Part shown: piece by piece, positions 1 to 64,000 of the stretch
Layout of the letters: each line of letters starts with the position of its first letter
Position numbering within the stretch: the first letter of the stretch is position 1
Origin: Spongiibacteraceae bacterium
GTDB taxonomy: Bacteria > Pseudomonadota > Gammaproteobacteria > Pseudomonadales > CAMLJR01
NCBI GenBank assembly: GCA_047602265.1
Contig: JASGHU010000001.1
Location: 3,465,702-3,529,701 of the forward strand
Length of the DNA: 64,000 bases
Reading direction: 5' to 3'
Program-made: the position numbers and the translations under genes
The notes under the pieces: generated by a model
The model's input: only the letters and a program-made list of their open reading frames with translations
The model's database searches: none
Told to the model about the DNA's origin: nothing

Positions 1-1539
1 CAGGCTGTGAGGGATAACCCGTGGAAAGTTAAATCGGATGTAGATGCCAAAGAAAACGTCAGAAATATTTTTGGCTCTAACGCAACAGAATACGACTTAA
101 TGGATGATCTTACGGTAAAAAATGTATTTGGTTACCGCAAAGTTTTTTTAGCTAATGGAACCGATATTGATGGTACTGATCGCGAACTCGCTCCAGGTCA
201 AAACCTTCTCGGTAACCCACTAATTACAGGCACCAATGATCCGATATTATCAACGGTCGCTACTGAGTTCTATAGTGATGAATTACAACTATTTGGCTCA
301 GCCTTTGATAACAGCCTAGACTGGATCAGCGGTTTGTATTGGTCAAAATTAGCAGGAACGGAGGACAAAGTTAGCACACAGGCTGGTCAAATCGACTCCG
401 CCCTTAACGATGTCCTCAATACCTCTTATGGCCTGTTTGTTGAAGGCACATATGAATTTACCGACCAATGGTCTCTTACATTGGGCGCACGCCAGAGCCA
501 AGAGGAACGCGAGATCACGGTTCGAAAATGGTCCAACTTGGCCCGCACAACTTGCGGTATATATGCAGAGGGAGCAGCAATTGGCGGCGCGCTAGACCCA
601 GATTGTGCGAGAACTGTCAGCGAGAAATTTGACAGCACAACCTGGAAAACTTCGATTAACTTTACCCCGCAACCAGGCATTCTCCTTTACGGAAGTATTT
701 CAACCGGCTTCCGAGCAGGTGGCTTTAATACTCGTGGCACTAGTGATTCAACACTTCAACCCTACGACCCCGAAAATGTAATGACCTACGAGCTAGGCCA
801 CAAACAGGATTGGGATCTCGGTGGCGTCCCCGTCCGCAGCAGCATGGCGGTGTATTTCCAAAACTATGAGGATATCCAAAACACGGTCTCATTCTTTGAG
901 GGCGGCAGACTGCAGACTAAAACAGTAAATGCTGCAAAAGCTGAGATCAAAGGGCTTGAGCTTGAAATTACTGTTAAACCTACAGATGATCTGACTTGGG
1001 CAATGTCTTACTCCTACGTTGATGCCCAGTTTAAGAAGAAAAATGATGATCTCTCCGTATCTAACCCCCTTCCACCGAGAGACACCGTGGTGTTTGCGAG
1101 TCAAGTAGATACTAGTGGTAACGATTTCACATACATCCCAAAACAATCTCTGACCTCGTCGTTAACCTACATGCTGCCACTTGATCAGTCCTTGGGTGAT
1201 ATCTCTCTAATGGCAAGCGTCTATTGGCAAGACAAAATGTCAACTCATCCACTGAAGGATCAATTCCCGCTTTATGCATCAGCTCCTTATCCTTGGTCCG
1301 CATCCGACATTGCAGCCGTGACAGACTTCTCGGAAGTGGATGCTTACACAGTATGGAATGTTCGTGCTGATTGGCGCGGCATTATGGGATCCACGTTTGA
1401 CGCGGCCCTGTATGTAGATAACGTGACTGATGAGGAATATGTGCTTGGCGGGCTAAATGTTATGGAGAGCGGAGGCTTTGGCTCTTACCACTACGGCGCA
1501 CCTCGTACCTTCGGCGCTTCAGTTAAATACTCGTTCTAA
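1..1539 (+). CDS. TonB-dependent outer-membrane receptor, C-terminal portion (5' end lies outside the window)
   Basis: The reading frame is open to the window edge. The sequence is beta-barrel-like and ends ...GASVKYSF, the terminal aromatic Phe typical of TonB-dependent receptors. A strong hairpin follows. Confidence 0.8.
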   Translation, partial: QAVRDNPWKVKSDVDAKENVRNIFGSNATEYDLMDDLTVKNVFGYRKVFLANGTDIDGTDRELAPGQNLLGNPLITGTNDPILSTVATEFYSDELQLFGSAFDNSLDWISGLYWSKLAGTEDKVSTQAGQIDSALNDVLNTSYGLFVEGTYEFTDQWSLTLGARQSQEEREITVRKWSNLARTTCGIYAEGAAIGGALDPDCARTVSEKFDSTTWKTSINFTPQPGILLYGSISTGFRAGGFNTRGTSDSTLQPYDPENVMTYELGHKQDWDLGGVPVRSSMAVYFQNYEDIQNTVSFFEGGRLQTKTVNAAKAEIKGLELEITVKPTDDLTWAMSYSYVDAQFKKKNDDLSVSNPLPPRDTVVFASQVDTSGNDFTYIPKQSLTSSLTYMLPLDQSLGDISLMASVYWQDKMSTHPLKDQFPLYASAPYPWSASDIAAVTDFSEVDAYTVWNVRADWRGIMGSTFDAALYVDNVTDEEYVLGGLNVMESGGFGSYHYGAPRTFGASVKYSF

Positions 1540-1545
1540 GCATAT

Positions 1546-1579
1546 GCCGCTTGCAAGCTCAACAGAGCTTGCAAGCGGC
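1546..1579 (+). terminator. Perfect 15-bp-stem hairpin just after the receptor stop codon
   Basis: GCCGCTTGCAAGCTC-aaca-GAGCTTGCAAGCGGC. The following U-tract is weak (tctct). Confidence 0.55.
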
Positions 1580-1761
1580 TCTCTACATACTTGTACCCTC
1601 CGGTGGTTGTAACACTCAATCACCCCCTTTTTCAAACACAGCGAATTGGATTCGCCCGTAGTTTCGGGGCGTATATCTTCTCGCGTAGAGAAAAACCGAG
1701 GGCAACGACCGAACCTCTTGCCTCAATGGAAAATTTGCTCTGACCCCCTCAGGTCAGTTTG

Positions 1762-1815
1762 GCGGTATATGACGTAAATATCGCAGTCATATGCGGTACC
1801 GCTCTTTTTTCTTTC
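1762..1815 (+). terminator. Second intrinsic-terminator-like structure
   Basis: GCGGTATATGAC pairs with GTCATAT(gcggt bulge)ACCGC, followed by TCTTTTTTCTTTC. It lies about 180 nt after the first hairpin. Confidence 0.45.
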
Positions 1816-1887
1816 AATGATTCCCGACCGGCATTGCACCATCGAGCAAATATCTAGTGATATTGCCAAAACCAAGTACTTTGCGAA

Positions 1888-2379
1888 TCATGTTCGCTGC
1901 TCGGCCTTGGCTCGCAATGAACGAAATACCTGCATCAAAATCTCTCGAACTTCACCGGGAACATCGCCAAAGAAAAATGCCTCATGCTCTGCGGAAATCT
2001 TAGCAATTTTGTTGTGCAACTTAACGCCTTTACTCGTCAAATAAAGCGCATGCGAACGACCATCAACCGCCGATCGATCGAGTACCCCCTTCGCCATTAA
2101 GCCATTCACGATGGGCACCATATTAGTCCGCTTGACTCCAATCGCCCGCCCTATATCCGCCTGGGTACATCCAGGATTTGCTTTAACGAAGCGGATAATA
2201 ATCACCTCCGTTTGAGCAAGCCCAAGCTCTGCAAACGCATCCGTTAAAGCGATCATTGTGCTCAGCGCCGCCCGCCTTAATTGATAGCTGAGAAGATGCT
2301 CAAGCGGGTCGCGGAGCAGCGCTTTCTGATTTGTTTCGTTCATTGACATCGTTTCAAGCACCGGTGGAAGTTCAGACAA
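1888..2379 (-). CDS. MarR-family transcriptional regulator
   Basis: 163 aa. The winged-helix core is TEVIIIRFVKANPGCTQADIGRAIGVKRTNMVPIVNGLMAKGVLDR. Confidence 0.85.
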   Translation of the reverse strand: MSELPPVLETMSMNETNQKALLRDPLEHLLSYQLRRAALSTMIALTDAFAELGLAQTEVIIIRFVKANPGCTQADIGRAIGVKRTNMVPIVNGLMAKGVLDRSAVDGRSHALYLTSKGVKLHNKIAKISAEHEAFFFGDVPGEVREILMQVFRSLRAKAEQRT

Positions 2380-2438
2380 AATGGTATGAACTATCGCAAT
2401 TTATGTTATGAGCCATTACAATCAATATTCAACGATAA

Positions 2439-3551
2439 ATGCAGCGAACCAACCATAGCACTACGTCCGCGCAAGCGAGGGTAATTATGAACTTACTCAA
2501 ACAACACCCAAAAAAAATGATTACTCTGATCATTTTTCTGATCGCAATTGCATACAGCTACACCTGGACCTTCACCCCGCACGGACGACTGGACTATCGA
2601 GCAGCACTATCGCTGCATACAATGTCGTTCACCTACAATAATTTCAAGCCCGACCCCAACATCGATTTCGAAATCCCGCTACCGATTAATTTAATTTATT
2701 CTCTGAGCGATTTGCTGCCCAGCGAAAAAGTCGCGGATACGAAAGATTTTAAAATTCCGTCGAGTGGATTCGACATTCCGGTTCGAGCTTATTGGCCGCA
2801 GAATACTGATCGCAACCAGCCATTACCCGTCATCGTTTATTTTCACGGCGGCGGATTTGTCGTGGGCAGTGTTGATATTTTCGATGGACTTACACGCGCA
2901 TTGGCCAATGCCACTAAGGCGATAGTGGTGTCGGTGGACTATCGTCTGGCGCCAGCACACCCCTACCCTGCTGCAGTTGAAGACTGCTACACAGCAACGC
3001 AATGGGTCGCGGATAATATTGCAACGCTCGGCGGCGATCCGAAAAAAATTGCCGTGGCTGGCGACAGTGCTGGCGGAAATTTATCGGCTGTCGTTGCATT
3101 GAAAGCGCGCGAGGCTGGCACACCAACGATTGCGGCTCAGATTATGTACTACCCCGCTGTTGATTTGTCTGAAACCCATTACGACAGCAAAGATAAATTT
3201 GGTGATGGTTACGGCCTCTCGAAAGCCGCAGGAAAAAAATTCGAGCAGGCATACGGCGCCAACGTATCCGATCGAAAAGATCCGTATCTCTCGCCGCTCT
3301 ATGCGCCGAGTCTCGCTGGGTTACCGCCCGCGTTGATTATTACCGCAGGCTTTGATCCGCTCACCGATGCCAGCAAAGCCTATGCTGCGAAACTTGAAAG
3401 CAGCGGAATTTCCGTAACTGCGCTGAACTATTCCGACATCGTACACGGGTTTATGAGCGTCAAACTGTTTCCACAGCGACGCGATGCGCTTAACGTAACT
3501 AGCGTATTCCTGAACAGCGTATTCGATAAAACCGCTGCAACTAAAAACTAA
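2439..3551 (+). CDS. Alpha/beta-hydrolase, hormone-sensitive-lipase-type esterase/lipase
   Basis: Oxyanion motif YFHGGGFVVGS and nucleophile elbow GDSAGGN are present, with an N-terminal membrane/signal segment. The start could instead be the ATG at 2487. Confidence 0.85.
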   Translation: MQRTNHSTTSAQARVIMNLLKQHPKKMITLIIFLIAIAYSYTWTFTPHGRLDYRAALSLHTMSFTYNNFKPDPNIDFEIPLPINLIYSLSDLLPSEKVADTKDFKIPSSGFDIPVRAYWPQNTDRNQPLPVIVYFHGGGFVVGSVDIFDGLTRALANATKAIVVSVDYRLAPAHPYPAAVEDCYTATQWVADNIATLGGDPKKIAVAGDSAGGNLSAVVALKAREAGTPTIAAQIMYYPAVDLSETHYDSKDKFGDGYGLSKAAGKKFEQAYGANVSDRKDPYLSPLYAPSLAGLPPALIITAGFDPLTDASKAYAAKLESSGISVTALNYSDIVHGFMSVKLFPQRRDALNVTSVFLNSVFDKTAATKN

Positions 3552-3605
3552 ATCGGCTTTTCTCTGCAGCGGTCTCTACTGCAAAAAACCAGCAGAATTA
3601 TTTTG

Positions 3606-3645
3606 GCGGCATGCATCCTAATCACGACGATCTCATGCATGCCGC
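3606..3645. terminator. 11-bp-stem hairpin between convergent genes
   Basis: GCGGCATGCAT-18 nt-ATGCATGCCGC. The flanking T-runs are weak, so its function is uncertain. Confidence 0.35.
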
Positions 3646-3653
3646 TTATATAC

Positions 3654-4382
3654 TTATATTGCTGGAACCAACTCTAAATCCCGCCACCGCCAATACCACA
3701 CATTGCGACTGTGTCGCGCCGCGAGCGTTGCAAGCTCCACATCACCATCCTCCACTGCGGCGAATTCCATGATTTTCGCAGCGCGCCACGCCTTAACAAA
3801 ATCAACGTGCTCCGGTGAGTCATCGTCTGCATCAGGGCGAGTAACGAATTGTCGCGACGCATAAATAACATTGATCTGAAATAAGAACTCGATGTAACGC
3901 GACTTGATAAGCTCAAGAAAGGCAGCGCGAATTTCCAAGTCCAATTGCAACACATCATCCAAACTCGCATCTGCGCGCAGCGCTACCACTTTGTTGCGGA
4001 GTGCCTGTGTCACGACCTTGACGCGATCACGCCCCACACCGGCAGCGCGGCGCATAATTTCAATCCACAATGCAGTACCGACAATGGCCGTCTCTTTTAC
4101 ATCGGCATCGATCAGATCGAGATAAGCACTCACCGAATTTTCAATGGCATTTAAATCAGGACGTGCCGAGAAATAGCCGCCGTTGATTCCGCGCTTAACC
4201 GCCAGCCAACCCTCGCGCTCCAACAGACGCGCGACCTGACGCAACGTTGCCCGCGAAACCTGAAGGCGAGCGATCAATTCCTCCTCGCTACCCAGCAGCG
4301 CCCCGGGCTCGATCGACTGGATGAGTTTTCGCAGACTCGCTGCGGCGGTTTCTATTATCGATTTCGCTTTAGTCGATTTCAT
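3654..4382 (-). CDS. GntR/FadR-family transcriptional regulator
   Basis: 242 aa. N-terminal wHTH EEELIARLQVSRATLRQVARLLEREGWLAVKRG plus a helical FCD-like C-terminal domain. Confidence 0.85.
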   Translation of the reverse strand: MKSTKAKSIIETAAASLRKLIQSIEPGALLGSEEELIARLQVSRATLRQVARLLEREGWLAVKRGINGGYFSARPDLNAIENSVSAYLDLIDADVKETAIVGTALWIEIMRRAAGVGRDRVKVVTQALRNKVVALRADASLDDVLQLDLEIRAAFLELIKSRYIEFLFQINVIYASRQFVTRPDADDDSPEHVDFVKAWRAAKIMEFAAVEDGDVELATLAARHSRNVWYWRWRDLELVPAI

Positions 4383-4432
4383 ATCGTCATGTAATTATTA
4401 AAAATATTATCCCTGCATGCCCACCTAACAAA

Positions 4433-5371
4433 TTATAGAAATTCCTGGAGAGCCGCCACGAATTTATCGAATTGATCGTGATGCAGCCAATGCCCTGCGT
4501 GCTCGAATGTGAGATTGCGATGATCGCGAAAATACGCGGAGCGCCCATCGGTTGCCGGGTTCGTCGTCCAGCTTTCCGACCCCCAGCAAATCAGCGTTGA
4601 GGCCGTAATTTTGCGCCAATACTCTGCCAAATCAATCGCAAAATCTTCCGGCAGAAAATTGCCGACGACGGGATCCTGCTTCCAACTGTAACCATCGGAG
4701 TGACGACGCACACCATGCAATGCCAAGTGATGCGCGTAGGCCGAGGTCAGCAACTTATTGGTCTTCATCAAACGCTCAGCGGCTTCTTCGACGCTGGCAA
4801 AACGTCGCTGCGCCTTTTCAGTATCGCGTCGCTTTTCCAACCACTCGCGCATACGTTTTACAGTACCGAGCTCGTTCCATCGCGCAACCACAGGTGCGGT
4901 CGGTCCCATTGCATCGATCAACACCAATTTGCGCACGCGCTCGGGATAAAGCGCGGCATATCGCGTGGCCGGATTACCGCCAAACGAATGCGCAACGATA
5001 TTAATTTGCGCGTAGCCGAGCGTATCGATGAGATCGGCAAAATCGAGCAGATAATACGATGCGAGGTAGGCCCCATCCGGCGACCAATCGCTGTCGCCAT
5101 GCCCGCGTAAATCGGGCGCGATCACATGCCAGTCATGCCGCAATTCGCGCGCAATCCAATCCCAACTGCGCGCGTGATCCCACATGCCATGAACCAGCAA
5201 CAAGGGCGGCGCGGTTTCGTTGCCCCAATCCAGATAATGGAGTGTTAGCCCCTGCGACCGATAAGTTTTCGATACCGGTTCGACGTGGAGAGTGGAATCG
5301 CCGTGAATAGACATGAGGAGCACAATTCTGTGAATAGAAGGAAGGAGCTTGATTCGTCGAAATGATAACAA
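4433..5371 (-). CDS. Alpha/beta-fold hydrolase (epoxide-hydrolase/dehalogenase-like)
   Basis: Contains LLLVHGMWDH, nucleophile elbow AHSFGG and a C-terminal HAGHW. The start codon is uncertain: TTG at 5371 or ATG at 5314, neither with a good SD. Confidence 0.8.
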   Translation of the reverse strand: MLSFRRIKLLPSIHRIVLLMSIHGDSTLHVEPVSKTYRSQGLTLHYLDWGNETAPPLLLVHGMWDHARSWDWIARELRHDWHVIAPDLRGHGDSDWSPDGAYLASYYLLDFADLIDTLGYAQINIVAHSFGGNPATRYAALYPERVRKLVLIDAMGPTAPVVARWNELGTVKRMREWLEKRRDTEKAQRRFASVEEAAERLMKTNKLLTSAYAHHLALHGVRRHSDGYSWKQDPVVGNFLPEDFAIDLAEYWRKITASTLICWGSESWTTNPATDGRSAYFRDHRNLTFEHAGHWLHHDQFDKFVAALQEFL

Positions 5372-5495
5372 GCCTTGCGGAGGTTACGAATTAATTTTCC
5401 TCCACGGTCTTCGATAGACCCGACTCTCTCTCGCAAACAATCGATAGGCTCGAACGCCGGTTAAATGCGCATTCGTCCAATAATACTTACTCCAC

Positions 5496-5585
5496 CTTCT
5501 AACCCCTAATCTTCTAACCCCTAATCTTCTAACCCCTAATCTTCTAACCCCTAATCTTCTAACCCCTAATCTTCTAACCCCTAAT
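5496..5585. repeat. Six perfect tandem copies of a 15-bp unit (CTTCTAACCCCTAAT), decaying into degenerate units up to about 5625
   Basis: Read directly from the sequence. The degenerate tail overlaps the last codons and the TAG stop of the GGDEF-EAL gene. Confidence 0.95.
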
Positions 5586-5612
5586 CTTCTAACCTTCTAA
5601 TCTTTTAACCTT

Positions 5613-7772
5613 CTAGCCCTCTAACACCGTGACCTGTTGCGCGACCAGCAAACTCGTCAATTGCTGCCAGGTTAGTGGCTTATAAAACCAGTAGCCCTGA
5701 AACTCATCACACCCCTCTGCGCGCAAAAATTCGAACTGCGCCGCATTTTCGACTCCTTCGGCGACGACAATTTTTCGCAAACTCTTCGCAACGGTAATCG
5801 CCGCACGCGCAATCATAGCCACCTCCTCTTCCTTCTCGACATCGCGCATCAGCGAACGATCGATCTTGATGATATCGAGCGGATAGCGCCGCAGATAACT
5901 CAGTGATGAATAGCCCGTACCGAAATCGTCCATCGCCAAAAGCACGCCAAGCTGTTTGAATTCGCGCAAGATATTGATGGTGTGCTGAGTGTCATGCAGC
6001 AACACCGATTCGGTGATTTCCAATTCGACGCAATCGGCGGGCAATTCAGTTGAGCGCAGTGCATCTTCAATCTGCGCGACAATATTGCCATTGACGAATA
6101 ATTTGGGCGATAGATTGACCGCGATACGTAAATCCACACCGTAAAGCTTTCGCCACTCCTGCGCGGCCTGAAATGCGCGACGCAATACAAATGTCGTCAG
6201 CGGTACGATTAAACCGGTCTCCTCCGCAATCGGAATAAAGCGATCCGGTGCGACCATCCCCAATTCCGGATGATGCCAACGCGCAAGCGCTTCAACGCCG
6301 ACGATCTGCCGCTGCGCATCGACTTTCGGCTGAAAGTGCACATCGAAACTTTCGTTTTCCAGTGCCTGCCGCATTGCACTCTCGAGCATCAGGCGCTCAT
6401 CGGCAACGCGATTTAATTCCGCAGTAAAAAATTGAAAATTATTACGCCCGCGCGCTTTCGCCGCGTACATCGCCACATCGGCGCGGCGCAACAAGGTTTC
6501 GGCGTCATCTGCATCGGAAGGATACAGCGCAACCCCGAGACTGCCCCCGACCTGAAACTCGGTGCCATTGATCGTAATCGGCCGTCCGATTTCCTGGATG
6601 ATGCGCTCAAGCAAATTCACCACCATGCGCACACTGTAATAATCGTTAACCACCAATACAAATTCATCGCCGCCGAGACGCGCAACGGTATCCGATTCGC
6701 GCAAGCAATTCGTCAGTCGCTTGGCGACATGTTTTAACAATTCATCGCCAGCCGCATGGCCGAGACTATCGTTGATGAATTTGAAATTATCGAGATCGAT
6801 AAAGACGAGCACCAGGAAATAACTCAGGCGATGCGCCCGCGCTATACCTTGCTCAATGCGATCGTTGAGCAAGCTGCGATTGGGCAAACCCGTCAGCAAA
6901 TCGTGCTTGGCCTGTGTCTCCAGCTGCTGCTGATAATGCTTGCGCTCGGAAATATCCTGCACCGTGCCTTCATAACAAATGAATTCGCCTTTAGGGCCGC
7001 GCACGATATGCGCGTTTTCGGAAATCCAGATGCGCGAGCGATCCTTGCGATAAACCTCTGATTCGAAATTGTTGACTTCACCGCGAGTTTTCATCACCTG
7101 ATGAAACGTCAGGCGACGATCGGGATCGACATACAATTGATGCTGAATATCCGCCAAATCGCTGATCAGCTCTTCCGGCGTATCGTAACCGTAAATTTTC
7201 GCCAGCGCTTTATTCGCCGCCAAGTAGCGGCCATCGCTGGTGGTTTGAAAAATACCTTCGGATGCGTGCTCGAAAATATGCCGATAGCGCAGCTCTGCCT
7301 GCTGCAATGCTTCCAACGTGGCGCGCTGTTCGGAGATATCTTCGATAAAACCTTCGATCACGCTTTTACCGGATTCATCCAATACGCCGATTCCGCACTC
7401 AAGAACCCATTTCCTGGCGCCACTGCGAGTGGCGATGCGGTACTGCACGGCGAAGCGCTGGCCACTCTTGATCGCCGCATCAATAATGGAGCGCACGCGC
7501 GCACGATCGGCGACATCGGTAATTTCTTCCCAGGAAATTAGACCGTCGACAAAATCCTTCGGCAGGTAGCCGGTTAGCTCCTGACAGCCTCGGCTTACAA
7601 AGACCATACTCCAATGCGCATCGTTAACGCATCGAAAGGCCATTCCCTGCAAATTATCAACGAGTGTTTCCAGCACGCGCGAGCGATCGATAACACGCGC
7701 AGAATGGAGGCTCACCGCTTCGCGGCTCTGAATTGTCGCTTCATCAAAACTCATGGATCTCAACTTCCTCAC
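5613..7772 (-). CDS. PAS-PAS-GGDEF-EAL cyclic-di-GMP signalling protein
   Basis: 719 aa. Contains the GGDEF motif (ARLGGDEFVLV), the EAL motif (VGVEALARW) with downstream DDFGTGYSSLSYL, and two PAS-like N-terminal regions. Confidence 0.9.
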   Translation of the reverse strand: MRKLRSMSFDEATIQSREAVSLHSARVIDRSRVLETLVDNLQGMAFRCVNDAHWSMVFVSRGCQELTGYLPKDFVDGLISWEEITDVADRARVRSIIDAAIKSGQRFAVQYRIATRSGARKWVLECGIGVLDESGKSVIEGFIEDISEQRATLEALQQAELRYRHIFEHASEGIFQTTSDGRYLAANKALAKIYGYDTPEELISDLADIQHQLYVDPDRRLTFHQVMKTRGEVNNFESEVYRKDRSRIWISENAHIVRGPKGEFICYEGTVQDISERKHYQQQLETQAKHDLLTGLPNRSLLNDRIEQGIARAHRLSYFLVLVFIDLDNFKFINDSLGHAAGDELLKHVAKRLTNCLRESDTVARLGGDEFVLVVNDYYSVRMVVNLLERIIQEIGRPITINGTEFQVGGSLGVALYPSDADDAETLLRRADVAMYAAKARGRNNFQFFTAELNRVADERLMLESAMRQALENESFDVHFQPKVDAQRQIVGVEALARWHHPELGMVAPDRFIPIAEETGLIVPLTTFVLRRAFQAAQEWRKLYGVDLRIAVNLSPKLFVNGNIVAQIEDALRSTELPADCVELEITESVLLHDTQHTINILREFKQLGVLLAMDDFGTGYSSLSYLRRYPLDIIKIDRSLMRDVEKEEEVAMIARAAITVAKSLRKIVVAEGVENAAQFEFLRAEGCDEFQGYWFYKPLTWQQLTSLLVAQQVTVLEG

Positions 7773-8140
7773 ATCAACATCAGTGCGAAGCCATTCACAA
7801 TCTAACGGGTTGTCACTTACCGAGATCTAAGCGTTAACCGATCCCGCGACAGGAGATCTCTGCGGATCTTCGACTTACGCTAGCGTTAGCAACTTCCGTT
7901 CTCAGATCGATATTGCGCACTGTCGCGAAAAAAACACGAAATATGAACTAAAAAATGTATCCATATACCTTAAAGCCGACTCTAACGAATCCTCTAAGCC
8001 ATAAGAGATCGCGAAGAGCATGCACAAAAATAACGCGCAAAAAGTCGACTTGCACCAGCGACGATCGATCCTTCGCAGTTGCGCCCCAGCTATCGCGCAG
8101 TTTTTGCACAAAAATGCGATAAATAGAGAAAGACATCCTT

Positions 8141-8156
8141 TGGCTTAGCTTTTGCA
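8141..8156 (+). promoter_or_regulatory. Sigma-54 (-24/-12)-like promoter upstream of the MCP/NIT gene pair
   Basis: TGGCTTAGCTTTTGCA has the GG-N10-GC spacing with a TTGCA -12 block, 155-200 nt upstream of the candidate starts. Confidence 0.4.
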
Positions 8157-8310
8157 CAATTTAATAGCACTGCCAACGGCGGCAGTCTAATCTGCAACGA
8201 CGCTTGTCATCTCTCCGAATCATGCTTTGCCCAGTCCTGGCGTTGACGAGCATTACGCTCTGACCAGTACCGTGGCTTGCACAATCAACTGAGGTGGTAG
8301 GCGTTTTTTT

Positions 8311-9540
8311 TTGAGTTTTCGGCGCGTCGCTCGCCCGAAGCTCTGGTGTCACGTGATGAACAATTGGTTTTTTGTCGGTGCCAAGCTGCACCTGTGGTGT
8401 GGCCGCTACACGTTCTTGCTGGCCGCCGCTATCACAGCGGCAATCGTTAGCTGTATTGCGCTGCAGATGCATCAAATCGCGGCGGCGCTCGGCGCATTTG
8501 CGCTCTACTATCATCTCTCCGTCACCGTGTTGGTCAACCAGCGGCAACAGCTCGCCGAACAGCAATTAAATTCGCTGACCGAAATGCTGCCTAGCTTCAA
8601 CACATTGGCCTACGCGCAACACGGCACGCTGATCGAAAAATTATATTGCGCATTGCGAGAACTCATCCGCGATGCACAACGCGTGCGTAGCGAGACCCAA
8701 TTTTCCGGACTGGCCTTGGAAAAATTAGCCACCGCCGCCGAACATGATTCCTCTGAGCAGCGGCGTCGTTTGGAAATGATTGCTGCAGCCGCGGAGGAAA
8801 TCTCTCAAACGGTGCAACATATTCGCAATCTCGCCGAGCAAGCGAATATCGCTTTCAACACTGTGCAAAAAAATAGCGCCGTCGGTGTGCAGGAAATGCA
8901 GCTGATGCGCAACAGCATGGTCGAAATCAAGGAAACGATGGAAAAAACTCACGAAGCGGTGACTCATTTGCTAACGCGTACAGACGCCATCGATAACTTC
9001 GTGCAAACGATTCAAGGTGTCGCCAAACAAACCCAATTGCTAGCACTCAATGCCTCGATCGAAGCTGCGCGCGCCGGCGAACACGGTCGCGGCTTTGCCG
9101 TGGTTGCCGATGAGGTGCGCTCGCTGGCGATGACGACGCAAACCGCTGCTTCCGATATCACCACGCTGATCGCACAGATCAATACCGCCGTCGAACAGGT
9201 GCGCGACAGCGTGAGCGCGCATCGCGAGTTGCTCGACGACAACAGCGAGCGCACCGATCATCTTGCCGAATCGCTGCAGTCGCTGACCGAACTTAGCCTT
9301 GCCAATCTCGATGGCCTGGCCACGCTGCAACATGCATTGAATGAACATTCGCTGGCGAGTCAATCGCTCAGCGAACAATTGCAGGAAGTGAATGGCATTG
9401 TGATTCAACAAAACGATCAGACCAGCCGCCTGCGTTCGCTCACCGTCTATCTGACGCAATTGACCGGCACGAATGTGCAAGACGCAAAGCTACAACAACC
9501 GAATCGACAATTGATGTCGAAACTGGAGGTAGCCGTATGA
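8311..9540 (+). CDS. Methyl-accepting chemotaxis protein lacking a recognisable ligand-binding domain
   Basis: Carries the conserved signalling hairpin [34 protein letters not shown]. The N-terminus has only two closely spaced TM helices. Start is TTG 8311 or ATG 8356. Confidence 0.85.
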
Positions 9541-10298
9541 TGGCTCCACTCGCACTATTCAGCATCGCGCTGCTGCTGTGTATCGCTTTCAGCCTGTACA
9601 GCTATCACCGCGCATGTCGTCATGTCGCCGCGGGTGATAATGCCAGTACGCAATTAATTGACGGCACGCTGGCGTTGATCCAGCTACTGCAAAAACACCG
9701 CGGCTTAGGCGCGCAACAAAGCGGTGTTGCCGTCACGCAGCGCACACAGATTGCGCGAGAAATCGATTATCGCTGGCGCGACTGGGCCATCCACCTTGGC
9801 GATCTGGAATACCTGCAAACACAATGGATGCGGCTAAAAAATACGCCGAGCGATTTCGAAGGGCACTCGCACATCATCAAAGATTTACTGGGGTTTATCG
9901 AAATTCTTGCGCTGCGGGTGAACGGCCCTGCACTCGATCAACGCCTTGCATTTGCAGAGCGTTGTCGCGCACTGGAAGATCTGGCCAAGCTCCGCGGCCT
10001 CTCGGCGCGCGCCGCCAATTACCCGCAATGCCCAATCGAACTTAAAGTCATGCTGAAATATCTATGCACGAATCTGCACAGCTCCGGCTTGCAGAACAGT
10101 AGCAACGCCCTGCGCGCTGCGCTCAATGAAATCAATCAGAACATGCTCGACGCAAATCGCACAACGATCAGCGCCGCGCGCTGTTTCGAAATACTCACGC
10201 CAATCATCGACGAAGCGCTCGATGAATTGCGTCAATCGATCAACACCCTTAATCAATCAAGCAACCATCAGCAGATGAATCTGGCATACGTTGTTTGA
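9537..10298 (+). CDS. Membrane-anchored NIT-like (nitrate/nitrite-sensing type) domain protein
   Basis: 253 aa. Its start overlaps the MCP stop (ATGA). It has one N-terminal TM helix followed by [17 protein letters not shown], which resembles the NIT-domain LQKERG signature. The domain call is by eye only. Confidence 0.5.
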
Positions 10299-10300
10299 AA

Positions 10301-10345
10301 ATTAAAGGTTAGACAATTAAAGGTTTGATAATTAACAGCTCGATA
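10301..10345. repeat. Three degenerate 15-bp tandem units related to the 5496 array
   Basis: ATTAAAGGTTAGACA / ATTAAAGGTTTGATA / ATTAACAGCTCGATA. The first unit matches the reverse complement of the 5496 unit (ATTAGGGGTTAGAAG) at 11 of 15 positions. Confidence 0.6.
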
Positions 10346-10356
10346 ACCTGGGGAAG

Positions 10357-10389
10357 AACGCTGATTCGTAAAATCAGCGTTTATTTTTT
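10357..10389 (+). terminator. Rho-independent terminator of the MCP-NIT pair, overlapping the nikR stop
   Basis: AACGCTGATT-cgtaa-AATCAGCGTT followed by TATTTTTT. Confidence 0.75.
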
Positions 10390-10829
10390 GGAGCGTGCAG
10401 CGGTGGAATCACCGCAGCCATCAACTGCAACCTGCCAGTGATCACGCCGCGCATAGTGATCATCTCGTCGGCGATTTGTTGCAGGCGCAGCACGGGGCCC
10501 TGCACCAGAATCACCTCCATGGTTTGATGATGCATGAGGTGCACATGCAGCGAACTGATAACTTCGTCGATATGTTCGTGCTGTAAATCGGCCAACTGCT
10601 TTTGCAACCCGCGCGTCGAATGGTCATACAACAGCGTGATCGTGCCCGCCATCACCTCATCGCCAAACTCGCGCTTATGCTCGACGACATGCTGATTGAT
10701 CATGTCGCCGATCGCCTGCGAGCGACTTTCGAAACCGCGCCTCTCGACCATTTCATCGAGATCGATCAACAATTCTTCCGGTAACGAAATGCTAATGCGG
10801 CTGACGAGATTTTTTAATTCTTTAGCCAT
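10374..10829 (-). CDS. nikR: Nickel-responsive regulator NikR
   Basis: 151 aa. Ribbon-helix-helix N-terminus (RISISLPEELLIDLDEMVERRGFESRSQAIGDMI) and an ACT-like C-terminal domain with His-rich metal-site residues (HEHIDEVISSLHVHLMHH). Confidence 0.85.
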   Translation of the reverse strand: MAKELKNLVSRISISLPEELLIDLDEMVERRGFESRSQAIGDMINQHVVEHKREFGDEVMAGTITLLYDHSTRGLQKQLADLQHEHIDEVISSLHVHLMHHQTMEVILVQGPVLRLQQIADEMITMRGVITGRLQLMAAVIPPLHAPKNKR

Positions 10830-11166
10830 TGGCTTCTTGGACTCCGTGCCTTGGAGCAGTGAACTGTTATTTTTCGCTTACCAAGTAGCATTTGTTCGTT
10901 TGAACTACTCGGCTCACCAAAGGGGCGAAGGCCGGTGCTTTCCAATGAACCGTTGGCGAAAAATAACAGTCCACGACTCCTTCAAAAACTGCTGCAAACA
11001 TCAATAAAAACCGTATCGATGCATCAAGCGAGGTGGTCGAATATTTTTCGGCCGGACTCCTTGCGAAGCCGAGACAACCCTTGTGTTTGCGGGTTGAATT
11101 TAAAACACCATAGCAACCATTGCTTGCAAGCCGCAAAAATAATCGACTACCTCGCCCACCACAAAA

Positions 11167-12528
11167 CTAAAACATATAGCTATAACGATCGGTCTCCCAT
11201 TGACTCACGCTCAAGTGATATTCCTCCCACTCCAACGTTTTGTATTTGATGAATTCATCGCGCAATTCTTTGCCGAGTACTTTTTCCACGAGTGGATCAG
11301 CAGCGAACGCAGCCACCGCTTCCTGCAAGGTTTGCGGCAGAAATTCGATCCCGCGATCGCGACGTTCGGCATCGCTGATTTCGTACAAGTTATCTTCGTT
11401 CGGCGAACCTGGATCGATACCCTCGCGAATACCTTCCAATCCGGCGGCCAACGCGAGCGTCGCCGCCAAATAGGGATTCACCGCACCATCGGCATTACGT
11501 GATTCACAGCGACCGCCGCCGGCCGGAACGCGTACGGAATTCGTGCGGTTGTTCGAACCGTACGAATTGAATACCGGCGCCCACGAGAAATAGCTCATCG
11601 CACCGCGACGCACCAAGCGCTTGTAGCTATTCACCGTCGGCGCAAACACCGCACACAACGCGCGACCATGTTTGAGAATACCGCCGATAAATTGATAACC
11701 CAGCGGCGTCAAACCGATGCCACGAGGATCATCCTTCGGATCGCAGGCAAATAAATTTTTGCCCGTATCGATGTCGAACAGCGACATATTGAAATGCGCG
11801 CCATTGCCGGTTTTATCGGCAAATGGTTTCGGCATCATCGTCGCGATCAAGCCTTCCTCTTTCGCGTAATGCTTTGCCATGAAGCGGAAGAAGGTGAGGC
11901 GATCGCATGTGGTCAATGCATCGGCATATTGAAAATCGAATTCGTATTGCCCATTGGCATCTTCATGGTCGAAGGAATATAAATCCCAACCAAGATCGTT
12001 GATCGTCGTCGCGACTTTATCGAGCCAGCTGAAACTATCGACAAAACCGCGCACGTCATAACACGGCTTAGTCAATTTGTCGTCGGGATTTGGCACCGCC
12101 AACGTGCCATCTTCATTTTTCTTGAGCAAAAATATTTCGCACTCAATGCCAAGATTAAAGCCGTAGCCGAGTGCCTTCGCTTCGTTCATGACATTTTGCA
12201 AAGCCACGCGCGTATTCAGCGCATACGGTTTTCCCTGAAAATAATTATCCGCGGGAATCCACGCAATTTTCGGCTCCCACGGTAATTGAATCGCGCGATC
12301 GAGATCGGGTACCGAAGTGATTTCGTCATCGTTCGGCGCCTGCCCCAAACCATCGAGCGCGTAACCGGTGTAACGTTCCGAGCCATGCGCCATATGTTCG
12401 AGATGTGCAATCGGCACGACCTTCGCCTTTGGCACGCCATGAATATCGACATAGGCGCCGATGCAATATTTCACGCCTTTTTCTTGCAACTGCTTTTGAA
12501 TGGTTTGAATTTCTGCTGCTGATTTCAT
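11167..12528 (-). CDS. Glutamine-synthetase-family ATP-dependent ligase (type III / gamma-glutamyl-amine synthetase-like)
   Basis: GS catalytic-domain blocks are present: [24 protein letters not shown] and [10 protein letters not shown] prefer the ATG at 12528 (SD GAGG 7 nt upstream) over the GTG at 12552. Confidence 0.85.
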
Positions 12529-12655
12529 CGTATACCTCGTCTTCTCAGTCACTCCGTCATCATGCGGCGACCGTGTTTAACACTCTCGACCGTGGTCCGT
12601 TCGGTCATTCGAAATACGAACGTATCGTCACTTTAAAAGTGCTACTTTAAAATCG

Positions 12656-13411
12656 TCACTTAAAATGGGAGTGATCCAGCGGTGGATTTTCACTAACACC
12701 ACGCATGATGAGATCGCTCAAATCCTCAACCATCCACGCAAACCATTCGCGACCTTTATCGGCATTGGCTCGACTTGGAAATCCCGTTACGCCGTTGGTG
12801 CTCGTACGATTCACCGGATGCGCAAACACTAAATTATCGGTGCGATCGGGATCGTCGGCTTCGGTCAGCAATTCGGTGCGCACCATCTGTGGTGCGCGCG
12901 CCAGCATCAATGACGTTTCAGCATCGTTCGCGTGCCAGTCATCACCATCGGCAAAGTGAAACTCACGTACACGTTTTGAGATCGTCGCTGAGTTAAAAAT
13001 TGCCACCATCATGTCGTCGTGCTCGGAACGCAGCATTTCGAGCGCACAACGCAACGGCGCCGCGTTGGTGACATGCGTATTGACGATAAATAAACGGCGC
13101 ACGCCGCTGCGATATGCCCAATCGCCGATTTGTTTAATCAATTCAATCAGCGTGATCGGTTGAATCGCTATCGTGCCGGGCCAGCGTTCGCTGTGCCCGA
13201 GTGAACAGCCATACGGCATCGTCGGCAACATCGGCACTTGTGTTTGTTGCGAAACAGCGCGACACAATTCATCGGCGAGTACGAAATCCATGCCGCACCC
13301 CATGTGCGGGCCATGCTGTTCAGTCGCACCGATCGGTAAAATCGCAGAGTTATTGACTGCGCTTAATTGCGCGGGCAATTCAGCCCAGGTCGATTCAGCC
13401 CACAGCATCAT
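12656..13411 (-). CDS. Creatininase-family metal-dependent amidohydrolase
   Basis: 251 aa. Carries LPIGATEQHGPHM, the FIVNTH block and a DAETS acidic ligand region, as in creatinine amidohydrolase / ArfB / MftE-type enzymes. It starts 15 nt after the ABC ATPase stop. Confidence 0.85.
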   Translation of the reverse strand: MMLWAESTWAELPAQLSAVNNSAILPIGATEQHGPHMGCGMDFVLADELCRAVSQQTQVPMLPTMPYGCSLGHSERWPGTIAIQPITLIELIKQIGDWAYRSGVRRLFIVNTHVTNAAPLRCALEMLRSEHDDMMVAIFNSATISKRVREFHFADGDDWHANDAETSLMLARAPQMVRTELLTEADDPDRTDNLVFAHPVNRTSTNGVTGFPSRANADKGREWFAWMVEDLSDLIMRGVSENPPLDHSHFK

Positions 13412-13426
13412 TTACTCGCTTCAAGA

Positions 13427-14344
13427 TCATTCAATCTCTTCGACATCATCGCCGACACGCACCATGCGGATCATATTCGGCGATACCTTATCGCTTTCAT
13501 CCTCCTCAACCGCGGGTGGATGAATCAACGCTTCGAGACGTGCTTTGGTGGCGAGAAATTCCGGCGATAAATATTGTTCGGAAAAATTGCGCGGACGCGG
13601 TACGGGAACCTCGATCAACTCCTGCACTTCGCCGGGATGTGCCTTCAACACGAGAATGCGATCGGCGAGAAAAATAGCCTCATCCAGATCGTGCGTGATA
13701 AATAAAATCGTGATATCGATATTTTTCCAGATTTCGAGCAGGTGCGATTGCATCTTGCAGCGCGTCTGCGCATCGAGCGCACCGAACGGCTCATCCATCA
13801 ATAAAATACGCGGCTGATTCGCCAGTGCGCGTGCAATAGCCACACGCTGCTTCATGCCGCCGGATAATTGATGCGGATAGGCATCGGCGAATTTCGATAG
13901 ACCAACCAGATCAAGCCACTGCAGCGCCTCGCTTTCGGCAACGCCACCGCGATTGTTCATTTCGAGGCCAAACATCACGTTCTTTTTGACAGTTAGCCAA
14001 GGAAACAGCGTGTAGCCCTGAAACACCATGCCGCGATCGGAACCGGGCGCTGTCACCGCTTTGCCATCGAGCAATACTTCGCCAGAGGTATACGATTCGA
14101 GCCCGGCGAGAATTCGAATTAATGTCGATTTTCCGCAGCCCGATGGGCCGATTACGCAGACGAATTCGCGACGATGCGTTTTGAAATTAATATCGCGAAG
14201 AGCGGTGACTGCGCCTTGAGCACTGTCATACGTTTTGCCGAGATGCTTGACTTCGAGAATCACTTCGCGCTGTTTCAATTTGTCAAAACGCGAACGTACC
14301 GCATCCGATTGTTCGAGATAGCTTGGCAGATTCGTTTCACTCAT
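13427..14344 (-). CDS. ABC transporter ATP-binding protein (NitT/TauT family)
   Basis: Walker [10 protein letters not shown], signature [15 protein letters not shown], Walker [13 protein letters not shown]. Confidence 0.9.
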
Positions 14345-14389
14345 CGCATCAAATCCTGGACAAATTCGCTGGGGCAGACCGTGTTTGCG

Positions 14390-15418
14390 TTACGCTTTAT
14401 TCGGCGAGCGTTCCCACGGGAATAACCATTTCGCCATCCACGACAGCAGCAAATCAGTGACAAGACCGATAATGCCAATAATGATGATGGCGGCATAAAC
14501 ATTCTCGAAATTCTTGTAACGTGCCTGCTGCGTGATAAACCAGGTAATGCCTGAGCTGGTGCCGATCAATTCCGCCACGATTAAATAGGTCCAAGCCCAA
14601 CCCAGCAAAATGCGCTGATCGCGATACAGATCGGGGAGAATCCCAGGAATTACCACGCGAAACAGCAGCTGCATTTTTTTGGCGCCGAGCGTAAGCGCAG
14701 CTTCCAGCAACGAGATATCGAGTTTGCGTGTGGTGTTGGCAATGACCAGCACTTGCTGAAAGAAGGTGCCGATAAAAATGATCGCGATTTTCGGGCCGTC
14801 ATAAATACCGAGAATCGCTACCGCCAACGCACCGAAGGCAGGTGCCGGCAAATAGCGAAAGAATTCGATGAAGGGTTCACTCAAGCGTGAAAATACGGTG
14901 AATGTTCCGCACAAGATGCCGAGTGGCACACCGATGATCGACGATGCAACGAAACCCCAGAAGATAATTTGAATGCTGTGCCACAAACTTTCATGAAGCC
15001 ATTGGCCATCTTTGCGTTCTGGCGCAGTGGTAAATCCGGTATACAGCGCTTTGGCGACCAAATGCGGCGCCGGCAAATAGATTGGATTCGCTGGCGTTCC
15101 CTGCGGTAACTTCTGCCCCGCAGCCTGAGCGGTGGCAGACTCATCGGCGAATACCGATTTTTCAACCAACATGTCGGGAGCAAAATAACTCACATCTCCC
15201 GGCTCGGTGATACGCATCATCGGATGCCATATGAATGGCACGTAACTGACGATGCTCCAGATGAATAACGGCAGTAAAAACGAACCGATCGTGAGTAACA
15301 ATCGCTCGCGCGGCGACAATTCCTTGCGCACCGCGAACCACGATGTTTTTTGAACTGCGGATTTCTTTTGCATCACCGCACCCGTCACGTCTTTCTCGAT
15401 CTGCTCTACTGCCGTCAT
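14390..15418 (-). CDS. ABC transporter permease (NitT/TauT family)
   Basis: 342 aa and polytopic. It has an EAA-like loop (LEAALTLGAKKMQLLFRVVIPGILP). Confidence 0.9.
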   Translation of the reverse strand: MTAVEQIEKDVTGAVMQKKSAVQKTSWFAVRKELSPRERLLLTIGSFLLPLFIWSIVSYVPFIWHPMMRITEPGDVSYFAPDMLVEKSVFADESATAQAAGQKLPQGTPANPIYLPAPHLVAKALYTGFTTAPERKDGQWLHESLWHSIQIIFWGFVASSIIGVPLGILCGTFTVFSRLSEPFIEFFRYLPAPAFGALAVAILGIYDGPKIAIIFIGTFFQQVLVIANTTRKLDISLLEAALTLGAKKMQLLFRVVIPGILPDLYRDQRILLGWAWTYLIVAELIGTSSGITWFITQQARYKNFENVYAAIIIIGIIGLVTDLLLSWMAKWLFPWERSPNKA

Positions 15419-15430
15419 GTCGCAGGTCTC

Positions 15431-16426
15431 TTAAAGACCGGAAGTGAACGAAGGATCGATATAGCTTTCGATCGGCTGTGCAGTTTTATAAACACTGTAT
15501 TTCACGTTGAAGTCGTCGACGATTTTGGTCGAGCCATAGATCGATTTGAAACCTTCGGCTTTGACATAAGCTGCTTTCGCTTCAGGCAGCGTGAGAATTT
15601 TTGTTCCCTTCAACAGCGCATCGTATTCTGCGGCAGGTACACCGACACGCGCAGCCATGATTTTCACGGCATCGGCGTGCGTTTTCGGATCATGGATGTA
15701 ATCGACAACGCGATACCAAACCTTCACGACTTTTTGCCAATCGGCTTTGCGCGCGGCTACACTTGCTGGATTCACCGCGAGCACGTCGTAAATCAAACCG
15801 GGCTCATCCGCCGAGGTGTAAATCGGTTTCGAACCGGGAACGAGTTTCAGCGCCATACCGGAGTTAGGCTGCCACGCACCGATCGCAGCGACACCACCCG
15901 ATGCCAGAACTTGCGGTGTTTCGTTAGTCGGCGAATTGACGAGCTCAACATCGCTCTCTTTCATGCCGGCTTTTTCGAGACCATTGAGCAGCAGCAGGTG
16001 ATCGACAAATCCAACTTCTACGCCCACTTTTTTGCCTTTCAAATCTTTGAGCGATTTGATGCCGGGCTTGCCGACAATCATGTCGTTGCCGTTCGAATAG
16101 TCGTTGATAAGAATCATCACGCTCTTCGCGCCGTTGGCACCGGTGACAAGTGCATCGCCATTGGTAACCGTTACCGCATCGAGTTTTCCTGCAGCGTAGG
16201 CATCCATCGAAGCGACATAATCGAACCACTCGAATTGCACATCGACACCGGCCTCTTTAAACCAGCCTTTCTCGATGGCGACTTGCCAAGCCACCCATCC
16301 CGGCCAATCCGAGTAGCCCACTTTCAATGGTGGCGCCGCGAATGCCGGCAACGCTGCGCTACATAGCAGAGACAAAGCAACACGCTTGAGCCAGCGTGCA
16401 CACACGTTTTTCGTACGTTGTTTCAT
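15431..16426 (-). CDS. ABC transporter periplasmic substrate-binding protein (NitT/TauT family; the type usually found next to urea/guanidine carboxylase genes)
   Basis: Signal peptide ends ...[21 protein letters not shown] prefer the ATG at 16426 (SD GGGAGA); the track ORF extends to the TTG at 16441. Confidence 0.85.
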
Positions 16427-16514
16427 TGCGGGTTCTCCCAAAGGTCACGTTCACTGCTTGTTTTCAACAACTGGTTTCGAGTATTACGATTTGATCTTGC
16501 CGTAATACCGTGTG

Positions 16515-16530
16515 AGCAACCCCCATGCCA
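16515..16530 (-). promoter_or_regulatory. Sigma-54 -24/-12 promoter for the ABC transporter operon
   Basis: The minus strand reads TGGCATGGGGGTTGCT (GG-N10-GC, TTGCT -12 block), about 90 nt upstream of the ATG at 16426. Confidence 0.6.
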
Positions 16531-16615
16531 GCGATAAAAAATCCCGAAACATCAACAGCCCAACTGTTTTCTCACGCGACTACAGATGGAAAAGCAACGT
16601 GATTGCGCTCCAAAA

Positions 16616-16652
16616 CAATGCAAGACGCTTTGTTTTGGAGCGGAAAAAAAGG
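16616..16652. promoter_or_regulatory. 13-bp-arm inverted repeat, a candidate enhancer-binding-protein site (UAS)
   Basis: CGCTCCAAAACAA-11 nt-TTGTTTTGGAGCG, located 90-135 bp upstream of the sigma-54 -24 element. Confidence 0.35.
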
Positions 16653-16734
16653 TTTGCCAGAAAAAAAAACTTGGGTTAGCCTGAAAAAAGACAGCGATAA
16701 CTGCAGTGTTTTATCGCCTGTTTGGAGTAAGCAA

Positions 16735-16882
16735 TGGACGACTAGGGTTCCGGTTTTCTAAGCAGCCACATCGATTGAGGTGCAGCGAAAACGGCAGGTC
16801 CGAGAGTTGTCGACCTCATCGAACCGATCTTGCCAATTTGTTCGCGAGGTTACACGGCGGGATAAAAGCCCGGGAGATTTTG
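16735..16882 (+). promoter_or_regulatory. Guanidine-I riboswitch (ykkC-yxkD motif)
   Basis: The invariant blocks appear in the right order: ACTAGGGTTCCGG ... GGTCCGAGAG ... ACACGGCGGGATAAAAGCCCGGGAGA. It sits about 125 nt upstream of the first DUF1989 gene. Confidence 0.85.
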
Positions 16883-17005
16883 ATAACGCACGCGCTCGTT
16901 TGACGACACGTAAACGAAGTTGTGTTATCCGAATTAACGCATCGCTGACGATGCACGTGTTAACCGAGCCATGTATTCGTATCGAAAGACGAATCGAATT
17001 GGGAG

Positions 17006-17818
17006 ATGGGTATGCCTCACAACGAATCCTTAAACAAATCTTTATTCGCATCGACGAAACCTCTCTATCGCGACGAAATCGAAGGCGGTAAGCACTGGTC
17101 TTTCGTAATCAAGCGCGATCACGTCCTACGCATTATCGACAAAGACGGCGGTGCCAATGTCGGCATGCTGTTTTACAACCCGCTCAATCCGCTCGAACGC
17201 TACAACGCACCCGATACGCTGAAATGTCAGCACACGTTCAAGCTCACCAAAGGGCATTGCCTGTATTCGGATATGGGCCGCATTTTTTGTTCTATCGTCG
17301 ACGACACTTGCGGCTGGCATGACACCGTCGCCGGCACCAGCAATAAAGCGCTCGTAAAAAATCGCTGGGGCGAACACAACTATCAACAATTTCGCAACGA
17401 CTGGTACTTAAATGGGTATGACAGCTTTCTCGTCGAACTCGCCAAATACGGTTTGGGAAGAAAAGATTTAGCGGCCAACGTCAATTGGTTCAGTAAGGTC
17501 GCGGTCGACGACGCGGGCAATTTTCAGTATGACGAAAGCCACAGCAAAGCCGGCAATTATGTCGACCTGCGTTTTGAGATGGATACGCTGGTGATTTTCA
17601 ACACCTGCCCACATCCGCTCAATAAATCCAGCGAATATCCACGCAAATCGATCATCTACGAATTTTACGAAGCAGCGCCGCGCGCCGCCGACGATTTCTG
17701 CGAGCACTCGTGCTGCGAGAACGAACGCGGATTTAAAAATAATGCGCTCTACCATCTTCAAGCGACAGGCGCATTTCCTATTTTCAAAAACCAGAATGGC
17801 TTCGGAGGTGCGCAATGA
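17006..17818 (+). CDS. DUF1989 'urea-carboxylase-associated' protein, probable carboxyguanidine deiminase subunit (CgdA/B type)
   Basis: 270 aa and a paralogue of the next gene. It sits between the riboswitch and the carboxylase. The start could be 17012. Confidence 0.8.
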
Positions 17819-18450
17819 TACTCTCAAGCCAACTCGCACCCGAAGCAGCAACGTATCGCAAAGTCATTCCAGCCGGCGATTACTGGATGCACGTGATCAA
17901 GAAAGGTCAGGTATTGCGCATTCTCGATCTCGAAGGCAATCAGGCGGCGGACACACTGTTTTATTCGGCTGCTGATCCCGGCGAACGCTACTCTGCTGTC
18001 GACACCATTCGCGAACAAGGCAATGTGTATTTAACCGCGGGCACGAAATTATTATCGAACGAAGGCAATGTGCTGCTCGAAATCGTCGCCGATACCTGCG
18101 GCAGACACGACACCCTCGGCGGCGCGTGCGCAACCGAATCGAATACCGTGCGTTACGCACTCGAAAAGAAATGCATGCATGCGTGTCGCGATAGCTGGAT
18201 GCTCGCCGTTGCCGAAAACGAAAAATTCGGCATGACCAAGCGCGACATTACCCACAACATCAATTTCTTCATGAACGTGCCGGTAACACCCGAAGGCGGT
18301 TTGACGTTCGCCGACGGTATTTCCGAAGCCGGAAAATACGTTGAATTAAAAGCCGAGATGGATGTGATCGCGCTGCTGTCGAATTGCCCGCAGCTGAACA
18401 ATCCATGCAATGCATACAACCCAACACCGATTGAAGTGTTGATTTGGTGA
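17815..18450 (+). CDS. DUF1989 'urea-carboxylase-associated' protein, second probable carboxyguanidine deiminase subunit
   Basis: 211 aa. ATGA start/stop overlap with the previous gene. The two share the motif pattern ([20 protein letters not shown] versus [20 protein letters not shown]). Confidence 0.8.
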
Positions 18451-18460
18451 GGGTGACAAT

Positions 18461-21400
18461 ATGTTTAACGCTGTATTAATCGCCAATCGCGGCGCCATTG
18501 CCTGCCGCATTATTCGTACGCTGAAAGCGATGAATATCCGCGCCATCGCCGTGTATTCGGAAGCCGATGCCGACTCGCGCCATGTCGCGCTCGCCGATGC
18601 CGCTTTCAGTTTGGGTGTTGGCAATGCCGCGCAAACCTATCTCGATCAGGACAAGTTATTTGCGATCGCGAAGCAAAGCGGCGCGCAGGCAATTCATCCG
18701 GGTTATGGATTTCTGAGTGAGAACGCAGGCTTCGCACGCCGCTGTGCCGCAGAAAATATTGTATTCCTCGGCCCCACGCCCGAGCAGATGGAGGCCTTCG
18801 GCCTCAAGCACACCGCGCGACAACTCGCGGTCGACAGCAAATTACCGCTGCTGCCAGGCAGCGGCTTACTCGACACGTTAGACGAAGCGATTACAACAGC
18901 TGAACGCATCGGCTATCCACTCATGTTGAAATCCACCGCGGGCGGCGGCGGTATCGGCATGCAGCTGTGCTTTAGCGAAGACGATTTGCGCGCAGCGTAC
19001 GATTCGGTGCGCAGACTTTCTGCCAATAATTTTTCGAACAGCGGTGTGTTCCTCGAAAAATACGTCGGCAATGCACGCCATATCGAAGTACAAATTTTCG
19101 GCGATGGCAAAGGCGGCGCGCTCGCGCTCGGCGAACGTGACTGCTCGACACAGCGCCGCAATCAGAAAGTTATCGAAGAAACGCCAGCGCCGAATTTACC
19201 CGAGAGCGTGCGCACGCAATTGCGCGATGTTTCGATTCGTCTCGCCAGCGCCGTGCAATACCGCAGCGCGGGCACCATCGAATTTATTTACGATCCACAG
19301 GCCGAGCAAGTTTACTTTCTCGAAGTCAATACGCGACTGCAGGTCGAACACGGCGTCACCGAACAGATTTACGGCGTCGATCTCGTGCGCTGGATGATCG
19401 AAGTTGGCGCAGGCGAATTGCCGCCGCTCGATCAACTCGCCAAAAATCTAACCCCGCGCGGCCATTCGATTCAGGTGCGCTTGTACGCGGAAGATCCCGG
19501 CAAGAATTTTCAGCCGAGTGCAGGATTACTCAGCTCAGTAGATTTCCCGGAAGCTGACGGCAAGCAATTGCGAATTGATCACTGGCTCGAAGCGGGCATC
19601 GAGGTCTCGCCCTTCTTCGACCCGATGCTCGCGAAAATTATTGTGTGGCGCGACACGCGCGAAGCGGCGATTGACGCTCTCGATCACGCACTGTCGCAAA
19701 GCACGGTTTACGGAGTCGAAACCAATCGCGATTATTGCCGCGCGATTTTGCGCAGCGACATTTTTACACGCGGTGAAATCCACACGCGCTATCTCAATCA
19801 ATTCGAATTTCTGGCTCCGCGCATCGATGTGCTGCGCGCGGGCACGATGACGACGATTCAGGATTTTCCCGCTCGCGGCGGCTACTGGGATGTCGGCGTG
19901 CCGCCGTCGGGACCGTTCGACGATTGGTCGTTCCGGCTTGGCAATCGCCTGCTCGGCAACGATGAGAAATGCGCGGGCCTCGAAATCACACTCAACGGCC
20001 CGACACTGCAATTTCGAACCGCAACACAAATTGTGTTGGCTGGTGCACCACTCGCAGCAAAACTCAACGACGCGCCGGTCGATTATTGGCAAGTGATCGA
20101 TATTGCTGCGGGCGATGTGTTGTCGATTGGCAGTAACACCGCATCGGGAGCGCGCGCGTATTTGCTCGTGCGCGGCGGCATTGAATGTCCGGATTATCTC
20201 GGCGCAAAATCCACATTCACGCTCGGCCAGTTCGGCGGTCATAACGGCCGTGCATTGCGTGCGGGCGATGTGATTGCGATTTCGCCGCTCGAAGCGAAAG
20301 TTGACGCAAAGCTATTAGCGAGCGATTTAATTCCCGCGCTCAATTCGACGTGGGATATTCACGTTATTTACGGCCCGCATGGCGCACCCGATTTTTTCAC
20401 GCCGAGCGACATTGAGAAATTCTTCGAAGCCGAATGGGAAGTGCATTACAACTCCTCGCGCACGGGCGTGCGTCTGATCGGCCCGAAACCCGAATGGGCG
20501 CGCAGCGATGGCGGCGAAGCAGGCATGCATCCGTCGAATATTCACGATAACGCCTACGCACTGGGCAGCATCGATTTCACCGGCGATATGCCCGTGATTC
20601 TCGGGCCCGATGGCCCTTCGCTCGGCGGTTTCGTGTGCCCCGCTACGGTCATTCGCGCCGAGCGTTGGAAAATTGGCCAGCTCAAAGCCGGAGATCGTGT
20701 GCGTTTTGTTCCGGTCACGCTTGCGACTGCCGAAAAAATCGAACGCGCACAACTCGCTGCGCTGGAAAACTTAAGCGCACAAAATATCGCTGTCGAATCC
20801 TGCACAAGTCTGCCGAATCCAATCATCGATTCCATCGCGGCAACCGATGCGAGTGTCGCGGTGAATTATCGCTGCGCCGGCGATAAATTTCTGCTCGTCG
20901 AATACGGTCCGATGATGCTCGATATCGATCTGCGTTTTCGCGTGCACGCACTCATGCTCGAATTACAACGCAGTAAACCCGCCGGTATTTTCGAGATGAC
21001 GCCGGGTATTCGCTCGCTGCAAATTCATTACGACAATCTGCGCATCAGCACCGCGCAATTGATTGCGTGGCTGAAAGATACCGAAGCCAAACTCGGTGCG
21101 AGCGACGATCTCGAAGTACCTGCGCGTGTCGTTTATTTGCCGCTGTCGTGGGATGACGAAGCCTGTCGCCTCGCGATCGAGAAATACATGCAGTCGGTGC
21201 GCAAAGACGCGCCGTGGTGCCCGAGCAATATCGAATTCATTCGCCGCATCAACGGCCTCGATAGCATCGACGACGTGAAAAAAACCGTGTTCGATGCGAG
21301 TTATGTGGTGATGGGCCTCGGCGATGTGTATCTCGGTGCGCCCGTAGCCACGCCGCTCGATCCGCGCCATCGCCTCGTCACCACCAAATACAATCCTGCA

Positions 21401-22075
21401 CGCACGTGGACGGCGGAAAACTCAGTCGGCATCGGCGGCTCATATATGTGCGTGTACGGCATGGAAGGTCCTGGCGGCTATCAATTTGTCGGCCGCACGC
21501 TGCAGATGTGGAACCGCTATCGCACCACGAAAGAATTTTCCAAACCATGGCTGCTGCGCTTCTTCGATCAGATTCGCTTTGTCGAAGTCAGTGCCGAAGA
21601 ACTTGTAAAAATTCGGCGCGATTTTCCCAATGGACGTTATTCGCTGCGCATCGAAGAAACCACCTTCAACTTGCAGCAGTACCGCCAATTTCTGCGCGAC
21701 AACGCGGACGACATCGCCGCCTTCACGAAAACACGCGATGAGGCCTTCGCGGAGGAGCTGCAGCGCTGGCGCGATAACGGCCAATTCACCTTCGACAATA
21801 CCCCGCTCGATGTCGATACGAGTGGGGATACCGAGCAGCTTCCACCGGGTGGCATTGCGGTGGAAAGTCAGGTCGCGGGCAGCATTTGGAAGATTCTGGT
21901 CAAGCCCGGTGAAAAAATTAAATCGGGCCAGATTATTGCTGTGCTCGAATCGATGAAAATGGAGATCGACGTACACGCCAGCGTCGACGGCGTTGTACAC
22001 AACATTGCCCGCGGGGAAGGCAGCCAGATCGGCGCTGGCCAAACTCTGATGGTGATTCGCGAGGAGAAAATTTAA
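18461..22075 (+). CDS. Biotin-dependent urea/guanidine carboxylase (context favours guanidine carboxylase)
   Basis: 1204 aa. N-terminal biotin carboxylase (MFNAVLIANRGAIACRIIRT...), central carboxyltransferase/KipA-KipI-like regions, and a C-terminal biotinyl domain with the AVLESMKME motif. Confidence 0.9.
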   Translation: MFNAVLIANRGAIACRIIRTLKAMNIRAIAVYSEADADSRHVALADAAFSLGVGNAAQTYLDQDKLFAIAKQSGAQAIHPGYGFLSENAGFARRCAAENIVFLGPTPEQMEAFGLKHTARQLAVDSKLPLLPGSGLLDTLDEAITTAERIGYPLMLKSTAGGGGIGMQLCFSEDDLRAAYDSVRRLSANNFSNSGVFLEKYVGNARHIEVQIFGDGKGGALALGERDCSTQRRNQKVIEETPAPNLPESVRTQLRDVSIRLASAVQYRSAGTIEFIYDPQAEQVYFLEVNTRLQVEHGVTEQIYGVDLVRWMIEVGAGELPPLDQLAKNLTPRGHSIQVRLYAEDPGKNFQPSAGLLSSVDFPEADGKQLRIDHWLEAGIEVSPFFDPMLAKIIVWRDTREAAIDALDHALSQSTVYGVETNRDYCRAILRSDIFTRGEIHTRYLNQFEFLAPRIDVLRAGTMTTIQDFPARGGYWDVGVPPSGPFDDWSFRLGNRLLGNDEKCAGLEITLNGPTLQFRTATQIVLAGAPLAAKLNDAPVDYWQVIDIAAGDVLSIGSNTASGARAYLLVRGGIECPDYLGAKSTFTLGQFGGHNGRALRAGDVIAISPLEAKVDAKLLASDLIPALNSTWDIHVIYGPHGAPDFFTPSDIEKFFEAEWEVHYNSSRTGVRLIGPKPEWARSDGGEAGMHPSNIHDNAYALGSIDFTGDMPVILGPDGPSLGGFVCPATVIRAERWKIGQLKAGDRVRFVPVTLATAEKIERAQLAALENLSAQNIAVESCTSLPNPIIDSIAATDASVAVNYRCAGDKFLLVEYGPMMLDIDLRFRVHALMLELQRSKPAGIFEMTPGIRSLQIHYDNLRISTAQLIAWLKDTEAKLGASDDLEVPARVVYLPLSWDDEACRLAIEKYMQSVRKDAPWCPSNIEFIRRINGLDSIDDVKKTVFDASYVVMGLGDVYLGAPVATPLDPRHRLVTTKYNPARTWTAENSVGIGGSYMCVYGMEGPGGYQFVGRTLQMWNRYRTTKEFSKPWLLRFFDQIRFVEVSAEELVKIRRDFPNGRYSLRIEETTFNLQQYRQFLRDNADDIAAFTKTRDEAFAEELQRWRDNGQFTFDNTPLDVDTSGDTEQLPPGGIAVESQVAGSIWKILVKPGEKIKSGQIIAVLESMKMEIDVHASVDGVVHNIARGEGSQIGAGQTLMVIREEKI

Positions 22076-23928
22076 TGCTGGCTTTTGAACAAATCGATCT
22101 CACTATTTCCGGCCTGCGCGCGCATTACCAACGCGGCGATTTCACACCGCGCGAATTGATCGCCCTGCTGCGCGAGCGCAGCAAGCAATTCGTCGATCGC
22201 AATATCTGGATTCATGAGTTGAGCGACGCCGAGATCGACATTTACTTGAGTGCTCTCGATAAGCGCTCACCCACCGATGCACCGCTGTACGGTGTTCCCT
22301 TCGCCATTAAAGATAATATTGACCTCGCCAACATCGAAACAACCGCTGCGTGCAAAGCCGTCGCATTCACGCCGAGCGAAGATGCATTCGTCGTCAATAA
22401 TTTAATTGCTGCCGGCGCGATTCCACTCGGCAAAACCAATCTCGATCAACTTGCGACGGGCATCAATGGCACGCGCTCACCGTGGGGCCCCGGCAAAAAC
22501 AGTTTCGATCCAAAATATATTTCGGGCGGTTCGAGTTCGGGTTCGGCGATTGCGGTTGCACTCGGCATCGCCACATTTTCGCTCGGCACCGACACCGCAG
22601 GCTCCGGCCGCATTCCCGCCGCGTTCAACAATATCGTCGGCTGGAAACCCACACGCGGCATTTTAAGCAGCCGCGGTATGCTGCCCGCATGCCGCACACT
22701 CGACTGCATCACGCTGTTCACCTCCACCGCCGCCGATACCGCTGCATTGCTGCCCTTCGTCGCGCGTTACGATGAGAAGGATGCCTACGCACGCGTCAAT
22801 CCTGCGCACAATACATCGAACAGCGGCATGGCGAATCCGTTCGGTGCACCTGCCAAAAAATCGTTTAAATTCGGTGTACCGCGCGCCGATCAGCTTGAAT
22901 TTTATGGCAACGAAAACTATGCAGCAGCGTTTGCGAAAAGTATTGCATTGCTCGAAAGCATCGGCGGTATCAAACGCGAGATCGATTTCCGTGATTTTCT
23001 CGATGCCGCGCGCCTGCTGTACGAAGGCCCATGGATTGCCGAGCGTTATCACGGCATTCGCGAACTGATCGATAGTAATCCTTCTGCGTTATTGCCCGTG
23101 ATTCAAACCATCATCGGTCAGGGCCGCGATAAATCCGGCGTCGATACGTTCGATGCGATGTACAAAATGCAGGAATTCCGCCGCAAGATCGAACCTCTCA
23201 TCAACTCGCTGGAATTCATTGCAACACCAACCGCGGGCACGCATTTCACGATTGAAGAAATGCTGGCCGAACCGATTCTGCATAATTCGCAGCTCGGCTA
23301 TTACACCAACTTTATGAATCTGCTCGATCTTGCCGCTGTCGCTGTGCCCACGCAGATACTCGACAACGGCATGCCCTTCGGCATTACCTTATTTTCCGAT
23401 CGCTTCACCGATCTGCGTTTGCTCAGTTACGCACAAAAAATTCAAGCGACGACGAAACTGCCGCTTGGCGCCACGAAAAAAGCGGTTGAATTCCCCGCGC
23501 TGCCCGCACGCACCGAATTATCGACGTGCAAGGTTGTCGTCTGCGGCGCACACATGAGCGGCCTGCCATTCAACAATCAATTACTCGCGCGTCAAGCGAA
23601 ATTAATTTCAAAAACCAAAACGTCGTCGAGCTATCGCTTCTACGCGCTTCCAGGCGGCGCGGTACAACGTCCGGGTTTGATTCGTGTCGGCTCTCTCAAT
23701 GACGCTAGTGCTGGGGGCGGCGCAGCGATTGAAGTCGAAGTTTGGGAAATGCCGAGTGTCGAATTCGGCTCCTTCGTCGCCGCGATTCCGCAACCGCTCG
23801 GTATCGGCAAAGTGGAATTGGAAAGTGGTGAATGGGTACCGGGATTTATTTGCGAAGGTTATGCAGTAAACGGCGCGGAAGATATTACGGCGCTCGGCGG
23901 GTGGCGGAATTTTATCGGGCGCAAATAA
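22075..23928 (+). CDS. Allophanate hydrolase
   Basis: 617 aa. Amidase-signature domain (GGSSSGSAIAVALG, GTDTAGSGRIPAAFNN) plus the extra C-terminal domain typical of allophanate hydrolases. TAATG overlap with the carboxylase. Confidence 0.9.
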   Translation: MLAFEQIDLTISGLRAHYQRGDFTPRELIALLRERSKQFVDRNIWIHELSDAEIDIYLSALDKRSPTDAPLYGVPFAIKDNIDLANIETTAACKAVAFTPSEDAFVVNNLIAAGAIPLGKTNLDQLATGINGTRSPWGPGKNSFDPKYISGGSSSGSAIAVALGIATFSLGTDTAGSGRIPAAFNNIVGWKPTRGILSSRGMLPACRTLDCITLFTSTAADTAALLPFVARYDEKDAYARVNPAHNTSNSGMANPFGAPAKKSFKFGVPRADQLEFYGNENYAAAFAKSIALLESIGGIKREIDFRDFLDAARLLYEGPWIAERYHGIRELIDSNPSALLPVIQTIIGQGRDKSGVDTFDAMYKMQEFRRKIEPLINSLEFIATPTAGTHFTIEEMLAEPILHNSQLGYYTNFMNLLDLAAVAVPTQILDNGMPFGITLFSDRFTDLRLLSYAQKIQATTKLPLGATKKAVEFPALPARTELSTCKVVVCGAHMSGLPFNNQLLARQAKLISKTKTSSSYRFYALPGGAVQRPGLIRVGSLNDASAGGGAAIEVEVWEMPSVEFGSFVAAIPQPLGIGKVELESGEWVPGFICEGYAVNGAEDITALGGWRNFIGRK

Positions 23929-23974
23929 TTGCTGTTGTGAAACATTGATGTAGTGAACCTAGGGAGATATTACT

Positions 23975-24424
23975 GTGATAGCAAGTCGTGATGAAGTAAC
24001 GGAAATGATCGTATCCACCAAGGTACGTAAAGGTATCAAGTGGAAAGACGCTGCCGAGTTGATCGGTCTTTCGAAAGAGTGGACAACGGCTGCCTGTCTC
24101 GGGCAAATGACGTTCAACAAAGAGCAAGCCGAAAAAATTGGCAAGCTGTTCGAATTACCCGATGAAGCGATCGCCTGGCTGCAAATTGCGCCTTACAAAG
24201 GCTCGCTGCCAACCGCAGTACCAACTGATCCTCTCATCTATCGCTGGTATGAAATCGTCAACGTTTACGGCTCAACCATCAAAGAATTAATTCATGAAGA
24301 ATTCGGCGACGGCATCATGAGCGCCATCGATTTCTCGATGGATATTCAACGTGAACCCGACCCAAAAGGCGACCGCGTGCATGTGGTGTTGTCGGGTAAA
24401 TTTTTGCCTTACAAAACTTATTGA
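23975..24424 (+). CDS. cynS: Cyanase (cyanate hydratase)
   Basis: 149 aa. Colinear with E. coli CynS, including PTDPLIYRWYEIVNVYG, KELIHEEFGDGIMSAIDF and the C-terminal GKFLPYK. GTG start with SD AGGGAGA. Confidence 0.9.
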   Translation: MIASRDEVTEMIVSTKVRKGIKWKDAAELIGLSKEWTTAACLGQMTFNKEQAEKIGKLFELPDEAIAWLQIAPYKGSLPTAVPTDPLIYRWYEIVNVYGSTIKELIHEEFGDGIMSAIDFSMDIQREPDPKGDRVHVVLSGKFLPYKTY

Positions 24425-24441
24425 TCACCGAGCAGATTGGC

Positions 24442-26076
24442 TCAGGAAAAACGCACAAACTCCCCCTGCGCCGACGACATCGAGCGGTCGTTGGTTGCAG
24501 CGGTTGACGGTGCTGTGGTTGACGGCACTTTGCTTACATCGACCCGAATGTTGTCGCCGCGTTGTTCAGACACTTTGAAGAACGAAACCATATCCAGCAA
24601 ATGATTCGCTTGCGATCCCATTTCCTCGGAAGTTGCCGCCAGCTCCTCTGAAGCACTCGCATTTTGCTGCGTCGTTTGATTGAGCTGCCCCATAGCACTG
24701 TTGATCTGCTCCACTCCGGTCGACTGTTCCTGCGCAGCGGCAGAAATTTCTTCGATAAGATCCGAAGTACGCTTGATCGAAGGCACGATAGCATCAATCA
24801 ACTCACCCGCTTTTGTCGCACGCGCGACTGACGATATCGCCAAACTGCTGATTTCTTCGGCGGCGACGCGACTGCGCTCGGCGAGCTTGCGAACTTCGGT
24901 AGCTACGACCGCAAAGCCCTTGCCGTGATCACCCGCGCGTGCCGCTTCAATCGCTGCATTCAGCGCAAGCAAATTCGTTTGATAGGCGATGTCATCGATA
25001 ATATTTATTTTTGCGGCGATTTGTTGCATCGCTTGCAGAGTGTCCGACACCGCACCCCCACCCTGCTCAGCATGCCCAGCCGCCGTGGTAGCAATATTTT
25101 CGGTGACCTTGGCATTTTCGGCAGATTGACCAATCGATGCGCTCATCTGCTCGATCGAGGCCGATGTTTCTTCAACGCTCGCGGCCTGCTCGGATGTTGC
25201 CTGAGCGAGACTCTGGGCTGTAGCGGAAACCTGATCAGCTGCATTTTTCAGGTTGTCTGCGCTGTCTACTACACTGCCAATAGTCGTCGATAGGCGGGCA
25301 ATCATTTCCTGCATGGCAGACATCATCTGTCCAATTTCATCGGTTGATCTTGCCTCCACACGCACGGTCAAGTCGCCATGCGCAAGCGCAGTCGCTGCAA
25401 TCAACGCCTCTTTCACGGGACGTACAATGCTCACTGTCAGCAACAGCGCAATCAAAATGGTGAGAATACCCGCTGTGGCTGATAACCCAACGATGGCGTG
25501 ACGCGCGATGATTGCCTGCTCGTGAGAAATTCGCCCTGCAGCTGCAGCAATATCTTTTTCCTGCTGCTCGAGAGCTTTAATGCTATCGGCGTAAGCACTG
25601 GCGACTTTTGAATATTCGCCAAGCACCATATCGATCGCTTTTTTTCGGTTATAGGAGGGCGAATCGATATCAGCCAGCTTAAGTAGCTTTTCAAGTTCAT
25701 CACGGTAAGCCGCTCTAGCATTCGTGAGCTGCGTAAATGATTCTTTTCCCTTTTCAGAATCAATCTTCGACTCAAACTTTTGCAGAATCTCGCTATTGCG
25801 CCTGACGAAATTTTCTACGATGGCCAATTGCTGTCGCTGATAATCTTTGTCCTCGGACAGGATTAAATTGCGCAACGCCTGCGCCTGAATCAGCGAATTT
25901 TCAAAAACCTCTGAGGACATTTCCAGTTTGGGAATTTTATCATCGGCCAGATCCAGCGCGTCACCCGCCAACACCGAGATCTTGTTGTAAGCGATTCCCG
26001 AAACTGCAAGCATGAGCAGAAAAATGACGGAGAAACCCAACGCCAAACGGTAGCCTACATTCAGATTTTTGAGCAT
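24442..26076 (-). CDS. Methyl-accepting chemotaxis protein (helical-bundle sensor, HAMP, signalling domain)
   Basis: 544 aa with two TM helices, a HAMP region ([22 protein letters not shown]) and the signalling hairpin [34 protein letters not shown]. Confidence 0.9.
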
Positions 26077-26274
26077 ACCCCCCCACGCAGAGATTTACGA
26101 AATTCGTGCGCAATTCCGCGCAATATGTAAGGACTCTCTCAAAGCTAGCAGTCATCCATCATTTTGTCAGGGTGAAAGCTACCTCTGAAGGCGGAAAAAT
26201 ACTCTCTGGCGTGCCTATTAAACGGTGGTGTGGATTGCCCCCTAGCGAATTACTCAGTTATAGCCGCCGCCGAT

Positions 26275-26634
26275 TTAGATCTTCCGCAACTGCTCATACG
26301 CAAAATCTAAATACATCTCCAGCCGCCTGTTTACCTCGGCAGACAGGCTAATGTATTTAACACGACGATCCTCCACTGCGTACTTCTCAATTAGCAATTC
26401 ACGGTCAATCAGATCCTGCACGTACTTAACAGCAGTACGCCGGCTGATCCCGGGCATAAAATCGTAGAGGCTGGTTTTGGTGAGCGGCTCGCCAGCATGC
26501 AGCCACATCTGAAAAAAAAGATCGGAGTAATTCAGATCGTTTAGGCCCAGCTCTGCAAATGTATCGGTCCAGTAATCGTCGGCTCTTAACATGGCGCTCG
26601 CGACCGCGACCCGTCTTTTATTGCTGATCGCCAT
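26275..26634 (-). CDS. Small winged-helix (MarR-like) transcriptional regulator
   Basis: 119 aa. wHTH-like segment LTKTSLYDFMPGISRRTAVKYVQDLIDRELLIE...RRVKYISLS. Confidence 0.55.
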   Translation of the reverse strand: MAISNKRRVAVASAMLRADDYWTDTFAELGLNDLNYSDLFFQMWLHAGEPLTKTSLYDFMPGISRRTAVKYVQDLIDRELLIEKYAVEDRRVKYISLSAEVNRRLEMYLDFAYEQLRKI

Positions 26635-26701
26635 AACTCCTCCTTACCTTGCCCCTATCTCAACTCCGCCTTCCGGCGAAATAAATAAATCGGGCCGGAT
26701 T

Positions 26702-26725
26702 TATACATGCAATTTTGCATGTATA
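26702..26725. promoter_or_regulatory. Perfect 10-4-10 palindrome, a candidate operator in the divergent promoter region
   Basis: TATACATGCA-attt-TGCATGTATA, between the small wHTH gene and the TIM-barrel/desaturase pair. Confidence 0.5.
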
Positions 26726-26758
26726 GTAACACCCATCAATGAGGTGGAGGAATCCATC

Positions 26759-27601
26759 GTGCAATTTAAATTATTCAAAACCTTCTGGGGATTTTCTGGT
26801 ACGCCGCAGCAAGCGGCTGAGCTGGCGATTGCGGCGGGATTTGATGGTCTCGAAGCGCCTGCGCCGCATGAAGCTAACAAGCTCGAAGAGTTCGCTGCAG
26901 TACTTTCCGATAATCATCTCGACTACATCGCCGAAATCACCACAGCCGGCAGTTATGTGCCCGAACGCAATGCCACACCGCAGCAACATCTCGACGATTT
27001 CGAAGCGAAATTAATTCACGGCAAAAATCTCAACCCGCTGTTTTTCAATGTGATGGCCGGCTGCGATGCGTGGCCACTCGCGACGCAGATCGATTTCTTC
27101 AAGCGTCTCGTCGACATAGCCGATAGACATTCTGTGATTTGCAGCTTCGAAACTCATCGCAGCCGTTCGACGTTTAACCCATGGGTGACACGCGATATTG
27201 CGCGAGCGGTACCGCAATTAAAACTCACCTGCGATTTCAGCCACTGGGCCGTGGTGATGGAACGCTTGCCCGACAGCGAATGGGAGGTGATCAGCGAACT
27301 CGCTGCACATGCACATCACATTCATGGCCGCGTCGGTTACGAACAAGGGCCACAGGTGCCGCACCCTGCTGCGCCGGAATATGCGGCGGCACTTCTCTCG
27401 CACCAACGTTGCTGGGAAGCGATCTGGCAATCGCAACGGCAGCGCGGCTATTCACTCTCGACGATGACGCCCGAATTCGGGCCCGACGGTTATTTGCATC
27501 ATCTGCCTTTCACTAATGTGCCTGTCGCCGATTTATGGCAGATCAATGTGTGGATGGGAACGATAGAACGAGCGCACTTCCATGAGGTGCTTGCTCGTTA
27601 A
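26759..27601 (+). CDS. Xylose-isomerase-like TIM-barrel protein (sugar-phosphate isomerase/epimerase family)
   Basis: About 280 aa. GTG start preceded by GAGGTGGAGG. The longer track ORF (from 26591) would overlap the divergent regulator. The family call comes from general resemblance (FDGLE..., FETH, His/Glu-rich metal-site pattern). Confidence 0.6.
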   Translation: MQFKLFKTFWGFSGTPQQAAELAIAAGFDGLEAPAPHEANKLEEFAAVLSDNHLDYIAEITTAGSYVPERNATPQQHLDDFEAKLIHGKNLNPLFFNVMAGCDAWPLATQIDFFKRLVDIADRHSVICSFETHRSRSTFNPWVTRDIARAVPQLKLTCDFSHWAVVMERLPDSEWEVISELAAHAHHIHGRVGYEQGPQVPHPAAPEYAAALLSHQRCWEAIWQSQRQRGYSLSTMTPEFGPDGYLHHLPFTNVPVADLWQINVWMGTIERAHFHEVLAR

Positions 27602-27652
27602 TGCGTACGCGTAATCGCGTTGTGCGTAATTGCTATCGAATCGACACGGTGA

Positions 27653-28663
27653 ATGAAGATGACAACGATGAAAATGCGTTATGACGATGGCCTGCTGCCG
27701 ACTGCCGCAGCGCTCGTCTATGTGCTGGTGATGTACATCGGCGGATTTGCTCTTTTGCTCGACGCGCAGTGGTGGAGCTGGCCACTCGGCGTACTCGCGG
27801 TGGCGCACGCCATGGTGATCGCCTCTTATATGATTCACGAATGCGCGCATGGCGCCGTATTTATGAAATCGCAACACAATGCCTTGCTCGGCCGTGCGCT
27901 GTTGTGGATTAACGGCGCAAGCTACGGCGATTACGAAGCGATCAAACACAAACACATGCGCCATCATTTCGATCGCGCCGATGTGATCGCCATCGATTAT
28001 CGCGAGATACTGCAACGCCATCCGCTGCTCAGTAAACTCATTGTCACGCTCGAACGTATTTATATTCCGGCGATCGACTGCCTCATGCACGCGCTCGTCA
28101 TTATTCTTCCATTCACCGACGAACGTTATCGCGCACAACGCAAACGCGTTTTAATCAGCCTTTGTGCGCGCAGCTCACTGCTGCTAGCGCTCGCCTTGTA
28201 TTCCTGGATGGCTTTCGCCGGCTACATCGTCGCTTATTTATTGTTTGAAGTCGTGCTGCGCACGATGGATATGCATCAACACACCTACGAAGTTTTCATT
28301 AATCTCGATCAACAGCGCGATGCGGTGAAATTCGATAAAGCGTGTCGTGACAAAAACTACGAACAGCGCAATACCTATTCGAATCCCCTTGGCAAAGGCC
28401 TGCTCGCGAATTGGCTCGTACTGAATTTCGGCTTTCACAATGCGCATCATGAAAAGCCATCGGCACCGTGGTATCGATTACCCGCAATCGATCACGAATT
28501 GAATTATGCCGAACAGGAATTCGATTTTACCGATGTGCTGCGCAGCTATCACCAACACCGCCTGACGCGCGTGCTCAACACCGATCACGGCGACACCAAA
28601 AACATTGCCGATGGTATCGGCTTTGTCGGCGTGCTCGGGGTTTCGTTTTTAACGGCGATTTGA
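27653..28663 (+). CDS. Membrane fatty-acid-desaturase-family di-iron enzyme
   Basis: 336 aa with three His boxes (HECAHG, HKHMRHH, HNAHHEKP) and multiple TM segments. Confidence 0.8.
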   Translation: MKMTTMKMRYDDGLLPTAAALVYVLVMYIGGFALLLDAQWWSWPLGVLAVAHAMVIASYMIHECAHGAVFMKSQHNALLGRALLWINGASYGDYEAIKHKHMRHHFDRADVIAIDYREILQRHPLLSKLIVTLERIYIPAIDCLMHALVIILPFTDERYRAQRKRVLISLCARSSLLLALALYSWMAFAGYIVAYLLFEVVLRTMDMHQHTYEVFINLDQQRDAVKFDKACRDKNYEQRNTYSNPLGKGLLANWLVLNFGFHNAHHEKPSAPWYRLPAIDHELNYAEQEFDFTDVLRSYHQHRLTRVLNTDHGDTKNIADGIGFVGVLGVSFLTAI

Positions 28664-28671
28664 GCGTGAAT

Positions 28672-29388
28672 CTATAACGTGCCGCGTTTGATCGCGTGCT
28701 GCAGCTGACTCAATGTCACACTGCGCGCGATATTCTGACTCTTGCGAATATGCTCGATCATGGCTTTGCGCGCAGCGCGTGCATTGCGCGCACGAATCAT
28801 TTCGCACAGCTCGTAATGCTCGACGAAGGTTTCCATGATCGACTTGCGATCAGGAAAACCCAAGCGGCGTAAAATGCGGATGTGGTTGTTGACGTCTTCA
28901 AGGTATTCAACCAGAACAGGATTACCGCAACCGACCGCAATTTCAATGTGAAATGCTTCTTCGAGCGATTTGATTTCATCGACGTTGACTGCCTTTTTCG
29001 CCCGAGCGGGATTCCAGATTTCCATCAGCGCCGCGATATCCTCGTCGCTCATGCTTTCGCAGGCAAGCTCCACTGCGGCCGCCTCAAGATGCACGCGCAC
29101 ATCGTAATACTGACTGATTCTTTCGATATCCACCGCCCGCACGAAACACCCCTGTTTCGGCTGAATGATCACATGACCTTCCACTGCTAGGCGCTGTAAT
29201 GCAGCGCGCACCGGTGTGCGACTGACGTTGAAATCTTCGGCCAGCTCGGTTTCGGTGATACGCGTTCCCGGATAAATCTCGAATTCGAGGATTTTCTTGC
29301 GCAACTTTTCGTAAATTTTTTGCGATGAAAACTGCGTGGTGGACAAATCGGCTCTCCAAACGATAACAACATAGCGCGCGACAGACAC
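28672..29388 (-). CDS. GntR-family regulator with FCD domain
   Basis: 238 aa. wHTH ITETELAEDFNVSRTPVRAALQRLAVEGHVI plus a helical C-terminal domain. It is divergent from the hydrolase-permease-hydrolase genes. Confidence 0.85.
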   Translation of the reverse strand: MSVARYVVIVWRADLSTTQFSSQKIYEKLRKKILEFEIYPGTRITETELAEDFNVSRTPVRAALQRLAVEGHVIIQPKQGCFVRAVDIERISQYYDVRVHLEAAAVELACESMSDEDIAALMEIWNPARAKKAVNVDEIKSLEEAFHIEIAVGCGNPVLVEYLEDVNNHIRILRRLGFPDRKSIMETFVEHYELCEMIRARNARAARKAMIEHIRKSQNIARSVTLSQLQHAIKRGTL

Positions 29389-29703
29389 TTCGTGGCACGT
29401 TAAATCAGTCGGCCAACACTGTCAAAGTGCGCTCATTTTTAGCGCGCTCGCCTACTAATGAAGCATATCAGGCATTACTGAAAAGACTCATTTTCGCCTT
29501 CGCAGTCCGCATCATCGCGCTAACTCCACGGCATATCGGCATTTTTCCGCGAGCCTCAACAGCTCATGCCGATTGGCGTGACGCTTGCTATCGAAAGATT
29601 GTGCGTTGTATACATCGTCGTGCACATAGACATTTCGACAGCGATTGCGGGTTCCGAAATGCCGGTATTGTGAGTGTCGTTATTTCGCCATGGATGGCGA
29701 CTT

Positions 29704-29745
29704 TTTATGACGCCACACACACGATTTATGACGCCACGCGCACGA
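29704..29745 (+). promoter_or_regulatory. Two tandem 21-bp direct repeats upstream of the first cysteine hydrolase gene
   Basis: TTTATGACGCCACACACACGA / TTTATGACGCCACGCGCACGA (19 of 21 identical), about 50 bp upstream of the ATG at 29794. Confidence 0.4.
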
Positions 29746-29793
29746 CGCTGATTGCTGCAGCGCGTGACTGGACTCACCCGGATCGAGATCTCC

Positions 29794-30474
29794 ATGGCGA
29801 CAGTGACCGCAAAACCCTATCCATTCGAATTGACCCCGGCACAGTGTGCGCTGGTAATTATCGATATGCAGCGCGATTTTCTCGAACCCGGCGGCTTCGG
29901 CGATGCGCTCGGTAACGATGTCTCGCTGCTGCGCCGCACTATCGAACCCAATCAACATTTACTCGCAGCGGCACGTGCAGCAGGCATGCTGGTGATACAC
30001 ACGCGCGAAGGTCACCGACCCGATTTATCCGATTTACCACCGGCAAAAAAACGGCGCGGCAATCACGCAACCACCATCGGCGATGCAGGCCCGATGGGGC
30101 GCATTCTCGTACGCGGCGAAAGCGGCCACGACATTATTCCCGAACTCTACCCCATCGCCGGCGAGCCGATTATCGACAAGCCCGGTAAAGGCGCATTTTA
30201 CGCAACAGAACTCGAATCGATTCTGCGTCACAGCGATATCAAGCAATTGCTTGTCTGCGGCGTCACCACCGAAGTGTGCGTGAACACAACGGTGCGCGAA
30301 GGCAACGATCGCGGCTTCGATTGTCTTGTCGTCGAAGATTGTGTCGGTTCGTACTTTCCGGAATTTCAGGAAATGGGTTTAAAAATGATTGTCGCTCAAG
30401 GCGGCATTTTTGGCTGGGTTGGAAGTTCAAAAGACATTATCGATGTGTTGCGAAATGCGGTGAAAGCCGCGTGA
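29794..30474 (+). CDS. Isochorismatase-like cysteine hydrolase, paralogue 1 (biuret/guanylurea/N-carbamoylsarcosine amidase-type)
   Basis: Asp-Lys-Cys triad context: VIIDMQRDF, DKPGKGAFYAT, GVTTEVCVNTT. ATG 29794 is preferred over TTG 29752. Confidence 0.8.
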   Translation: MATVTAKPYPFELTPAQCALVIIDMQRDFLEPGGFGDALGNDVSLLRRTIEPNQHLLAAARAAGMLVIHTREGHRPDLSDLPPAKKRRGNHATTIGDAGPMGRILVRGESGHDIIPELYPIAGEPIIDKPGKGAFYATELESILRHSDIKQLLVCGVTTEVCVNTTVREGNDRGFDCLVVEDCVGSYFPEFQEMGLKMIVAQGGIFGWVGSSKDIIDVLRNAVKAA

Positions 30475-30502
30475 GAACAATTTAAATCTGGGGGATATTA
30501 CG

Positions 30503-32089
30503 ATGACCACTGCAAAACCTAAGTTATGGGTGCCGGGCGATTGGAATGCATTTTTCGGTTTCGGCACCAATATTCTCGTCAACTTACTGGTGCTCACAGG
30601 ACTGATGCGTTTCGTGCTGAAAATGCCAGATGATTTAGTTTTCGGTCGAATTCTTCCCGCCGTCGGTTTGATGCTGTGCTTGAGCACACTCTACTACGCC
30701 TATCTCGCTTATAAGCTCGCGAAGGAAACCGGACGCAACGATGTTTGCGCATTGCCTTCGGGTATCAGCGTGCCACATATGTTTGTCGTCGTGTTCGTCA
30801 TCATGTTGCCGATCGCTGCAACGACGGGCGATCCCGTCAAAGGCTGGGAGGCGGGATTGACGTGGGTATTCGTGCAAAGTTTTGTGTTGATGGTCGGCGG
30901 CTACATTGCGCCGTTCATTCGCAAAATTACGCCGCGCGCTGCGTTGCTCGGCACACTCGCCGGTGTTTCGATTGCATTTATTTCGCTACGCCCTGCACTC
31001 GAAATGTTTATGACGCCTGTGATCGGCGTTGTCTGCTTCTCAATTATTTTATTGAGCTGGTTCGGCGGTGTGCGCTATTTCAAAGGCATTCCAGCGGGTT
31101 TGATCGCCATCGCCGTCGGCACGTTGATCGCCTGGGGCTCGACTGCCGTTGGCTTGAACTATGGCGGTTTAACTCTCGCAAAACTTTCCGCTTCGATTGC
31201 GAGTTTCGGTTTTTCGATTCCGCTACCCGCTGTCAATCATGTATTCAGCGGCTTCGAATTTATCGGCGTGATTTTAGTCACCGCCATTCCGTTCGGCATT
31301 TACGATCTGGTCGAAGCGATGGATAACGTCGAGAGCGCAGCCGTCGCTGGCGATAGTTTTCCGACAACGCGCGTGCTCACCGCCGACGGTGTGATCAGTT
31401 TGATCGGCTGCCTGATGGGCAATCCATTTATTAACGCGGTTTATATTGGCCATCCCGGCTGGAAAGCGATGGGCGGACGCATCGGCTATTCCGCAGCAAC
31501 AGGTATCGCCGTGATTTTGTTGTGCTGGCTCGGCATTATTGCGGTGTTCTCATCGCTGATTCCCGTCGTTGCGATTTCACCGATTCTTTTATACATCGGC
31601 ATGCTGATCGGTTCCCAAGCATTTCAGGAATCGCCGAAGAGTCATGCGCCTGCGATTATCGTTTCGCTGATGCCGCATCTCGCTGCCTGGGGAAAATTAC
31701 AAATCGATAATGTGCTTGGTGCTGCCGGCACTAACGCTGCGACTGTGGGGCTCGATAAACTCGCGCAAACCGGCGTGCTCTATCACGGGCTCGAAGTGCT
31801 CGGCGGCGGCGCGATTCTCGGCGGCCTTATGCTCGGCGCAATCACGGCCTTCATCATCGATCGTCAATTCGCCAAAGCCTCCGCGTTTGCTCTCGCATCG
31901 GCCGCACTCACCTTCTTCGGTTTCATGCACGGCGAAGCGATCGGCATCGGCCAAACACCGACGGTTGCCTGCGCGTATGTGCTTGTCGCTGCGATTCTCT
32001 TCGCGTGCGAAAAATTCGCGATCGTCGAGAAGAAAATTCACGATAGTTTTGACAATCATGCGGGCGATCACAGCCATGCGAGTGCGTGA
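30503..32089 (+). CDS. Polytopic permease, AzgA/NCS2 (xanthine/uracil/vitamin C permease)-like
   Basis: 528 aa with about 12-14 hydrophobic segments. The family assignment is by general resemblance only. Confidence 0.7.
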
Positions 32090-32090
32090 A

Positions 32091-32780
32091 ATGAAAGAAA
32101 TCTATTTAAAAAGTGATCCTTATCCGTGGCCGTACGATGGCGATCTACGGCCCGACAACACCGCGCTGATCATTATCGATATGCAAACGGATTTCTGCGG
32201 CAAGGGCGGTTATGTCGACAGCATGGGCTACGATATTTCGCTCACGCGCAAACCGATTCAGCCGATAAAAAATGTGCTCGAAGCGATGCGCGCTCGCGGA
32301 TTTTTAATTATTCACACGCGCGAAGGTCATCGCACCGATCTATCGGATTTGCCGGCAAATAAACGCTGGCGCTCGCGCAAAATCGGCGCAGGTATCGGTG
32401 ATCCCGGGCCATGTGGAAAAATTCTCGTACGCGGTGAACCGGGTTGGGACATTATCCCCGAACTGTATCCTATCGCTGGCGAGCCAATTATCGATAAGCC
32501 GGGCAAAGGCTCGTTCTGCGCGACCGATCTCGAATTGGTTCTGCACACGAAAGGCATTCGCAACATTATTCTGACCGGAATCACCACCGATGTGTGCGTG
32601 CATACGACAATGCGCGAGGGCAACGATCGCGGTTTCGAATGCGTGCTGCTGCACGATTGCTGCGGTGCGACCGATCAGAAAAATCACGATGCTGCATTGC
32701 AGATGATCAAGATGCAGGGCGGTGTATTCGGCGCTGTCAGCAGCTCAACGGATTTGATTGCCGCACTCAATGCCGGCTAA
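32091..32780 (+). CDS. Isochorismatase-like cysteine hydrolase, paralogue 2
   Basis: Carries [20 protein letters not shown] and [11 protein letters not shown], and shares the 21-aa block [21 protein letters not shown] with paralogue 1. The ATG at 32091 lies 1 nt after the permease stop. Confidence 0.85.
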
Positions 32781-32817
32781 ATCACGCCAATTAACCAGCG
32801 TAAACGGATGATGTTGT

Positions 32818-33174
32818 GTGGACGAAAATATTGCACCGATCGTATGGCCAAACCTTATCGAGATCGATCCCAATAATGAGGATTTAGTGTGGGAAACGCT
32901 CCAACCCGGTGTGACGATTGCCATGCTGCACGGCGATCGCCATGTCGGCTGCTCCGCCGCGCTATTGTTGTATCAACCTAACACGTCGATTCCACCGCAC
33001 ACGCATACCGGTCACGAACATTTATTGATTCTACGTGGCAGTCAAAGCGACGAGCACGGCACCTATCGTCAGGGCACATTTCTGATCAACAAACCTGCTG
33101 GCGGTCATCGCGTCAGCAGCATCGAAGGCTGCCTGGTACTTGCCGTGTGGGAAGCGCCCGTTAAGTTCACCTAG
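32818..33174 (+). CDS. Cupin-domain protein (ChrR-like cupin)
   Basis: 118 aa with the His-rich cupin motif PPHTHTGHEHLLILRG. Confidence 0.55.
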   Translation: MDENIAPIVWPNLIEIDPNNEDLVWETLQPGVTIAMLHGDRHVGCSAALLLYQPNTSIPPHTHTGHEHLLILRGSQSDEHGTYRQGTFLINKPAGGHRVSSIEGCLVLAVWEAPVKFT

Positions 33175-33302
33175 CGGCATTCGTTTAAAATTTTGACGAA
33201 ACTCACACCTTTAGTACGCGGGAAGCACGGATGCAACTCTTGTGCGCCGATGTACTCTTGCGCCATGATGGCGCCTCATAAAAATCAAAGGGAGGTGATG
33301 TC

Positions 33303-33701
33303 ATGAATATTCCATTATTTTGTGTCGCGGCACTCGGCTTTCTAACGATCGCACTTGGCTTTAACGTCAGCATGGCGCGCGCCAGTACGCGCATCATTAT
33401 CGGCCAACCCAACGATCCGAGCAGCCGCTTATTCAAAGCCATTCGCGCGCACGGCAATACCACTGAATACGCACCTGCGTTAATGGTAGTGATCTACGCA
33501 CTGAGTCAACGCGCTGTCGCCGGCTGGGTAGTGTGGTCGATGATCGGCGTTACCTGCTCGCGCTATTTGATCGCAAGCGGTTTGCTGTTATCGAAAACGC
33601 TGGAAAAACCCAATCCGCTGCGCGCACTCGGCGCTTTGGGGACTTATATTTTCGGATTGGCGCTGTGTTTCGCTCTCGGCATCTACGCATTCGCCGCGTA
33701 G
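33303..33701 (+). CDS. MAPEG-family membrane protein
   Basis: 132 aa with 3-4 TM helices and a RAHGNTTEYAP motif resembling the MAPEG R-x-H-x-N-x-E signature. Confidence 0.6.
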   Translation: MNIPLFCVAALGFLTIALGFNVSMARASTRIIIGQPNDPSSRLFKAIRAHGNTTEYAPALMVVIYALSQRAVAGWVVWSMIGVTCSRYLIASGLLLSKTLEKPNPLRALGALGTYIFGLALCFALGIYAFAA

Positions 33702-33733
33702 TTGAGATCGTTAAGCCGCAATGGAAATCCCAT

Positions 33734-33773
33734 AAAAAAACCTCGATGAGCACGATACTCATCGAGGTTTTTA
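33734..33773. terminator. Bidirectional rho-independent terminator
   Basis: AAAAAACCTCGATGAG-cacgata-CTCATCGAGGTTTTT, between convergent genes. Confidence 0.8.
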
Positions 33774-33787
33774 AATTCGTAAATTAT

Positions 33788-34459
33788 TTAGAAACGATAA
33801 CCCAAACCGAAACTGATGACTGGCCAATGTTTGTAATCGGAGACTTCGTCGTTTAAGTCATCTTCTTCCGCTTGAACATTCGACTGCAATTGACTGCATT
33901 GCGGAGCCGACAACGACGCGCCGCAGGTACCATTCAATTTCACGTCGGGACTGCCTTGAAACACCACGCCAATATCGGCGACGAAATGGAAATTGCCGTT
34001 CTTACCGGCAACATTTCCCCAGCCGATGCCTAAATACGGAGCCGTTGATTTGAAATCGACGGTACCATCCAGTGTTCCAAGCTGGCTTGACGTATACGTC
34101 GTTCCGTTTATCGTCACCGACTGGTTAGCTTTGGCTTCAACATCGATTTTATTACGATTTGCGATCATGCCCGCCGTAAGACGAAAGCTACCGCTGAATG
34201 GATGCCAATCGAGCATCAACTCACCACCGCCAATTTTGGCTTCGGCATCGTAATTCACATCATCTGTATCAACGTCGGTATCGTAATTAAAAGCCGTATA
34301 GCCAAGACGTGCGGTGAGATTCTCGGTAACGCCGTAACCGATGCCACCACCAAAACCGAACGTACCCGCCTTGGCGTAAATACCGAATTCAGCATGAGCC
34401 AACAGTGGCGCGCAGAGCGCAGTAGCAAGCAATGAGGCTTTGAGAGATTTGAGTTGCAT
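33788..34459 (-). CDS. Small outer-membrane beta-barrel protein
   Basis: 223 aa. Signal peptide ends ...CAPLLAHA, the sequence has a Gly/aromatic-rich alternating pattern, and it ends GLGYRF. Confidence 0.7.
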   Translation of the reverse strand: MQLKSLKASLLATALCAPLLAHAEFGIYAKAGTFGFGGGIGYGVTENLTARLGYTAFNYDTDVDTDDVNYDAEAKIGGGELMLDWHPFSGSFRLTAGMIANRNKIDVEAKANQSVTINGTTYTSSQLGTLDGTVDFKSTAPYLGIGWGNVAGKNGNFHFVADIGVVFQGSPDVKLNGTCGASLSAPQCSQLQSNVQAEEDDLNDEVSDYKHWPVISFGLGYRF

Positions 34460-34596
34460 GGCCGATTCCTTGTTCGATGTTTGGGTATGGAGGTACTACA
34501 ACGATGTATCAAGGGTAGACGGCTCTTTCGCGCCGTCAAATCCATTGGCTACTCGATATACCCGAACACCGCATATGAACTTTCGGCCATTAACAA

Positions 34597-35163
34597 TCAG
34601 GCTGCGATCAATAACGCACTGCCGACAACCGTCAGCAATGCGCCCATTTCGCGATATATATTAACGTTGGTTTTCGATAACAAATTTGCAATAACGAGAC
34701 CCAACCCATGCAGCAGCGCGGTGGCAGCTAACATACCGATACCCGTTGCAATGGGCGCCGAGCCCGACAATTCAGTGCCGTGCGCCAGCCCATGCAACGC
34801 AGCAAATATCGCGACCACACTCAACTGAATGGCAAACGGCATCGTGATCTGTAACAAAAACATCACACCGAGTGCGATCAGGCCAGCGGCGATGCCACTC
34901 TCGATTGCGCCGAACGTTAAACCCGCAACCGCGCTCAGCCAGCCAATCGCCATCGCACTCAAAAACGCGAGCGGCAATTGCCAACGCGCGCTGCCACCGA
35001 TGCGCCCGGCGAAGATACCGACACACAACATCATCAACAAATGATCGACACCCGTAAATGGGTGTGCGAACGCCGACAGAAAACTCTCGCCGTGACCCGG
35101 ATGCGCGAATGCAAACGACGGCAGACAAAACAATGCTGCACCGATCATTTTTTTGTTCATCAT
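34597..35163 (-). CDS. ureJ: HupE/UreJ-family nickel transporter/accessory membrane protein
   Basis: 188 aa. Signal sequence followed by AHPGHG...HPFTGVDHLLMMLCVG, the hallmark of this family. It lies 18 nt downstream of ureG. Confidence 0.85.
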   Translation of the reverse strand: MMNKKMIGAALFCLPSFAFAHPGHGESFLSAFAHPFTGVDHLLMMLCVGIFAGRIGGSARWQLPLAFLSAMAIGWLSAVAGLTFGAIESGIAAGLIALGVMFLLQITMPFAIQLSVVAIFAALHGLAHGTELSGSAPIATGIGMLAATALLHGLGLVIANLLSKTNVNIYREMGALLTVVGSALLIAA

Positions 35164-35181
35164 TAAACTCTCGCTCGTTAA

Positions 35182-35796
35182 TTAATGTTTCATCAGGCCG
35201 CGCGTTTCGATGAAACGCACAATATCTTCCAGGCCCTGACCGGATTTTAAATTGCTGAATAAAAACGGGCGCTCACCGCGCATGCGTTTGGCATCGCGAT
35301 CCATCACTTCGAGCGATGCACCCACCATCGGCGCGAGATCAATTTTATTGATGACAAGCAAATCCGATTTGGTAATGCCGGGTCCGCCCTTACGCGGAAT
35401 TTTTTCGCCTGCGGCCACATCGATCACGTAAATCGTTAAATCGGATAATTCGGGACTGAATGTCGCCGCAAGATTATCGCCGCCGCTTTCGACAAACACG
35501 ATATCGAGCGCTTCAAAACGATTGCACAACTGCGCCACCGCCTCGAGATTCATCGACGCATCTTCGCGAATCGCGGTATGCGGGCAGCCGCCTGTTTCCA
35601 CGCCGATAATGCGCTCGGGCACAAGCGCTTCGTTGCGCGTGAGAAACTCCGCGTCTTCTTTTGTGTAAATATCGTTGGTGACCACCGCGATGTTATAAAC
35701 CTCGCGTAAACGTTTACAGAGCGATAAGGTCAATGCTGTTTTTCCGGAGCCGACCGGGCCACCGATACCGACGCGGAGGGGTTCGTTACTTGCCAT
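35182..35796 (-). CDS. ureG: Urease accessory GTPase UreG
   Basis: P-loop [22 protein letters not shown] and ESGGDNL motifs. Confidence 0.95.
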
Positions 35797-35823
35797 ATTT
35801 TTCGATCACCTATTTTTCAATAA

Positions 35824-36540
35824 TTACGAACGAAATAATCTGCTGTACTGCGTTTCATGCCTTGCACCTGCAATCGACAAGCCCGGTGCAAAATTGCTGA
35901 TTTCATCATCCCCCAGCGCACATGCGGTTTGTACCGCCGCAGGAATTCTTGCGCCAAGCTCTAGCAACATGCGCTGACCCGCGACTTGACCGAGCGGCAC
36001 CGCTTTCATCGCCGCGCTGACCTGATTTTCAATCCACGACCACAAAAATGCATGCAATGAACTGTGCATGGGAATCTGCCACACCGAGGTAGCGCACGCG
36101 TATGCCAATGAAAACGATACGGGCACGAAGCGTTCAATCAACATCAGCGCATCGGTGTCGAGATCGATATCATCGAGCAAGCGCACCAGCGAATAACCCA
36201 TCTGCAATGTTTCGGCGCGCGCTTCGGCGGTATCGCGGCCCGCGCAGTAATAACTGTTCCAGTATTTCAGCGCGGCCAGATCTTTTTTGTCCCACGCCTT
36301 GCGCATACGCCATAACACCGGCAATTCGAAACGGCACATGTAGGTTTCGATCACATCACCAATCCAAACCGCCGCACTGCTGGCATCGGTCACGGTTTGA
36401 GTTTCGATCGCCCATTCCAGCCCTTGCGAATACGCATATGCACCGACCGGCAACATCGGACTCGCCAATTGCAATAATCGGCTGAGATCATTTGGCTCCA
36501 GTGCAATTGCGTATTGCGCTTTAGCTGTCATAGCGATCAA
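35824..36540 (-). CDS. ureF: Urease accessory protein UreF
   Basis: 238 aa. Carries LLQLASPMLPVGAYAYSQGLE, typical of UreF, and has the right position in the operon. Confidence 0.9.
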   Translation of the reverse strand: MIAMTAKAQYAIALEPNDLSRLLQLASPMLPVGAYAYSQGLEWAIETQTVTDASSAAVWIGDVIETYMCRFELPVLWRMRKAWDKKDLAALKYWNSYYCAGRDTAEARAETLQMGYSLVRLLDDIDLDTDALMLIERFVPVSFSLAYACATSVWQIPMHSSLHAFLWSWIENQVSAAMKAVPLGQVAGQRMLLELGARIPAAVQTACALGDDEISNFAPGLSIAGARHETQYSRLFRS

Positions 36541-37019
36541 TGCTCGTGATGGTGATGATGTCCTCCGCCATACGCACCGGCTTCCGGTTCGAATGGCGCC
36601 GATTCTTCAACCACATGCATACTCAAACCGAGCAGCATGGCTTTCAATACATGATCCTGTTCAAGCCGAAGCCAGCCGTCGCCGATTTGCAGCGGCACAT
36701 GGCGATTGGCGAGGTGATAAACCGCTCGCAATAATTGCTGTGAATTGTTGGCGGTTACCTTCATCACAGTTTCGTTCGCAGCGACGACTTTAATCACGCG
36801 CCCGTCACCCGAGCGCAGAAAATCGCCGCCGCGCAAAATCGTTCCGCGCTCCAACATCAGCGCCGCTTCGATGCCGGATTTCAGCGTGACACGCAAACGG
36901 CTTTTCTGACGTAAATCGAAGGGCAAAATCAATTCATCATCGAAATACTCGATTGGCTCGATGCGTTCGGTGATTTGTAAAAGCATTGTGATCATTGTGC
37001 TTGTGTTCTCATCGAGCAC
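36537..37019 (-). CDS. ureE: Urease accessory metallochaperone UreE
   Basis: 160 aa with a His-rich tail (GGGHHHHHEH). 4-nt overlap with ureF. The start may be an internal ATG. Confidence 0.9.
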   Translation of the reverse strand: MLDENTSTMITMLLQITERIEPIEYFDDELILPFDLRQKSRLRVTLKSGIEAALMLERGTILRGGDFLRSGDGRVIKVVAANETVMKVTANNSQQLLRAVYHLANRHVPLQIGDGWLRLEQDHVLKAMLLGLSMHVVEESAPFEPEAGAYGGGHHHHHEH

Positions 37020-38723
37020 CTAAAACAAAAAATACCGTTGTGTCATCGGCAACGATTGCGCCGGCTCGCACGTCAGCAACTCGCCATCGGCGCGCACGAT
37101 ATACGTTTCGGGATCGACATCGATGTGCGGCTGATAATCGTTGAGCACCATATCTTTCTTGCGCACGGTGCGCGTTCCACTCACTGCGACGAGGGGCTTT
37201 TTCAAATTCAGTGCAGCGACCTGCGGATTATTCAACGCCGCTTGCGACACGAAGGTCACCGAGGTTTTTAATCCGCCGCCGAATGAGCCGAACATCGGGC
37301 GATAATGCACCGGCTGCGGAGTTGGAATCGACGCATTGGGATCGCCCATTGCCGCTGCTGCGATGAATCCGCCTTTAATAATTAATGACGGTTTAACTCC
37401 GAAGAATGCGGGCTTCCACAACACGAGATCGGCGAGCTTACCGACTTCGACTGAACCGACTGTGTGCGCAATTCCGTGCGTGAGCGCCGGGTTCATCGTG
37501 TATTTTGCGATGTAACGTTTGATACGGAAATTGTCGTTGCCGCTCACGTCCTGCTTGAGCGAACCGCGCTGCATTTTCATTTTGTGCGCAGTCTGCCAGG
37601 TACGAATAATCACTTCACCGACGCGACCCATCGCCTGTGAATCCGACGACATCATCGAGAACGCGCCGAGGTCATGCAGAATATCTTCGGCGGCAATCGT
37701 TTCGCGGCGAATGCGTGATTCGGCAAACGCGATATCTTCGGCAATCGCGGGATCGAGATGGTGACACACCATCAACATATCCAAATGTTCGTCGATGGTA
37801 TTTACCGTGTAAGGACGCGTCGGATTGGTCGACGACGGCAATACGTTCGCGTAACCCGCCGCTTTAATAATATCGGGCGCGTGACCGCCGCCCGCGCCTT
37901 CGGTGTGGAATGTATGAATCGTGCGATCTTTAAATGCCGCAATCGTGGTTTCAACAAAACCGGATTCGTTAAGCGTGTCAGTGTGAATCGCCACCTGCGT
38001 GTCAGTCGCTTCGGCAACACTCAAACAATTATCGATCGCTGCGGGTGTCGTGCCCCAATCCTCGTGCAATTTCAAACCGATGGCACCCGCTTCGATTTGT
38101 TCGGTGAGCGGCCCCGGTAAACTCGCGTTGCCCTTGCCGAGAAAACCCAAATTCATCGGAAATGCATCGGCCGCTTCGAGCATGCGATGCATGTACCACG
38201 GCCCTGGCGTACACGTGGTGGCGAAGGTGCCTGTCGCGGGACCAGTGCCGCCACCAATCATCGTGGTGACGCCGGACATCAACGCTTCTTCGATTTGTTG
38301 CGGGCAAATAAAATGAATATGCGAATCGATTCCGCCTGCCGTGATAATCGAACCTTCGCCCGCGATAATTTCAGTGCCTGCGCCGATCGGAATCGTCACG
38401 CCCGGTTGAATATCGGGATTGCCCGCTTTACCGATCGCAGAAATTTTTCCGTTCTTGATACCGATATCTGCTTTGACGATGCCCCAGTAATCAATAATCA
38501 CCGCGTTGGTGATGACGGTATCGGCGACTTGCGCAGAGAGCAATTGCCCCTGCCCCATGCCGTCGCGAATGACTTTGCCGCCGCCGAATTTCACTTCTTC
38601 GCCATAGATCGTGAAATCTTTTTCGATTTCGATCCACAAATCAGTATCGGCGAGACGCACTTTGTCGCCGACGGTGGGACCGAACATTTCGGCATAGGCT
38701 TGGCGCGATATTTTTCTACTCAT
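37020..38723 (-). CDS. ureC: Urease alpha subunit UreC
   Basis: 567 aa. Carries [37 protein letters not shown], the carbamylated-Lys region GLKLHEDWG, and MVCHHL. Confidence 0.97.
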
Positions 38724-38735
38724 GGTAGGTTTTTC

Positions 38736-39044
38736 TCACTTCAACTTGCCCATCACGCGACCGGCAAAACCATAAACGACGCGATCACCCGCGAGTGCAA
38801 CCAATTGCACCGTGCGCGTTTGACCCGGTTCGAAACGCACCGCGGTTCCTGCGGCAATATCCAAACGAAATCCATACGCTTTTTCGCGATCGAACGCGAG
38901 CGCGTCGTTGGTTTCGAAAAAATGATAATGCGAGCCGACTTGAATCGGGCGATCGCCCGTATTCGCCACTTCGATTTCCACCGTCGCGCGACCGACATTC
39001 AATTCGATGTCGCCTGCTGCAATTTGCATTTCACCTGGGATCAT
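38736..39044 (-). CDS. ureB: Urease beta subunit UreB
   Basis: 102 aa. MIPGE...[19 protein letters not shown]. Confidence 0.95.
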
Positions 39045-39062
39045 GGAGCCTCCAATATTTTT

Positions 39063-39184
39063 CCCTCTCCCGTTCGGGGAGAGGGATTAAGGGAGAGGGC
39101 TTACGAAGTTTAAAAGTATCAATTGAAATAATTTCAACATCGCTGCCCTCTCCCCTGCCCCTCTCCCCAAATGGGAGAGGGGAG
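39063..39184. repeat. Composite palindromic (REP/MITE-like) element, copy A, filling the ureA-ureB spacer
   Basis: CCCTCTCCCgttcgGGGAGAGGGattaaGGGAGAGGGC ... GCCCTCTCCCCtgCCCCTCTCCCCaaatGGGAGAGGGGAG. The arms are mutually inverted. Confidence 0.9.
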
Positions 39185-39187
39185 TCT

Positions 39188-39490
39188 TTATGGTATCGGA
39201 TGATGCACCGTCACCAATTTCGTACCATCTGGAAACGTCGCCTCGACTTGAATTTCGGGAATCATTTCCGCGACGCCTTCCATCACATCATCGCGCGACA
39301 ATAATGTCGCGCCATGGCCCATGAGCTGCGCCACGGTCATACCATCGCGCGCGCCTTCCATAATCGCAGCGGTAATAAACGCGACCGCTTCCGGGTAATT
39401 CAATTTGAGACCGCGCGCTTTTCTACGCTCGGCTAATAGCGCTGCGGTAAAAATCAGCAGCTTGTCTTTTTCTCTGGGTGTCAGTTCCAT
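39188..39490 (-). CDS. ureA: Urease gamma subunit UreA
   Basis: 100 aa. [35 protein letters not shown]. Confidence 0.95.
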
Positions 39491-39537
39491 GCGTCTGTCT
39501 TTTTTGCAATGAGCGTTAATTTTTTAGGAAAAATGAA

Positions 39538-40473
39538 TTAAGTAGACCAAATACGCGGGCGCTGCGTATCGACACTCGCATACCAGGGCCGCAACACATG
39601 CCACAACTGTTCGAAATACATGCGCGCCTGTTCGATGTTATCGCCGATAAAGCGCGCTGCGAAAATTCCCGGTAACGCTGTTACGCCATAACCATTATTT
39701 GCTTGCCCGACTTTTTCGACAGGAACGATCGCTCTACACGCTTCGAGAATATCTGCGGGTACTGCCCCTGCCGCCACCAGAAATACTGCACTGATGGTAT
39801 GGCCGTTCAAACCAACTGGCGATAGCATCGCTCGCGATCCCGCTTCGAGATTCGCCGCTTCATTCCACAATAATTCGTCGTCGCGCCAGATTTGCACGTG
39901 CTGCTGCAAATGCCCCTGTGCGAATTTTTCACCGGCTGCGCGGCGACCGAAACAGAGCATTTCCCAGCCGGCGAATTTCGCATCGGCTGCGAGCTCGACG
40001 CGCGCACTCATTCGCACTCGCGCCGCATCGAACAGTATCGTTTCCTGTGGCAACCATTCGAGCGTAGCGCCCGCGCTCACCTTGAAACGTAAATGCTGCG
40101 CCGCATCGCGCCCGTTGGCCTTGTACCATTTTCCCGCACCCGGCGTTGTCAGCAATGCATGCGCACCTTCATCGAGATTCACATGCAGATGCAATTCATC
40201 GCCACCGGCAATACCGCCGGGAGGATGCACGATCACCGCGTGACAAATACCATCGCCTTCGGGATAGAGCGGCTTCTGCACCACCAGCGGACCCGAATGC
40301 ATGCGTTCAACCAAAACGGTGCGCTGCTTTTGCGCGGCAAAACGCACATCGAGCTGTGCACGCCAATTGGCGGTCATCTTATTCAGAGAGCCTGCAAACG
40401 ATGCACCACTCTGCACATCATCATGAACATCGCGAACACTAACGTCACAGGCTTCATCAGATGGCCTATGCAT
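39538..40473 (-). CDS. ureD: Urease accessory protein UreD
   Basis: Carries HSGPLVVQKPLYPEG, typical of UreD/UreH. The probable true start is the ATG at 40377 (MTANWRAQL...). Confidence 0.88.
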   Translation of the reverse strand: MHRPSDEACDVSVRDVHDDVQSGASFAGSLNKMTANWRAQLDVRFAAQKQRTVLVERMHSGPLVVQKPLYPEGDGICHAVIVHPPGGIAGGDELHLHVNLDEGAHALLTTPGAGKWYKANGRDAAQHLRFKVSAGATLEWLPQETILFDAARVRMSARVELAADAKFAGWEMLCFGRRAAGEKFAQGHLQQHVQIWRDDELLWNEAANLEAGSRAMLSPVGLNGHTISAVFLVAAGAVPADILEACRAIVPVEKVGQANNGYGVTALPGIFAARFIGDNIEQARMYFEQLWHVLRPWYASVDTQRPRIWST

Positions 40474-40512
40474 AGCAAAAAATCTTATCCGACATAGCGA
40501 GGAGCGCTGCGA

Positions 40513-41211
40513 TCAAAGCGCAACGAAATTGCGAATATTGTCGTTATCCATATCGGCGCCCTTACCCTGCTTGACCACTTGACCACGCGACATTACCAGA
40601 TAGTGATCGGCGAGCGCACGTGCGAAATCGTAATACTGCTCGACGAGCAATATCGCCATATCGCCGCGTTGTGCCAGCGTGCGAATCACGCGCTCGATAT
40701 CTTTGATGATCGAGGGCTGAATACCTTCGGTAGGCTCATCGAGGATCAGCAATTTTGGTTTCGAGGCGAGCGCGCGACCGATTGCGAGCTGCTGTTGCTG
40801 CCCGCCGGATAAATCGCCACCGCGACGATGCTGCATATCCTTGAGCACGGGAAACATGGTGAAAATTTCGGCGGGCACATCGGAAACCTTGCCGCTTTTT
40901 TTCACGGCGAGACCCATTTGCAAATTTTCCATCACCGTAAGCCGCGCGAAAATTTCGCGGCCCTGCGGCACATAGGCGATACCCGCCGCTGCGCGCTCGT
41001 ACGGGGTCATCGCCGTCACATCCTTGCCGTCGAAATTGACCTTGCCGCCTTTAACGGGAATCGCACCCATCAAACATTTGAGCAAGGTGGTTTTGCCAAC
41101 GCCGTTGCGACCAAGCAATACCGTGCATGCGCCATTCGGCACATCGAAAGAAATATCGCGCAGCGTTTGCGAGCTGCCATAAAACTGATTTAAATTTTTT
41201 ATCGATAACAC
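40513..41211 (-). CDS. urtE: Urea ABC transporter ATP-binding protein UrtE
   Basis: 232 aa. Walker A GRNGVGKTT, signature LSGGQQQQLAIGRAL, and the fifth position in the urt block. Confidence 0.88.
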   Translation of the reverse strand: MLSIKNLNQFYGSSQTLRDISFDVPNGACTVLLGRNGVGKTTLLKCLMGAIPVKGGKVNFDGKDVTAMTPYERAAAGIAYVPQGREIFARLTVMENLQMGLAVKKSGKVSDVPAEIFTMFPVLKDMQHRRGGDLSGGQQQQLAIGRALASKPKLLILDEPTEGIQPSIIKDIERVIRTLAQRGDMAILLVEQYYDFARALADHYLVMSRGQVVKQGKGADMDNDNIRNFVAL

Positions 41212-41238
41212 AATATTTCCTCAACACTTCGGACTGTT

Positions 41239-41329
41239 CCCTCTCCCATTTCGGGAGAGGGTTAGGGAGAGGGCATTTCTGCATCGAAACCCTCTCCCCC
41301 AACCCCTCTCCCCTAAAGGGAGAGGGGAG
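41239..41329. repeat. Composite palindromic (REP/MITE-like) element, copy B, in the urtD-urtE spacer
   Basis: CCCTCTCCCatttcGGGAGAGGGttaGGGAGAGGGC ... CCCTCTCCCCCaaCCCCTCTCCCCtaaaGGGAGAGGGGAG. Confidence 0.9.
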
Positions 41330-41331
41330 TT

Positions 41332-42171
41332 TTATCTACCCAAATAAACTTCAATGACTTTCTCGTCATTTTGCACTTGATCCATCGGCCCTTCCGCGAG
41401 GACGCTACCTTCGTGCAATACGGTCACTTTGCGTGCGATGCGATTGATGAAATCCATATCGTGCTCGACCACCATGATCGAATGTTTTCCGGCCAGGGTA
41501 TTGAGCAATTCGGCGGTGCGTTCGGTTTCGTGATCGGTCATGCCCGCGACGGGCTCGTCGAGCATCAATAATTTCGGATCCTGCGCGAGCAGCATGCCGA
41601 TTTCGAGCCATTGTTTTTGCCCGTGCGAAAGCAATCCCGCGCGCGTGTTCGCTTTATCGGCGAGTTGAATCAAATCGAGAATTTCGGCGATGCGATCGGT
41701 CTGCTCGGAATTCAATTTCCCGAATAGCGAATGCCAGATGCCCTTGTCGGTTTTTATCGCGAGTTCGAGATTTTGAAACACGCTGTGTTGCTCAAATACC
41801 GAAGGCTTCTGAAATTTTCGACCGATGCCGGCCTGCGCAATCGCAGGTTCGTTCAATTTGGTGAGATCGAGTGTCTGCCCGAAAAACACGGTGCCGGTAT
41901 CGGGCCGCGTTTTCCCCGTGATCACATCCATCATCGTGGTTTTGCCAGCGCCATTCGGGCCGATAATGCAGCGCAACTCACCGACATCGATCGACAGCGA
42001 TAATTTATTCAGCGCGCGAAAACCATCAAAACTGACGGTGACATCTTCGAGGTATAAAACCACGCCATGCGACGTATCGAGCTCGCCCGGCACATGAATA
42101 TGCGCGTTGCTCGCACTGCCCCCTTCAGGAATATTAAGAGGGGGAACATTTTCAATTTCCGCCATGATCAT
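41332..42171 (-). CDS. urtD: Urea ABC transporter ATP-binding protein UrtD
   Basis: 279 aa. Walker A GPNGAGKTT, signature LSHGQKQWLEIGMLL, and the N-terminal extension typical of UrtD. Confidence 0.88.
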   Translation of the reverse strand: MIMAEIENVPPLNIPEGGSASNAHIHVPGELDTSHGVVLYLEDVTVSFDGFRALNKLSLSIDVGELRCIIGPNGAGKTTMMDVITGKTRPDTGTVFFGQTLDLTKLNEPAIAQAGIGRKFQKPSVFEQHSVFQNLELAIKTDKGIWHSLFGKLNSEQTDRIAEILDLIQLADKANTRAGLLSHGQKQWLEIGMLLAQDPKLLMLDEPVAGMTDHETERTAELLNTLAGKHSIMVVEHDMDFINRIARKVTVLHEGSVLAEGPMDQVQNDEKVIEVYLGR

Positions 42172-42184
42172 TGAACCCTATATC

Positions 42185-43303
42185 TCATTGGCTTTTGCTG
42201 CGTAATTTGGACAGCAGACCCAGCACGCCGGTTGGCAGAAATAATGTGACGAGAATAAATATCAAGCCGAGGAAATACAGCCAGTATTCGGGAAACGCCA
42301 CCGTGAAATAACTTTTTGCGCCATTGACGATACCCGCACCGAGCAGCGGACCGATCAAGGTGCCACGCCCACCGACCGCAGCCCAGATCGCAATTTCGAT
42401 CGACGCAGCGGGCGACATTTCGCTCGGATTGATAATACCGACCTGCGGCACATACAACGCACCCGCGATGCCGCACACCACCGCTGAAAATGTCCAGATC
42501 GCGAGTTTGTAATGCAATGTCGTGTAACCCGAGAACATGGTGCGGCCTTCGGCGTCGCGAATCGCGGTGAGCACACGACCGAATTTGCTGCTGACGATAA
42601 AACGCGATATCAGCAAAAGTCCGAGTAAAACGATGCCGGTTGTCACGAATAACGCCATGCGCATTTCGCTCGTCGCAACCGGAATGCCGGCGATGCGCTT
42701 GAAATCGGTGAAACCATTATTGCCACCGAAACCCGTTTCATTGCGAAAGAACAACAACATGGCCGCGTAGGTTAATGCCTGCGTGATAATCGAGAGATAC
42801 ACGCCTTTGATGCGCGAGCGAAACGCGAAATAACCGAACACGAACGCGAGCACGCCAGGCACCAGTACGACGAGCAACAATGCGTACCAGAGATGATCGG
42901 TAAATGCCCAGAACCACGGATATTCTTTCCAATCGAGAAACACCATGAAGTCGGGCAAATCGCTTTGATAATTGCCATCGCGGCCGATCTGACGCATCAG
43001 ATACATGCCGAATGCATAACCGCCGAGCGCGAAAAACAAACCGTGCCCCAAACTCAAAATACCCGTGTACCCCCACACCAGATCCATGGCGAGCGCGACG
43101 ATGGCGTAGCACAGAATTTTTCCGCACAGCGCAACGGTGTAATCGGAAATATGGAGCGCGCTCGTTTCTGGCATGACCAGATTGAGCACGGGAAACATCA
43201 CACAAATTACGATTAACGCAACGACAAATCCGGCCCAACCCTTGACGCCAAACAAACGCATAAGCGGACTCTGATTTTTTATTGGCAATGAAACATCAAG
43301 CAT
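42185..43303 (-). CDS. urtC: Urea ABC transporter permease UrtC
   Basis: 372 aa, polytopic, LivM-like. Position in the urt block supports the call. Confidence 0.88.
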   Translation of the reverse strand: MLDVSLPIKNQSPLMRLFGVKGWAGFVVALIVICVMFPVLNLVMPETSALHISDYTVALCGKILCYAIVALAMDLVWGYTGILSLGHGLFFALGGYAFGMYLMRQIGRDGNYQSDLPDFMVFLDWKEYPWFWAFTDHLWYALLLVVLVPGVLAFVFGYFAFRSRIKGVYLSIITQALTYAAMLLFFRNETGFGGNNGFTDFKRIAGIPVATSEMRMALFVTTGIVLLGLLLISRFIVSSKFGRVLTAIRDAEGRTMFSGYTTLHYKLAIWTFSAVVCGIAGALYVPQVGIINPSEMSPAASIEIAIWAAVGGRGTLIGPLLGAGIVNGAKSYFTVAFPEYWLYFLGLIFILVTLFLPTGVLGLLSKLRSKSQ

Positions 43304-44912
43304 CGGCGGAACGACCTTTCAACGCAAACAGTCCCTGCGGACGTTTTTGAATGAAGAAAATAATGATGACGAGCACGATGATTTTGGCGAGCACCGCACC
43401 CGAAAACCCTTCGAGGAATTTGCTGATAATGCCGAGACCGAGCGCTGCATACACTGCACCTGCAAGCTGACCGACACCACCGAGCACCACCACCATGAAC
43501 GAATCGACGATGTAATTGCTGCCGAGATCAGGGCCGACGTTGGTAACTTGCGACAACGCCACACCGGCGAGACCGGCGACACCCGACCCCAAACCGAATG
43601 CGCGCATATCGACACTCGCGGTATTCACGCCGACACAACTGGCCATGCCGCGATTTTGCGTCACCGCGCGCACGAATAAACCAAGCCGCGTTTTCGTCAG
43701 CAACAGCCACATGCCGAGCAGCACCAGCGCCGAAAAAATAATGATCGCAATGCGGTTATACGGCAGCGTTAAATTCGCAGCGATATCGATACCACCGGAC
43801 AACCACGCGGGATTTTCCACCTGCACGTTTTGCGCACCGAAAATACTGCGCACGCTCTGCATCAGCATGAGACTGATGCCCCACGTTGCCAGCAAGGTTT
43901 CAAGCGGGCGACCGTAGAGAAAACGAATCACCGTGCGTTCGAGAATCATGCCCACAACAGCAGTGACCACGAACGCGACAGGAATCGCCGCGAGAATATA
44001 CGCATCGAAAAATTGCGGCAGGTGCGCACGAAATAAATTTTGCACGACAAACGTGGCGTACGCACCGAGCATCATCATTTCGCCGTGGGCCATATTGATG
44101 ACACCCATCAGGCCGTAGGTGATGGCGAGCCCCAATGCCGCGAGCAATAAAATCGAACCGAGACTGATACCGGTAAAGACACGACCGATGATTTCATAAA
44201 TCTGTAGATGACGATCGATAGCGTCGATCGAATATTGAATCGCAGCGCGCACATCGGGATCGGTTTCACCGCCATCAGCCAAGCGCGTCGACAACATCTG
44301 CTTCACATTCTGATTAGTGCCGCTGCCAAGCATTTTCGCTGCAGCCATGCGCACATTTTTATCTGCGCTTTGCAATTGCGCTCCGGCCAGAATCTGCACG
44401 AGCGCATCTTTCAACTCGCTGTCTTTTTCGTTCGCCACCGCGACTTCGAGTAATTTAGTTTTGCTCTCGTCGATTTCAGCGTCCTGCAGGATTTTCACCG
44501 CATCAGCGCGTACGCTGCGATTCTCGTCTTGCAGATTCAGAAACGCGATGCCGGCCTCAATCTCGCTGCGGATCAGATTGTTATTAACGATATCTTCGGC
44601 ATCGGCCGGTAACTCCGCCGCTGCGCCGGTGATGGGATCGATTGCATTACCGCTCGCATCGATCATAAAAACTTTGTCGCCCGCGAACTTCACACTGTCA
44701 TCGAGCATGGCTTGTAGAAAGGTTTTTGCAGAGCTGTCGCCATTCACGACCACCTTGCTGATAGCTGTGATACGCGTTTCGTAATCGCCAGTGGCGAGTG
44801 CAGTGTAATCTTCGGCGGTTAATGCGAATACGCGAGCGCTGCTGAGTAGCGCGATTAAAAGCACAACACTGCGGACTATTAACACGGCACAGGGATTTGC
44901 CCAGTTGCGCAC
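43296..44912 (-). CDS. urtB: Urea ABC transporter permease UrtB (long form with N-terminal periplasmic extension)
   Basis: 538 aa. Signal/TM segment, an extension of about 230 aa, then a LivH-like permease. 8-nt overlap with urtC. Confidence 0.88.
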   Translation of the reverse strand: MRNWANPCAVLIVRSVVLLIALLSSARVFALTAEDYTALATGDYETRITAISKVVVNGDSSAKTFLQAMLDDSVKFAGDKVFMIDASGNAIDPITGAAAELPADAEDIVNNNLIRSEIEAGIAFLNLQDENRSVRADAVKILQDAEIDESKTKLLEVAVANEKDSELKDALVQILAGAQLQSADKNVRMAAAKMLGSGTNQNVKQMLSTRLADGGETDPDVRAAIQYSIDAIDRHLQIYEIIGRVFTGISLGSILLLAALGLAITYGLMGVINMAHGEMMMLGAYATFVVQNLFRAHLPQFFDAYILAAIPVAFVVTAVVGMILERTVIRFLYGRPLETLLATWGISLMLMQSVRSIFGAQNVQVENPAWLSGGIDIAANLTLPYNRIAIIIFSALVLLGMWLLLTKTRLGLFVRAVTQNRGMASCVGVNTASVDMRAFGLGSGVAGLAGVALSQVTNVGPDLGSNYIVDSFMVVVLGGVGQLAGAVYAALGLGIISKFLEGFSGAVLAKIIVLVIIIFFIQKRPQGLFALKGRSADA

Positions 44913-44951
44913 GAAATTATTCTCCGAACTATTAAGGTACTTCGATTAATT

Positions 44952-45071
44952 CCCTCTCCCGTTCGGGGAGAGGGTTAGGGAGAGGGCAACGGAGCTTAAA
45001 TAATTTTTTGAAAAATATTCGAGTATCGTAGCCCTCTCCCCCACCCCCTCTCTCCTGAAGGGAGAGGGGAG
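44952..45071. repeat. Composite palindromic (REP/MITE-like) element, copy C, in the urtA-urtB spacer
   Basis: CCCTCTCCCgttcgGGGAGAGGGttaGGGAGAGGGC ... GCCCTCTCCCCCaCCCCCTCTCTCCtgaaGGGAGAGGGGAG. Confidence 0.9.
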
Positions 45072-45080
45072 TTTTCAGGA

Positions 45081-46358
45081 TTAAATCTTCTCCGGCTCAT
45101 CCTTCTTCTTGTCGTTACCAGGAATGAACGGGCTCCACGGTTGTGCTTTGATCGGGCCCGGTGTTTTCCAAACGACGTTGAATTGACCGTCAGCTTTCAC
45201 TTCACCGATAAATACCGGTTTGTGCAGGTGATGGTTTTTCTCGTCCATTTTCGCCACGAAGCCAGACGGTGCGTTGAAGGTTTGACCCGCCATTGCCTTG
45301 ATCACTGCATCGACGTCGGTAGTGCCGGCTTTTTCAACAGCCTGCTTCCACATATTGATGCCGATATAGCTCGCTTCCATCGGATCGTTGGTGAGTGGCT
45401 TGCTCGCGCTCGACAGACCTTTCGCTTTCGCGTAATCAGCCCACTTCTTCTTGAACGCTTCGTTCGCCGGGTTTTTCAGCGACATGAAGTAGTTCCATGC
45501 AGCGAGGTGACCTACCAGCGGTTTGGTATCGACGCCGCGCAACTCTTCTTCACCGACCGAGAACGCAACGACCGGAACATCCTTCGCTTTCAAACCCTGG
45601 TTGCCGAGTTCTTTGTAGAACGGCACGTTCGAATCGCCGTTGATGGTAGAGATCACCGCTGTCTTGCCGCCAGCGGAGAATTTCTTGATATCGGCAACGA
45701 TCGTTTGATAATCGCTGTGGCCGAACGGGGTGTATTTCTCGTCGATATCTTTATCGTCGATGCCTTTCGAATGCAGGAACGCACGCAGGATTTTGTTGGT
45801 GGTACGCGGATAGACGTAGTCGGTACCGAGCAGAACGAAGCGTTTAGCACCACCACCTTCTTTGCTCATGAGATATTCCACTGCGGGAATCGCCTGCTGG
45901 TTGGGAGCAGCACCGGTATAAAACACGTTCTTGGAGAGTTCTTCACCTTCGTATTGAACGGGGTAAAACAACAGGCCGTTCAGTTCCTCGTATACCGGCA
46001 ACACCGATTTACGCGATACCGACGTCCAGCAGCCGAAGGTCACCGCAACTTTATCTTTGGTCAGCAATTGACGCGCCTTCTCCGCGAACAACGGCCAGTT
46101 CGAAGCCGGGTCAACTACCACGGGCTCAAGCTTGCGACCGAGCACACCGCCGCTGGCGTTAATTTCGTCGATTGCCATCAACACGGTGTCTTTCAACACG
46201 GTTTCGGAAATGGCCATCGTGCCCGACAGCGAATGCAATACGCCGACTTTGATCGGCTCTTTATCAGCGGCAAACACGCTGGACGCGCTGCCGAGCGCAA
46301 GCGCGACGCCGGCGGCGAGTGCGCTCATTTTTTTAAGGAAGGTGCGACGTTGTTGCAT
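45081..46358 (-). CDS. urtA: Urea ABC transporter substrate-binding protein UrtA
   Basis: 425 aa. Twin-Arg-like signal (MQQRRTFLKK...VFA) followed by the UrtA hallmark IKVGVLHSLSGTMAISE. Confidence 0.9.
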   Translation of the reverse strand: MQQRRTFLKKMSALAAGVALALGSASSVFAADKEPIKVGVLHSLSGTMAISETVLKDTVLMAIDEINASGGVLGRKLEPVVVDPASNWPLFAEKARQLLTKDKVAVTFGCWTSVSRKSVLPVYEELNGLLFYPVQYEGEELSKNVFYTGAAPNQQAIPAVEYLMSKEGGGAKRFVLLGTDYVYPRTTNKILRAFLHSKGIDDKDIDEKYTPFGHSDYQTIVADIKKFSAGGKTAVISTINGDSNVPFYKELGNQGLKAKDVPVVAFSVGEEELRGVDTKPLVGHLAAWNYFMSLKNPANEAFKKKWADYAKAKGLSSASKPLTNDPMEASYIGINMWKQAVEKAGTTDVDAVIKAMAGQTFNAPSGFVAKMDEKNHHLHKPVFIGEVKADGQFNVVWKTPGPIKAQPWSPFIPGNDKKKDEPEKI

Positions 46359-46547
46359 ATCGAGATTCTCCTGGAATGCTGATTAGGCTTTATCGGAATG
46401 ACTGGTGTTGGAAACAACGGATGTCAGGAACATCTGGCCTACGCATTAGAGTTTTTTGGGCCACTGCCGACAATGCGTCAAATGACGTATGCCATGCGTA
46501 GTTGATGGTGATAACTTGCCCGACGGAGAATACTGACGCGCATTAAA

Positions 46548-49500
46548 ATGTGTCAGACTCACCACTCACATCTTCAACACAACCAGAACGGAACCACCAT
46601 GGGGGAATACCGCCCGCAGCGTGTCTTCAATATTCGCCGCGATTACAACTCATGGGTCGCTAACGAAACGCTCGAAGATTACGCGTTACGTTTTGCGCCA
46701 CGCTCATTTCGCAAATGGTCGGCGTTTCGCGTCGCCAATACGGCGTTTGGCTCGATTTCATTTCTCGTGCTCGAAGCGATCGGTGGCTCGCTCACCATCA
46801 CCTACGGTTTTGAAAATGCGTGCTGGGCGATTCTTGCCGTCGGTCTCGTTATTTTTCTGACCGGATTTCCGATCGCCTACTACGCGGCGAAATACAATAT
46901 CGATATGGATTTGCTCACGCGCGGTGCCGGCTTTGGCTACATCGGCTCGACGCTAACTTCGTTAATTTACGCATCGTTCACGTTTACGCTATTCGCGCTC
47001 GAAGCCTCGATCATGTCGCTCGCGCTGCAGCTGTATTTGAATATTCCACTGTGGATCGCGCATTTAATTAGCGCGGTGGTGGTGATTCCGCTCGTCACCT
47101 ACGGCATAACCAACATCAACCGTCTGCAATTGTGGACACAACCGCTGTGGCTGTTATTACTCGCCCTACCCTACGGCGCCGTACTCCTTAAAGAAGGTTC
47201 CGCGTTACCGGAATTATTGAGTTTTCGCGGCAATAGCGATGAGCACTCGGCATTTTCGTGGCTATCGTTCGGCGCGGCGACCACCGTGGCGTTCGCGATG
47301 ATTGCGCAAATCGGCGAGCAGGTGGATTTTCTGCGCTTCCTGCCGGAAAAAACCCGCGAGAATCGCGCGCAGTGGTGGAGCGCCGTGATCATCGCCGGTC
47401 CCGGTTGGATCGTATTCGGGATTTTGCGCCAACTCGGCGGTGCCTTTCTCGCGTATCTCGCGATCAAATACGGCGTCAATGCCATGCACGCGCACGAACC
47501 GACGCAAATGTTTTTGATGGCCTTTCGCTACCTGACCGAGCCATTCAAAAACTCCGCCGCAATCGCCATCACGCTGACGGTATTACTCGTCGTTATTTCG
47601 CAAATCAAAATCAACGTCACCAACGCTTACGCCGGCTCGCTCGCGTGGTCGAATTTCTTTTCGCGACTGACGCACTCGCATCCGGGTCGTGTCGTCTGGC
47701 TTGTATTCAATGTCGCCATTGCGCTGCTGTTGATGGAGCTCGGTTTATTCAACGCACTCGAACGCGTGCTCGGATTATTTTCCAACGTCGCGATCGCATG
47801 GATCGGCGCCCTCGTTGCCGATCTCGTCATCAACAAACCGCTGCGGTTGAGCCCTTCGTATATCGAATTCAAACGCGCGTATCTGCCCGACATCAATCCG
47901 GTCGGCGTCTTCTCCACCCTGCTCGCCTCGCTCATTTCCATCGCGGCGTATCTCGGTTTATTCGGGGAAATGGCGCAGGCATTTTCCGCATTCATCGCGC
48001 TGTGCATTGCATTTATTTCGGCGCCGATTCTCGCCATCGTCACTCGCGGAAAATTTTACCTCGCTCGCGATCGCAATCTCTGGCCCGATGGTGCGCAGCC
48101 CACCGATAAATGCTGTATTTGCGGCAATCGTTTCGAACGCGAGGACAATGCGTATTGCCCCGTCTACCAAGGCACGATCTGCTCGCTGTGCTGCACGCTC
48201 GATGCGCGCTGTCGCGATGCGTGCAAACCGCAATCGCGCCTCGAAGATCAATTGCAGTACCTGGCCAATCTGATTCTGCCCAAGCGATTTTCGCCGCAAC
48301 TCAAACTGCGCCTGCTGCAATTCTTTCTGCTGTATCTATTACTCGCCGGGCTGACGATTATTTTTGTCGGTGTCATTTATTATCAGGATATTCTGGCAAT
48401 CTCGGCCGGCGAGCATTATTACTCGACGCTGCTCATCAATAATTTCATCAAGATTTATTCGTGCCTAACGATATTTCTCGGTCTAGGCACCTGGTGGCTC
48501 ATTCTCAACAACGAGAGCCGTCAGGTGGCGCAGGAAGAATCGAATCGGCAGACGCTGCTGCTCATCAAGGAAATCGAAGAGCACCGCAAGACCGATGCGA
48601 AATTGCAGCAAGCGAAAGAAGCGGCCGATCGCGCGAACTTGGCGAAGAGCCGCTTTCTTACCGATATGAGTCACGAAATTCGCACGCCGCTCAATAGCAT
48701 TCTCGGCTACGCGCAAATCATGCGCAAAGATACGTCGATCCCGGAGCATCGGCGCGAAGCTATCGGCATCATGCAGAACAGCGGCGAACATTTATCGCGC
48801 CTCATCGAAGATATTCTCGATATCGCACGCATCGAGGCGCGCAAATTCGATTTGAAGCGCGCGCCGATCGATTTTCCATCGTTCATCGAACACATGGTGC
48901 GCATGTTCAAGCCGCAGGCGGAGAGCAAAGGCTTGGCGTTTCGCTGTCAGGTGCTGTATCAATTGCCGCGTTACATTCGCGGCGACGAACACCGCCTGGG
49001 GCAAATTTTAATTAATTTACTGAGCAACGCGATTAAATTTACCGATAGCGGCGAAGTCGTTTTACACATCGAATACAGCGGTCAGGTCGCGGTGTTCAGT
49101 ATTATCGATAGCGGTCGCGGTATTCCCGAAGATAAGCGCGACGATATTTTTCAACCGTTTCGCCGCCTCAGCAATCCCAACGGCAATGCCGTTGCCGGCA
49201 ACGGTTTGGGTTTAACGATCAGTAAAATTCTCACCGAAATCATGGGCGGCGAACTCAGTATTCGCAGCAACGAACCTCACGGCACAATTTTTACCGTGCG
49301 CCTGTTCATGCCGGAATTACACAACATTGCTATCGCTCAGGACGAAGGTGAAATCGTCGCCTATCGCGGCCAGCGTCGCAGCGTATTGATTGCCGACGAT
49401 CAGGCCGAGCAGCGCAATTTATTGAAATCGGTATTGGCGCCGCTCGGCTTCGAATTGCACGAGGCCTCATCAGGCGAACAATGCTTCGAGCTTGCGCTGC

Positions 49501-49985
49501 AGTTGAAACCGGATCTGATTTTGCTCGATATCGTCATGGGCGGCATGACGGGTATCGAAGTCACACAGCGTCTGCGTCAGGCGGGATCGCTATCGAGCAT
49601 CATCGTGGTCAGCGCCAATGCGTTTCAGAGTCATCGACACGAAGCGACTCAAGCCGGCTGCGATAATTTCGTGCCCAAGCCGATTCAAATCGACGAATTG
49701 CTCCGTAAAATAAAGCTGCACCTGAGTCTCGACTGGGTTTATGCCGGCGAAGAACTCCCCGTGAACGAAGTGGTGGAAAATACGCCGATGCAAATTCCGC
49801 CCGCGCATTATTTGAGCGAGCTGGCCGAATTTGCGCGCATCGGCGATTTGCGCGGCCTGGCTGACAGACTGCATACGCTCGCCGAGAAAGAGCCGGGGTA
49901 CATCGCGTTTGTATCGCACCTGCAAACGCTATCGCGCGAATTTCGCCTCGCCGACATCAAGCGCCTGCTCAATCACAAGCACTGA
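46548..49985 (+). CDS. Hybrid sensor histidine kinase with N-terminal NCS1 (cytosine/purine permease)-like 12-TM domain, Cys-rich insert, HisKA-HATPase, receiver and C-terminal helical domain
   Basis: 1145 aa. The permease-like N-terminus includes LEDYALRFAPRSFRKWS and LLTRGAGFGYIGS. There are 9 Cys in 38 aa (CCICGNRFEREDNAYCPVYQGTICSLCCTLDARCRDAC). H-box MSHEIRTPLNSILGY, G-boxes, and REC (LILLDIVMGGMTG). The start may be the ATG at 46599. Confidence 0.85.
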   Translation: MCQTHHSHLQHNQNGTTMGEYRPQRVFNIRRDYNSWVANETLEDYALRFAPRSFRKWSAFRVANTAFGSISFLVLEAIGGSLTITYGFENACWAILAVGLVIFLTGFPIAYYAAKYNIDMDLLTRGAGFGYIGSTLTSLIYASFTFTLFALEASIMSLALQLYLNIPLWIAHLISAVVVIPLVTYGITNINRLQLWTQPLWLLLLALPYGAVLLKEGSALPELLSFRGNSDEHSAFSWLSFGAATTVAFAMIAQIGEQVDFLRFLPEKTRENRAQWWSAVIIAGPGWIVFGILRQLGGAFLAYLAIKYGVNAMHAHEPTQMFLMAFRYLTEPFKNSAAIAITLTVLLVVISQIKINVTNAYAGSLAWSNFFSRLTHSHPGRVVWLVFNVAIALLLMELGLFNALERVLGLFSNVAIAWIGALVADLVINKPLRLSPSYIEFKRAYLPDINPVGVFSTLLASLISIAAYLGLFGEMAQAFSAFIALCIAFISAPILAIVTRGKFYLARDRNLWPDGAQPTDKCCICGNRFEREDNAYCPVYQGTICSLCCTLDARCRDACKPQSRLEDQLQYLANLILPKRFSPQLKLRLLQFFLLYLLLAGLTIIFVGVIYYQDILAISAGEHYYSTLLINNFIKIYSCLTIFLGLGTWWLILNNESRQVAQEESNRQTLLLIKEIEEHRKTDAKLQQAKEAADRANLAKSRFLTDMSHEIRTPLNSILGYAQIMRKDTSIPEHRREAIGIMQNSGEHLSRLIEDILDIARIEARKFDLKRAPIDFPSFIEHMVRMFKPQAESKGLAFRCQVLYQLPRYIRGDEHRLGQILINLLSNAIKFTDSGEVVLHIEYSGQVAVFSIIDSGRGIPEDKRDDIFQPFRRLSNPNGNAVAGNGLGLTISKILTEIMGGELSIRSNEPHGTIFTVRLFMPELHNIAIAQDEGEIVAYRGQRRSVLIADDQAEQRNLLKSVLAPLGFELHEASSGEQCFELALQLKPDLILLDIVMGGMTGIEVTQRLRQAGSLSSIIVVSANAFQSHRHEATQAGCDNFVPKPIQIDELLRKIKLHLSLDWVYAGEELPVNEVVENTPMQIPPAHYLSELAEFARIGDLRGLADRLHTLAEKEPGYIAFVSHLQTLSREFRLADIKRLLNHKH

Positions 49986-50057
49986 TCAATTACAAAGACT
50001 CATCAATCACAAACACTAACAATATGAACGATGCATATTTAATTCTGGGACCTTGCC

Positions 50058-50999
50058 ATGATGACAGAGGACACATTTTCCAACTCAACGCCGGCTAACC
50101 AAAATGCCAACAGCGGCACCGTCATGATTGTCGACGATACCCCGGCAAATCTTGCCGTTCTTTCCGATGCACTGGTGGAGTCGGGTTATCGTGTGCTCGT
50201 GGCAACCGATGGCTACTCGGCGCTGGAGCAATTAAATTTCATCCGCCCCGATGTGATTTTGCTCGACGGCATGATGCCGGGCATCGATGGTTTCGAAACC
50301 TGTCATCGCATCAAACAGCGCGAAGAAACGCGCAACATTCCGATTCTATTTATGACCGCGCTCGGCGATATCGATAATTTGCTGCGCGGCTTCAGCGAAG
50401 GTGCGATCGACTACATCGTCAAACCCTTTCGCAACGAAGAAGTGCTGGCACGCGTCGGCGCCCACGTTTCGCGTGGACGCTTGATGCAGCGCGCAGAACA
50501 AGCCCTCAGCGAAAGCGGTATGAATGCCTTGGCGATCGATCCGCGCGGTGCGATCACCTGGATTACTGATAATGCGGTGAAGTTGCTCGATGCGTTTCCG
50601 GAGTTTTCACAATCGCGCGCACTACCGCCTGCATTGATCGATCTGGCACTGAGCTGTGCCACTCAATGCGATGACAGCAGCGCCGGAAAATTCGACTTTA
50701 AAAACCTATCGGTAAAAATCGCGCCGTGCTTCGACCGCACCGAGTTTCTTTTATTGCTGCAAAAAAGCGGCGAGGATTGGGATCTCGATGCCGTGCGCAA
50801 CGAGCTGGGACTCACCGCACGGGAAGCAGAAATTTTAATGTGGATTTCGCGCGGAAAAACCAATCGCGATATCGGCACCATTCTCGATTCAAGCCCGCGT
50901 ACGGTGAATAAACATCTCGAACATATTTTCGAAAAGCTAGGCGTCACCACGCGCAGCGCAGCGGTTTCCAAAGCGTTGCAGCGCGTGAAAGAGGGATAA
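50058..50999 (+). CDS. Response regulator: receiver + uncharacterised middle region + LuxR-type HTH
   Basis: 313 aa. REC (VMIVDDTPANL...VILLDGMMPGIDG...K) and a C-terminal LTAREAEILMWISRGKTNRDIGTILDSSPRTVNKHLEHIFEKLGV. Confidence 0.85.
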   Translation: MMTEDTFSNSTPANQNANSGTVMIVDDTPANLAVLSDALVESGYRVLVATDGYSALEQLNFIRPDVILLDGMMPGIDGFETCHRIKQREETRNIPILFMTALGDIDNLLRGFSEGAIDYIVKPFRNEEVLARVGAHVSRGRLMQRAEQALSESGMNALAIDPRGAITWITDNAVKLLDAFPEFSQSRALPPALIDLALSCATQCDDSSAGKFDFKNLSVKIAPCFDRTEFLLLLQKSGEDWDLDAVRNELGLTAREAEILMWISRGKTNRDIGTILDSSPRTVNKHLEHIFEKLGVTTRSAAVSKALQRVKEG

Positions 51000-51037
51000 A
51001 GAAAAACAGTTTCAACACCGCGCAAACTCCGCACGAG

Positions 51038-53236
51038 TTACGACGCCAATTCTTCGCTGCGAATCGGCAAATTGCGCACTCGTTTGCCAGTCGCTGCGGC
51101 GATCGCATTCGCGAGTGCCGGTGCCAGCGGCGGCACACCGGGTTCGCCGATACCAGTCGGTTTTTCCGACGAAGAAACCAGATGCACTTCCACCGTCGGC
51201 ATTTCATTGATGCGAATCGGCGCGTAATCATGAAAATTCGATTGCTCGACGACGCCTTCTTTCAGCGTAATTGCGCCGTGCAACGCGGCCGACAAAGCGA
51301 ATCCAACTCCGCCTTCGATTTGCGCACGCACGTTGTCGGGATTGATAACGGTGCCGCAATCGACCGCACAGACGACGCGATCGACTTTCAAACTACCATC
51401 GCTCGCCACGGTGACTTCCACCACCTGCGCGACGAAACTTTTGAACGATTCGTGCACGGCAACACCACGACCGCGTCGCTCGCCATTCGCAGATTTTGCG
51501 AGCGGTTTATTCCAATCGGATTTTTCAGCGGCGAGGTTCAATACGGCACGATGACGCGGATGCGCTTTGAGCAAATCCAAACGAAATGCGACCGGATCTT
51601 TACCCACCGTCGTCGCAATTTCGTCGATAAAGGTTTCGGTGGAAAACGCGGTGTGTGTCGAACCGACCGAGCGCCACCACAACACCGGCACGCCGATATT
51701 ATCGGGCGAGTGCAAATCGACCAGCATGTTCGGAATCGCGTACGGCAAATTCGCGGCGCCTTCGACCGAGGTTTCGTCGATGCCATTTTTAATCAGCGCG
51801 GTGAGCGCCGAACCTGCAATGATCGATTGCCCGACCAGGCGATGCCGCCAGCCAGTTAAATTACCGTTGCTATCCAGCGCGGCTTCGAGAGCGTGATGAA
51901 ATGCGGGGCGATAATAGCCGCCTTTGGTATCGTCCTCTCGCAACCAAACCAATTTGATGGGAGCGCGTCCATCGATGGCTTTCGCAATATTAACCGCCTC
52001 AACAATATAGTCCGCGTCTTTGCAAGCGCGGCGGCCAAAGCTGCCACCCGCATAGAGCATATTGAGAATAACCTGCTCGGGTTTTAAACCAAGCAATTTA
52101 GCGACCGCATATTGATCGCCCGTTTGCATTTGCTCGCCATTCCAAATTTCGCAACGATCCTTGCTCAATTGCACGACGCAATTCATCGGTTCCATCGGCG
52201 CGTGCGCGAGATACGGAAAATCGTATTTCGCACTCAACACGCGCGCAGGTTTTTCAAATGCTGAATCCGCATCGCCTTCCTTACGTGCAACAAGACCCGG
52301 TGTCTGCGCGAGTTTGTGATACTGCGCGAAAATTTCCTCGCTGCCGAGTTTGAAGGCGTTGCTTTCGTCCCATTCGACGCTGAGTGCATCGCGGCCTTTT
52401 TTCGCGCTCCAGGTATCTTTCGCGAGCACGGCAACGCCGCTCGGAATTTTTACGACATCGACAACGCCTTTGATTTTTTTAGCCGACGTCGCATCGAACG
52501 ATTTCACCGTGGCGCCGAAGCGCGGCGGATGTGCGACCACCGCAGTCAACATGCCAGGCAGATGGACATCCTGCGTGAATCGTGCCTTGCCCGTGGTTTT
52601 ATCGACGCTGTCTTTGCGCGGCGCATGCTTGCCGATGAGTTTGAAATCTTTCGGATCTTTTAATTTCACATCGGCGGGAACCGGCAACGTCGCCGCCTTC
52701 GCCGCTAATTCACCGAAGGTAGCACTGCGCTTTGACGATGCATGTGTCACCACGCCATCGCTCACGCTAATTTCCGTTGCGGGCACACGCCATTGCTGTG
52801 CAGCCGCAGAGACGAGCATTGCGCGTGCGGTGGCGCCAGCTTTGCGCATCTGCTCCCACGAATTCGCCATCGCGGTGCTGCCGCCGGTAAGCTGCGCGCC
52901 GATTTGTAAATTCGCATAACGTTTGACGTCGGCCGGCGCACCTTCGATAAGTACTTGCGTCCATGCAGCATCGAGTTCATCGGCAGCGATCGTCGCCAAG
53001 CCGGTAAATGTGCCCTGCCCCATCTCCAAATGTTTGGAGATCACCGTGACGGTGTTGTCGGTGCCGATGCGCAAAAACGCATTTGGCTCGAATACCGTGG
53101 CTGCCGACGCAGTGCCACCGCTTACCGCTGCCTTGACCGCGCCCGGCAAACATACCGCGATGGTTAGACCTGCAAAGCCTTTTAAAAAATTGCGGCGACT
53201 TTGATTTTCAATGTCGATGTCGATTTTGCTATTCAT
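51038..53236 (-). CDS. Molybdopterin-binding large subunit of an IorB/aldehyde-oxidoreductase-type enzyme
   Basis: 732 aa. Tat signal [16 protein letters not shown] and xanthine-dehydrogenase-family a/b hammerhead and MoCo-binding regions. Confidence 0.88.
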
Positions 53237-53248
53237 GATGCGATCTCC

Positions 53249-53707
53249 CTAGGCCAGTGCTTTGGCAGCAGCGTGAATAGCGGCGCGAATGCGCACATAC
53301 GTCGCACAGCGGCAAATATTTCCCGACATTGCGCCATCGATGTCGGCATCACTCGGTTTGGGATTGCTCTGCAATAACGCGACCGCACTCATGATCTGCC
53401 CCGACTGACAATAACCGCATTGCACGACATCCATTTCCTGCCAGGTTTTTTGCACGACCTGAGCAACACGTTCGCGACTGACACCTTCGATAGTCGTGAT
53501 TTTTTTACCGACCGCTATAGACACCGGCGTCACGCACGAACGCATCGGCTGTCCATCCAAATGCACCGTGCACGCACCGCACAACGCCATGCCACAACCG
53601 AATTTCGTTCCTGTCAGTTGCAACGAATCGCGCAACACCCACAGCAGCGGCGTGTCGTCTTCAACAGCGACGGGCATATCCTTGTCATTTACGTTGAGTG
53701 TCAGCAT
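53249..53707 (-). CDS. [2Fe-2S]-binding small subunit (IorA/CoxS-type)
   Basis: 152 aa from the ATG at 53707 ([10 protein letters not shown]...). Cys clusters [12 protein letters not shown] and CGYCQSG...CRC are present. The longer track ORF is an upstream read-through. Confidence 0.88.
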
Positions 53708-53880
53708 GGCAACTCCGATTTGAGGTGGAACGGGTGGGCCCCATTGTCGAAATAAGCGCACGCAAAGCGATAGCCTATTTCTTCCGGCTTTTAGCCTAAT
53801 TCTCCGAAGACTCGGACAAATCGCTGTCTCTGCAGTACGATTAACGCTGTTCGATTTAAAGATCGGCGAGATAAATAACC

Positions 53881-54816
53881 ATGATACGAGAGCGATGGGA
53901 AATGGCTCGCGCGCAATTGGCCAACAGTATTGCGCGCCAAATCGAGCCCGAGACCAGCCCGTTTGTAACACCGATTAAAACGCTGACGCTGTATCGGCAA
54001 ACCGCTGCGTCCGAGGCGATTCGCTGTATTTACGAGCCGGGTATTGCCATCGTCGCGCAAGGTGCCAAGCGCGTGTTGCTCGGCGATGAAACACACACCT
54101 ACGGCACTGGCCACTTCTGCATTTCATCGGTAAATTTGCCGACGATTGCCGAGGTGGTCGAGGCAAGCTCCACCAAACCGTATCTCGCGATGTGGCTCGC
54201 GCTCGATCCGCAAATGATCAGCGAACTTATTGTCGAAGGCGGTTTGCGCCCGCCGCAATCGAAGCCGACAACGCGCGGACTCGTGCTTGGCGCTGCGACG
54301 CTGCCGCTGCTCAATGCATTTCAACATCTCATCGATCTACTCGATGAGCCCGAATCGATTGCCGTACTCGCGCCGCTGTTTCAACGCGAAATCGTCTATC
54401 GCGTGTTGATGAGCGGTTACGGTTCGCACCTCTGGCAAATCGCGACCTTGGGTAGCCAAAGCCAGCGCATCGCGCGCGCAATCGACTGGCTCAAACTTAA
54501 TTTCATGAAGCCGCTGCATGTCGATGAACTCGCGGCTTCGGTGCAAATGAGTACATCGACATTCCACCATCATTTTCGCGCGGTAACGGCGATGAGCCCG
54601 CTGCAATATCAAAAATGGCTGCGGCTGCACGAAGCGCGCAAATTGATGCTGAACGAGCTGCTCGATGCATCGACTGCGGCGTTTCGCGTCGGCTACGAAA
54701 GCGCATCGCAATTCGGCCGCGAATATCTGCGCCTGTTCGGCGCGCCGCCGATGCGCGACGTAATGACATTGCGTCAAACACTCACTGTCGATACGCCGCC
54801 TTTGCGAAAATACTGA
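53881..54816 (+). CDS. AraC-family transcriptional regulator (AraC_N-type N-terminal domain)
   Basis: 311 aa. C-terminal dual HTH ([34 protein letters not shown]...ASQFGREY). Confidence 0.85.
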
Positions 54817-54833
54817 ACAACAGGAGATCGCGA

Positions 54834-56144
54834 TTGATTTTTGACAAGAACGAACAATCCACCGCCGATGATAGGCGCTGGTTTACCGGCGATATTTTCG
54901 GCCTTGAAATTCCGGCCGATGCCGAGACGTTGATCGCCGGCGGCACCGATTTTCTCACTAATGCCTTTCATAAATCCGGCGCGCTCGCGCCCGATAATCG
55001 CGTCAGTCGCATCGTTGAGTCCAAAGAGTTTTTCGGCGGCGGCACGGGCAAAAAATTATTGCTGACCGTGGCGTACGAATTTCCCGGGTCGAATTTACCC
55101 GAACAGCTATTTATAAAATTTTCGCGAAATTTCGATAATGAATTGTGGGATCGTGCACGCTTCATGATGATTTCAGAAGCGAATTTCGCGGTACTTTCCC
55201 GCTCGCCGGATTTCCCCGTTACCGTGCCGCTGTGCCTGTTCGCAGACGTTGAATCAGAATCCGCAACCGGCCTGATTATTACCGAGTGCATAACCTATGG
55301 ACGCAATGGTGTAGAACCGCTCTACCCCAAATGTATGGACTACAACGTACCCGCTCCCGTCGAGCACTACGCAACCATTCTGAAAGGGCTGGCGCGATTA
55401 TCGGGAGCACATCGCAGCGGAAAACTGTTATCCGACTTCGATAAAAAATTTCCTTACGACCGCGAGCGTTCGGCGGCCATCTTTGCTATTCGCACGCCGG
55501 AAGATAAATTGATACAACGCGCGAATCGAATGTTCGATTTTATCGAGCGTTGCCCTCAGTTATTTCCGGAAAGCGTGCGCACACCGGAGTTTCGTCAGCA
55601 ATTTCTCGACGATATTCCTGCGGTAGTTGCCGCAGAAGCACGGATTAGAGAAGTGCTTTTCGGCAACGATGATTTCATCGCCTTCGCACACTGGAATGCG
55701 AATATCGATAATTGCTGGTTCTGGCGCGATGCAGACAGCACATTGCAGTGCGGCTTTATGGATTGGGCCAACGCTGGACAAATCAGCGTTGCGCAATCCG
55801 TCAGTGGCGCAATCAGCGGTGCCGAACCATTTATCTGGAACGAACATCTCGACGAACTACTGGCAATATTCATCGAAGAATATGCAGCTCAAGGCGGACC
55901 GCGCCTCGATCTTGAAGAGCTGAAACTGCATATTTTATTGATCGTCGCAGTTTCGGGCGTCGCCTATGCCATGGGCGCACCCGTCGCTATCGAACGCGAT
56001 ATTCCCAACCTTGATGCTGTCGCAAGTTATCGCGACGATTGTTTTCGCGAACACGAGAATGCGCGTATTCAACTGCACATGATGACGAAGATGCTCAATG
56101 TGTGGGAGACAAGAAAATTGGGTGATGTGATTCGCAAGCTCTAG
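54834..56144 (+). CDS. Hypothetical protein with aminoglycoside/choline-kinase-like (phosphotransferase) fold features
   Basis: About 436 aa. TTG start 8 nt after an AGGAG SD. Has a LFIKFSR (beta3-Lys-like) segment, a catalytic-loop-like FAHWNANIDNCWF and GFMDWANAG. The function call is weak. Confidence 0.45.
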   Translation: MIFDKNEQSTADDRRWFTGDIFGLEIPADAETLIAGGTDFLTNAFHKSGALAPDNRVSRIVESKEFFGGGTGKKLLLTVAYEFPGSNLPEQLFIKFSRNFDNELWDRARFMMISEANFAVLSRSPDFPVTVPLCLFADVESESATGLIITECITYGRNGVEPLYPKCMDYNVPAPVEHYATILKGLARLSGAHRSGKLLSDFDKKFPYDRERSAAIFAIRTPEDKLIQRANRMFDFIERCPQLFPESVRTPEFRQQFLDDIPAVVAAEARIREVLFGNDDFIAFAHWNANIDNCWFWRDADSTLQCGFMDWANAGQISVAQSVSGAISGAEPFIWNEHLDELLAIFIEEYAAQGGPRLDLEELKLHILLIVAVSGVAYAMGAPVAIERDIPNLDAVASYRDDCFREHENARIQLHMMTKMLNVWETRKLGDVIRKL

Positions 56145-56181
56145 ATAAATCAGGATCGATAAACGTGAAGCGACCGTGCAG

Positions 56182-56622
56182 TTATCCACGGCCGGTTTTA
56201 GCTTTATTAACAACCTTCTTTTTCGCAGGCTCCAATGCACCGCTAGAAGCCGCGCGTAGCAATCGCTGAAAGGTTGGACATTCAAAATGATCTTTTGCCG
56301 GACAAACCGCCGCGTGTCGCAGTCCATTGCTCATGGCTTTCAGCTCAGCGATGCGCCGATCGATTTCATCCGCTTTTGCGTTGAGCATCGGTCGATTGAT
56401 TTTCGGCTTGGCATCGGTTCCGAACATCGACACGATTTCATCGAGCGAAAATCCCGCCGCTCGCCCTAGGGCGATCAAGGCGAGCCGCTCCAGTACGACA
56501 GGATGAAATACCCGTCTCAATCCTTGCCGCCCCGTCGAGGCGATCAAACCTTTTTCTTCATAAAACCGCAATGTCGACGCGGGAACTCCAGCACGTTTCG
56601 CAACCTCGGCGATATCCATCAA
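56182..56622 (-). CDS. MerR-family transcriptional regulator
   Basis: 146 aa. N-terminal HTH MDIAEVAKRAGVPASTLRFYEEKGLI and C-terminal Cys residues (AAVCPAKDHFECPTF). Confidence 0.85.
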   Translation of the reverse strand: MMDIAEVAKRAGVPASTLRFYEEKGLIASTGRQGLRRVFHPVVLERLALIALGRAAGFSLDEIVSMFGTDAKPKINRPMLNAKADEIDRRIAELKAMSNGLRHAAVCPAKDHFECPTFQRLLRAASSGALEPAKKKVVNKAKTGRG

Positions 56623-56628
56623 AACCCC

Positions 56629-56659
56629 TTGACCTCAAGTTGACTTTAAGTCGTACAGT
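56629..56659 (+). promoter_or_regulatory. MerR-type promoter with 19-bp spacer
   Basis: TTGACC-19 nt (tcaagttgactttaagtcg)-TACAGT. The spacer contains the dyad GACTTtAAGTC. It faces the DUF2938-like gene. Confidence 0.55.
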
Positions 56660-56702
56660 GATCTCAACGGCATATCAAGTCAACTTTCGAGAGGTGAGGA
56701 AC

Positions 56703-57194
56703 ATGAATAACTGGGAGGAGATCGCAGCGAGCACTGCACTTATCGGGATCGGTGCAACTGCTGTCATGGATGCGTGGCTTGTATTGTTAAAGAAGCTGAA
56801 TATTCCGACGCTCAATTTTGCGTTGCTTGGGCGCTGGATTGGCCATGTCTTGCGTGGCCAATGGTTTCATCAAGGCATGGCGAAATCTGCGCCGATTCGA
56901 CATGAGTTGGCGATCGGCTGGTTGGCGCACTATGGCATCGGCACTGGCTTTGGCGCCTTGCACATCGCGCTATTTGGTGTCGAATGGTTGATCAACCCAA
57001 CGTTTGCCCCCGCGATCACCACCGGTATTGCGACCGTCGCCGCGCCTCTTTTCATCATGCAACCCGCTATGGGTTCCGGCATCGCATCAGTAAAAACTCC
57101 GACGCCCATCCGCAATTGCATTAAAAGCTTAATCAATCACAGCGTATTCGGTTGTGGAATCTATTTAACGGGCGTGCTTGTGCACGGGGTATAG
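56703..57194 (+). CDS. Small polytopic membrane protein (DUF2938-like)
   Basis: 163 aa from the ATG at 56703 (MNNWEEIAAS...), with four hydrophobic segments. The DUF assignment is from memory of the family, not a search. Confidence 0.55.
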   Translation: MNNWEEIAASTALIGIGATAVMDAWLVLLKKLNIPTLNFALLGRWIGHVLRGQWFHQGMAKSAPIRHELAIGWLAHYGIGTGFGALHIALFGVEWLINPTFAPAITTGIATVAAPLFIMQPAMGSGIASVKTPTPIRNCIKSLINHSVFGCGIYLTGVLVHGV

Positions 57195-57274
57195 GAATTT
57201 TCTGGCATCGGCTGTGATGAAAAAGATCTCAACCACCTTGTATCACGCATCAACCTGAAACAAAGGAAACAAAC

Positions 57275-57499
57275 ATGTTCGCAAAAAAATACGAGCCGTT
57301 ATTATTCGGACTCTTACTCTCCGGAGTAATGTCGTTACTGGTATCTGGCATATCGACACTGCGCGCACTGGGTATGCGCGGCGATTTTATAAGTGTATGG
57401 ATCGGCGCGTGGTTAGCTGCCTGGATAATTGCGTTTCCTGCGGTGCTAGTGGCGGCACCGCTGACGCGACGCATCGTGCAACGATTGATCCGGCAGTGA
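57275..57499 (+). CDS. Small two-TM membrane protein (DUF2798-like)
   Basis: 74 aa. MFAKKYEPLLFGLLLSGVMSLLVSGIST... with two hydrophobic helices. Confidence 0.5.
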   Translation: MFAKKYEPLLFGLLLSGVMSLLVSGISTLRALGMRGDFISVWIGAWLAAWIIAFPAVLVAAPLTRRIVQRLIRQ

Positions 57500-57522
57500 A
57501 AAAGCGCATACCACATAAAGCT

Positions 57523-57559
57523 CAGAAAAATAAATCGGGGCAGAAATACTTCTGCCCCG
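57523..57559 (-). terminator. Rho-independent terminator of the porin gene
   Basis: On the minus strand: CGGGGCAGAA-gtat-TTCTGCCCCG followed by ATTTATTTTTCTG. Confidence 0.75.
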
Positions 57560-57564
57560 TTCAA

Positions 57565-58794
57565 TCAGAACTGCAATTGCACACCCAAAATGATTCCATT
57601 GGTATCGGAATCATTTGCGCTTTTATCAACCTCCGTATCGAAATACGTCAGACTGACTTTCGCATTCGGACCGGCGATGATGTAGTTCACGCCGATATCG
57701 TAACGCGTAATTTCCGTATCATCAGCGGGCAAATCCGTTTCGAATTTCTGATAGCGCGCGTAAGGCTGGAATTTACCCATACCGACTTGCATCGGGAATA
57801 AATACGCTACGCTCGCCAGATAAGCATCACCCTGTGTAATACCACCCGAATTTGGGCCATAAAATTCGTAAGGCACATCGGCGACATCATCGGTATCGTA
57901 GCTGTAGTAAGCGCCTTCGAGGGTCAAAGAGCCGGATCCTGTGTCCTTCGTTTCGTAGAGCACATCGATGTTATATGCGGTGTAATCACCTTTCGTTGCT
58001 GCAGTACCAACCGCATCCGATTGCTCCTGGAAGGTCAGACCAATCGTAAAAATATTGAAACCACCGTAGTACGTCGTGCCTTCGTAATACGCGGGGGCAG
58101 GCTCTGCATCCATCAAATTAATGGCGAGGCGGCCCGCGTACAATAAATTATCGGACTCGCTCGAAGCACCCGCGTAATTGTTGTGGCCCTCGAACGCGCC
58201 AATGGAATACAGCAACATATCGTTCGCCACTTTACCCCACGCCATCAAACCATCATCGCGACCGACTGCATATTGCGGATATTGCGACACCACGCCCGGG
58301 TAATCCCACGCCATCGCATAGAACGGTCCTGCCAAATTCGCGCGATCGCTCGGCGGCAACATGCGGCCCATCCACACATTGAACTCTTTCGATGGCTCGA
58401 ACTGCGCGATGGCATCCATGATCTGCATCGAGTTATCGCTTTTCTTGTTGGCGTTGAATGTGCCTTTGATGTATTTATTCAAACTGCCGCTGACATATAA
58501 ACGAAGATCTTCCAGATCGAAATCTTTCGAGCGGCCATCGCCATCCGGCGCCGCATCTTCGATGCTCGCAAAATGTGTACGCACACCAAAGCCAACGCTC
58601 ACCGATTGATCCGGACCAAAATTAATGGTGCCGCCTGCGTGCGCCACCGACGGTAAGAAAACGGCACTCGCAATTGCCGCACTAACAACGCGCTGCTTAA
58701 AGTTGCGAGACAATAAGCTCTGGCACTGATTAACAGAGCGCGAAGCACTCACTAAACGAAAAGTATTTATTGAAGGAAAAGTCACTTGTAGCAT
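57565..58794 (-). CDS. Outer-membrane porin (beta-barrel, specificity unknown)
   Basis: Ends GVQLQF and has a Tyr/Gly-rich alternating pattern with signal peptide ...AIASAVFLPSVAHA. The start is uncertain: ATG 58794, TTG 58713 (which gives a canonical 26-aa signal), or the track start 58908. Confidence 0.7.
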   Translation of the reverse strand: MLQVTFPSINTFRLVSASRSVNQCQSLLSRNFKQRVVSAAIASAVFLPSVAHAGGTINFGPDQSVSVGFGVRTHFASIEDAAPDGDGRSKDFDLEDLRLYVSGSLNKYIKGTFNANKKSDNSMQIMDAIAQFEPSKEFNVWMGRMLPPSDRANLAGPFYAMAWDYPGVVSQYPQYAVGRDDGLMAWGKVANDMLLYSIGAFEGHNNYAGASSESDNLLYAGRLAINLMDAEPAPAYYEGTTYYGGFNIFTIGLTFQEQSDAVGTAATKGDYTAYNIDVLYETKDTGSGSLTLEGAYYSYDTDDVADVPYEFYGPNSGGITQGDAYLASVAYLFPMQVGMGKFQPYARYQKFETDLPADDTEITRYDIGVNYIIAGPNAKVSLTYFDTEVDKSANDSDTNGIILGVQLQF

Positions 58795-59246
58795 TTGTCT
58801 TGCTCCCCAAGAGTCAAAGAAAGTTGATTGGCATCCCGACAAGGCAATTACGATTGTATTTGTTGTTGTATACATCGTTGCACTCGTTAAAAGCACTTTG
58901 CATGCCATTGCATTTTCGTGCCATAGCTCAGCCTTCGCACGACCCGATGCCGCACGCCATTTACTGAATATCCGCAGAGTTATCCCGACACCGACAGGTC
59001 GACTTTGACAATGTCATCTCGATGCAAACGCCGTGTAATTACCCATTCGCACCGATTTCGCGCTCAAATGAGCCGCATGCTCCCGTTACGAGCACAATTA
59101 ATTTATTCAATGAACGCTGTGCTCTGATCTATCCGGCTCGACGCGCAGGCATAGCATTTGCTTTCGAGAAACAGCGATGAAAAAAACATTGCTCTTATGA
59201 ATCGAATCCCGCAGCTAAGCGGGCCGGAATCACCTAGGGCTTTCGC

Positions 59247-60833
59247 ATGCATAACACGCCGTACTCCGAACACTCGCAAATCAACGATGCGCTCATTCTC
59301 GAAGCAACACGAATACTGACCAAGTCAACTCCGACCGAGCAGAAAATTGTCAGCGTTTTGCGCTTGCTTGCGGAGTGGGCACAGCTCTATTACGGCCGCG
59401 TGCTGTTGCCGAATTACACCGCCAATGAGTTGCAACCCGCATATTCTTATGGATTGAATCGCGAGCGATTGGCGCGCGGCGATTACAGCGTCGCATTCGA
59501 TCAGGGATTGACGGGCGCGGTCTGGCGAACCGGACAATTGGCGCTGGTAACGAATGTGATGGACGAGCCGATTTTTCTGACTCGCATCGCGGAGCCCATC
59601 GACGGCAAAAAAACAGGCGTCGGTTTCATTTCGGTGCCGATCATTGCCGATGGCAAAGCGATCGGTGTGCTCTCAGTTCAGCGTCGCACAGACTCACCGC
59701 GCCTCCACTCGCACGATATCGATGTGCTGCGCGTTATCTCATCGATGCTCGGATTTGCCTTGCTGGTGATGTGTCAGCCCGTGCAATACCACGTCAGTAT
59801 CGAAACCATGAACAGCGAAAGCGATCGATTGCGCGCGCTGTGTAACAGCAATGGCATTATCGGCAATAGTCCGGCTCTGCTCGCCGCGGTGAAGCAAATC
59901 GATAATGCACGCAAAAGCGACGCGCCCATTTTGCTGCTTGGCGAATCGGGAACGGGCAAGGAAATGTTTGCCGCGATGGCGCATCAACTGAGTCAGCGAC
60001 GCCACGGCCCTTATGTTCCGTTAAATTGTGCGGCGATCCCTGACCAACTGCTCGAGTCGGAATTATTCGGTCACGAGAAAGGCAGTTTCACCGGCGCGCA
60101 CAAAAACAAGAAAGGGAAATTACAGCAGGCAGCGAGCGGCACACTCTTCCTCGATGAAATCGGCGACATGCCGCTCGATCTGCAAGTAAAATTGCTGCGC
60201 GTGCTGCAAGATCGCAAAGTGCAACCGGTTGGCGGCGATTATCCGGTCGATGTCGATTTCCGAATTATTACGGCAACCCATGTCAATCTAAAACAGGCGG
60301 TCGAATCGGGACGCTTCCGTCTGGATTTATTTTTCCGCCTCAACGTGATTCCAATTTCGTTGCCGCCATTGCGTGAACGGCGCAGCGATATTCCATTACT
60401 GGCGCAATATTTTCTCGATCGCTACCAGGGCATGTATCGGCGACAGGTGAGTTTTACCGGCGGCGTCACTGAACGTCTGCAAGCCTACTCGTGGCCCGGC
60501 AATATCCGACAACTGCAGAACGTCCTCGAACGCGCCGTTCTTCAAACTGATGGCTCCCTTTTAGGAGTCGAGCACATAGACGCACTGCTCGCTCAAGAAT
60601 GTGAAATGCATCCACAGACATCGGGATACGGAGTCACCAACGTAAGCAACCTTCACGCGGTGTCAGATGCCAAAACCGATGTGCGCTACCGCCCTTACAC
60701 GCGCGTCGACTCGCATGGCCGGGAACAACTCATGGCCACGCTGCAACGCACAGGCGGCAATCAAACCCGCGCAGCCGAATTGCTCGGCATGACATTACGA
60801 CAACTACGCTATCGCCTGGCGAAACTCGCTTGA
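59247..60833 (+). CDS. Sigma-54-dependent transcriptional activator with N-terminal GAF domain (FhlA/NifA-like architecture)
   Basis: 528 aa. AAA+ core with GESGTGKE, ESELFGHEKGSFTGA and an RFRLDLFFRLNV block, plus a C-terminal Fis-type HTH (NQTRAAELLGMTLRQLRYRLAKL). Confidence 0.9.
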   Translation: MHNTPYSEHSQINDALILEATRILTKSTPTEQKIVSVLRLLAEWAQLYYGRVLLPNYTANELQPAYSYGLNRERLARGDYSVAFDQGLTGAVWRTGQLALVTNVMDEPIFLTRIAEPIDGKKTGVGFISVPIIADGKAIGVLSVQRRTDSPRLHSHDIDVLRVISSMLGFALLVMCQPVQYHVSIETMNSESDRLRALCNSNGIIGNSPALLAAVKQIDNARKSDAPILLLGESGTGKEMFAAMAHQLSQRRHGPYVPLNCAAIPDQLLESELFGHEKGSFTGAHKNKKGKLQQAASGTLFLDEIGDMPLDLQVKLLRVLQDRKVQPVGGDYPVDVDFRIITATHVNLKQAVESGRFRLDLFFRLNVIPISLPPLRERRSDIPLLAQYFLDRYQGMYRRQVSFTGGVTERLQAYSWPGNIRQLQNVLERAVLQTDGSLLGVEHIDALLAQECEMHPQTSGYGVTNVSNLHAVSDAKTDVRYRPYTRVDSHGREQLMATLQRTGGNQTRAAELLGMTLRQLRYRLAKLA

Positions 60834-60912
60834 TTTTTTTTGCTGCGATTTGCAGCGAACGACTGCCAAAATTAGATCCGGCACGCTATGTTAAGCGAGT
60901 CGCCACTACAAC

Positions 60913-61776
60913 ATGGCAGTCACGATGAAAGCGGGTTCGATTTACGCAACAAACGTCAATACGCTTAACGATTTACGCAAGAGCCACCTGCAGGAAGTCA
61001 TGGTCTCAATCTGCATCGACGGCATCAGCTACGCCGTCATGCTGGCCAGCCCCTATGAGCTTGAGGATTTTGCGCGCGGCTTTGCCATCGGCGAGTCATT
61101 GATTCAGCACGACGCTGAGTTGCGCGACATTCATATCCAAGAACACGCAGACGGTATCACCCTCGATTTACACCTCTCCGCACGCGCCTCGAATACCGCC
61201 AAGCAACGGCGGCGTGCACTGCTGGGCACTAGCGGCTGTGGATTATGCGGCGCCGACGCAATCGCTCAGGCCCATACGCAGCGCCCCCCGCGACTGCCTG
61301 CAACCCGAATTCCTCGCATCGAACAGATCATGCAGGCGCGCGAGCGATTGGCACCGTTGCAGGTTCGCAATCGCGAAGCGGGCGGCGGCATGCACGCTGC
61401 CGCGCTATTCACCATCGGCAACGCCACTAACACCACTAACACCACTGCGCAGATCGTGCGCGAGGATATCGGTCGTCACAATGCGTTGGATAAACTGATC
61501 GGAGCGATGGCGCGTTCACCGAGCAATTCGATCGCCAATGCCGATGGTGATTCGCGAACACTTTCGCGACAGGACAGCTTCGTTATGTTGACGAGCCGTT
61601 GCAGTTACGAGCTGGTGGTCAAATGCGCACGCGCCAATATCGGTTGCCTCATCACGTTTGCAATGCCAACCAACCTGGCCATCGAGTGCGCACGCGAATG
61701 CAACGTGACGCTCGCGTGCTTTCAGGGGCCACAACTATTTTTTTACCACAAAGCCATGGATGACACCTCGGCGTGA
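60913..61776 (+). CDS. fdhD: Formate dehydrogenase accessory sulfurtransferase FdhD
   Basis: 287 aa. Carries the GTSGCGLCG motif and HAAALF...EDIGRHNALDKLIG, characteristic of FdhD. Confidence 0.85.
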   Translation: MAVTMKAGSIYATNVNTLNDLRKSHLQEVMVSICIDGISYAVMLASPYELEDFARGFAIGESLIQHDAELRDIHIQEHADGITLDLHLSARASNTAKQRRRALLGTSGCGLCGADAIAQAHTQRPPRLPATRIPRIEQIMQARERLAPLQVRNREAGGGMHAAALFTIGNATNTTNTTAQIVREDIGRHNALDKLIGAMARSPSNSIANADGDSRTLSRQDSFVMLTSRCSYELVVKCARANIGCLITFAMPTNLAIECARECNVTLACFQGPQLFFYHKAMDDTSA

Positions 61777-61792
61777 TCGAGACAAAGACGAC

Positions 61793-64000
61793 GTGAGCGA
61801 AAAAGACGAAACGCGCATCGAACCCTTCGATGGGCCTGCCGGCGGATGGTCGGCATTAAAAAGTTCTGCCAAGCACCTGCTTGCCAGTCACAACGTTATC
61901 AACGGTACGCGCGCGTTGCTGAAAGCCAATCAACCGGAGGGATTCGACTGTCCCGGTTGCGCTTGGGGCGAAGCTCCCAATTCTGGCGCTGTGGATTTTT
62001 GTGAAAATGGCGTTAAGGCAGTTGCCTGGGAAGCGACATCAGCGCGGGCCGACGCCGAATTTTTTGCACGCCATTCCCTAACAGATCTATCGAGTCGCGA
62101 TCATCACTGGCTGGAATCACAAGGCCGTCTGACCGAACCGATGTTTCGCGCCAAAAATAGCGATCACTACATTCCTATCAGCTGGGACGCTGCGTTTGCG
62201 CTTATTGTGCAAGAACTCCATGCGTTGAGCGACCCCAATCAACTGCTGCTCTACACCTCCGGTCGCACCAGCAACGAAGCTGCATTTCTGTATCAATTAT
62301 TCGGGCGCGTGTTCGGCACTAACAATTTTCCCGACTGCTCAAACATGTGCCACGAAGCCAGCGGAATCGCGCTGGAGGAATGTATCGGCGTTGGTAAAGG
62401 CACCGTCACTTTCGATGATTTCGATCACGCCGATGCGATTTTCGTCATCGGCCAAAACCCCGGCACCAATCACCCGCGCATGCTCGCCACACTATCGGCC
62501 GCAGCTAAGCGCGGCGCTACTGTGGTTGCTATCAATACGTTGCGCGAGCGCGGTCTGCAAAAATTCGCACACCCGCAAAATCCAAAAGAAATGTTACTGG
62601 CCACCAGCTCGCCAATCAGCCGCTTCTACATCACGCCGCAATTGGGCGGCGATATGGCACTGCTTCGCGGTGTCGCTAAATTTATTTTGCAATGGGATGA
62701 CGAGGCTCGCGCTCGTGGCGAACCATCGCTCCTCGATCACGAATTCATCAGCACACACACGATAGGTTTCGAGGGCTATCGCGCTGCGGTCGCAGCGACG
62801 TCATGGCAAAAAATTGTCGAGCAATCGGCAGTGCCGCTAACCGAAATCGAAAAACTCGCGCAGGTGTACGCGCAATCGCGAAACACCATCATCACGTGGG
62901 CGATGGGAATTACGCAGCACAAGCATTCCGTCGACACCGTGGCCGAAATCTGTCATCTGCTTTTTCTGCGCGGCAATTTCGGCAGACGTGGCAGCGGCGC
63001 CTGCCCCGTGCGCGGCCACAGCAATGTGCAGGGCGATCGCACCATGGGTATCACCGAAGCGCCCTCGCGCGATTTTCTCGAACGTCTCGGCGCTGAATTT
63101 AATTTCGCGCCGCCATCAGCGCACGGCTACAACACCGTCCAAGCAATTACCGCGATGGCCGATGGCGAGGCCCGCGTATTTATCGGCATGGGCGGAAATT
63201 TTGCCGCAGCGACACCGGATACCGAAGCCACCGAACGCGCACTTAAAAAATGTGCGCTCACCGTGCAGATCAGTACCAAGCTCAATCGCAGCCATACCGT
63301 CACTGGCGAGCAGGCTTTGATATTGCCGTGTCTTGGCCGCACCGAGCGCGATCAGCAAGCGTGCGGCAATCAATTCATCACCGTCGAAGATTCGATGAGC
63401 ATGGTGCATGGATCGACCGGCACCAACGAACCGGCATCGCCGCATTTATTATCGGAGCCCGCCATCGTCTGCGGTATCGCGAACGCCGTGCTGGGTAACG
63501 CAATTATCGACTGGAAAAATTACGCGGCAGATTACGATCGCATTCGCGAAAAAATCGCGGCGGTCATTCCCGGCTTCGAGCAATTCAACACCCGCGTGCG
63601 CACGCCGCACGGATTTTATCTCGGCAACGCTGCGGCGAAACGCGAATGGCTAACCCCCTCAGGACGTGCGCAATTTCGCGCAACTCAATTGCCCGTCGCG
63701 TTGCCACGCGAAATTGCGCTGGCCAAATTACTGACTCACCAGTTACAGGCAGACAAGCTACAGGCGCACGATTTACAGGCACACGATTTAAAGGCACAAC
63801 CGGCGACGCAAATTTCAACGAATGCTCCGGCGAAGGTATTTACGCTGCAAACACTGCGCTCGCACGACCAATACAACACCACGGTTTATGGTCTTGATGA
63901 TCGCTATCGCGGTGTTTATGGAGGGCGCAAGGTATTGATGATGTGCAGCGCCGATATCGCCGAGCTGAATTTAAACGATGGCGATCTCATCGACATTTTC
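61793..64000 (+). CDS. FdhF/YdeP-family molybdopterin oxidoreductase (3' end outside the window)
   Basis: This frame is open from the GTG at 61793 to the window edge (736 codons), which is why it is absent from the ORF track. My own translation gives GFDCPGCAWGE, SGRTSNEAAFLYQLF, NNFPDCSNMCHEASG and PVRGHSNVQGDRTMG. Confidence 0.85.
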   Translation, partial: MSEKDETRIEPFDGPAGGWSALKSSAKHLLASHNVINGTRALLKANQPEGFDCPGCAWGEAPNSGAVDFCENGVKAVAWEATSARADAEFFARHSLTDLSSRDHHWLESQGRLTEPMFRAKNSDHYIPISWDAAFALIVQELHALSDPNQLLLYTSGRTSNEAAFLYQLFGRVFGTNNFPDCSNMCHEASGIALEECIGVGKGTVTFDDFDHADAIFVIGQNPGTNHPRMLATLSAAAKRGATVVAINTLRERGLQKFAHPQNPKEMLLATSSPISRFYITPQLGGDMALLRGVAKFILQWDDEARARGEPSLLDHEFISTHTIGFEGYRAAVAATSWQKIVEQSAVPLTEIEKLAQVYAQSRNTIITWAMGITQHKHSVDTVAEICHLLFLRGNFGRRGSGACPVRGHSNVQGDRTMGITEAPSRDFLERLGAEFNFAPPSAHGYNTVQAITAMADGEARVFIGMGGNFAAATPDTEATERALKKCALTVQISTKLNRSHTVTGEQALILPCLGRTERDQQACGNQFITVEDSMSMVHGSTGTNEPASPHLLSEPAIVCGIANAVLGNAIIDWKNYAADYDRIREKIAAVIPGFEQFNTRVRTPHGFYLGNAAAKREWLTPSGRAQFRATQLPVALPREIALAKLLTHQLQADKLQAHDLQAHDLKAQPATQISTNAPAKVFTLQTLRSHDQYNTTVYGLDDRYRGVYGGRKVLMMCSADIAELNLNDGDLIDIF
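63743..63802 (+). repeat. In-frame 4 x 15-nt tandem repeat inside the oxidoreductase gene
   Basis: TTACAGGCAGACAAG / CTACAGGCGCACGAT / TTACAGGCACACGAT / TTAAAGGCACAACCG, encoding LQADK-LQAHD-LQAHD-LKAQP. Confidence 0.85.

Follow-up and report, generated by a model that had tools for sequence, protein, structure and literature searches.

A conserved pair of a sensor-less chemoreceptor and a membrane-anchored NIT-like protein as a possible bipartite, cytoplasm-sensing receptor

The 64-kb stretch of DNA analysed here as a whole (the window) contains a small operon of two overlapping genes on the forward strand. The upstream gene (8356..9540) encodes a sensor-less MCP of 394 aa, recognized by its Pfam MCPsignal domain, its hydropathy profile and the start sites of its homologues. 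The downstream gene (9537..10298) encodes a divergent NIT-domain protein of 253 aa, predicted from an AF2 model, Foldseek matches, profile comparisons and charge bias to be anchored in the membrane with an N-out/C-in orientation. The MCP stop codon and the start codon of the NIT gene do share an ATGA, at 9537-9540, as first proposed, and an SD sequence (GGAGG) lies at 9525-9529. A sigma-54-type promoter-like element and a structured leader precede the operon, and it ends at an intrinsic terminator (10356..10391, forward strand). The terminator scan places this element, an 11-bp stem and the T-run behind it, at 10356-10382 and so recovers the downstream terminator of the initial annotation. The divergent neighbour, on the reverse strand (5613..7772), encodes a PAS-PAS-GGDEF-EAL protein of 719 aa according to Pfam.

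The sole Pfam domain of the MCP is MCPsignal (PF00015; 1.6e-33, 116 bits against a cut-off of 34.6), and no PAS, Cache or any other sensor domain was found in the protein with Pfam. A hydropathy scan placed TM1 at approximately residues 18-36 and TM2 at approximately 41-60, with only the four-residue loop QMHQ between them. The protein therefore reads as a 17-aa N-terminal tail, a two-TM hairpin, a HAMP-sized linker of about 54 aa and the signalling domain. By eye, the linker has the look of a helix-connector-helix segment, and Pfam HAMP was not detected in it. The signalling domain contains the conserved hairpin tip motif, with E242 at the tip, and a rough estimate of its heptad class is 36H-like. 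EE/EQ motifs resembling those of methylation helices can be read in the expected helices and hint at methylation sites. The sensor-less two-TM hairpin is common to all ten partner MCPs compared. Two closely spaced TM helices and the lack of a sensor had been noted before for an MCP of 409 aa; this architecture stands but the length does not, since homologues begin at the position equivalent to the ATG at 8356 (MNNWFF...), which yields 394 aa. The TTG at 8311, from which the longer form would start, lies inside the U-run of the upstream terminator and was rejected. No che genes were found in the 64-kb window.

The partner protein has one N-terminal hydrophobic helix and the NIT-like motif that had been reported for it. 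Its assignment to the NIT domains proved less straightforward. Neither the protein nor 24 of its relatives gave a Pfam NIT match (PF08376), even at E<=10, and NCBIfam likewise returned no NIT match for the family, but fold and profile comparisons do point to NIT. The AF2 model (pLDDT 89, pTM 0.80, eight helices) had NasR as its top PDB matches in Foldseek, with chains 4akk_A and 4akk_B at E 4e-3 and 8e-3 (probability 1.00, TMq 0.54-0.64) and the next match at E 0.18, an approximately 40-fold worse E-value. An exhaustive search of 1.84 billion proteins with the profile of the family reached P0130, P0175, P0186 and P0189 at E 5e-7 to 4.5e-4, and these score 33.8-50.3 bits on PF08376 (cut-off 24.9); P0135 also has a precomputed Pfam NIT match. 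Comparison of the family with a five-sequence NIT alignment by hhalign gave 98.9% probability and E 1.2e-17 over 213 columns, a test that is partly circular, as it was the family's own profile that had retrieved the proteins of the NIT alignment.

Eight of the positions invariant in the five NIT proteins (H68, R69, W124, H145, E189, R195, F283 and I290) are kept in the 253-aa protein, as H54, R55, W97, H110, E147, R153, F217 and I224, respectively. The motifs LQKHRG (H54, R55) and LEDLAKLRG (E147, R153), both invariant in 25 relatives, line up with QQHRG and EDLGKIRG in canonical NIT proteins and correspond to the helix-1 and helix-5 arginines proposed for nitrate binding (the E175/R176 region of NasR, for which residue-level mapping was not possible). 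Three cysteines, C143, C165 and C216, are invariant in the core family and absent from canonical NIT proteins. Taken at the level of profile and modelled fold, and at that level only, the NIT relationship of the 253-aa protein is supported, and a sizeable branch of NIT proteins would then escape the current Pfam model. A PDB sequence-profile search returned nothing other than a hemocyanin match to the QKHRGL motif, which we consider spurious. A metal site formed by H54 and H110 was also discarded, as both histidines are generic NIT invariants.

The charge distribution around the membrane helix is strongly asymmetric in 74/74 core relatives: on average, 0.01 lysines plus arginines precede the helix and 3.5 fall within the 15 residues that follow it. 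The bias recurs in 59 of the 60 distant relatives. This bias supports the prediction, already made from the sequence of this one protein, that the NIT-like domain faces the cytoplasm. A periplasmic NIT domain was rejected, since the charge bias opposes it and the MCP loop has only four residues.

The promoter-like element TGGCTTAGCTTTTGCA (8141..8156, forward strand), with GG and GC at the -24/-12 spacing, is not significant as a single site, as the sigma-54 pattern occurs four times in the window against 1.7 expected. Nevertheless, each of the seven distinct leaders of related operons has a TGGC(A/T)..TTG(C/A/T) site 20-30 nt upstream of its hairpin 1, and sigma-54-like sites are also found at nine Pseudomonas MCP-linked loci and at 90 of 94 stand-alone paralogue loci. 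The sigma-54-like promoter suggested in the initial annotation is thus weak when taken alone and supported by its conservation upstream of related operons.

Between this element and the MCP gene lies a leader predicted to form two hairpins and a terminator, all on the forward strand. Hairpin P1 (8169..8186; ACUGCC-AACGGC-GGCAGU), identified from its MFE fold, covariation and likeness to narK, has a hexaloop with A1 and G4 closed by a C:G pair. Hairpin P2 (8189..8208; core GC-AACGAC-GC at 8194-8203) shares the invariant A1/G4 and closing C:G; it is weak in the window, with 2+2 base pairs, and reaches 4-7 bp in L006, L008, L116 and L118. The attenuator (8199..8312) is an intrinsic terminator in predicted folds, with arms at 8199-8213 and 8291-8305 and a U-run extending to 8312. 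Its 5' arm overlaps the 3' half of P2, making P2 and the terminator mutually exclusive. P1 together with a long terminator whose 5' arm overlaps P2 was found in 4/4 leaders folded (the window, L004, L006 and L008), and a GGCG-T7-9 element is conserved among leaders. When pairs were counted on equal-length hairpin segments of the seven distinct leaders, P1 showed compensatory changes in four of its six pairs, with 93% of cells paired; for both hairpins together the figures were 7/13 pairs and 82% of cells, versus 25-59% with slid partners. Across these seven leaders, neither hairpin varies at hexaloop positions A1 and G4 or in the closing C:G. Targets of ANTAR proteins are defined by two hexaloop stem-loops with A1/G4 and a closing C:G (PMC7496416, PMC10783516), and by these sequence features the leader conforms to the design of an ANTAR (NasR/NasT) antiterminator. 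This ANTAR-type leader had been overlooked in the initial annotation.

Matches to the Rfam narK RNA (RF03032) stayed below the gathering score of 43.2 bits, with 24.5 bits for the window and 26.0 bits for L004; only the sigma-54-like box (GGCaCA..UUGCU) and the CCAACGGCGG hairpin are shared with its consensus. A window-wide scan produced no other convincing ANTAR-type leader, and no ANTAR or nas genes were found in the 64-kb window. In its Pseudomonas versions, the operon carries the sigma-54 site but no ANTAR hairpins. An ANTAR gene is adjacent to the module in a single sampled locus, L122.

A survey of the gene pair, set beforehand as a test of the proposal, found it conserved well beyond close relatives. 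With NIT homology of the second protein found as well, neither of the two computational outcomes named in the initial annotation as refuting the proposal came about. An MCP gene followed by a NIT gene, overlapping or close, occurs in the window, L114, L004/5, L115, L006/7, L008/9 and L116-119, as well as in L120, L122, L123 and L125, the four distant representatives sampled. All non-Pseudomonas lineages sampled thus have the pair, as do some Pseudomonas, where eleven Pseudomonas-type loci, P. indica among them, keep it. From 86% down to about 22% NIT identity, and in Cellvibrionales-like, Pseudomonas, Pseudoalteromonas-like and Zobellella-like lineages alike, the genes retain their order and spacing (overlap or a gap of <30 nt) and the MCP its sensor-less architecture. 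MCP identities of 89, 79, 56, 51 and 50% parallel NIT identities of 86, 76, 56, 48 and 45%. Scanning genome and metagenome loci yielded Pseudomonas-type homologues almost exclusively, and the MCP-linked relatives were collected protein by protein. Most Pseudomonas NIT homologues stand alone, with no adjacent MCP gene, and the NIT protein can therefore work without a neighbouring MCP gene.

The pair is often extended by a third gene. An EAL-containing gene directly follows it in L004, L005, L115, L006, L008, L009, L120, L122 and L123, a gene whose product has a dCache_3 N-terminus follows it in L116, and the window, L114 and L125 lack the EAL-type gene. The architectures encountered are dCache-GGDEF-EAL, PAS-GGDEF-EAL and EAL-YkuI_C, and comparison with L004, L115, L006 and L008 shows that in relatives a GGDEF-EAL gene sits between the NIT gene and nikR. 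This usual third gene, an EAL-type c-di-GMP enzyme, had also gone unnoticed before. The divergent PAS-PAS-GGDEF-EAL gene of the window matches the third gene of the L123 module in domain architecture and is kept as divergent neighbour in L004 and L114; from this context, it is possible that its product is a c-di-GMP partner of the pair.

The nitrogen-scavenging neighbourhood had been put forward as an argument for function. This argument is weak, as the module lies in unrelated surroundings in L006, L008 and L125, and because the neighbourhood is not conserved with the module we rejected it as functional evidence. What suggests a link to nitrate or nitrite is instead the ANTAR-type leader together with locus L122. 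There, the gene order is MCP, NIT, EAL-YkuI_C, ANTAR protein, NrtA-like binding protein and permease, the small ANTAR protein being encoded two genes downstream of the NIT gene. The best PDB matches of the binding protein are NrtC/NrtA (E 2.6e-66 and 4e-53) versus 7e-39 for the bicarbonate-binding CmpA, and the permease has the NrtB model as its best match.

The conservation of the pair, its nitrogen-regulated type of promoter and an attenuator in the style of nitrate operons make it probable that we are dealing with an undescribed two-piece receptor. Our tentative reading, which we put a little short of even, is that the pair forms a bipartite, cytoplasm-sensing chemoreceptor with a NIT sensor, nitrate or nitrite as the likeliest ligand, and ANTAR and sigma-54 control. 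The MCP would act as transducer only, its signalling hairpin coupling to CheA/CheW, and the NIT protein would be the sensor, held by its N-terminal anchor at the inner membrane face. Sitting beside the membrane-proximal part of the MCP, it would modulate the latter in the manner of CetB/CetA or SRII/HtrII, most likely in response to cytoplasmic nitrate and/or nitrite. The operon would be transcribed from the sigma-54 promoter, with the two hexaloop hairpins competing with the intrinsic terminator. As the leader carries an ANTAR-type antiterminator, we propose that synthesis of the receptor requires an active ANTAR protein of the NasT/NasR kind.

The same two proteins could form a receptor for something else, such as another anion, a nitrogen metabolite or redox state perceived through C143, C165 and C216. 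P. aeruginosa PA4520 has a NIT domain to which neither nitrate nor nitrite bound, and the authors of that study suggest that NIT forms a superfamily with varied ligands (PMC6381276); NIT identity consequently does not guarantee nitrate binding. The divergence of the 253-aa family, too great for the Pfam model, and the cysteines that canonical NIT proteins lack would also fit a different ligand. We nonetheless consider this unlikely in view of the NIT-invariant His/Arg/Glu/Arg positions, which are all kept, the nas/narK type of the leader and the L122 module, which lies beside an ANTAR gene and an NrtA-like transporter. Alternatively, the module may be mainly a c-di-GMP device in which the adjacent EAL or GGDEF-EAL enzyme is under the control of the NIT protein, of the MCP-like protein or of the two together, in the way that BdlA of P. 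aeruginosa works with phosphodiesterases (DipA/RbdA) in biofilm dispersal, and the MCP need not join arrays. The EAL-containing gene after the pair in nine loci, the dCache_3 N-terminus in L116 and the divergent neighbour in the window all favour such a device, as does the inhibition of NasT antitermination by c-di-GMP in P. putida (PMC10783516). It is made doubtful by the greater constancy of the MCP-NIT pair compared with the third gene, whose varied architecture fits co-regulation better than a fixed complex, and by the canonical hairpin tip and methylation-helix-like EE/EQ motifs of the MCP.

Two further readings dispense with signalling from the NIT protein to the MCP. The NIT protein could be one half of a split NasR that retains an ANTAR protein at the membrane as long as neither nitrate nor nitrite is present, as NasS sequesters NasT, and thereby autoregulates the leader, the MCP being merely co-expressed. 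In NasR itself, the NIT domain directly contacts and autoinhibits the ANTAR domain (PMC7496416), the leader of the operon is a predicted ANTAR target, and L122 does encode a small ANTAR protein two genes downstream. Yet the conserved partner is an MCP and not an ANTAR gene, which was adjacent in only that sampled locus and is missing from the window, and the Pseudomonas versions do without ANTAR hairpins, all of which makes this very improbable. It is equally hard to credit that the two genes are simply adjacent and co-transcribed, with no coupling between their products and the MCP signalling through its membrane hairpin or an unrelated partner. Many Pseudomonas NIT homologues do stand alone, but chance adjacency sits poorly with an order, a spacing and a sensor-less MCP that persist down to about 22% NIT identity in four lineages.

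Returning to the bipartite receptor, the EAL-containing enzyme in the modules of most relatives suggests that taxis and c-di-GMP are probably both tied to N-oxyanion status in the ancestral unit, the EAL-type gene having presumably been lost in the source lineage. A broader and more speculative proposal, which we regard as rather unlikely in its entirety, is that widespread gammaproteobacterial two-protein receptors sense intracellular nitrate or nitrite, belong to a regulon under NtrC/sigma-54 and NasT-type antitermination, and are ancestrally wired to an EAL phosphodiesterase. If so, nitrate uptake would promote taxis and lower c-di-GMP and, because c-di-GMP inhibits NasT (PMC10783516), the outcome would be positive feedback on nitrate assimilation. 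ANTAR/NasT-type antitermination would also extend from metabolic operons to a behavioural receptor, and nitrate status, motility and c-di-GMP would be physically linked. To our knowledge, the connection between nitrate and c-di-GMP has so far been shown only through the binding of c-di-GMP to NasT in P. putida. We also know of many bacterial chemoreceptors with no recognizable sensor domain, for which signal input is largely unknown; for one such class, the present pair would offer a conserved and concrete answer that is amenable to genetics, the sensor being the NIT protein of the next gene. The pair or proteins of the same family occur in Pseudomonas indica NBRC 103045, P. xionganensis, Zobellella endophytica and Pseudoalteromonas sp. 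MMG010, and these culturable hosts make the hypothesis directly testable.

The initial annotation had presented the arrangement as undescribed. Two-piece chemoreceptors as such are known, namely CetA/CetB and SRII/HtrII, but the NIT version does appear to be new: in the literature searched, we found no description of the narK motif or of stand-alone NIT proteins paired with MCPs in this way. The closest parallels are CetA/CetB of Campylobacter jejuni and CetB2/CetA2 of Magnetospirillum, which likewise have a two-TM hairpin transducer with a short loop and no periplasmic domain, its hairpin leading through a linker to the MCP signalling domain (PMC2628428, PMC12442639), and a separate, co-transcribed sensor at the cytoplasmic membrane face. 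In those systems, the sensor is a peripheral PAS/FAD protein, whereas here it is a NIT-like protein with its own N-terminal membrane anchor. The present operon further differs in having the transducer gene before the sensor gene with a 4-nt overlap, in that Pfam detects no HAMP, and in its putative control by sigma-54 and an ANTAR-type attenuator. As the sensor is NIT-like rather than PAS, the pair would work like CetAB without belonging to the CetAB family.

NasR of Klebsiella oxytoca (NIT-ANTAR, 4AKK) is the best fold match of the 253-aa protein and shares with it the LQxHRG and E..L...R motifs and a cytoplasmic domain. Unlike NasR and the PF08376 family, the 253-aa protein lies below Pfam detection, stands alone with a membrane anchor and no output domain, and carries three subfamily-invariant cysteines. 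Compared with the periplasmic NIT domains in our alignment, its NIT-like domain is also more compact by about 50 residues. Canonical NIT chemoreceptors (TM1-periplasmic NIT-TM2-HAMP-MCP; PA4520 (PMC6381276), P0175, P0184 and P0189) combine the same two domain types, and in both arrangements NIT helix 1 is a direct continuation of the TM helix, the hhalign alignment covering both helices. There, a single polypeptide exposes the NIT domain to the periplasm, while here two polypeptides share the task and the NIT domain is predicted to be cytoplasmic. With the nas/nirBD leaders under NtrC/sigma-54 and NasR or NasS-NasT, the operon has in common a sigma-54-type promoter and two hexaloop hairpins, the second opposed to a terminator (PMC10783516, PMC7496416). 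The loop and closing pairs of P1, CCAACGGCGG, match the consensus of the Rfam narK RNA (RF03032) exactly. The leader described here differs from both in that it would control a chemoreceptor operon instead of assimilation or transport genes. The two-TM transducer of the haloarchaeal SRII/HtrII system also has no ligand-binding domain and takes its input from a second, membrane-embedded protein that acts as sensor; HtrII fragments were among our PDB matches. The sensor of that system is a seven-TM photoreceptor acting through TM-TM contacts, whereas the candidate sensor described here is a soluble-type domain on a single anchor.

The chemoreceptor pair consists of two plus-strand open reading frames, seen both in the ORF listing and in the raw sequence. 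The first ends at 9540 and the second occupies 9537-10298, the MCP stop and the start of the 253-aa protein sharing an ATGA tetranucleotide just as the initial annotation described, with a GGAGG 8 nt 5' of the second start. That annotation also gave the MCP 409 aa, a length that has to be revised. The TTG at 8311 on which it depends (extra stretch 8311-8355) is a mechanical call lying inside the U-run of the leader terminator, and the MCP homologues all begin at the equivalent of the ATG at 8356; the MCP is therefore 394 aa long. An NCBI-style call of 409 aa for the MCP of the homologous locus L114 is probably the same start artefact. The picture of a sensor-less receptor with two close TM helices holds, as a hydropathy scan places hydrophobic segments at residues ~18-36 and ~41-60 with QMHQ between them, and Pfam finds the MCP signalling domain alone (1.6e-33). 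Its conserved tip is E242 and its heptad class is, on a rough estimate, 36H-like. A HAMP-like linker could occupy the ~54 residues that separate TM2 from the signalling domain; no HAMP domain was detected in the MCP by Pfam.

The 253-aa protein (NCBI QM709_15805, 100% identity) had been described as NIT-like, a resemblance that direct domain searches do not return: neither it nor 24 relatives matched NIT in Pfam or NCBIfam, even at E<=10. A sequence-profile search of the PDB gave a lone short match, which was rejected as spurious. The resemblance is nevertheless recovered by structure and by profiles. An AF2 model of eight helices (25-sequence alignment, pLDDT 89, pTM 0.80) had as its best PDB matches two chains of the NIT-ANTAR protein NasR (4akk; E 4e-3 and 8e-3, probability 1.00, TMq 0.54-0.64), all later matches being at E 0.18 or worse. 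An exhaustive HMMER search of 1.84 billion representatives with the family profile found 127 proteins, and among the weaker matches P0130, P0175, P0186 and P0189 pass the gathering threshold of Pfam NIT. Two of the four, P0175 and P0189, have the classical receptor architecture TM-NIT-TM-HAMP-MCP; P0135 stands alone like the window protein and carries a precomputed Pfam NIT match. Alignment of the family to Pfam-positive NIT proteins with hhalign gave 98.9% probability over 213 columns, a partly circular test, as the family's own profile had supplied the NIT proteins. Eight of the positions invariant in that five-sequence NIT alignment correspond to H54, R55, W97, H110, E147, R153, F217 and I224 of the 253-aa protein. 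We conclude that it is a divergent NIT domain missed by the Pfam model. Three of its cysteines, C143, C165 and C216, are invariant in the core family and missing from the canonical NIT proteins aligned.

Lysine plus arginine residues average 0.01 before the hydrophobic helix and 3.5 in the 15 residues after it in the core relatives (74/74), and the same bias is present in 59 of 60 distant stand-alone relatives. Given the positive-inside rule, the N-terminus of the NIT protein is therefore predicted to lie outside and the NIT domain in the cytoplasm, in agreement with the orientation first suggested; this would be the side of the membrane on which the MCP signalling domain lies.

A survey of other genomes found the same pair, which is conserved far past close relatives. 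An MCP gene precedes an overlapping or close NIT gene in L114 (86% NIT identity), L004/L005 (76%), L115 (75%), L006/L007 (55%), L116-L119 (48%) and L008/L009 (45%). An MCP of ~380-400 aa is likewise encoded directly upstream in all four distant representatives looked up, namely L120 (P0103), L122 (P0111), L123 (P0135, Zobellella-like) and L125 (P0127, Pseudoalteromonas-like), and the ten partner MCPs compared are all sensor-less, with a 2-TM hairpin. Across the loci, MCP identity rises and falls with NIT identity. The majority of NIT homologues from Pseudomonas and Ectopseudomonas are solitary genes flanked by an AraC gene and lon. Eleven Pseudomonas-type loci, e.g., that of P. indica, keep the MCP, and in eight of these it is followed by two tandem NIT paralogues (L030, 4013-6723; also L013, L020, L029, L040, L050, L077 and L110). 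The widespread stand-alone gene of Ectopseudomonas corresponds to the second copy of this tandem and has its own sigma-54-like site.

The sigma-54-like promoter assigned to the window operon (8141-8156) is not significant as a single site, with 4 matches in the window versus 1.7 expected; what stands is its position, conserved in 7/7 distinct leaders, together with related canonical sites in Pseudomonas. TGGCC-N6-CTTGCT occurs 5' of the MCP in nine Pseudomonas-type loci, and TGGC-N7-TTGCW lies 46-77 nt 5' of 90 of the 94 stand-alone NIT paralogues. The sequence 3' of the site matches the Rfam narK RNA below threshold (24.5 vs 43.2 bits); the consensus of this RNA combines a GGCaCA..UUGCU box with a hairpin containing CCAACGGCGG. 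All leaders contain two tandem hexaloop hairpins (P1 and P2) with A at loop position 1, G at position 4 and a closing C:G, followed 3' by a long stem and U7-9, the 5' arm of which overlaps the second hairpin. Counted on equal-length hairpin segments, 7 of the 13 leader pairs show compensatory change and the paired fraction of cells is 82%, where slid controls give 25-59%; no shuffle reached the observed covariation. P2 is weak in the window (2+2 bp), as would be expected of a structure that depends on protein to prevail over the terminator. A1/G4 hexaloops, a closing C:G and terminator overlap are features of ANTAR targets, the NasR and NasT leaders included (PMC7496416, PMC10783516), and those of the MCP operon leader are exactly the same.

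The nitrogen-scavenging neighbourhood invoked initially is real: the window encodes nikR, a type III glutamine synthetase-like protein, a creatininase-family protein, urease and an ABC transporter of NitT/TauT type, and it also has a guanidine-I riboswitch with urea carboxylase and allophanate hydrolase genes behind it. It is weak evidence for function because it is confined to close relatives, being absent from L006, L008 and L125. The riboswitch (16731-16878, +; Rfam 82 bits vs cut-off 63) precedes genes (17006-23928) for two DUF1989 proteins, a urea-carboxylase-type enzyme of 1204 aa and allophanate hydrolase, the known layout of a guanidine-degradation operon. Next to this cluster is a second, conventional chemoreceptor of 544 aa (24442-26076, -) with 4HB_MCP_1 sensor, HAMP and MCPsignal domains. 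Another good sigma-54-like site, TGGCATGGGGGTTGCT (16515-16530, -), lies ~75 nt 5' of the gene for the binding protein in the NitT/TauT-type transporter operon (12656-16441, -), which may be sigma-54-dependent too. An Rfam 5' ureB sRNA match (38285-38571, +; 91 bits, above gathering) is antisense within a urease alpha-subunit-sized ORF (37020-38723, -) and may be mere urease sequence conservation.

The nas/narK-type leader and L122 are better evidence for nitrate than this neighbourhood. Downstream of the module, L122 encodes an ANTAR protein of 214 aa, a binding protein whose closest solved relatives are NrtC/NrtA (2.6e-66 and 4e-53), with CmpA behind, and a permease best matched by the NrtB model (175 bits, under cut-off). 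At ~3975-4050 of the same locus, the NrtA-like gene is preceded by AGGCATAGTTAATGCT at sigma-54 spacing and by one hairpin, GAGCC-AAUGGC-GACUC, with no clear terminator after it; the hairpin loop matches those of P1 and P2 in the leaders of the MCP operons.

We propose that the MCP is a hairpin-anchored transducer whose input comes from the product of a second gene, a cytoplasmic NIT domain tethered to the membrane, with which the MCP would interact physically to produce a taxis output. Such a receptor would be expressed when nitrogen is limiting, through sigma-54, and an ANTAR protein is active; cytoplasmic nitrate or nitrite would most likely be what it reports. The analysis shows the domain identities, the topology bias, the conservation of the pair and the leader anatomy with its covariation, whereas the interaction, the ligand, the dependence on sigma-54 and ANTAR and the taxis output are inferred. 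The NIT protein of a bipartite receptor could instead bind a different ligand: the NIT domain of PA4520 bound neither nitrate nor nitrite (PMC6381276), which counts against a simple nitrate/nitrite reading. The NIT protein might also be an anti-ANTAR factor of a split-NasR type. The leader has the ANTAR-target anatomy and L122 encodes an ANTAR protein beside the module; no ANTAR gene is present in the 64-kb window. The two genes may, finally, simply be co-transcribed and uncoupled.

Alternatively, the module could be chiefly c-di-GMP-directed. In most loci the next gene after NIT encodes an EAL-containing c-di-GMP enzyme, of dCache_3-GGDEF-EAL type (~822 aa) in L004 (5762-8237), L006, L008, L115 and, as a partial copy, L116, and of EAL, EAL-YkuI_C and PAS-PAS-GGDEF-EAL types in L120, L122 and L123, respectively. 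No such third gene is found in L125, in L114, where nikR follows directly, or in the window, where its absence is clean: 10298-10374 holds 76 nt and a terminator before the convergent nikR. This is most simply explained by loss in the lineage of the window and L114. The window, L114 and L004 also have a PAS-PAS-GGDEF-EAL gene as divergent neighbour (window 5613-7772, -). For the bipartite receptor that we favour, co-expression with an EAL enzyme would be the ancestral state.

Two-piece chemoreceptors are already known, as are NIT sensors and ANTAR leaders. A limited search of the searchable literature found neither the MCP-NIT pairing, which had been noted as undescribed, nor a nas-type attenuator on it or an EAL companion. 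The combination of a sensor-less MCP with a membrane-anchored cytoplasmic NIT subunit, its control by a nas-type attenuator and its frequent EAL companion gene thus all appear to be new. Unlike one-piece NIT receptors, in which the NIT domain is periplasmic, the orientation predicted here is the opposite, and the likeness that we propose is to the bipartite receptor CetA/CetB (PMC2628428, PMC12442639).

Follow-up and report, generated by a model that had tools for sequence, protein, structure and literature searches.

The operon described here encodes an importer, a creatininase-family hydrolase and a glutamine synthetase (GS)-like ligase, and it is divergent from a guanidine-riboswitch operon, which raises the question of what compound the importer brings in and what the two enzymes do with it. 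In the window (the whole 64-kb stretch of DNA that was analysed), the original prediction of a substrate-binding protein (SBP)-permease-ATPase trio, followed after 15 nt by the hydrolase (CRE) and after a further 127 nt by a 453-aa GS-family ligase, was borne out in every part (Table 1), and Pfam and NCBIfam agreed with the gene families proposed. The start of the ligase could be fixed because its close orthologues are all 453 aa long. The divergent operon was also found as predicted, with a guanidine-I aptamer above the 63-bit cutoff of its Rfam family and a CgdA-CgdB-carboxylase-allophanate hydrolase block for which TIGR03425, TIGR03424, TIGR02712 and TIGR02713 were all above cutoff. A NikR-like gene and its operator had not been part of the prediction, and two BiuH/GuuH-like hydrolases are also encoded in the window. 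The SBP, permease, ATPase, CRE, GS-like ligase and NikR-like regulator constitute one conserved guanidine-regulon cassette of six genes.

Table 1. Positions of the cassette, its control elements and the divergent operon in the window.
Feature	Position	Strand	Remarks
NikR-like RHH regulator gene	10374..10829	minus	PF01402 + PF08753
Hairpin 3' of NikR-like gene	10356..10382	none	terminator-like; common to convergent gene
GS-family ligase gene, GmaS / 'type III' clade	11167..12528	minus	453 aa; TIGR03105
CRE-GS spacer	12529..12655	minus	127 nt; holds 14-nt direct repeat
CRE gene, creatininase-fold metallo-amidohydrolase	12656..13411	minus	PF02633, 229 bits; contains LPIGATEQHGPHM
ABC ATPase gene	13427..14344	minus	PF00005
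ABC permease gene	14390..15418	minus	PF00528; position kept across loci
SBP gene	15431-16441; 15431..16426 from probable ATG at 16426	minus	Pfam NMT1/NMT1_2; NitT/TauT family, GimA-like
Predicted operator of NikR-like repressor	16481..16508	none	perfect inverted repeat
Guanidine-I riboswitch of divergent guanidine carboxylase operon	16731..16878	plus	Rfam RF00442, 82 bits
CgdA	17006-17818	plus	NCBIfam above cutoff
CgdB	17815-18450	plus	NCBIfam above cutoff
Guanidine/urea carboxylase	18461-22075	plus	NCBIfam above cutoff
Allophanate hydrolase	22075-23928	plus	NCBIfam above cutoff

The gene order of the cassette was kept in all 80 related loci compared, which came from alpha-, beta- and gammaproteobacteria and included 39 with full flanks; only in locus L016 was CRE present and the GS gene absent. 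Identities across these loci were 72-80% for CRE and 69-86% for GS. CRE lay directly downstream of the ATPase gene in 79 of the 80 loci, and the neighbourhood comparison proposed with the original prediction revealed a close association of CRE with GS (adjacent in 77 of 78 evaluable loci, among them L030, where GS is fragmented); both linkages far exceed chance. The median gaps were operon-like (8 nt for ATPase-CRE, 32 nt for CRE-GS and 21 nt for GS-NikR-like), and in two gene-called relatives, L081 and L082, the ATPase and CRE genes abut or overlap. Neighbours mapped for the cassette in the loci were the genes for the ABC ATPase, the ligase, the NikR-like protein and CgdAB; downstream of the ligase came the NikR-like gene, which occupied this position in at least 45 loci, or CgdA. 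Moreover, guanidine carboxylase genes (GC/CgdAB) occurred within 10 kb in 30 of the 39 full loci, with CgdAB-GC downstream on the same strand in 21, and nine full loci (e.g. L010, L012 and L014) held stand-alone cassettes with unrelated flanks. A conserved operon of guanidine-type ABC importer, creatininase-fold hydrolase and GS-like ligase, as originally proposed, is upheld by the order kept in these 80 loci. Many cassette hosts are methylotrophs.

One part of the prediction, that a direct repeat in the CRE-GS spacer may give the ligase its own control, was not supported. The 14-nt repeat, ATCGTCACTT(T/A)AAA, does exist, at 12624-12637 and 12652-12665 (28 nt from start to start), the second copy overlapping the CRE stop codon. 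It was kept only in L081, a near-identical relative, and was absent from L082, in which the ligase is 93% identical and the spacer 43 nt long. No terminator was found within the spacer, and the short median CRE-GS gap likewise speaks against separate control. As judged by this comparison, the repeat is lineage-specific and bears no sign of function.

In orthologous loci, the whole gene string lies behind a guanidine-I riboswitch, and elsewhere, including the window, behind an operator. Rfam and our own model placed the riboswitch ahead of the SBP gene in 20 loci, at a distance of no more than 1.1 kb: 35-101 nt in 15 of them, and about 0.9-1.0 kb in the other five, where one small gene intervenes. 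Riboswitches of this class respond to free guanidine and reject substituted analogues (PMC7266159). No second guanidine-I aptamer was detected in the window at E<=1, and the sole aptamer faces the divergent operon. The operator, GTATTACG-N12-CGTAATAC, which can also be read as GTATTA-N16-TAATAC or GTATTAC-N14-GTAATAC, lies 55-82 nt before the ATG of the SBP gene and is unique in the 64-kb window, with 0.04 occurrences expected by chance. When 1.26 Mb of loci were scanned for these half-sites at variable spacing, 39 of 43 boxes lay at the start of a cassette. The NikR-like gene and the operator stood in place of the riboswitch in 34 of 55 evaluable loci, and in loci lacking the regulator the riboswitch took the operator's place.

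The NikR-like protein comprises RHH (PF01402) and NikR_C (PF08753) domains and reached 134.8 bits with NF003381 (cutoff 105). It shares this architecture, Arg3 and His87/His89 with NikR of E. coli, P. horikoshii and H. pylori. The predicted operator matches the nik operator of E. coli (GTATGA-N16-TCATAC) in its length of 28 bp and in the 16 bp between hexamers. However, the canonical high-affinity nickel site (His76', His87, His89 and Cys95) was not intact in the 48 NikR-like members: Cys95 was Thr in the window protein and T, M or L in all 48, and His76 was kept in only two, one of which is the window protein. The NikR-like protein also differs in its target, a guanidine operon, and in that a guanidine-I riboswitch can stand in for it. 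We propose that this protein would repress the cassette promoter through GTATTAC-N14-GTAATAC, and that it would answer to a signal different from nickel bound at the classical site.

Across 66 orthologues, the SBP residues W41, W44, D115, W185 and D214 are either invariant or aromatic, and they have candidate counterparts in the cage of GimA (W59, W62, D135, F205 and D233), which likewise consists of aromatic residues and two Asp; compared by residue position, the spacing is 3, 71, 70 and 29 against 3, 73, 70 and 28 in GimA (Sll1080). On this resemblance, the SBP probably binds guanidinium. The importer matches those of GimABC-type carboxylase operons (Pseudomonas syringae, Raoultella terrigena; Synechocystis GimABC) in being a NitT/TauT trio under guanidine-I control, with a riboswitch upstream in the 20 loci, and in adjoining CgdAB, guanidine carboxylase and allophanate hydrolase. 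It differs in three respects: two additional enzymes, CRE and the GS-like ligase, always separate the importer from the remaining genes; the SBP belongs to a separate subfamily, scoring 159 bits with TIGR03427 (urea-carboxylase-associated SBP; cutoff 333.9); and a NikR-like repressor often takes the place of the riboswitch.

CRE shares its fold with creatininase (EC 3.5.2.10, PDB 1j2t), and the binuclear-metal ligands E34, H36, D45 and H120 as well as H178 and E183 were all invariant. In contrast, it matched creatininase at E 1e-19 only, and the creatinine-site residues were altered in 81 of 81 sequences (Y121V, E122T, W154 deleted and W174G/A). Its scores fell below the family cutoffs of creatininase (TIGR04448, 116 against 235 bits), MftE (TIGR03964, 116.6 against 172 bits) and IolN. 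To judge from these residues, CRE is a creatininase-fold hydrolase with an intact metal centre but without the creatinine pocket.

The ligase, which NCBI names 'type III glutamate--ammonia ligase', scored 661.3 bits with TIGR03105 (cutoff 469.6), the family of that name. Its closest solved structures were GmaS 9qur (4e-114) and then 7cql (2.5e-100), and its identity to the two validated GmaS was 42-43%, compared with 45% between those two. When positions were mapped through RhGmaS, the Asp50' and catalytic flap Glu of ammonium-using GS were replaced by Thr and Trp, respectively, in all 69 ligase members, as in GmaS. The proposed inspection of pocket residues thus revealed a lost ammonium site and an amine-type, GmaS-like enzyme, and the placement of the ligase outside core GS was supported. 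Invariant residues of the clade were D177, E179, E186, R312, R317, K30', Y147, G231, H235, R288, E325 and R327, which include the catalytic D177, E186 and R312 of GmaS together with K30' and Y147, and the ligase retains every GmaS residue for ATP, Mg and glutamate. The amine pocket, however, departs from Gln175/Asn188 of GmaS: Q175S and N188D occurred in 69 of 69 members, with H237N and an aromatic flap (SGATW to (S/N)YFSW, YF for GA), and T48', S175, D188, N237, Y297 (67/69) and F298 were invariant or nearly so, unlike in GmaS. Because Gln175 and Asn188 also contact ATP phosphates in RhGmaS, Q175S and N188D need not concern the amine. Guanidinium is recognised in GimA and GdmH by carboxylate and aromatic residues (PMC12704784), and an extra Asp is said to set guanidine carboxylase apart from urea carboxylase (PMC11410670); the gain of one carboxylate and aromatics in the ligase pocket fits the GimA/GdmH pattern and has a parallel in the extra Asp of guanidine carboxylase. 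Furthermore, mgs/mgd genes are lacking nearby and the setting is a guanidine regulon, unlike that of GmaS in the N-methylglutamate pathway, genes of which adjoined the cassette in no locus. On this residue pattern, the ligase is a member of the GmaS clade with an altered amine pocket and not an ammonium-type GS.

We tentatively favour, from these sequence features, a route in which guanidine is imported, joined to glutamate at the expense of ATP and then hydrolysed as an activated acyl-guanidine. The GimABC-type importer would bring in guanidinium, and the ligase would spend ATP on coupling guanidine to the gamma-carboxyl group of glutamate, yielding gamma-glutamylguanidine, a compound for which no record was found in the literature searched. 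The inert guanidinium would become an activated acyl-guanidine by the chemical logic of carboxylation by guanidine carboxylase. CRE would then cut within the guanidino part to release either ammonia and gamma-glutamylurea or glutamine and urea, and these products would enter glutamine/glutamate metabolism and the adjacent carboxylase/allophanate hydrolase or urease. Creatininase itself cleaves the acyl C-N bond of a cyclic acyl-guanidine; a changed point of attack must be assumed for CRE, because cleavage of the creatininase type would undo the ligation in a futile cycle. Some observations sit uneasily with this route: L016, with CRE and no GS, counts against a ligase-then-CRE scheme; the short ATPase-CRE gaps may be a sign that the imported molecule meets CRE before the ligase, and an order of hydrolase before ligase is possible; and, next to the complete carboxylase pathway of the 30 full loci, a second route would be in part superfluous.

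Operons pairing a GS-like ligase with a hydrolase include PuuA/PuuD, IpuC/IpuF and that of the aniline ligase AtdA1, and the cassette resembles these gamma-glutamylation pathways in devoting such a pair to nitrogen-compound catabolism. It differs in that its hydrolase has the creatininase fold and is not a class-I amidotransferase-like gamma-glutamyl hydrolase, and in lacking an oxidative step between the two enzymes. The proposed mechanism would share the logic of urea amidolyase and guanidine carboxylase, ATP-dependent activation followed by hydrolysis: one ATP would be spent on acylating a nitrogen compound stabilised by resonance, which a hydrolase could then split. The activating group would be gamma-glutamyl instead of carboxyl, and no biotin would be involved. 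As originally supposed, no characterised pathway with this transporter and enzyme pair, and no description of a CRE-GS pair with a guanidine importer, was found in the full-text literature searched.

Several other explanations have to be weighed. The enzyme pair could serve as an accessory to the guanidine carboxylase pathway, in which CRE deacylates N-acyl- or carbamoyl-guanidines such as guanylurea or acetylguanidine to free guanidine with creatininase-type regiochemistry, and the ligase captures methylamine from methylguanidine or another small amine by-product. This doubtful reading draws on the acyl-N bond hydrolysed by creatininase in an acyl-guanidine, the proximity of GC/CgdAB in 30 of 39 full loci (co-directional in 21), the start of CRE a few nt after the ATPase stop, the equal distance of the ligase from both validated GmaS, the methylotrophic hosts and the two BiuH/GuuH-like hydrolases of the window. 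It has to contend with the invariant replacement of Q175 and N188 of the GmaS pocket, the lack of adjoining N-methylglutamate pathway genes and the gamma-glutamyl dead end that would arise in stand-alone cassettes. In addition, induction would need the product, because the riboswitch senses free guanidine and not its substituted analogues (PMC7266159). It is unlikely that the ligase is a low-affinity 'type III' GS trapping the three ammonia released per guanidine, with CRE an unrelated amidase in the same operon. The TIGR03105 equivalog score and the NCBI name fit such an enzyme, and RhGmaS takes ammonium with a high Km (PMC7948447), but none of the 69 members has Asp50', the residue for binding and deprotonating ammonium, or the flap Glu, and the near-obligate CRE-GS pairing and the clade-specific pocket would be left unexplained.

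The scheme of the original prediction, ring-opening by CRE of imported creatinine or a different cyclic amide and gamma-glutamylation of the amine thus set free, is very unlikely. Although CRE belongs to PF02633 with its metal ligands kept and is paired with an amine-type ligase, the missing Y121, E122, W154 and W174 and the score below the TIGR04448 cutoff argue against such a substrate. Its import is opposed by the SBP, with its putative small guanidinium-type cage of GimA spacing, and by regulation through guanidine, since the riboswitch that immediately precedes the SBP gene in orthologous loci senses the free compound. The neighbours among nine mapped window proteins are NikR-like, CgdAB and carboxylase, and the flanks at three fully ORF-listed stand-alone loci are unrelated. 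A nickel-homeostasis cassette, with the regulator a genuine nickel-sensing NikR and the transporter and enzymes under its control serving to acquire nickel or a nickel chelator, is hardly credible. NikR HMM scores above cutoff and the operator geometry of the E. coli nik operon agree with it; against it stand the constant lack of Cys95, the loss of His76 in all but two of 48 members, a transporter of the NitT/TauT and not the NikABCDE type, and the guanidine riboswitch that replaces the operator where the regulator is missing.

In conclusion, the guanidine importer and the two uncharacterised enzymes probably represent an undescribed step or route of bacterial guanidine nitrogen use, because CRE and the ligase always follow the importer under a guanidine-sensing RNA or an altered nickel-type repressor. 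That the cassette combines a third guanidine route, through ligase and CRE, with a NikR-family repressor sensing guanidine or a pathway intermediate is possible, if somewhat questionable. If true, this third route would need neither biotin nor nickel and would deliver nitrogen directly as glutamine or ammonia, and a NikR-family repressor without the nickel site would have taken on the role that the guanidine-I riboswitch plays at this promoter in sister genomes.

The SBP, permease, ATPase, creatininase-fold hydrolase (CRE), GS-family ligase and NikR-like genes of the window constitute a cassette that is a conserved operon within the guanidine regulon. The order from SBP to ligase given in the original prediction was confirmed by the ORF listing and family scans, and the start of the ligase was fixed because all close orthologues have 453 aa. 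The NikR-family gene and a perfect inverted repeat upstream of the SBP gene were absent from that prediction; the repeat occurred once in the 64 kb, with 0.04 occurrences expected by chance. The guanidine-I aptamer of the window was 148 nt long, compared with 103-125 nt in related loci, and the extra ~40 nt sat in two internal insertions. No further riboswitch or RNA motif was detected in window 10200-17100 at E<=1.

Features of the cassette and of the divergent guanidine operon in the window
Feature	Position	Strand or orientation	Basis or remark
SBP, NitT/TauT type	15431-16441, likely ATG 16426	minus	ORF listing and family scans
Permease	14390-15418	minus	ORF listing and family scans
ATPase	13427-14344	minus	ORF listing and family scans
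CRE, PF02633 creatininase family, 15 nt after ATPase	12656-13411	minus	ORF listing and family scans
GS-family ligase, 127 nt after CRE	11167-12528	minus	ORF listing and family scans
NikR-family gene, downstream of ligase	10374-10829	minus	family scans
Perfect inverted repeat GTATTACG-N12-CGTAATAC	16481-16508		55-82 nt upstream of SBP start codon
Guanidine-I riboswitch	16731-16878	divergent from cassette	Rfam, 82 bits
CgdA, CgdB, carboxylase, allophanate hydrolase (downstream of riboswitch)		divergent from cassette	family scans

The cassette was found to be widespread and under strong constraint. With CRE as query and one genome per species, 489 relatives were recovered among 185,579 species genomes, and thousands more proteins were present in metagenomes; the locus counts rest on the best 80 of these 489 relatives. 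The hosts of the 80 loci were Methylophilaceae, Aquabacterium, Sulfuriferula, Gallionellales, Xanthobacteraceae, Parvibaculum, Mangrovitalea and others, and the mean identity of the ligase across classes was 83%. ATPase and CRE genes were adjacent in 79 of 80 loci. The expected adjacency of the CRE and ligase genes was likewise conserved (77 of 78 evaluable loci, with a fragmented ligase gene in one of the 77, L030), and median gaps were 8 nt for ATPase-CRE, 32 nt for CRE-ligase, 21 nt for ligase-NikR-like and 26 nt for NikR-like-CgdA. Moreover, full 10-kb flanks were available for 39 loci; a carboxylase gene lay within 10 kb in 30 of them and was co-directional in 21 of those 30, so that in many genomes a single string runs from SBP to carboxylase. 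Stand-alone six-gene cassettes with unrelated flanks were present in nine of the 39, and no plasmid-borne copy was found at E<=1e-30. The related locus L016 (3913-5320) was the only one in which the NikR-like gene directly followed CRE and the ligase gene was absent.

It had also been suggested that a direct repeat in the CRE-ligase spacer might give the ligase its own control. The repeat is real, but it was common only to the window and one near-identical relative and was missing from L082, a related locus with a 93% identical ligase and a 43-nt spacer, and its conservation was rejected on these grounds. Furthermore, neither a terminator nor a promoter was predicted in the spacer on the minus (coding) strand, and we see no reason to assume that the ligase is controlled separately.

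CRE scored below the family cutoffs for creatininase (116 against 235) and MftE (116.6 against 172), and also below that for IolN. A sequence search with CRE recovered all solved PF02633 structures, and the match to the P. putida creatininase reached only 1e-19. In an alignment of 81 members, E34, H36, D45, H120, H178 and E183 were invariant, while of the creatininase positions Y121 was replaced by Val, E122 by Thr, W174 by Gly/Ala and E177 by Trp, and W154 was deleted. The invariant metal ligands and the lost creatinine residues show that the metal centre is intact and the creatinine pocket gone, and CRE belongs with the metal hydrolases but not with the creatininases. Creatinine, proposed earlier as a possible substrate, was supported neither by the family score nor by the pocket residues.

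The ligase matched the NCBIfam family 'type III glutamate--ammonia ligase' with 661 bits, and NCBI uses the same name. Its closest solved structures were two GmaS, 9qur (4e-114) and 7cql (2.5e-100), to each of which it was 42-43% identical, the two sharing 45% with each other. Residues described for the reference RhGmaS, with roles taken from PMC7948447, were mapped onto 69 cassette ligases. Every ligand of ATP, Mg and glutamate was invariant, and so were the catalytic D177, E186 and R312, which marks the enzyme as an active gamma-glutamyl ligase. Asp50', the ammonium residue of GS, was replaced by Thr and the flap Glu by Trp, as is likewise the case in GmaS; these replacements bear out the view that the ligase is not a GS of the ammonium type. 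In both validated GmaS the amine pocket contains Gln175 and Asn188 and the flap reads SGATW; in the cassette clade Ser175, Asp188 and Asn237 are invariant and the flap reads (S/N)YFSW. Guanidinium is reported to be held by an extra carboxylate and aromatic side chains in GimA, the guanidine-binding SBP of Synechocystis (Sll1080), and in GdmH (PMC12704784), and an extra Asp is the stated signature of guanidine carboxylase as opposed to urea carboxylase (PMC11410670). By analogy, the altered pocket may point to guanidinium recognition, but this is no more than a hint, since in RhGmaS both Gln175 and Asn188 make contact with ATP as well (PMC7948447).

The SBP is a paralogue of the carboxylase-associated SBP family, its TIGR03427 score being 159, below 334. 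GimA binds guanidine with a KD of ~0.1 uM via W59, W62, F205, D135 and D233 (PMC12704784). In the cassette SBP, W41, W44 (W/F/Y), D115, W185 (W/F) and D214 were invariant or aromatic in 66 orthologues, and these cage positions were mostly kept in representatives of 30-60% identity. The spacing equals that of the cage residues in GimA, a positional comparison drawn from published residue numbers, and suggests an importer of guanidine type. Sll1080 was not found among 150 family representatives by published residue numbers or cluster names.

Two kinds of control were observed at the start of the cassette. In L002, a related locus, Rfam placed a guanidine-I aptamer immediately in front of the SBP gene, and a covariance model built from this aptamer and that of the window located aptamers upstream of this gene, at a distance of 35-101 nt in 15 loci and of ~0.9-1.0 kb, with one small gene between, in 5 more. 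A search of 1.26 Mb of loci for the 28-bp box (<=2 mismatches) gave 43 boxes, of which 39 shortly precede the SBP gene. The other four include three that still mark an operon start: two precede the permease gene in loci whose SBP gene has been relocated, and one precedes the riboswitch in L046. The last box, at position 1505 of L047 with 2 mismatches, adjoins none of the mapped genes. Over 55 evaluable loci, the split between protein regulator and riboswitch was almost clean: 34 had the NikR-like gene and the box without a riboswitch, 15 a riboswitch with neither, 2 the NikR-like gene and a riboswitch without a box near the SBP gene, and 4 none of the three. In the window and in loci between L004 and L080, a putative GTATTAC-N14-GTAATAC operator and the gene of the NikR-like protein, its presumed repressor, stand in place of the riboswitch.

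The half-sites of the box were conserved and its spacer variable, which is the signature of a protein operator, and in its hexamer-N16-hexamer geometry the box matches the nik operator of E. coli, GTATGA-N16-TCATAC. Compared with solved NikR sequences, the position of E. coli C95 was Thr in the window and T/M/L in 48/48 orthologues, and His76 was kept in only 2/48, with His87 and His89 kept. The regulator is therefore not a canonical NikR and is probably mislabelled as a nickel sensor; in most lineages a protein with a degenerate nickel site replaces the RNA sensor. In L046 the box and the riboswitch act in series, an arrangement that cautions against assuming the same signal for both sensors.

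Further genes were noted upstream of related cassettes. In L044 (2892-5820), a second guanidine-I riboswitch is followed by a PF00487 desaturase-like membrane protein, an MBL-fold hydrolase and an EamA transporter, and the desaturase-like and MBL genes also occur together upstream of the cassette in L023, L036, L046, L047, L051, L052, L057, L069 and L071. The window has a 38% identical desaturase-like gene at 27653-28663, beside a TIM-barrel (PF01261) gene (26591-27601). A 230-aa protein without Pfam match (L044, 6269-6961) has homologues in 14 other loci and none in the window; it lies directly upstream of the SBP gene in 12/80 loci, and in L036, L044, L046, L052 and L069 a guanidine-I riboswitch precedes it.

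With respect to the reaction, the reading that we tentatively prefer, at somewhat less than even confidence, is that guanidine itself would be gamma-glutamylated by the ligase at the cost of one ATP, and that the resulting acyl-guanidine would be hydrolysed by CRE within its guanidino part. The carboxylase plus CgdAB follow the same 'activate, then hydrolyse' logic. The main weakness of this mechanism is that creatininase cleaves the acyl-N bond, a regiochemistry that would undo the work of the ligase. The main rival, to which we give perhaps one chance in a few, is that CRE releases guanidine from acyl- or carbamoyl-guanidines such as guanylurea by deacylation and the ligase captures a by-product amine. 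This reading fits the strong linkage to the carboxylase and the minimal distance between the ATPase and CRE genes, which abut or overlap in the related loci L081 and L082.

The other readings are less likely than both gamma-glutamylation of guanidine and deacylation by CRE. Plain ammonia capture by a ligase with the GmaS-type Thr and Trp is improbable, and a creatinine pathway is more improbable still. Nickel homeostasis, which the label of the regulator would suggest, is hardly to be expected, nickel uptake being rejected by the lost nickel ligands and the transporter type.

Several features of the neighbouring island were also recorded. Window 28672-32780 contains a GntR-type regulator, two biuret-hydrolase-like genes of the BiuH/GuuH family, of which 31710-32780 scored above and 29752-30474 below the cutoff, and an ORF of 528 aa that matched no family; the island may also process biuret or guanylurea. 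An Rfam '5' ureB sRNA' match of 91 bits (38285-38571, plus strand) falls, in antisense orientation, within an ORF of 567 aa on the minus strand (37020-38723). This ORF presumably encodes the large subunit of urease, and the match is most likely due to the conserved urease coding sequence and not to an sRNA of the Helicobacter type. Genes for methyl-accepting chemotaxis proteins flank the guanidine island on both sides (8311-9540 and 24442-26076), and there may be chemotaxis towards these nitrogen compounds.

To our knowledge, guanidine is degraded by only two described routes, one through carboxylase/CgdAB and the other through the Ni-dependent guanidinase, and many riboswitch-associated genes have no settled function. 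The literature searched, including guanidine reviews and primary papers, contained no mention of the enzyme pair or of a NikR-like regulator in guanidine operons, an earlier passing mention being possible; within it, the view that no characterised pathway matches the pair stood. The component families are known, and their combination and regulation do not match any described system.

Both enzymes lie inside the guanidine regulon yet have no assigned reaction. If the function of the cassette were worked out, an enzyme pair, and perhaps a whole pathway, would be placed in the freshwater and soil nitrogen cycle that turns over guanidine, guanylurea and residues of metformin. Two names applied systematically in databases, 'type III glutamate--ammonia ligase' and 'nickel-responsive regulator NikR', would also be put right, and the cassette would serve as a natural case of a promoter at which RNA sensor and protein regulator have changed places.

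Follow-up and report, generated by a model that had tools for sequence, protein, structure and literature searches.

Does an operon whose products bear urea amidolyase names serve guanidine assimilation instead, and how might the aptamer in its 5' leader control it? Both questions arise from a 64-kb stretch of DNA from a Spongiibacteraceae MAG (an uncultured bacterium of marine type), referred to here in its entirety as the window. The reading that we favor, with moderate confidence, is a guanidine-assimilation operon with an ON switch on translation initiation, accompanied by a divergent importer operon that appears to be under sigma-54 and NikR-type control. Both the type of switch and the type of operon are known, and the link between the two has been in the literature since 2017-2020; the new part is the expression platform, whose apparent novelty is that it would be translational rather than based on transcription termination.

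The intergenic region upstream of the operon holds one aptamer:

16731-16878, + strand: Guanidine-I (ykkC subtype 1) aptamer, RF00442, with P1, P1a/b, an extended P2 with a 15-nt loop, and P3.

This aptamer is a guanidine-I riboswitch (ykkC subtype 1) in the operon's 5' leader. The preliminary description of the locus had recognized the invariant guanidine-I blocks in order and proposed an Rfam search as a check. Every block that it quoted was found in its place (ACTAGGGTTCCGG at 16741-16753, GGTCCGAGAG at 16797-16806 and ACACGGCGGGATAAAAGCCCGGGAGA at 16852-16877), and the RF00442 match is significant, spanning the full model (1-107 of 107) and scoring 82.0 bits, where the gathering score is 63 (E = 4.5e-13 for the entire 64-kb window searched against 4227 Rfam families). 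Other ykkC-type families gave no hit even at E <= 10, and GGUCCG-A-GAG contains the A that is diagnostic of subtype 1. In predicted folding, transcripts that stop at 16880 or 16935 have the aptamer as their minimum-energy structure. The aptamer ends 133 nt before the start codon of the first gene (127 nt before an alternative ATG), close to the 125 nt or so first estimated, and its linkage to cgdA recurs in many relatives. The class is reportedly the subject of Nelson et al. 2017, with structures said to be given by Reiss et al. 2017 and Battaglia et al. 2017; the window shares with its known members the aptamer blocks and helices, the 'urea carboxylase' association, and the ON logic expected from gene context.

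The genes that follow are:

17012-17818, + strand: cgdA-type DUF1989 protein ('UAAP1'; carboxyguanidine deiminase subunit); TIGR03425, 330 bits against a cut-off of 206; PF09347.
17815-18450, + strand: cgdB-type DUF1989 protein ('UAAP2'), with an ATGA overlap with cgdA; TIGR03424, 341 bits against a cut-off of 285.
18461-22075, + strand: predicted biotin-dependent guanidine carboxylase (annotated 'urea carboxylase'), 1204 aa; TIGR02712, 1850 bits.
22075-23928, + strand: allophanate hydrolase, 617 aa, with Amidase and AH_C domains; TIGR02713, 728 bits against a cut-off of 511.
23975-24424, + strand: cyanase (cynS); NF002773, 227 bits.

The first four products all score above NCBIfam curated cut-offs, the carboxylase carries the biotin motif SMKME, and its gene overlaps that of the allophanate hydrolase by TAATG; the gene set and its overlaps are thus as originally described. 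For cgdA, the ATG at 17012 is a more likely start than that at 17006 because of the Shine-Dalgarno (SD) sequence GGGAG at 17001-17005. Cyanase is probably the last, co-transcribed gene of the operon, as it has its own SD (GGGAGA), 46 nt past the allophanate hydrolase stop, and no terminator-like site was found between the two genes.

By its NCBIfam names (urea carboxylase and urea amidolyase-associated proteins) this could be an ordinary urea amidolyase system of urea carboxylase and allophanate hydrolase, with the aptamer association incidental. Guanidine carboxylases, however, have Asp at the positions of Kluyveromyces lactis residues 1584 and 1330, where urea carboxylases have Asn at 1330 (PMC11410670), and the literature has reassigned this carboxylase family to guanidine. 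In the window enzyme, D705 corresponds to K. lactis N1330 and D955 to D1584, as in the guanidine-carboxylase rule (PMC11410670; PMC12186494), so that the specificity position holds Asp, not Asn. In addition, a guanidine-I aptamer lies directly upstream, and urea already has its own route in the same window, through a separate and complete urease cluster and an ABC transporter of the Urt type for urea. The sequence evidence therefore supports guanidine assimilation over plain urea degradation, as first proposed, and we consider the urea amidolyase reading extremely improbable. In the supported pathway, guanidine carboxylase would convert guanidine to carboxyguanidine, CgdAB would deiminate this to allophanate, and allophanate hydrolase would split allophanate into ammonia and CO2.

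Guanidine carboxylase operons are reportedly known from Pseudomonas syringae (CgdAB, guanidine carboxylase and allophanate hydrolase; attributed to Schneider et al. 2020), from Raoultella, Klebsiella and Erwinia (Sinn et al. 2021), and from Vreelandella boliviensis (Sinn et al. 2025). The window resembles them in its enzyme set, the Asp signature of its carboxylase and an adjoining NMT1/SsuA-type ABC importer. The enterobacterial and Vreelandella operons have a guanidine-I switch before the importer and cgdAB and a guanidine-II switch before the carboxylase, whereas the window has one guanidine-I switch before cgdAB-gca-atzF, no internal switch, and a divergent importer without a riboswitch. 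Its cluster also adds genes for a creatininase-family protein, type III glutamine synthetase, a NikR-family regulator and cyanase.

How the aptamer might act on this operon depends on the rest of the leader:

16654-16682, + strand: putative sigma-70-type promoter of the riboswitch operon; -35 TTGCCA (16654-16659), 17-nt A-rich spacer, -10 TAGCCT (16677-16682).
16883-16955, + strand: two spacer hairpins between the aptamer and strand B, at 16883-16930 (GATAACGCA/TGTGTTATC) and 16940-16955.

The series TTTGC...A-tract...TAGCCT is invariant among eight aligned relatives, and transcription is predicted to start near 16689; a generic promoter scan did not call the + strand promoter because its -10 is weak. 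From the aptamer to the start codon, two independent scans found no terminator-like site, in agreement with the earlier reading of this interval. Most described guanidine-I members rely on an intrinsic terminator, the 5' arm of which overlaps both P3 and the 3' tail (PMC5340920; PMC12186494). The leader in the window has no terminator; its predicted competitor pairs instead with the 3' end of P2 and with the ACACG segment, and its predicted anti-SD is the P2 loop itself. The view that such a platform is less typical for the class holds against this generalization from the literature but not against relatives, as a crude scan of 71 distinct leaders linked to cgdA or a transporter detected an aptamer-overlapping terminator in only about 8-10.

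The preliminary description had also singled out two hairpins after the aptamer, the GATAACGCA/TGTGTTATC helix and an ATTCGT/ACGAAT hairpin (16975-16994). Both are present in every predicted fold, but they appear to be passive spacers, with the switching elements elsewhere (16957-16966 and the P2 loop). The two spacer hairpins at 16883-16955 form in all predicted states and are not conserved in sequence among relatives, and would serve as a delay or spacer. The predicted switching elements are:

16823-16840, + strand: predicted anti-RBS, the P2 loop and adjoining strand (ACCGAUCUUGCCAAUUUG), paired with 16995-17011 in the unconstrained minimum-energy fold.
16849-16857, + strand: segment A, GGUUACACG, where P2 ends on its 3' side and the conserved ligand-pocket region begins; predicted pairing partner of strand B.
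16957-16966, + strand: strand B, CGUGUUAACC, the predicted anti-aptamer strand.
16995-17014, + strand: cgdA ribosome-binding region, with SD GGGAGA (17001-17006) and ATG (17012-17014); partner of 16823-16840.

Stepwise folding proceeds from the aptamer to an A:B helix, which replaces the aptamer once strand B is included, and then to a helix between the P2 loop and the RBS. Thus, the switch is predicted, from folding and comparative sequence, to be a translational ON switch in this lineage. The aptamer would fold first; in the absence of guanidine, strand B, made about 80 nt later, would pair with GGUUACACG and open P2, and the freed P2 half and loop would then pair with the SD region (16995-17011) and block ribosomes. 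With guanidine bound, the aptamer would withstand invasion, P2 would retain its loop and the RBS would remain free. The early suggestion that the platform may be translational is supported by this coherent predicted SD-sequestering fold and by the lack of a terminator. The predicted logic, a ligand-stabilized aptamer against an SD-burying fold, is that of riboswitches that sequester the SD with an anti-SD set free from the aptamer (such as guanidine-II and -III, or proteobacterial TPP and lysine switches), from which the window differs in its aptamer class, in an anti-SD formed by the distal P2 loop, and in a separate invading strand 80 nt downstream. We know of no tertiary role for helix P2.

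The predicted probability that the SD is unpaired rises from 0.05 in the free ensemble to only 0.41 when the aptamer is enforced as a model of the bound state. The predicted OFF fold (-99.4) lies about 30 kcal/mol below the aptamer-enforced fold (-69.7) in nearest-neighbor models, which ignore the tertiary contacts of the aptamer, and with such a gap ligand binding could act only kinetically. This large gap, together with leader z-scores of only -2.3 (whole) and -1.3 (3' part), would suit a real aptamer without a working platform, in which regulation is leaky or constitutive and the alternative pairings are folding by-products.

Comparison among relatives (leaders designated here by L numbers) argues for the translational switch instead. 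When full leaders were folded, an A:B helix formed in all 11 of the window's sub-clade, while a downstream strand paired with segment A in one of seven distant leaders fully (L017) and in one marginally (L035, 3 nt). Folded independently, 10 of the 11 sub-clade leaders and none of the seven distant ones showed pairing between the RBS and P2. The motif GAUCUUGCC inside the anti-RBS (16826-16834) occurs in P2 only within the sub-clade. Cognate P2/RBS duplexes beat non-cognate ones (permutation p < 1e-5 for 11 leaders and 7e-5 for nine lineages; p = 5e-5 in an earlier run), and by these sequence comparisons the complementarity is lineage-specific (p < 1e-4). It also shows a compensatory change between the window and its close relative L161, in which CCAAUUU in P2 becomes CCAAAUUU and is matched by AAUUGG to AAUUUGG in the RBS (an A/U insertion); strand B is conserved there as CGTGTTAACCGAGC. 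Exact 7-9-nt complements of GGTTACACGG, mostly 8-mers, lie 3' of the aptamer in about 13 loci, where chance would give about one 8-mer match. The A:B helix cannot show true covariation because segment A is invariant. Cognate complementarity is weak in L002 and L006, and L082 has a minimum-energy fold without P2:RBS pairing, yet its duplex energy is good. With the lineage-specific complementarity, its compensatory change and the kept strand B all against it, we regard an aptamer lacking a working platform as very unlikely. Terminators are also present in several sub-clade relatives, so that translational control may be an add-on rather than the main mechanism.

Control could also be mainly Rho-dependent, with Rho terminating transcription when guanidine is absent and the leader and early cgdA are untranslated, and SD sequestration merely the trigger or another element exposing a rut site. 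The lack of an intrinsic terminator and a modest C>G stretch in early cgdA (17035-17268, C/G 1.3-1.6) are compatible with this, and PMC12508155 cites translational riboswitches of other classes as Rho-coupled. However, the leader is not C-rich or G-poor (C/G about 1), and Rho would complement translational control rather than be a true alternative to it; mainly Rho-dependent control is, in our estimation, somewhat unlikely.

The translational switch would not extend to the importer, which is transcribed away from the riboswitch operon:

10374-16426, - strand: divergent operon of six genes, from binding protein through NikR-family regulator.
16426-15431, - strand: NMT1/SsuA-type binding protein (SBP).
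15418-14390, - strand: permease.
14344-13427, - strand: ATPase.
13411-12656, - strand: creatininase-family protein.
12552-11167, - strand: type III glutamine synthetase.
10829-10374, - strand: atypical NikR-family regulator, at the operon's end.
16515-16530, - strand: predicted sigma-54 promoter of the importer operon, TGGCAT-GGGGG-TTGCT, a consensus match.
16606-16642, unstranded: palindrome with 13-bp arms, CGCTCCAAAACAA-N11-TTGTTTTGGAGCG, between the divergent promoters, read from sequence.
16481-16508, unstranded: NikR-type operator-like inverted repeat, GTATTAC-N14-GTAATAC, spanning the predicted sigma-54 start site.

The SBP shares 74-87% identity with SBPs adjoining cgdA in relatives. 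In other genomes, orthologous ABC genes lie upstream of cgdA and co-directional with it, and several of these genomes also have an aptamer, about 2.8 kb upstream. L161/L162 and L163-165 keep the gene order through NikR. In the window, the importer operon appears to be sigma-54-driven, with an upstream palindrome, and not under the riboswitch. TGGCAY-N5-TTGCW has a single exact match within the 64 kb, and its blocks (GCAA...TGCCA) are invariant among eight relatives, with TGGCAC-ACGGG-TTGC in L161. The palindrome, whose blocks CGCxCCA...TGGxGC are conserved in relatives, sits about 90-110 bp upstream of this promoter and is probably its upstream activator site.

The inverted repeat, a predicted NikR-type operator, is the only perfect match in the window, and its arms are invariant in 12 loci. 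Its geometry is that of NikR signals (PMC545781): a 28-bp inverted repeat (7-N14-7) with one mismatch per half-site to the delta-proteobacterial consensus GTGTTAC-N13/14-GTAACAC, the Escherichia coli form being GTATGAT-N13/14-ATCATAC (Rodionov et al., 2004). As in NikR systems, a NikR-family gene lies within the same operon. Here, however, the repeat lies at an operon for putative guanidine import and ammonium assimilation rather than at a nickel transporter, and the regulator has Thr in place of the Ni-ligand Cys95 of canonical NikR.

The spacer of this repeat holds a second GATCTTGCC (16493-16501). It is tempting to speculate that the P2-loop motif GAUCUUGCC acts in trans, alone or additionally, by kissing the loop of a 5'-terminal hairpin in the importer mRNA (GGCAAGAUC, at about +5 to +13), which would couple importer and catabolic expression. 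The 9-mer has four copies versus 0.65 expected, and it occupies both sites in the window and in L002, L003/4, L082/84 and L161, with a U.G-compatible change in L085; pairing would involve 9-10 contiguous base pairs at -17 to -21 kcal/mol, and the cognate versus non-cognate permutation gives p = 0.027. That statistic is weak, however, being driven by a single split (motif lineages versus L001/L081), L006 has the P2 motif without the palindrome, and the importer start is only predicted. The operator or initial transcribed sequence may constrain the spacer instead, and the cis anti-RBS role already accounts for conservation of the motif; action in trans thus seems unlikely.

One further element lies between the promoter of the riboswitch operon and the aptamer:

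16691-16721, + strand: 5' leader hairpin, ACAGCGATAA/TTATCGCCTGT, read from sequence.

Relatives have hairpin-forming but unrelated sequences at this position, as judged by eye.

The leader at 16731-16878 on the plus strand is confirmed by its match to RF00442 as a guanidine-I riboswitch of ykkC subtype 1, and is predicted to bind guanidinium. A scan of the whole window with Rfam 15 gave 82.0 bits against a gathering score of 63 (E = 4.5e-13), and the match is complete, spanning model positions 1-107 of 107. This agrees with the preliminary description, which had proposed a guanidine-I aptamer from conserved sequence blocks and had placed those blocks correctly. The blocks occur in order, P1, P1a/b, P2 and P3 can all form, the consensus pairs are canonical apart from one A.C in P2, and the isolated aptamer has the aptamer fold as its minimum-energy structure. 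The subtype-1 adenosine is present in GGUCCG-A-GAG, as in the RF00442 consensus, and we take it to be A46 of the Reiss structure. An adenosine at this position separates guanidine aptamers from the ppGpp and PRPP variants, and subtype 2 carries a pyrimidine there (PMC6031431). A permissive Rfam rescan of 16300-17200 returned no subtype-2 or other ykkC-type family even at E <= 10, nor a second aptamer on either strand that might serve the divergent transporter operon.

The genes downstream of the aptamer form an operon:

17012-17818, plus strand: cgdA, a DUF1989 protein of the UAAP1 clade (TIGR03425 at 330 bits, cut-off 206)
17815-18450, plus strand: cgdB, a DUF1989 protein of the UAAP2 clade (TIGR03424 at 341 bits, cut-off 285)
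18461-22075, plus strand: carboxylase of 1204 aa (TIGR02712 at 1850 bits over residues 2-1199)
22075-23928, plus strand: allophanate hydrolase (TIGR02713 at 728 bits, cut-off 511; PF01425, amidase-signature, and PF21986, AH C-terminal domain)

The adjacent paralogues cgdA and cgdB are joined by an ATGA overlap, and both this and the TAATG overlap described earlier are real. Because a Shine-Dalgarno (SD) sequence, GGGAG, lies at 17001-17005, the ATG at 17012 is a likelier start for cgdA than that at 17006. The carboxylase is architecturally complete, with biotin carboxylase, carboxyltransferase and BCCP parts, its Pfam domains in order, and the biotin motif SMKME. Guanidine carboxylases are recognized by an Asp at Kluyveromyces lactis position 1584 together with an Asp, not Asn, at 1330 (Palatinszky et al. 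2024, PMC11410670), and a 2025 review gives the same residue rule (PMC12186494). Aligned over its whole length with the K. lactis structure 3VA7, the window enzyme shows both signature residues: D955 (in GLGDV) occupies the 1584 position (3VA7 index 991), where K. lactis also has D, and D705 (in GSIDFTGD) occupies the 1330 position, where K. lactis has N (GAINFTGD). The window also holds a complete urease cluster (ureD, structural genes including ureC, ureEFG and ureJ/hupE) and a Urt-type urea ABC transporter at ~34597-46358 on the minus strand, so urea has a dedicated route. The residue signature supports a predicted preference of the carboxylase for guanidine rather than urea and, with the separate urease/Urt route, bears out the earlier suggestion of a guanidine operon as opposed to plain urea degradation. 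The reassignment of 'urea amidolyase' genes to guanidine assimilation was already published in 2017-2020, and our core result re-finds known biology; here the guanidine reading serves to correct the annotation of this MAG.

Enterobacteria and Vreelandella have an internal guanidine-II switch before the carboxylase, but such a switch was rejected for the window operon, where only 10 nt separate cgdB from the carboxylase gene and Rfam gave no match. A cyanase gene (23975-24424, plus strand) with its own SD lies 46 nt past the allophanate hydrolase gene, with no terminator between them, and probably belongs to the same transcript as the guanidine operon. The related loci yielded no cynS homologue, though most of them end before that position.

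Two scans for an intrinsic terminator, taken as a hairpin with a T-run, found none between 16878 and 17012, in line with what the preliminary description had reported. Guanidine-I riboswitches are mostly transcriptional, with a terminator that competes for the 3' tail and P3 (PMC5340920; PMC12186494), and a terminator overlapping the 3' tail is typical of the class, not defining. In a crude census of 71 distinct leaders from cgdA-linked loci, such a terminator was present in only about 8-10, so its absence is common among the relatives of the window. The earlier remark that such a leader is less typical for its class thus holds against the transcriptional generalization of the literature, but not among these relatives. 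For Rho-dependent control, base composition gave no clear rut signal and nothing decisive.

Folding of successive 3' truncations of the window leader points to a different kind of expression platform. Transcripts ending at up to 16935 have the Rfam aptamer as their minimum-energy structure. Once strand B (16957-16966, CGUGUUAACC) is included, it pairs with segment A (16849-16857, GGUUACACG), which comprises the 3' end of P2 and the start of the conserved pocket region, and P1 and P2 open. Once the cgdA ribosome-binding site (RBS) is included, the freed half of P2 and its loop (16823-16840) pair with 16995-17011, and the SD is buried; it is unpaired with a probability of 0.05 in the free ensemble versus 0.41 with the aptamer enforced. 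In the mechanism we propose, strand B would compete for segment A and so open the aptamer, and the released P2 strand would act as an anti-SD that sequesters the RBS. The enforced aptamer is less stable than the OFF fold by about 30 kcal/mol, which would require kinetic control. The possibility of a translational platform, raised before, is thereby favored by the predicted sequestration of the SD and by the lack of a terminator. Two hairpins noted earlier in the leader were rejected as candidates for the switch, since every predicted state contains them and they lack conservation; they look like spacers.

Identity to the window CgdA reaches only 74-78% among its nearest homologues in genome and metagenome collections, and an exact-protein search with CgdB gave no match. 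Closer loci were reached through the creatininase-family protein of the divergent operon, which is 85-94% identical in them and 100% identical to an NCBI entry from a Spongiibacteraceae bacterium MAG. The sequence GAUCUUGCC occurs in the P2 loop only within the sub-clade of the window. In independent folds of the sub-clade leaders, the A:B helix forms in 11/11 and the RBS pairs with the P2 region in 10/11; among distant aptamer-bearing leaders (n=7), RBS:P2 pairing is seen in 0/7 and a comparable A:B helix in 1/7. P2 hairpins also prefer their own RBS, with a mean duplex energy of -22.7 kcal/mol versus -18.1 kcal/mol for those of other lineages (permutation p < 1e-5 for 11 leaders and 7e-5 for 9 lineages; p = 5e-5 in a motif-anchored version). 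Between the window and its close relative L161, the P2 loop differs by one added A (CCAAUUU to CCAAAUUU) and the RBS by a corresponding added U (AAUUGG to AAUUUGG); the GAUCGG of L161 also pairs perfectly with CCGAUC. Two other loci, L001 and L081, have unrelated P2 loops, and their RBSs still match their own loops; three (L002, L006 and L082) fit the model more poorly. The A:B helix cannot covary, because segment A is invariant. Several relatives combine the same design with a terminator.

A translational guanidine-I platform with the P2 loop as anti-SD is, in our view, a testable prediction with support from the comparison of relatives. If it is right, the loop of an aptamer helix has a second role as the anti-SD, and the competitor strikes where P2 meets the ligand pocket rather than at the 3' tail. 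Such a design would hold moderate interest both for how riboswitches work and for engineering guanidine-responsive switches in Proteobacteria.

A separate arrangement was observed in a clade of gammaproteobacterial MAGs (L032, L051, L053, L054, L055, L065 and L074), in which a short uORF of ~26 codons lies between the aptamer and cgdA (for example MSKQDLQHFPAKLLVPLFIGTGVIHHG in L054, with its own SD CTGGAGAGAAG). Its TGA stop overlaps the cgdA ATG (ATGGCTGA), which suggests that riboswitch control acts through translational coupling in that clade; the uORF is absent from the window. In L081, the CgdA homologue has an apparent N-terminal extension encoded by ~4 tandem copies of a 24-nt unit, CCCAGCGCCAACCTCGGCGCCAAT, at about 1830-1990, and the window CgdA does not have this extension.

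On the minus strand, the divergent operon begins with an NMT1/SsuA-type binding protein (start ATG at 16426), followed by a permease, an ATPase, a creatininase-family protein, a type III glutamine synthetase (TIGR03105, 661 bits) and a NikR-family protein. This order is kept in L161/L162 and in the L163 lineage, and the genes past NikR differ. The aptamer lies 70-200 nt upstream of cgdA in many relatives; in others the distance is ~2.8 kb, and the aptamer there precedes co-directional ABC transporter genes. Binding proteins encoded next to cgdA in relatives share 74-87% identity with that of the window. In other genomes, orthologous ABC genes stand upstream of cgdA in the same direction, and several of these genomes also have an aptamer further upstream. 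From these linkages, the divergent ABC system is likely a guanidine importer. In the window, this operon has no riboswitch.

The creatininase-family gene (12656-13411, minus strand) and the type III glutamine synthetase gene (11167-12552, minus strand) also adjoin guanidine carboxylase clusters in several unrelated genomes (loci L051, L038, L039, L059, L035, L058, L150 and L134), and in some genomes they lie directly upstream of the riboswitch. A glutamine synthetase beside such clusters fits a role in ammonium assimilation. The literature searched describes no role for a creatininase-family enzyme in guanidine metabolism.

In the control region between the two operons, aligned across 8 lineages, four features are invariant:

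16515-16530, minus strand: predicted sigma-54 promoter, the sole exact TGGCAY-N5-TTGCW in the 64 kb
16606-16642: palindrome with 13-bp arms, about 100 bp upstream of the sigma-54 promoter
plus strand: putative promoter of the riboswitch operon, TTGCCA-N17-TAGCCT
16481-16508: GTATTAC-N14-GTAATAC, a perfect inverted repeat covering the predicted sigma-54 start, its arms invariant in 12 related loci

The sigma-54 promoter, for which the consensus TGGCAC-N5-TTGCW served as the criterion, lies about 90 nt upstream of the start codon of the binding protein. Together with the palindrome, it would imply that the importer operon needs an enhancer-binding protein, probably one that responds to nitrogen status. 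The inverted repeat has the geometry of published NikR signals, which are 27-28 bp long with a 7-N13/14-7 layout (PMC545781), and as a predicted operator it suggests NikR-type control of the putative importer. A search of the window for other NikR-type palindromes, for example near ureJ/hupE, gave only one match, in a coding region with two mismatches, which is at chance level.

The NikR-family gene (10374-10829, minus strand) is the conserved last gene of the operon. Its product scores 134.8 bits against NF003381 (cut-off 105) and contains PF01402 (RHH) and PF08753 (NikR_C), and the four homologues (window, L161:8584-9039, L162:2801-3256 and L163:12533-12994) are 92-93% identical. The nickel-ligand residues are, as we take it, His76, His87, His89 and Cys95 in E. 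coli NikR numbering. The three His ligands are kept; Cys95, a nickel ligand in the NikR proteins of E. coli and Pyrococcus, is instead Thr (HVHLMHHQTMEV) in the window protein and its three cluster-linked homologues. Owing to this replacement we do not file the window protein as a canonical nickel sensor, and it may represent a NikR paralogue whose metal or ligand specificity has changed.

The importer operon thus appears, from its predicted sites, to be controlled separately from the catabolic genes, which suggests that guanidine uptake and breakdown answer different signals. The catabolic genes would be under the riboswitch, and the importer, glutamine synthetase and creatininase-family genes under sigma-54 and a NikR-type operator; nitrogen status could be one such signal, and nickel or some other ligand perhaps another.

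The spacer of the GTATTAC-N14-GTAATAC repeat holds a second copy of GATCTTGCC, and the equivalent in the importer mRNA, GGCAAGAUC at about +5 to +13 of the predicted transcript, could base-pair with the P2 loop of the riboswitch, to which it is complementary. The P2-loop and spacer copies co-occur in most lineages of the sub-clade. On the plus strand of the window, GATCTTGCC occurs at 16493, 16826, 23326 and 25346, four copies versus 0.65 expected, and 0/100 shuffles reach four. The copies beyond the P2 loop and the spacer lie inside the allophanate hydrolase gene and an opposite-strand MCP gene. A test of cognate versus non-cognate trans pairing was weak (p = 0.027). We consider it improbable, on this evidence, that the P2 loop of this Spongiibacteraceae-type sub-clade is an arm with two targets, serving in cis as the anti-SD of cgdA and in trans through a kissing contact of GAUCUUGCC with the 5'-terminal hairpin loop of an importer mRNA whose promoter would be gated by sigma-54 and the atypical NikR-family regulator. 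Were it true, the riboswitch would double as an antisense-like RNA that connects uptake with catabolism and with a signal, whether a metal or something else.

Within the urease cluster, a match to 5_ureB_sRNA (RF02514, 91 bits) was recorded at 38285-38571 on the plus strand, antisense to the urease alpha-subunit gene (37020-38723, minus strand) and inside its 5' part. Many consensus pairs in the match are non-canonical; conserved urease coding sequence is its most likely cause, rather than a genuine antisense sRNA. With its urease/Urt and guanidine clusters, the region looks like a nitrogen-scavenging island.

Follow-up and report, generated by a model that had tools for sequence, protein, structure and literature searches.

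We found that trtA, permease, biuH and cupin genes in the window, the 64-kb stretch of DNA analysed here, are likely to form a GntR-repressed operon that scavenges nitrogen from triuret and biuret. Both compounds are urea by-products, and such an operon would use both for nitrogen. Hydrolase 1, a permease, hydrolase 2 and a Cupin_7 protein are encoded in this order on one strand, with a GntR/FCD regulator divergent from them. The features are located as follows.

22075 to 23928, plus strand: allophanate hydrolase (AtzF), by NCBIfam
28672 to 29388, minus strand: GntR-family regulator with FCD effector domain (FadR subfamily), by Pfam
29606 to 29614, no strand: candidate GntR operator TTGTATACA, a 9-mer conserved at related loci
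29794 to 30474, plus strand: putative trtA-type triuret hydrolase (hydrolase 1), 226 aa, by PDB match, residues and NJ tree
30503 to 32089, plus strand: predicted secondary permease of a Pfam-less family, 528 aa, by AF2 fold and gene linkage
32091 to 32780, plus strand: putative biuH biuret amidohydrolase (hydrolase 2), 229 aa, by NCBIfam equivalog and identity to 6AZO
32818 to 33174, plus strand: ChrR-type cupin (Cupin_7), 118 aa, by Pfam and co-occurrence

The gene content and coordinates reported in an earlier note on this DNA were all found in place. Operon structure is supported by the single strand and by gaps of 1 to 37 nt (28 nt between trtA and the permease gene, 1 nt between the permease gene and biuH, 37 nt between biuH and the cupin gene). 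As the earlier note had described, the hydrolase 2 ATG lies 1 nt past the permease stop: the TGA at 32087-32089 is followed by one A and then the ATG at 32091. The hydrolase 1 ORF runs from the ATG at 29794 to the stop at 30474 and could be extended to a TTG at 29752; the deposited protein MFT3931770.1 is the 226-aa form.

Both hydrolases match Pfam Isochorismatase (8.5e-45 for hydrolase 1 and 1.1e-41 for hydrolase 2). The top PDB match of hydrolase 1 was Herbaspirillum TrtA (6XIX, 275 bits), the sole characterised TrtA, to which it is 60% identical; identity to BiuH was 53.5%. We observed the catalytic triad D24/K129/C162 and the contact residues F29/E72/K132/Q202. At the residues that discriminate TrtA from BiuH, as defined in PMC7948467, hydrolase 1 is TrtA-like in six of six cases (F35, N41, A134, E160, Y187 and I205). 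It grouped with TrtA, apart from BiuH, in 100 of 100 bootstraps of an NJ tree, and it scored 287 bits against the NCBIfam BiuH model, under the 370-bit cut-off. From these sequence comparisons we assign hydrolase 1 to the TrtA-type triuret hydrolases. Hydrolase 2 scored 418 bits against the NCBIfam equivalog NF050097 (cut-off 370) and shares 79% identity (419 bits) with the BiuH of R. leguminosarum whose crystal structure is 6AZO. Its six discriminating residues, Y Y S D T V, are those of the BiuH signature, and the triad and contacts are kept, which points to a BiuH biuret hydrolase.

The two hydrolases are 55% identical to each other, and the motifs quoted for them previously, IIDMQ(R/T)DF, DKPGKG(A/S)F, TT(E/D)... 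and REGNDRGF, were all present. Peptide blocks common to both are encoded with many synonymous DNA differences, thus the shared blocks were kept by selection at the protein level rather than by recent gene conversion. The earlier suggestion that the paralogues have two related substrates agrees with the models, residues and tree, which assign triuret to the TrtA-type paralogue and biuret to BiuH. Guanylurea had also been put forward as a feed into the guanidine branch. N-carbamoylsarcosine amidase, RutB and nicotinamidase (PncA) were further identities that we considered. All of these enzymes share the superfamily and a guanidine-degrading operon is close by, but it is very improbable that either hydrolase belongs to any of these types. 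The experimentally verified guanylurea hydrolase of plasmid pMET-2 has Tyr for Lys132 and Glu for Gln202, both of which the window hydrolases keep; it also has the second-shell signature YMADGI and is 51% identical. The substrate-pocket comparison that the earlier note proposed thus sets the window hydrolases apart from guanylurea hydrolase, and we rejected that identity together with the guanylurea feed. The hydrolases scored 116 and 122 bits against the RutB model (cut-off 378), 33 and 41 against the PncA model (cut-off 174), and far below the cut-off of the N-carbamoylsarcosine amidase model, and these identities were likewise rejected.

The permease had been described as AzgA/NCS2-like, a label that holds at the level of fold and not of sequence. 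No Pfam or NCBIfam match was detected even at E≤10, and no PDB sequence match even with a family profile. Its close clade (at least 70% identity) is also without any Pfam match. Foldseek searches with an AF2 model (pLDDT 88.9, pTM 0.84) returned SVCT1, SLC26Dg, UraA, UapA and AZG1 with TM 0.5-0.58 at 10-16% identity. The permease is a member of an uncharacterised, Pfam-less family with a predicted UraA/NCS2/SLC26 7+7 fold. Two invariant motifs, residues 83-92 and VYIGHPGWK (313-321), coincide with two short membrane-embedded beta-strands of the model. In UraA-fold transporters, substrate is bound at such strands. In 67/75 species-level loci the gene directly before that of the permease is of the TrtA type, and these upstream hydrolases carry the TrtA signature. 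The pairing occurs in Alpha-, Beta- and Gammaproteobacteria, Verrucomicrobiota, Myxococcota and Acidobacteriota, and extends to a 52%-identical permease subfamily. We propose that the permease is an importer of triuret or a linear ureide.

Public annotations suggest another role, naming members of this family "AGZA family xanthine/uracil permease-like" or "adenine/guanine/hypoxanthine permease" (JGI) and, for some members, "xanthine permease" (NCBI). The permease could then be an ordinary nucleobase (xanthine, urate, guanine) transporter, and the module part of purine catabolism with triuret and biuret made intracellularly. Consistent with this, Pfam Xan_ur_permease weakly matches 3 of 34 distant relatives, the genes of a branch with 34% identity are flanked by xdhABC and guaD on plasmids of Roseobacter, and triuret is thought to come from urate oxidation (PMC7948467). 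More distant branches lie inside oxalurate (allFGH-allK) clusters. Since distant members adjoin xdhABC/guaD, the family is not exclusively one of ureide transporters. We nevertheless regard a nucleobase transporter as unlikely here: neither the window permease nor its close clade matches Pfam, both are tied to a TrtA-type gene at 67/75 loci, and no adjacent purine-catabolic gene (xdh, uricase or allantoinase) occurs within the window. A transporter is also part of the operon in the reference clusters, an argument for a substrate from outside.

The cupin matches Cupin_7 (2.5e-18) and has an intact His-x-His-x3-Glu...His metal site whose ligands show no variation across 21 homologues. Loci with the cupin tend to have biuH as well (odds ratio 29, p=6e-8). 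An AtzH-like NTF2 gene was present in 0 of 19 cupin loci vs 15 of 61 other loci, a modest exclusivity (p=0.016) for which loci were counted regardless of phylogeny. In Rhizobium 3841 a cupin homologue (E 3e-23) lies directly after trtA, where Herbaspirillum has the AtzH-like TrtB (PMC12625717 and the Herbaspirillum locus). No PF11533-type gene was detectable within the 64-kb window. Because the cupin tracks biuH, never occurs with the AtzH-like TrtB and takes the TrtB slot in Rhizobium 3841, we propose by analogy that it is a non-homologous substitute for TrtB and would act as a carboxybiuret decarboxylase. A cupin that is not a pathway enzyme, being instead a ChrR-like sensor or regulatory module or a protein unrelated to carboxybiuret, has somewhat less than an even chance in our estimate. 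Among its sequence relatives, a function is known only for the cupin domains of ChrR anti-sigma factors, no cupin was linked to carboxybiuret in the literature searched, and carboxybiuret decarboxylates spontaneously, so an enzyme is not strictly required. The protein matches only positions 107-203 of the ChrR profile, however, and lacks the ChrR N-terminal anti-sigma domain; its place in the operon, its association with biuH, its exclusivity with the AtzH-like gene and its invariant metal ligands also favor a TrtB-like role.

The regulator matches Pfam GntR (9.1e-20) and FCD (2.2e-25). Loci of Verrucomicrobiaceae, Cellvibrio, Moraxellaceae and Ketobacter have divergent orthologues (49-73% identity) at this position. 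The GTG-started 238-aa form was absent from the protein collection, and the start codon is tentative. The candidate operator TTGTATACA precedes the trtA ATG by 188 nt and is the half-palindrome of TTGTATACAA. In 18 related loci of Gamma- and Betaproteobacteria and Verrucomicrobiota the trtA-type gene is preceded by this 9-mer, in most cases as the perfect palindrome, and the 9-mer matches the window twice vs 0.23 expected. The site fits the generic GT-N-AC operator pattern of the GntR family. The GntR/FCD protein is probably a repressor of the operon acting through this site.

The guanidine/allophanate operon that the earlier note placed 6 kb upstream is real. Its order is a Guanidine-I riboswitch (16731-16878), UAAP1/UAAP2, urea/guanidine carboxylase, allophanate hydrolase and cyanase; urease and Urt urea transporter genes are also nearby, and this nitrogen-scavenging neighbourhood favors the proposed role of the trtA operon. 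The allophanate hydrolase, 5.9 kb upstream of trtA, scored 775 and 728 bits against NCBIfam models, above their cut-offs. The proposed feed into allophanate also held, as the BiuH product is the substrate of this enzyme. It is the only allophanate hydrolase in the window, and its position behind a guanidine riboswitch makes its expression during growth on triuret uncertain.

The published pathway runs from triuret through carboxybiuret and biuret to allophanate (PMC7948467). Here the permease would bring triuret, and perhaps biuret as well, across the inner membrane, and TrtA would release ammonia from triuret by hydrolysis of one terminal amide, leaving carboxybiuret. Carboxybiuret would lose CO2 to give biuret, either spontaneously, with an in vitro half-life of about 20 min, or sped by the metal-dependent cupin. 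BiuH would convert biuret to allophanate and ammonia, and allophanate would pass to the upstream hydrolase or decarboxylate to urea for the adjacent urease. The regulator would repress until it binds an effector, for which triuret, biuret or an intermediate are candidates.

In related loci, the completion routes beside trtA-permease are biuH with the cupin, biuH with an AtzH-like gene, or atzE/G/H with atzF, each of which would consume carboxybiuret. A TrtA-signature enzyme encoded on E. coli plasmids shares its operon with allH-allF-allG-arcC paralogues, and biuH is absent there, which hints at chemistry beyond the published pathway. The permease-linked TrtA-type clade is 54-65% identical to characterised TrtA and may be a sister group whose natural substrate is related yet not the same. 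The TrtA-type enzyme and permease might therefore act on another linear ureide, such as an oxalurate-like or other acyl-urea from purine or pyrimidine oxidation, with triuret a surrogate. This would accord with that divergence, with TrtA-signature genes in allF/G/H/K clusters of Roseiarcus-like genomes, E. coli plasmids and Peptoclostridium, with the presence of biuH within 6 kb in only 22 of 80 trtA-permease loci and with the natural source of triuret being unknown (PMC7948467). We consider it improbable for this operon, in which biuH follows as the triuret pathway predicts and hydrolase 1 matches TrtA at all contact and all second-shell specificity residues; single changes at several of these residues in TrtA lower triuret activity by >90% (PMC7948467). 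Scavenging of triuret and biuret remains our preferred reading.

The operon type was previously thought undescribed, but trtA-biuH clusters with a GntR regulator and transporter are already published (PMC7948467), thus the enzymatic core is not a new kind. The exact trtA-permease-biuH-cupin order occurs in at least 11 other species-level genomes. Neither the permease family nor the cupin was described in the literature searched; both are uncharacterised and recur as partners in many bacteria. Like the window, the Herbaspirillum and Rhizobium reference clusters combine TrtA-type and BiuH-type hydrolases, a transporter and a GntR/FCD gene in one operon, with allophanate hydrolase as the final step, and the Rhizobium cluster has a homologous cupin. 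In the reference clusters a Bmp-family ABC transporter (SBP, two permeases, ATPase) is interleaved with the hydrolases, whereas here a single 528-aa permease between them replaces it. Herbaspirillum has the AtzH-like TrtB where the window has a cupin, and atzF inside the operon, whereas here atzF is in the guanidine-riboswitch operon. The atzD gene (cyanuric acid hydrolase) of the Rhizobium cluster is absent from the window.

At the level of individual proteins, hydrolase 2 and BiuH (PDB 5BK6, 6AZN-6AZS; NF050097) have identical catalytic, contact and signature residues, and the sequence comparison shows no difference in kind. Hydrolase 1 shares with TrtA (PDB 6XIX, 6XJ4, 6XJE) the triad, contacts, six specificity residues, indel pattern and a clade against BiuH; it differs in its modest identity and in its permease-family neighbour, which is absent from characterised TrtA clusters. 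In operon slot (right behind trtA or biuH) and pathway context the cupin resembles TrtB/AtzH/HpxZ (PF11533, NTF2-like), but the fold is unrelated, being Cupin_7 with a His3Glu metal site. The permease shares with the NCS2/NAT, AzgA and SLC26/SulP transporters a predicted 7+7 inverted-repeat fold in which the two crossover helices contain short beta-strands. In contrast to them, it has no PF00860 match, and its gene partners are ureide amidohydrolases and not nucleobase salvage genes.

We found that the module comprises a divergent GntR-family regulator and four plus-strand genes, confirming the gene content and coordinates given in the earlier note. The ATG of the second hydrolase does lie one base past the permease stop, as that note had reported.

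28672-29388, minus strand: GntR and FCD regulator (Pfam GntR 70.5 bits, FCD 89.9 bits, both above the gathering scores)
29794-30474, plus strand: hydrolase 1, 226 aa
30503-32089, plus strand: membrane protein (permease), 528 aa
32091-32780, plus strand: hydrolase 2, 229 aa
32818-33174, plus strand: Cupin_7 protein (Pfam)

The regulator has the N-terminal GntR winged helix and the C-terminal FCD domain of the FadR/FCD subfamily of the GntR family. The two hydrolases are indeed paralogues, 55% identical to each other, and all the motifs quoted for them are common to both. Their shared peptide blocks are full of synonymous DNA differences (about nine per 60 nt where the peptides are identical), which rules out gene conversion between the two and argues for purifying selection. 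A second open reading frame of 528 aa in the window, at 59247-60833, was considered as a permease paralogue and rejected, as it encodes a sigma-54 activator. The proteins of the plus-strand genes are identical to MFT3931770-MFT3931773, deposited for a Spongiibacteraceae MAG with no more specific labels than "isochorismatase family cysteine hydrolase", "hypothetical protein" and "cupin domain-containing protein". The public annotation of the four module proteins, now "cysteine hydrolase", "hypothetical protein" or "regulator", and "cupin", can be improved.

Substrate-binding residues common to TrtA and BiuH have been described (D24, F29, E72, K132 and Q202), as have six positions at which the TrtA and BiuH consensus differs (F35/Y, N41/Y, A134/S, E160/D, Y187/T and I205) (Tassoulas et al., PMC7948467). 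In hydrolase 1 the Asp-Lys-Cys triad (D24, K129, C162) is conserved at the aligned positions, F, E, K and Q occupy the positions of TrtA F29, E72, K132 and Q202, and all six discriminating residues, as well as the indel pattern, are those of TrtA. Among solved structures it is closest to the TrtA of Herbaspirillum sp. BH-1 (PDB 6XIX, 60% identity), and against the NCBIfam BiuH model it scores 287.2 bits, below the cut-off of 370. Hydrolase 2 passes that cut-off with 418.4 bits (equivalog NF050097), is 79% identical to the crystallised Rhizobium leguminosarum BiuH (PDB 6AZO), and has, besides the triad and contacts, the BiuH consensus residue at all six discriminating positions (Y, Y, S, D, T, V). 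A neighbour-joining tree was built from 102 sequences and 206 columns (the window, related loci and the two references, with no outgroup and with the guanylurea hydrolase GuuH compared separately). All 100 bootstraps separated the TrtA-type group, which includes Herbaspirillum TrtA, from the BiuH-type sequences. The residues, scores and tree point to hydrolase 1 as a TrtA-type triuret hydrolase with putative triuret to carboxybiuret plus ammonia activity, and to hydrolase 2 as a predicted biuret amidohydrolase, BiuH.

The earlier note had also proposed a guanylurea hydrolase. We used as reference for this comparison the pMET-2 enzyme BB_00025, an experimentally verified guanylurea hydrolase (PMC9800807), and not the original GuuH of P. 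mendocina GU. Both window hydrolases are 51% identical to it and retain K132 and Q202, whereas the pMET-2 enzyme has Tyr132, Glu202 and the signature YMADGI. With contact residues and signature both different, the guanylurea assignment was rejected. Model scores placed the other families far off: the two hydrolases score 116 and 122 bits against the NCBIfam equivalog cut-off of 378 for RutB, 33 and 41 against 174 for PncA, and 33 and 30 against 310 for YcaC. The expectation of two related substrates feeding the allophanate step survives, with triuret and biuret types and an allophanate hydrolase in the window; the proposed link to guanidine is not supported.

The window as a whole is an island of genes for nitrogen scavenging. 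In it, a Guanidine-I riboswitch (82 bits, gathering score 63) stands ahead of genes for CgdAB-type UAAP1 and UAAP2, a urea/guanidine carboxylase of 1204 aa, allophanate hydrolase and cyanase (16731-24424), in what is predicted to be a complete guanidine-to-ammonia operon with an appended cyanase. The allophanate hydrolase behind this riboswitch is the only one in the window. Before the operon lie genes for NikR, a type III glutamine synthetase, a creatininase-family protein and an ABC transporter; after the module come urease, its accessory genes and the Urt urea ABC transporter. An Rfam 5_ureB_sRNA match at 38285-38571 (plus strand, 91 bits) is antisense to the minus-strand urease structural genes and may be mere conservation of the urease coding sequence. 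Between the cyanase and GntR genes (24442-28663) are a minus-strand methyl-accepting chemotaxis protein, a weak xylose-isomerase-like TIM-barrel and a membrane protein of the fatty-acid-desaturase family; no counterparts of the last two genes were found in the related loci.

The permease had been described as AzgA/NCS2-like. We found no Pfam or NCBIfam match for it even at E<=10, PF00860 (NCS2/AzgA) included, and among 34 distant relatives only three match PF00860, weakly (best 5e-7). Searches of solved structures in the PDB with the single sequence and with a 34-member profile also found nothing. The family is nevertheless large: a library clustered at 50% contains 3077 representatives at a threshold of E<=1e-3 and 603 at one of E<=1e-30. 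An AlphaFold (AF2) model built from 58 sequences (pLDDT 88.9, pTM 0.84) matched SVCT1, UraA, UapA and AZG1 in Foldseek with probability 1.00, and SLC26 transporters equally; TM-scores were 0.5-0.58 at 10-16% identity, and AZG1 ranked only 46th. Since the matches to SLC26 are equally good, the comparison indicates the superfamily and not the family. The model thus predicts the UraA-type fold of 7+7 transmembrane inverted repeats that is common to NCS2/NAT, AzgA, SLC26 and SLC4, so that the earlier description is supported at the level of the fold only. Two invariant motifs, at residues 83-92 and 313-321 (VYIGHPGWK), map onto the model's pair of short beta-strands, and we take them, by analogy with UraA, to be the substrate-binding crossovers. 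Several family members carry the NCBI label "regulator" (P0075, P0088, P0107, P0369 and the protein at 6983-8584 of related locus L091). As the protein is predicted to be a multi-helix 7+7 transporter of the UraA type, this label looks like a propagated mis-annotation.

The genomic linkage of the permease was scanned with one genome per species (80 loci), from an alignment of close relatives. Of the 75 loci in which sufficient sequence lies upstream, 67 have a TrtA-type hydrolase gene directly before the permease; three more such genes are truncated at contig ends and another has a frameshift. The same six-residue TrtA signature is present in 64 of 70 hydrolases directly upstream of the permease. 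These loci span Alpha-, Beta- and Gammaproteobacteria, Verrucomicrobiota, Myxococcota and Acidobacteriota. BiuH-type genes are less constant partners, directly after the permease in 12/77 loci and within 6 kb in 22/80. The full order trtA-permease-biuH-cupin was found in 11 species, for example in Cellvibrio, Ketobacter, Solimonas, Brevifollis and a Methylococcales MAG, accompanied in several of them by a divergent GntR gene.

More distant branches have varied contexts. In a subfamily 52% identical to the window permease a hydrolase with the TrtA signature again directly precedes the permease, and some of these pairs lie within clusters of the type allK-allG-allF, atzF-hydrolase-permease, allH-GntR. 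On E. coli IncF plasmids a homologue of 37% identity is part of an allH-allF-allG-permease-allK cluster, and on Roseobacter plasmids one of 34% identity is part of xdhABC-permease-guaD. On a Peptoclostridium acidaminophilum plasmid (locus L092, 6953-10834) two paralogous permeases flank one cysteine hydrolase with the signature FNAHFI. The family therefore serves purine and ureide catabolism generally, and the clade of the window protein is tied to TrtA. In the literature searched there was no paper linking a permease to triuret and no transporter for linear acyl-ureides. We infer from the linkage that the window permease imports triuret, or the natural substrate of TrtA, in the role of the Bmp ABC transporter of the reference clusters.

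Several other plasmid-borne arrangements were observed. The Peptoclostridium locus is a mirror image of the window sandwich, with a PucR regulator ahead and allH-allF-allG-arcC behind. Many IncF plasmids of E. coli and Klebsiella, a good number of them from poultry, encode a hydrolase with a TrtA signature (66% identity, FNAEYI), whose operon also includes allH-allF-allG-arcC paralogues and a permease of the cytosine type; E. coli pCys-1 (NZ_CP041299.1; loci L097, 7995-15205, and L090, 2094-8519) is an example. About 21 kb from this operon is the second cluster, allH-allF-allG-permease-allK, with the 37% homologue of the window permease. This arrangement hints that a TrtA product may be processed by a transcarbamylase route that yields energy. 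On pADPe of Pseudomonas sp. ADPe, an atrazine-type IncP plasmid, a fragment homologous to permease residues 76-345 (locus L094, 6980-8954) adjoins a nucleoside deaminase and a truncated ring-opening amidohydrolase beside an IS21 element.

Three sets of genes that would complete the pathway were found beside the trtA-permease pair: biuH with the cupin; biuH and, immediately behind it, an AtzH/HpxZ-like NTF2 gene (Nevskia, Steroidobacteraceae); or atzE, atzG and AtzH-like genes with atzF (Terrarubrum and many Alphaproteobacteria). Each would consume carboxybiuret, which supports TrtA chemistry for this clade.

The cupin is of the stand-alone ChrR type, matching only the C-terminal cupin part of ChrR models, and its metal ligands (His-x-His-x3-Glu...His) are invariant in 21 homologues. 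Among the 80 loci, biuH is present in 15 of the 19 that have the cupin (odds ratio 29, p=6e-8). An AtzH-like gene occurs in none of these 19 and in 15 of the 61 others (p=0.016, not corrected for phylogeny), and a tblastn search of the window with an HpxZ/AtzH-like query found no NTF2-like AtzH gene (PF11533). In PMC12625717 trtB was analysed along with atzH and hpxZ, and the abstract uses atzH for this set of genes. In Herbaspirillum, trtA is directly followed by a PF11533 gene. The carboxybiuret decarboxylase known so far, TrtB, thus appears to be AtzH-like. The cupin is not TrtB itself, since the TrtB slot of Herbaspirillum holds this AtzH-like protein and the trailing window gene is Cupin_7. 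In the otherwise syntenic operon of Rhizobium 3841, the slot after trtA is occupied by a homologue of the window cupin (E 3e-23). Together with the mutual exclusivity of cupin and AtzH-like genes this is the pattern of non-orthologous displacement, and our hypothesis is that the cupin may be a functional analogue of TrtB. Carboxybiuret also decarboxylates spontaneously (PMC7948467), with a half-life of about 20 min.

The retrieved proteins include natural fusions, 344-357 aa long, in which an AtzH-like PF11533 domain is joined to an isochorismatase domain of TrtA-like type (P0454, P0464, P0497, P0502 and P0526). In the manner of a Rosetta stone, they link the TrtB-type function to the TrtA-type one.

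Between the divergent regulator gene and trtA lie 405 nt, in which TTGTATACA occurs at 29606-29614. In 18 related loci from three phyla-level groups we found this motif ahead of the trtA-type gene, mostly in the form of a perfect palindrome, TTGTATACAA, and it fits the general operator pattern of the GntR family. It is the best candidate operator of the divergent GntR regulator. The window has two matches against 0.23 expected, and two or more were obtained in 4 of 100 shuffles. The other match (58866-58874) is at the 5' end of a minus-strand ORF (57565-58908) for an outer-membrane porin of the Porin_4 family and could reflect co-regulation of the porin with the operon, or chance. The trtA leader has a terminator-like hairpin (29676-29701) and then a T-run, and directly after the hairpin a tandem 21-nt direct repeat, TTTATGACGCCAC(A/G)C(A/G)CACGA (29704-29745). 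This repeat was ruled out as a conserved operator; it looks like a lineage-specific insertion because it is absent from the closest relative, locus L006. Rfam at gathering thresholds gave no riboswitch in the leader, the only window matches being the Guanidine-I riboswitch at 16731 and the ureB-antisense match. The ends of the operon could not be placed by a scan for sigma-70 promoters and terminators, which gave no more sites than shuffled sequence.

Both triuret and biuret occur as impurities in urea fertiliser, which is applied in very large amounts, and are possibly products of urate oxidation; enzymes for their catabolism were described only in 2018-2021. No study of how either compound enters cells was found in the literature searched, and the trtA-linked permease is a concrete transporter candidate. 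The presence of the trtA-permease pair in dozens of species from four or more phyla suggests that its substrate is a common natural nitrogen source. Displacement of TrtB by the cupin would give a testable role to a function-unknown gene that is also part of the well-studied Rhizobium 3841 cluster. We offer as a tentative, and on balance rather doubtful, combined proposal that the 528-aa family comprises dedicated importers of linear acyl-ureides (triuret, perhaps biuret and oxalurate) and that the cupin is a metal-dependent carboxybiuret decarboxylase displacing AtzH-like TrtB. If true, a second form of the triuret pathway would be widespread among the Proteobacteria, Verrucomicrobiota and Myxococcota of soil and water.

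Clustering of trtA with biuH has been published, and the legend of Fig. S1 of the same paper lists clusters with trtB, atzD, atzF, a GntR regulator and an ABC transporter cassette (PMC7948467). The Rhizobium 3841 cluster on pRL10 has a GntR gene and then Bmp-SBP, two permeases, formamidase, BiuH, AtzD, an ABC ATPase, a TrtA-type hydrolase and a cupin. The Herbaspirillum cluster has AtzF, Bmp-SBP, two permeases, a hydrolase, an ABC ATPase, TrtA, the AtzH-like PF11533 protein and a GntR/FCD regulator. Because these reference clusters hold the same enzymes and GntR type, the enzymatic core and regulator of the window module are a new member of an already published kind of cluster. The interest of the module lies in two partners that recur and are uncharacterised: the permease, whose family lacks a Pfam model and is bound to trtA, and the cupin, which seems to take the place of TrtB.
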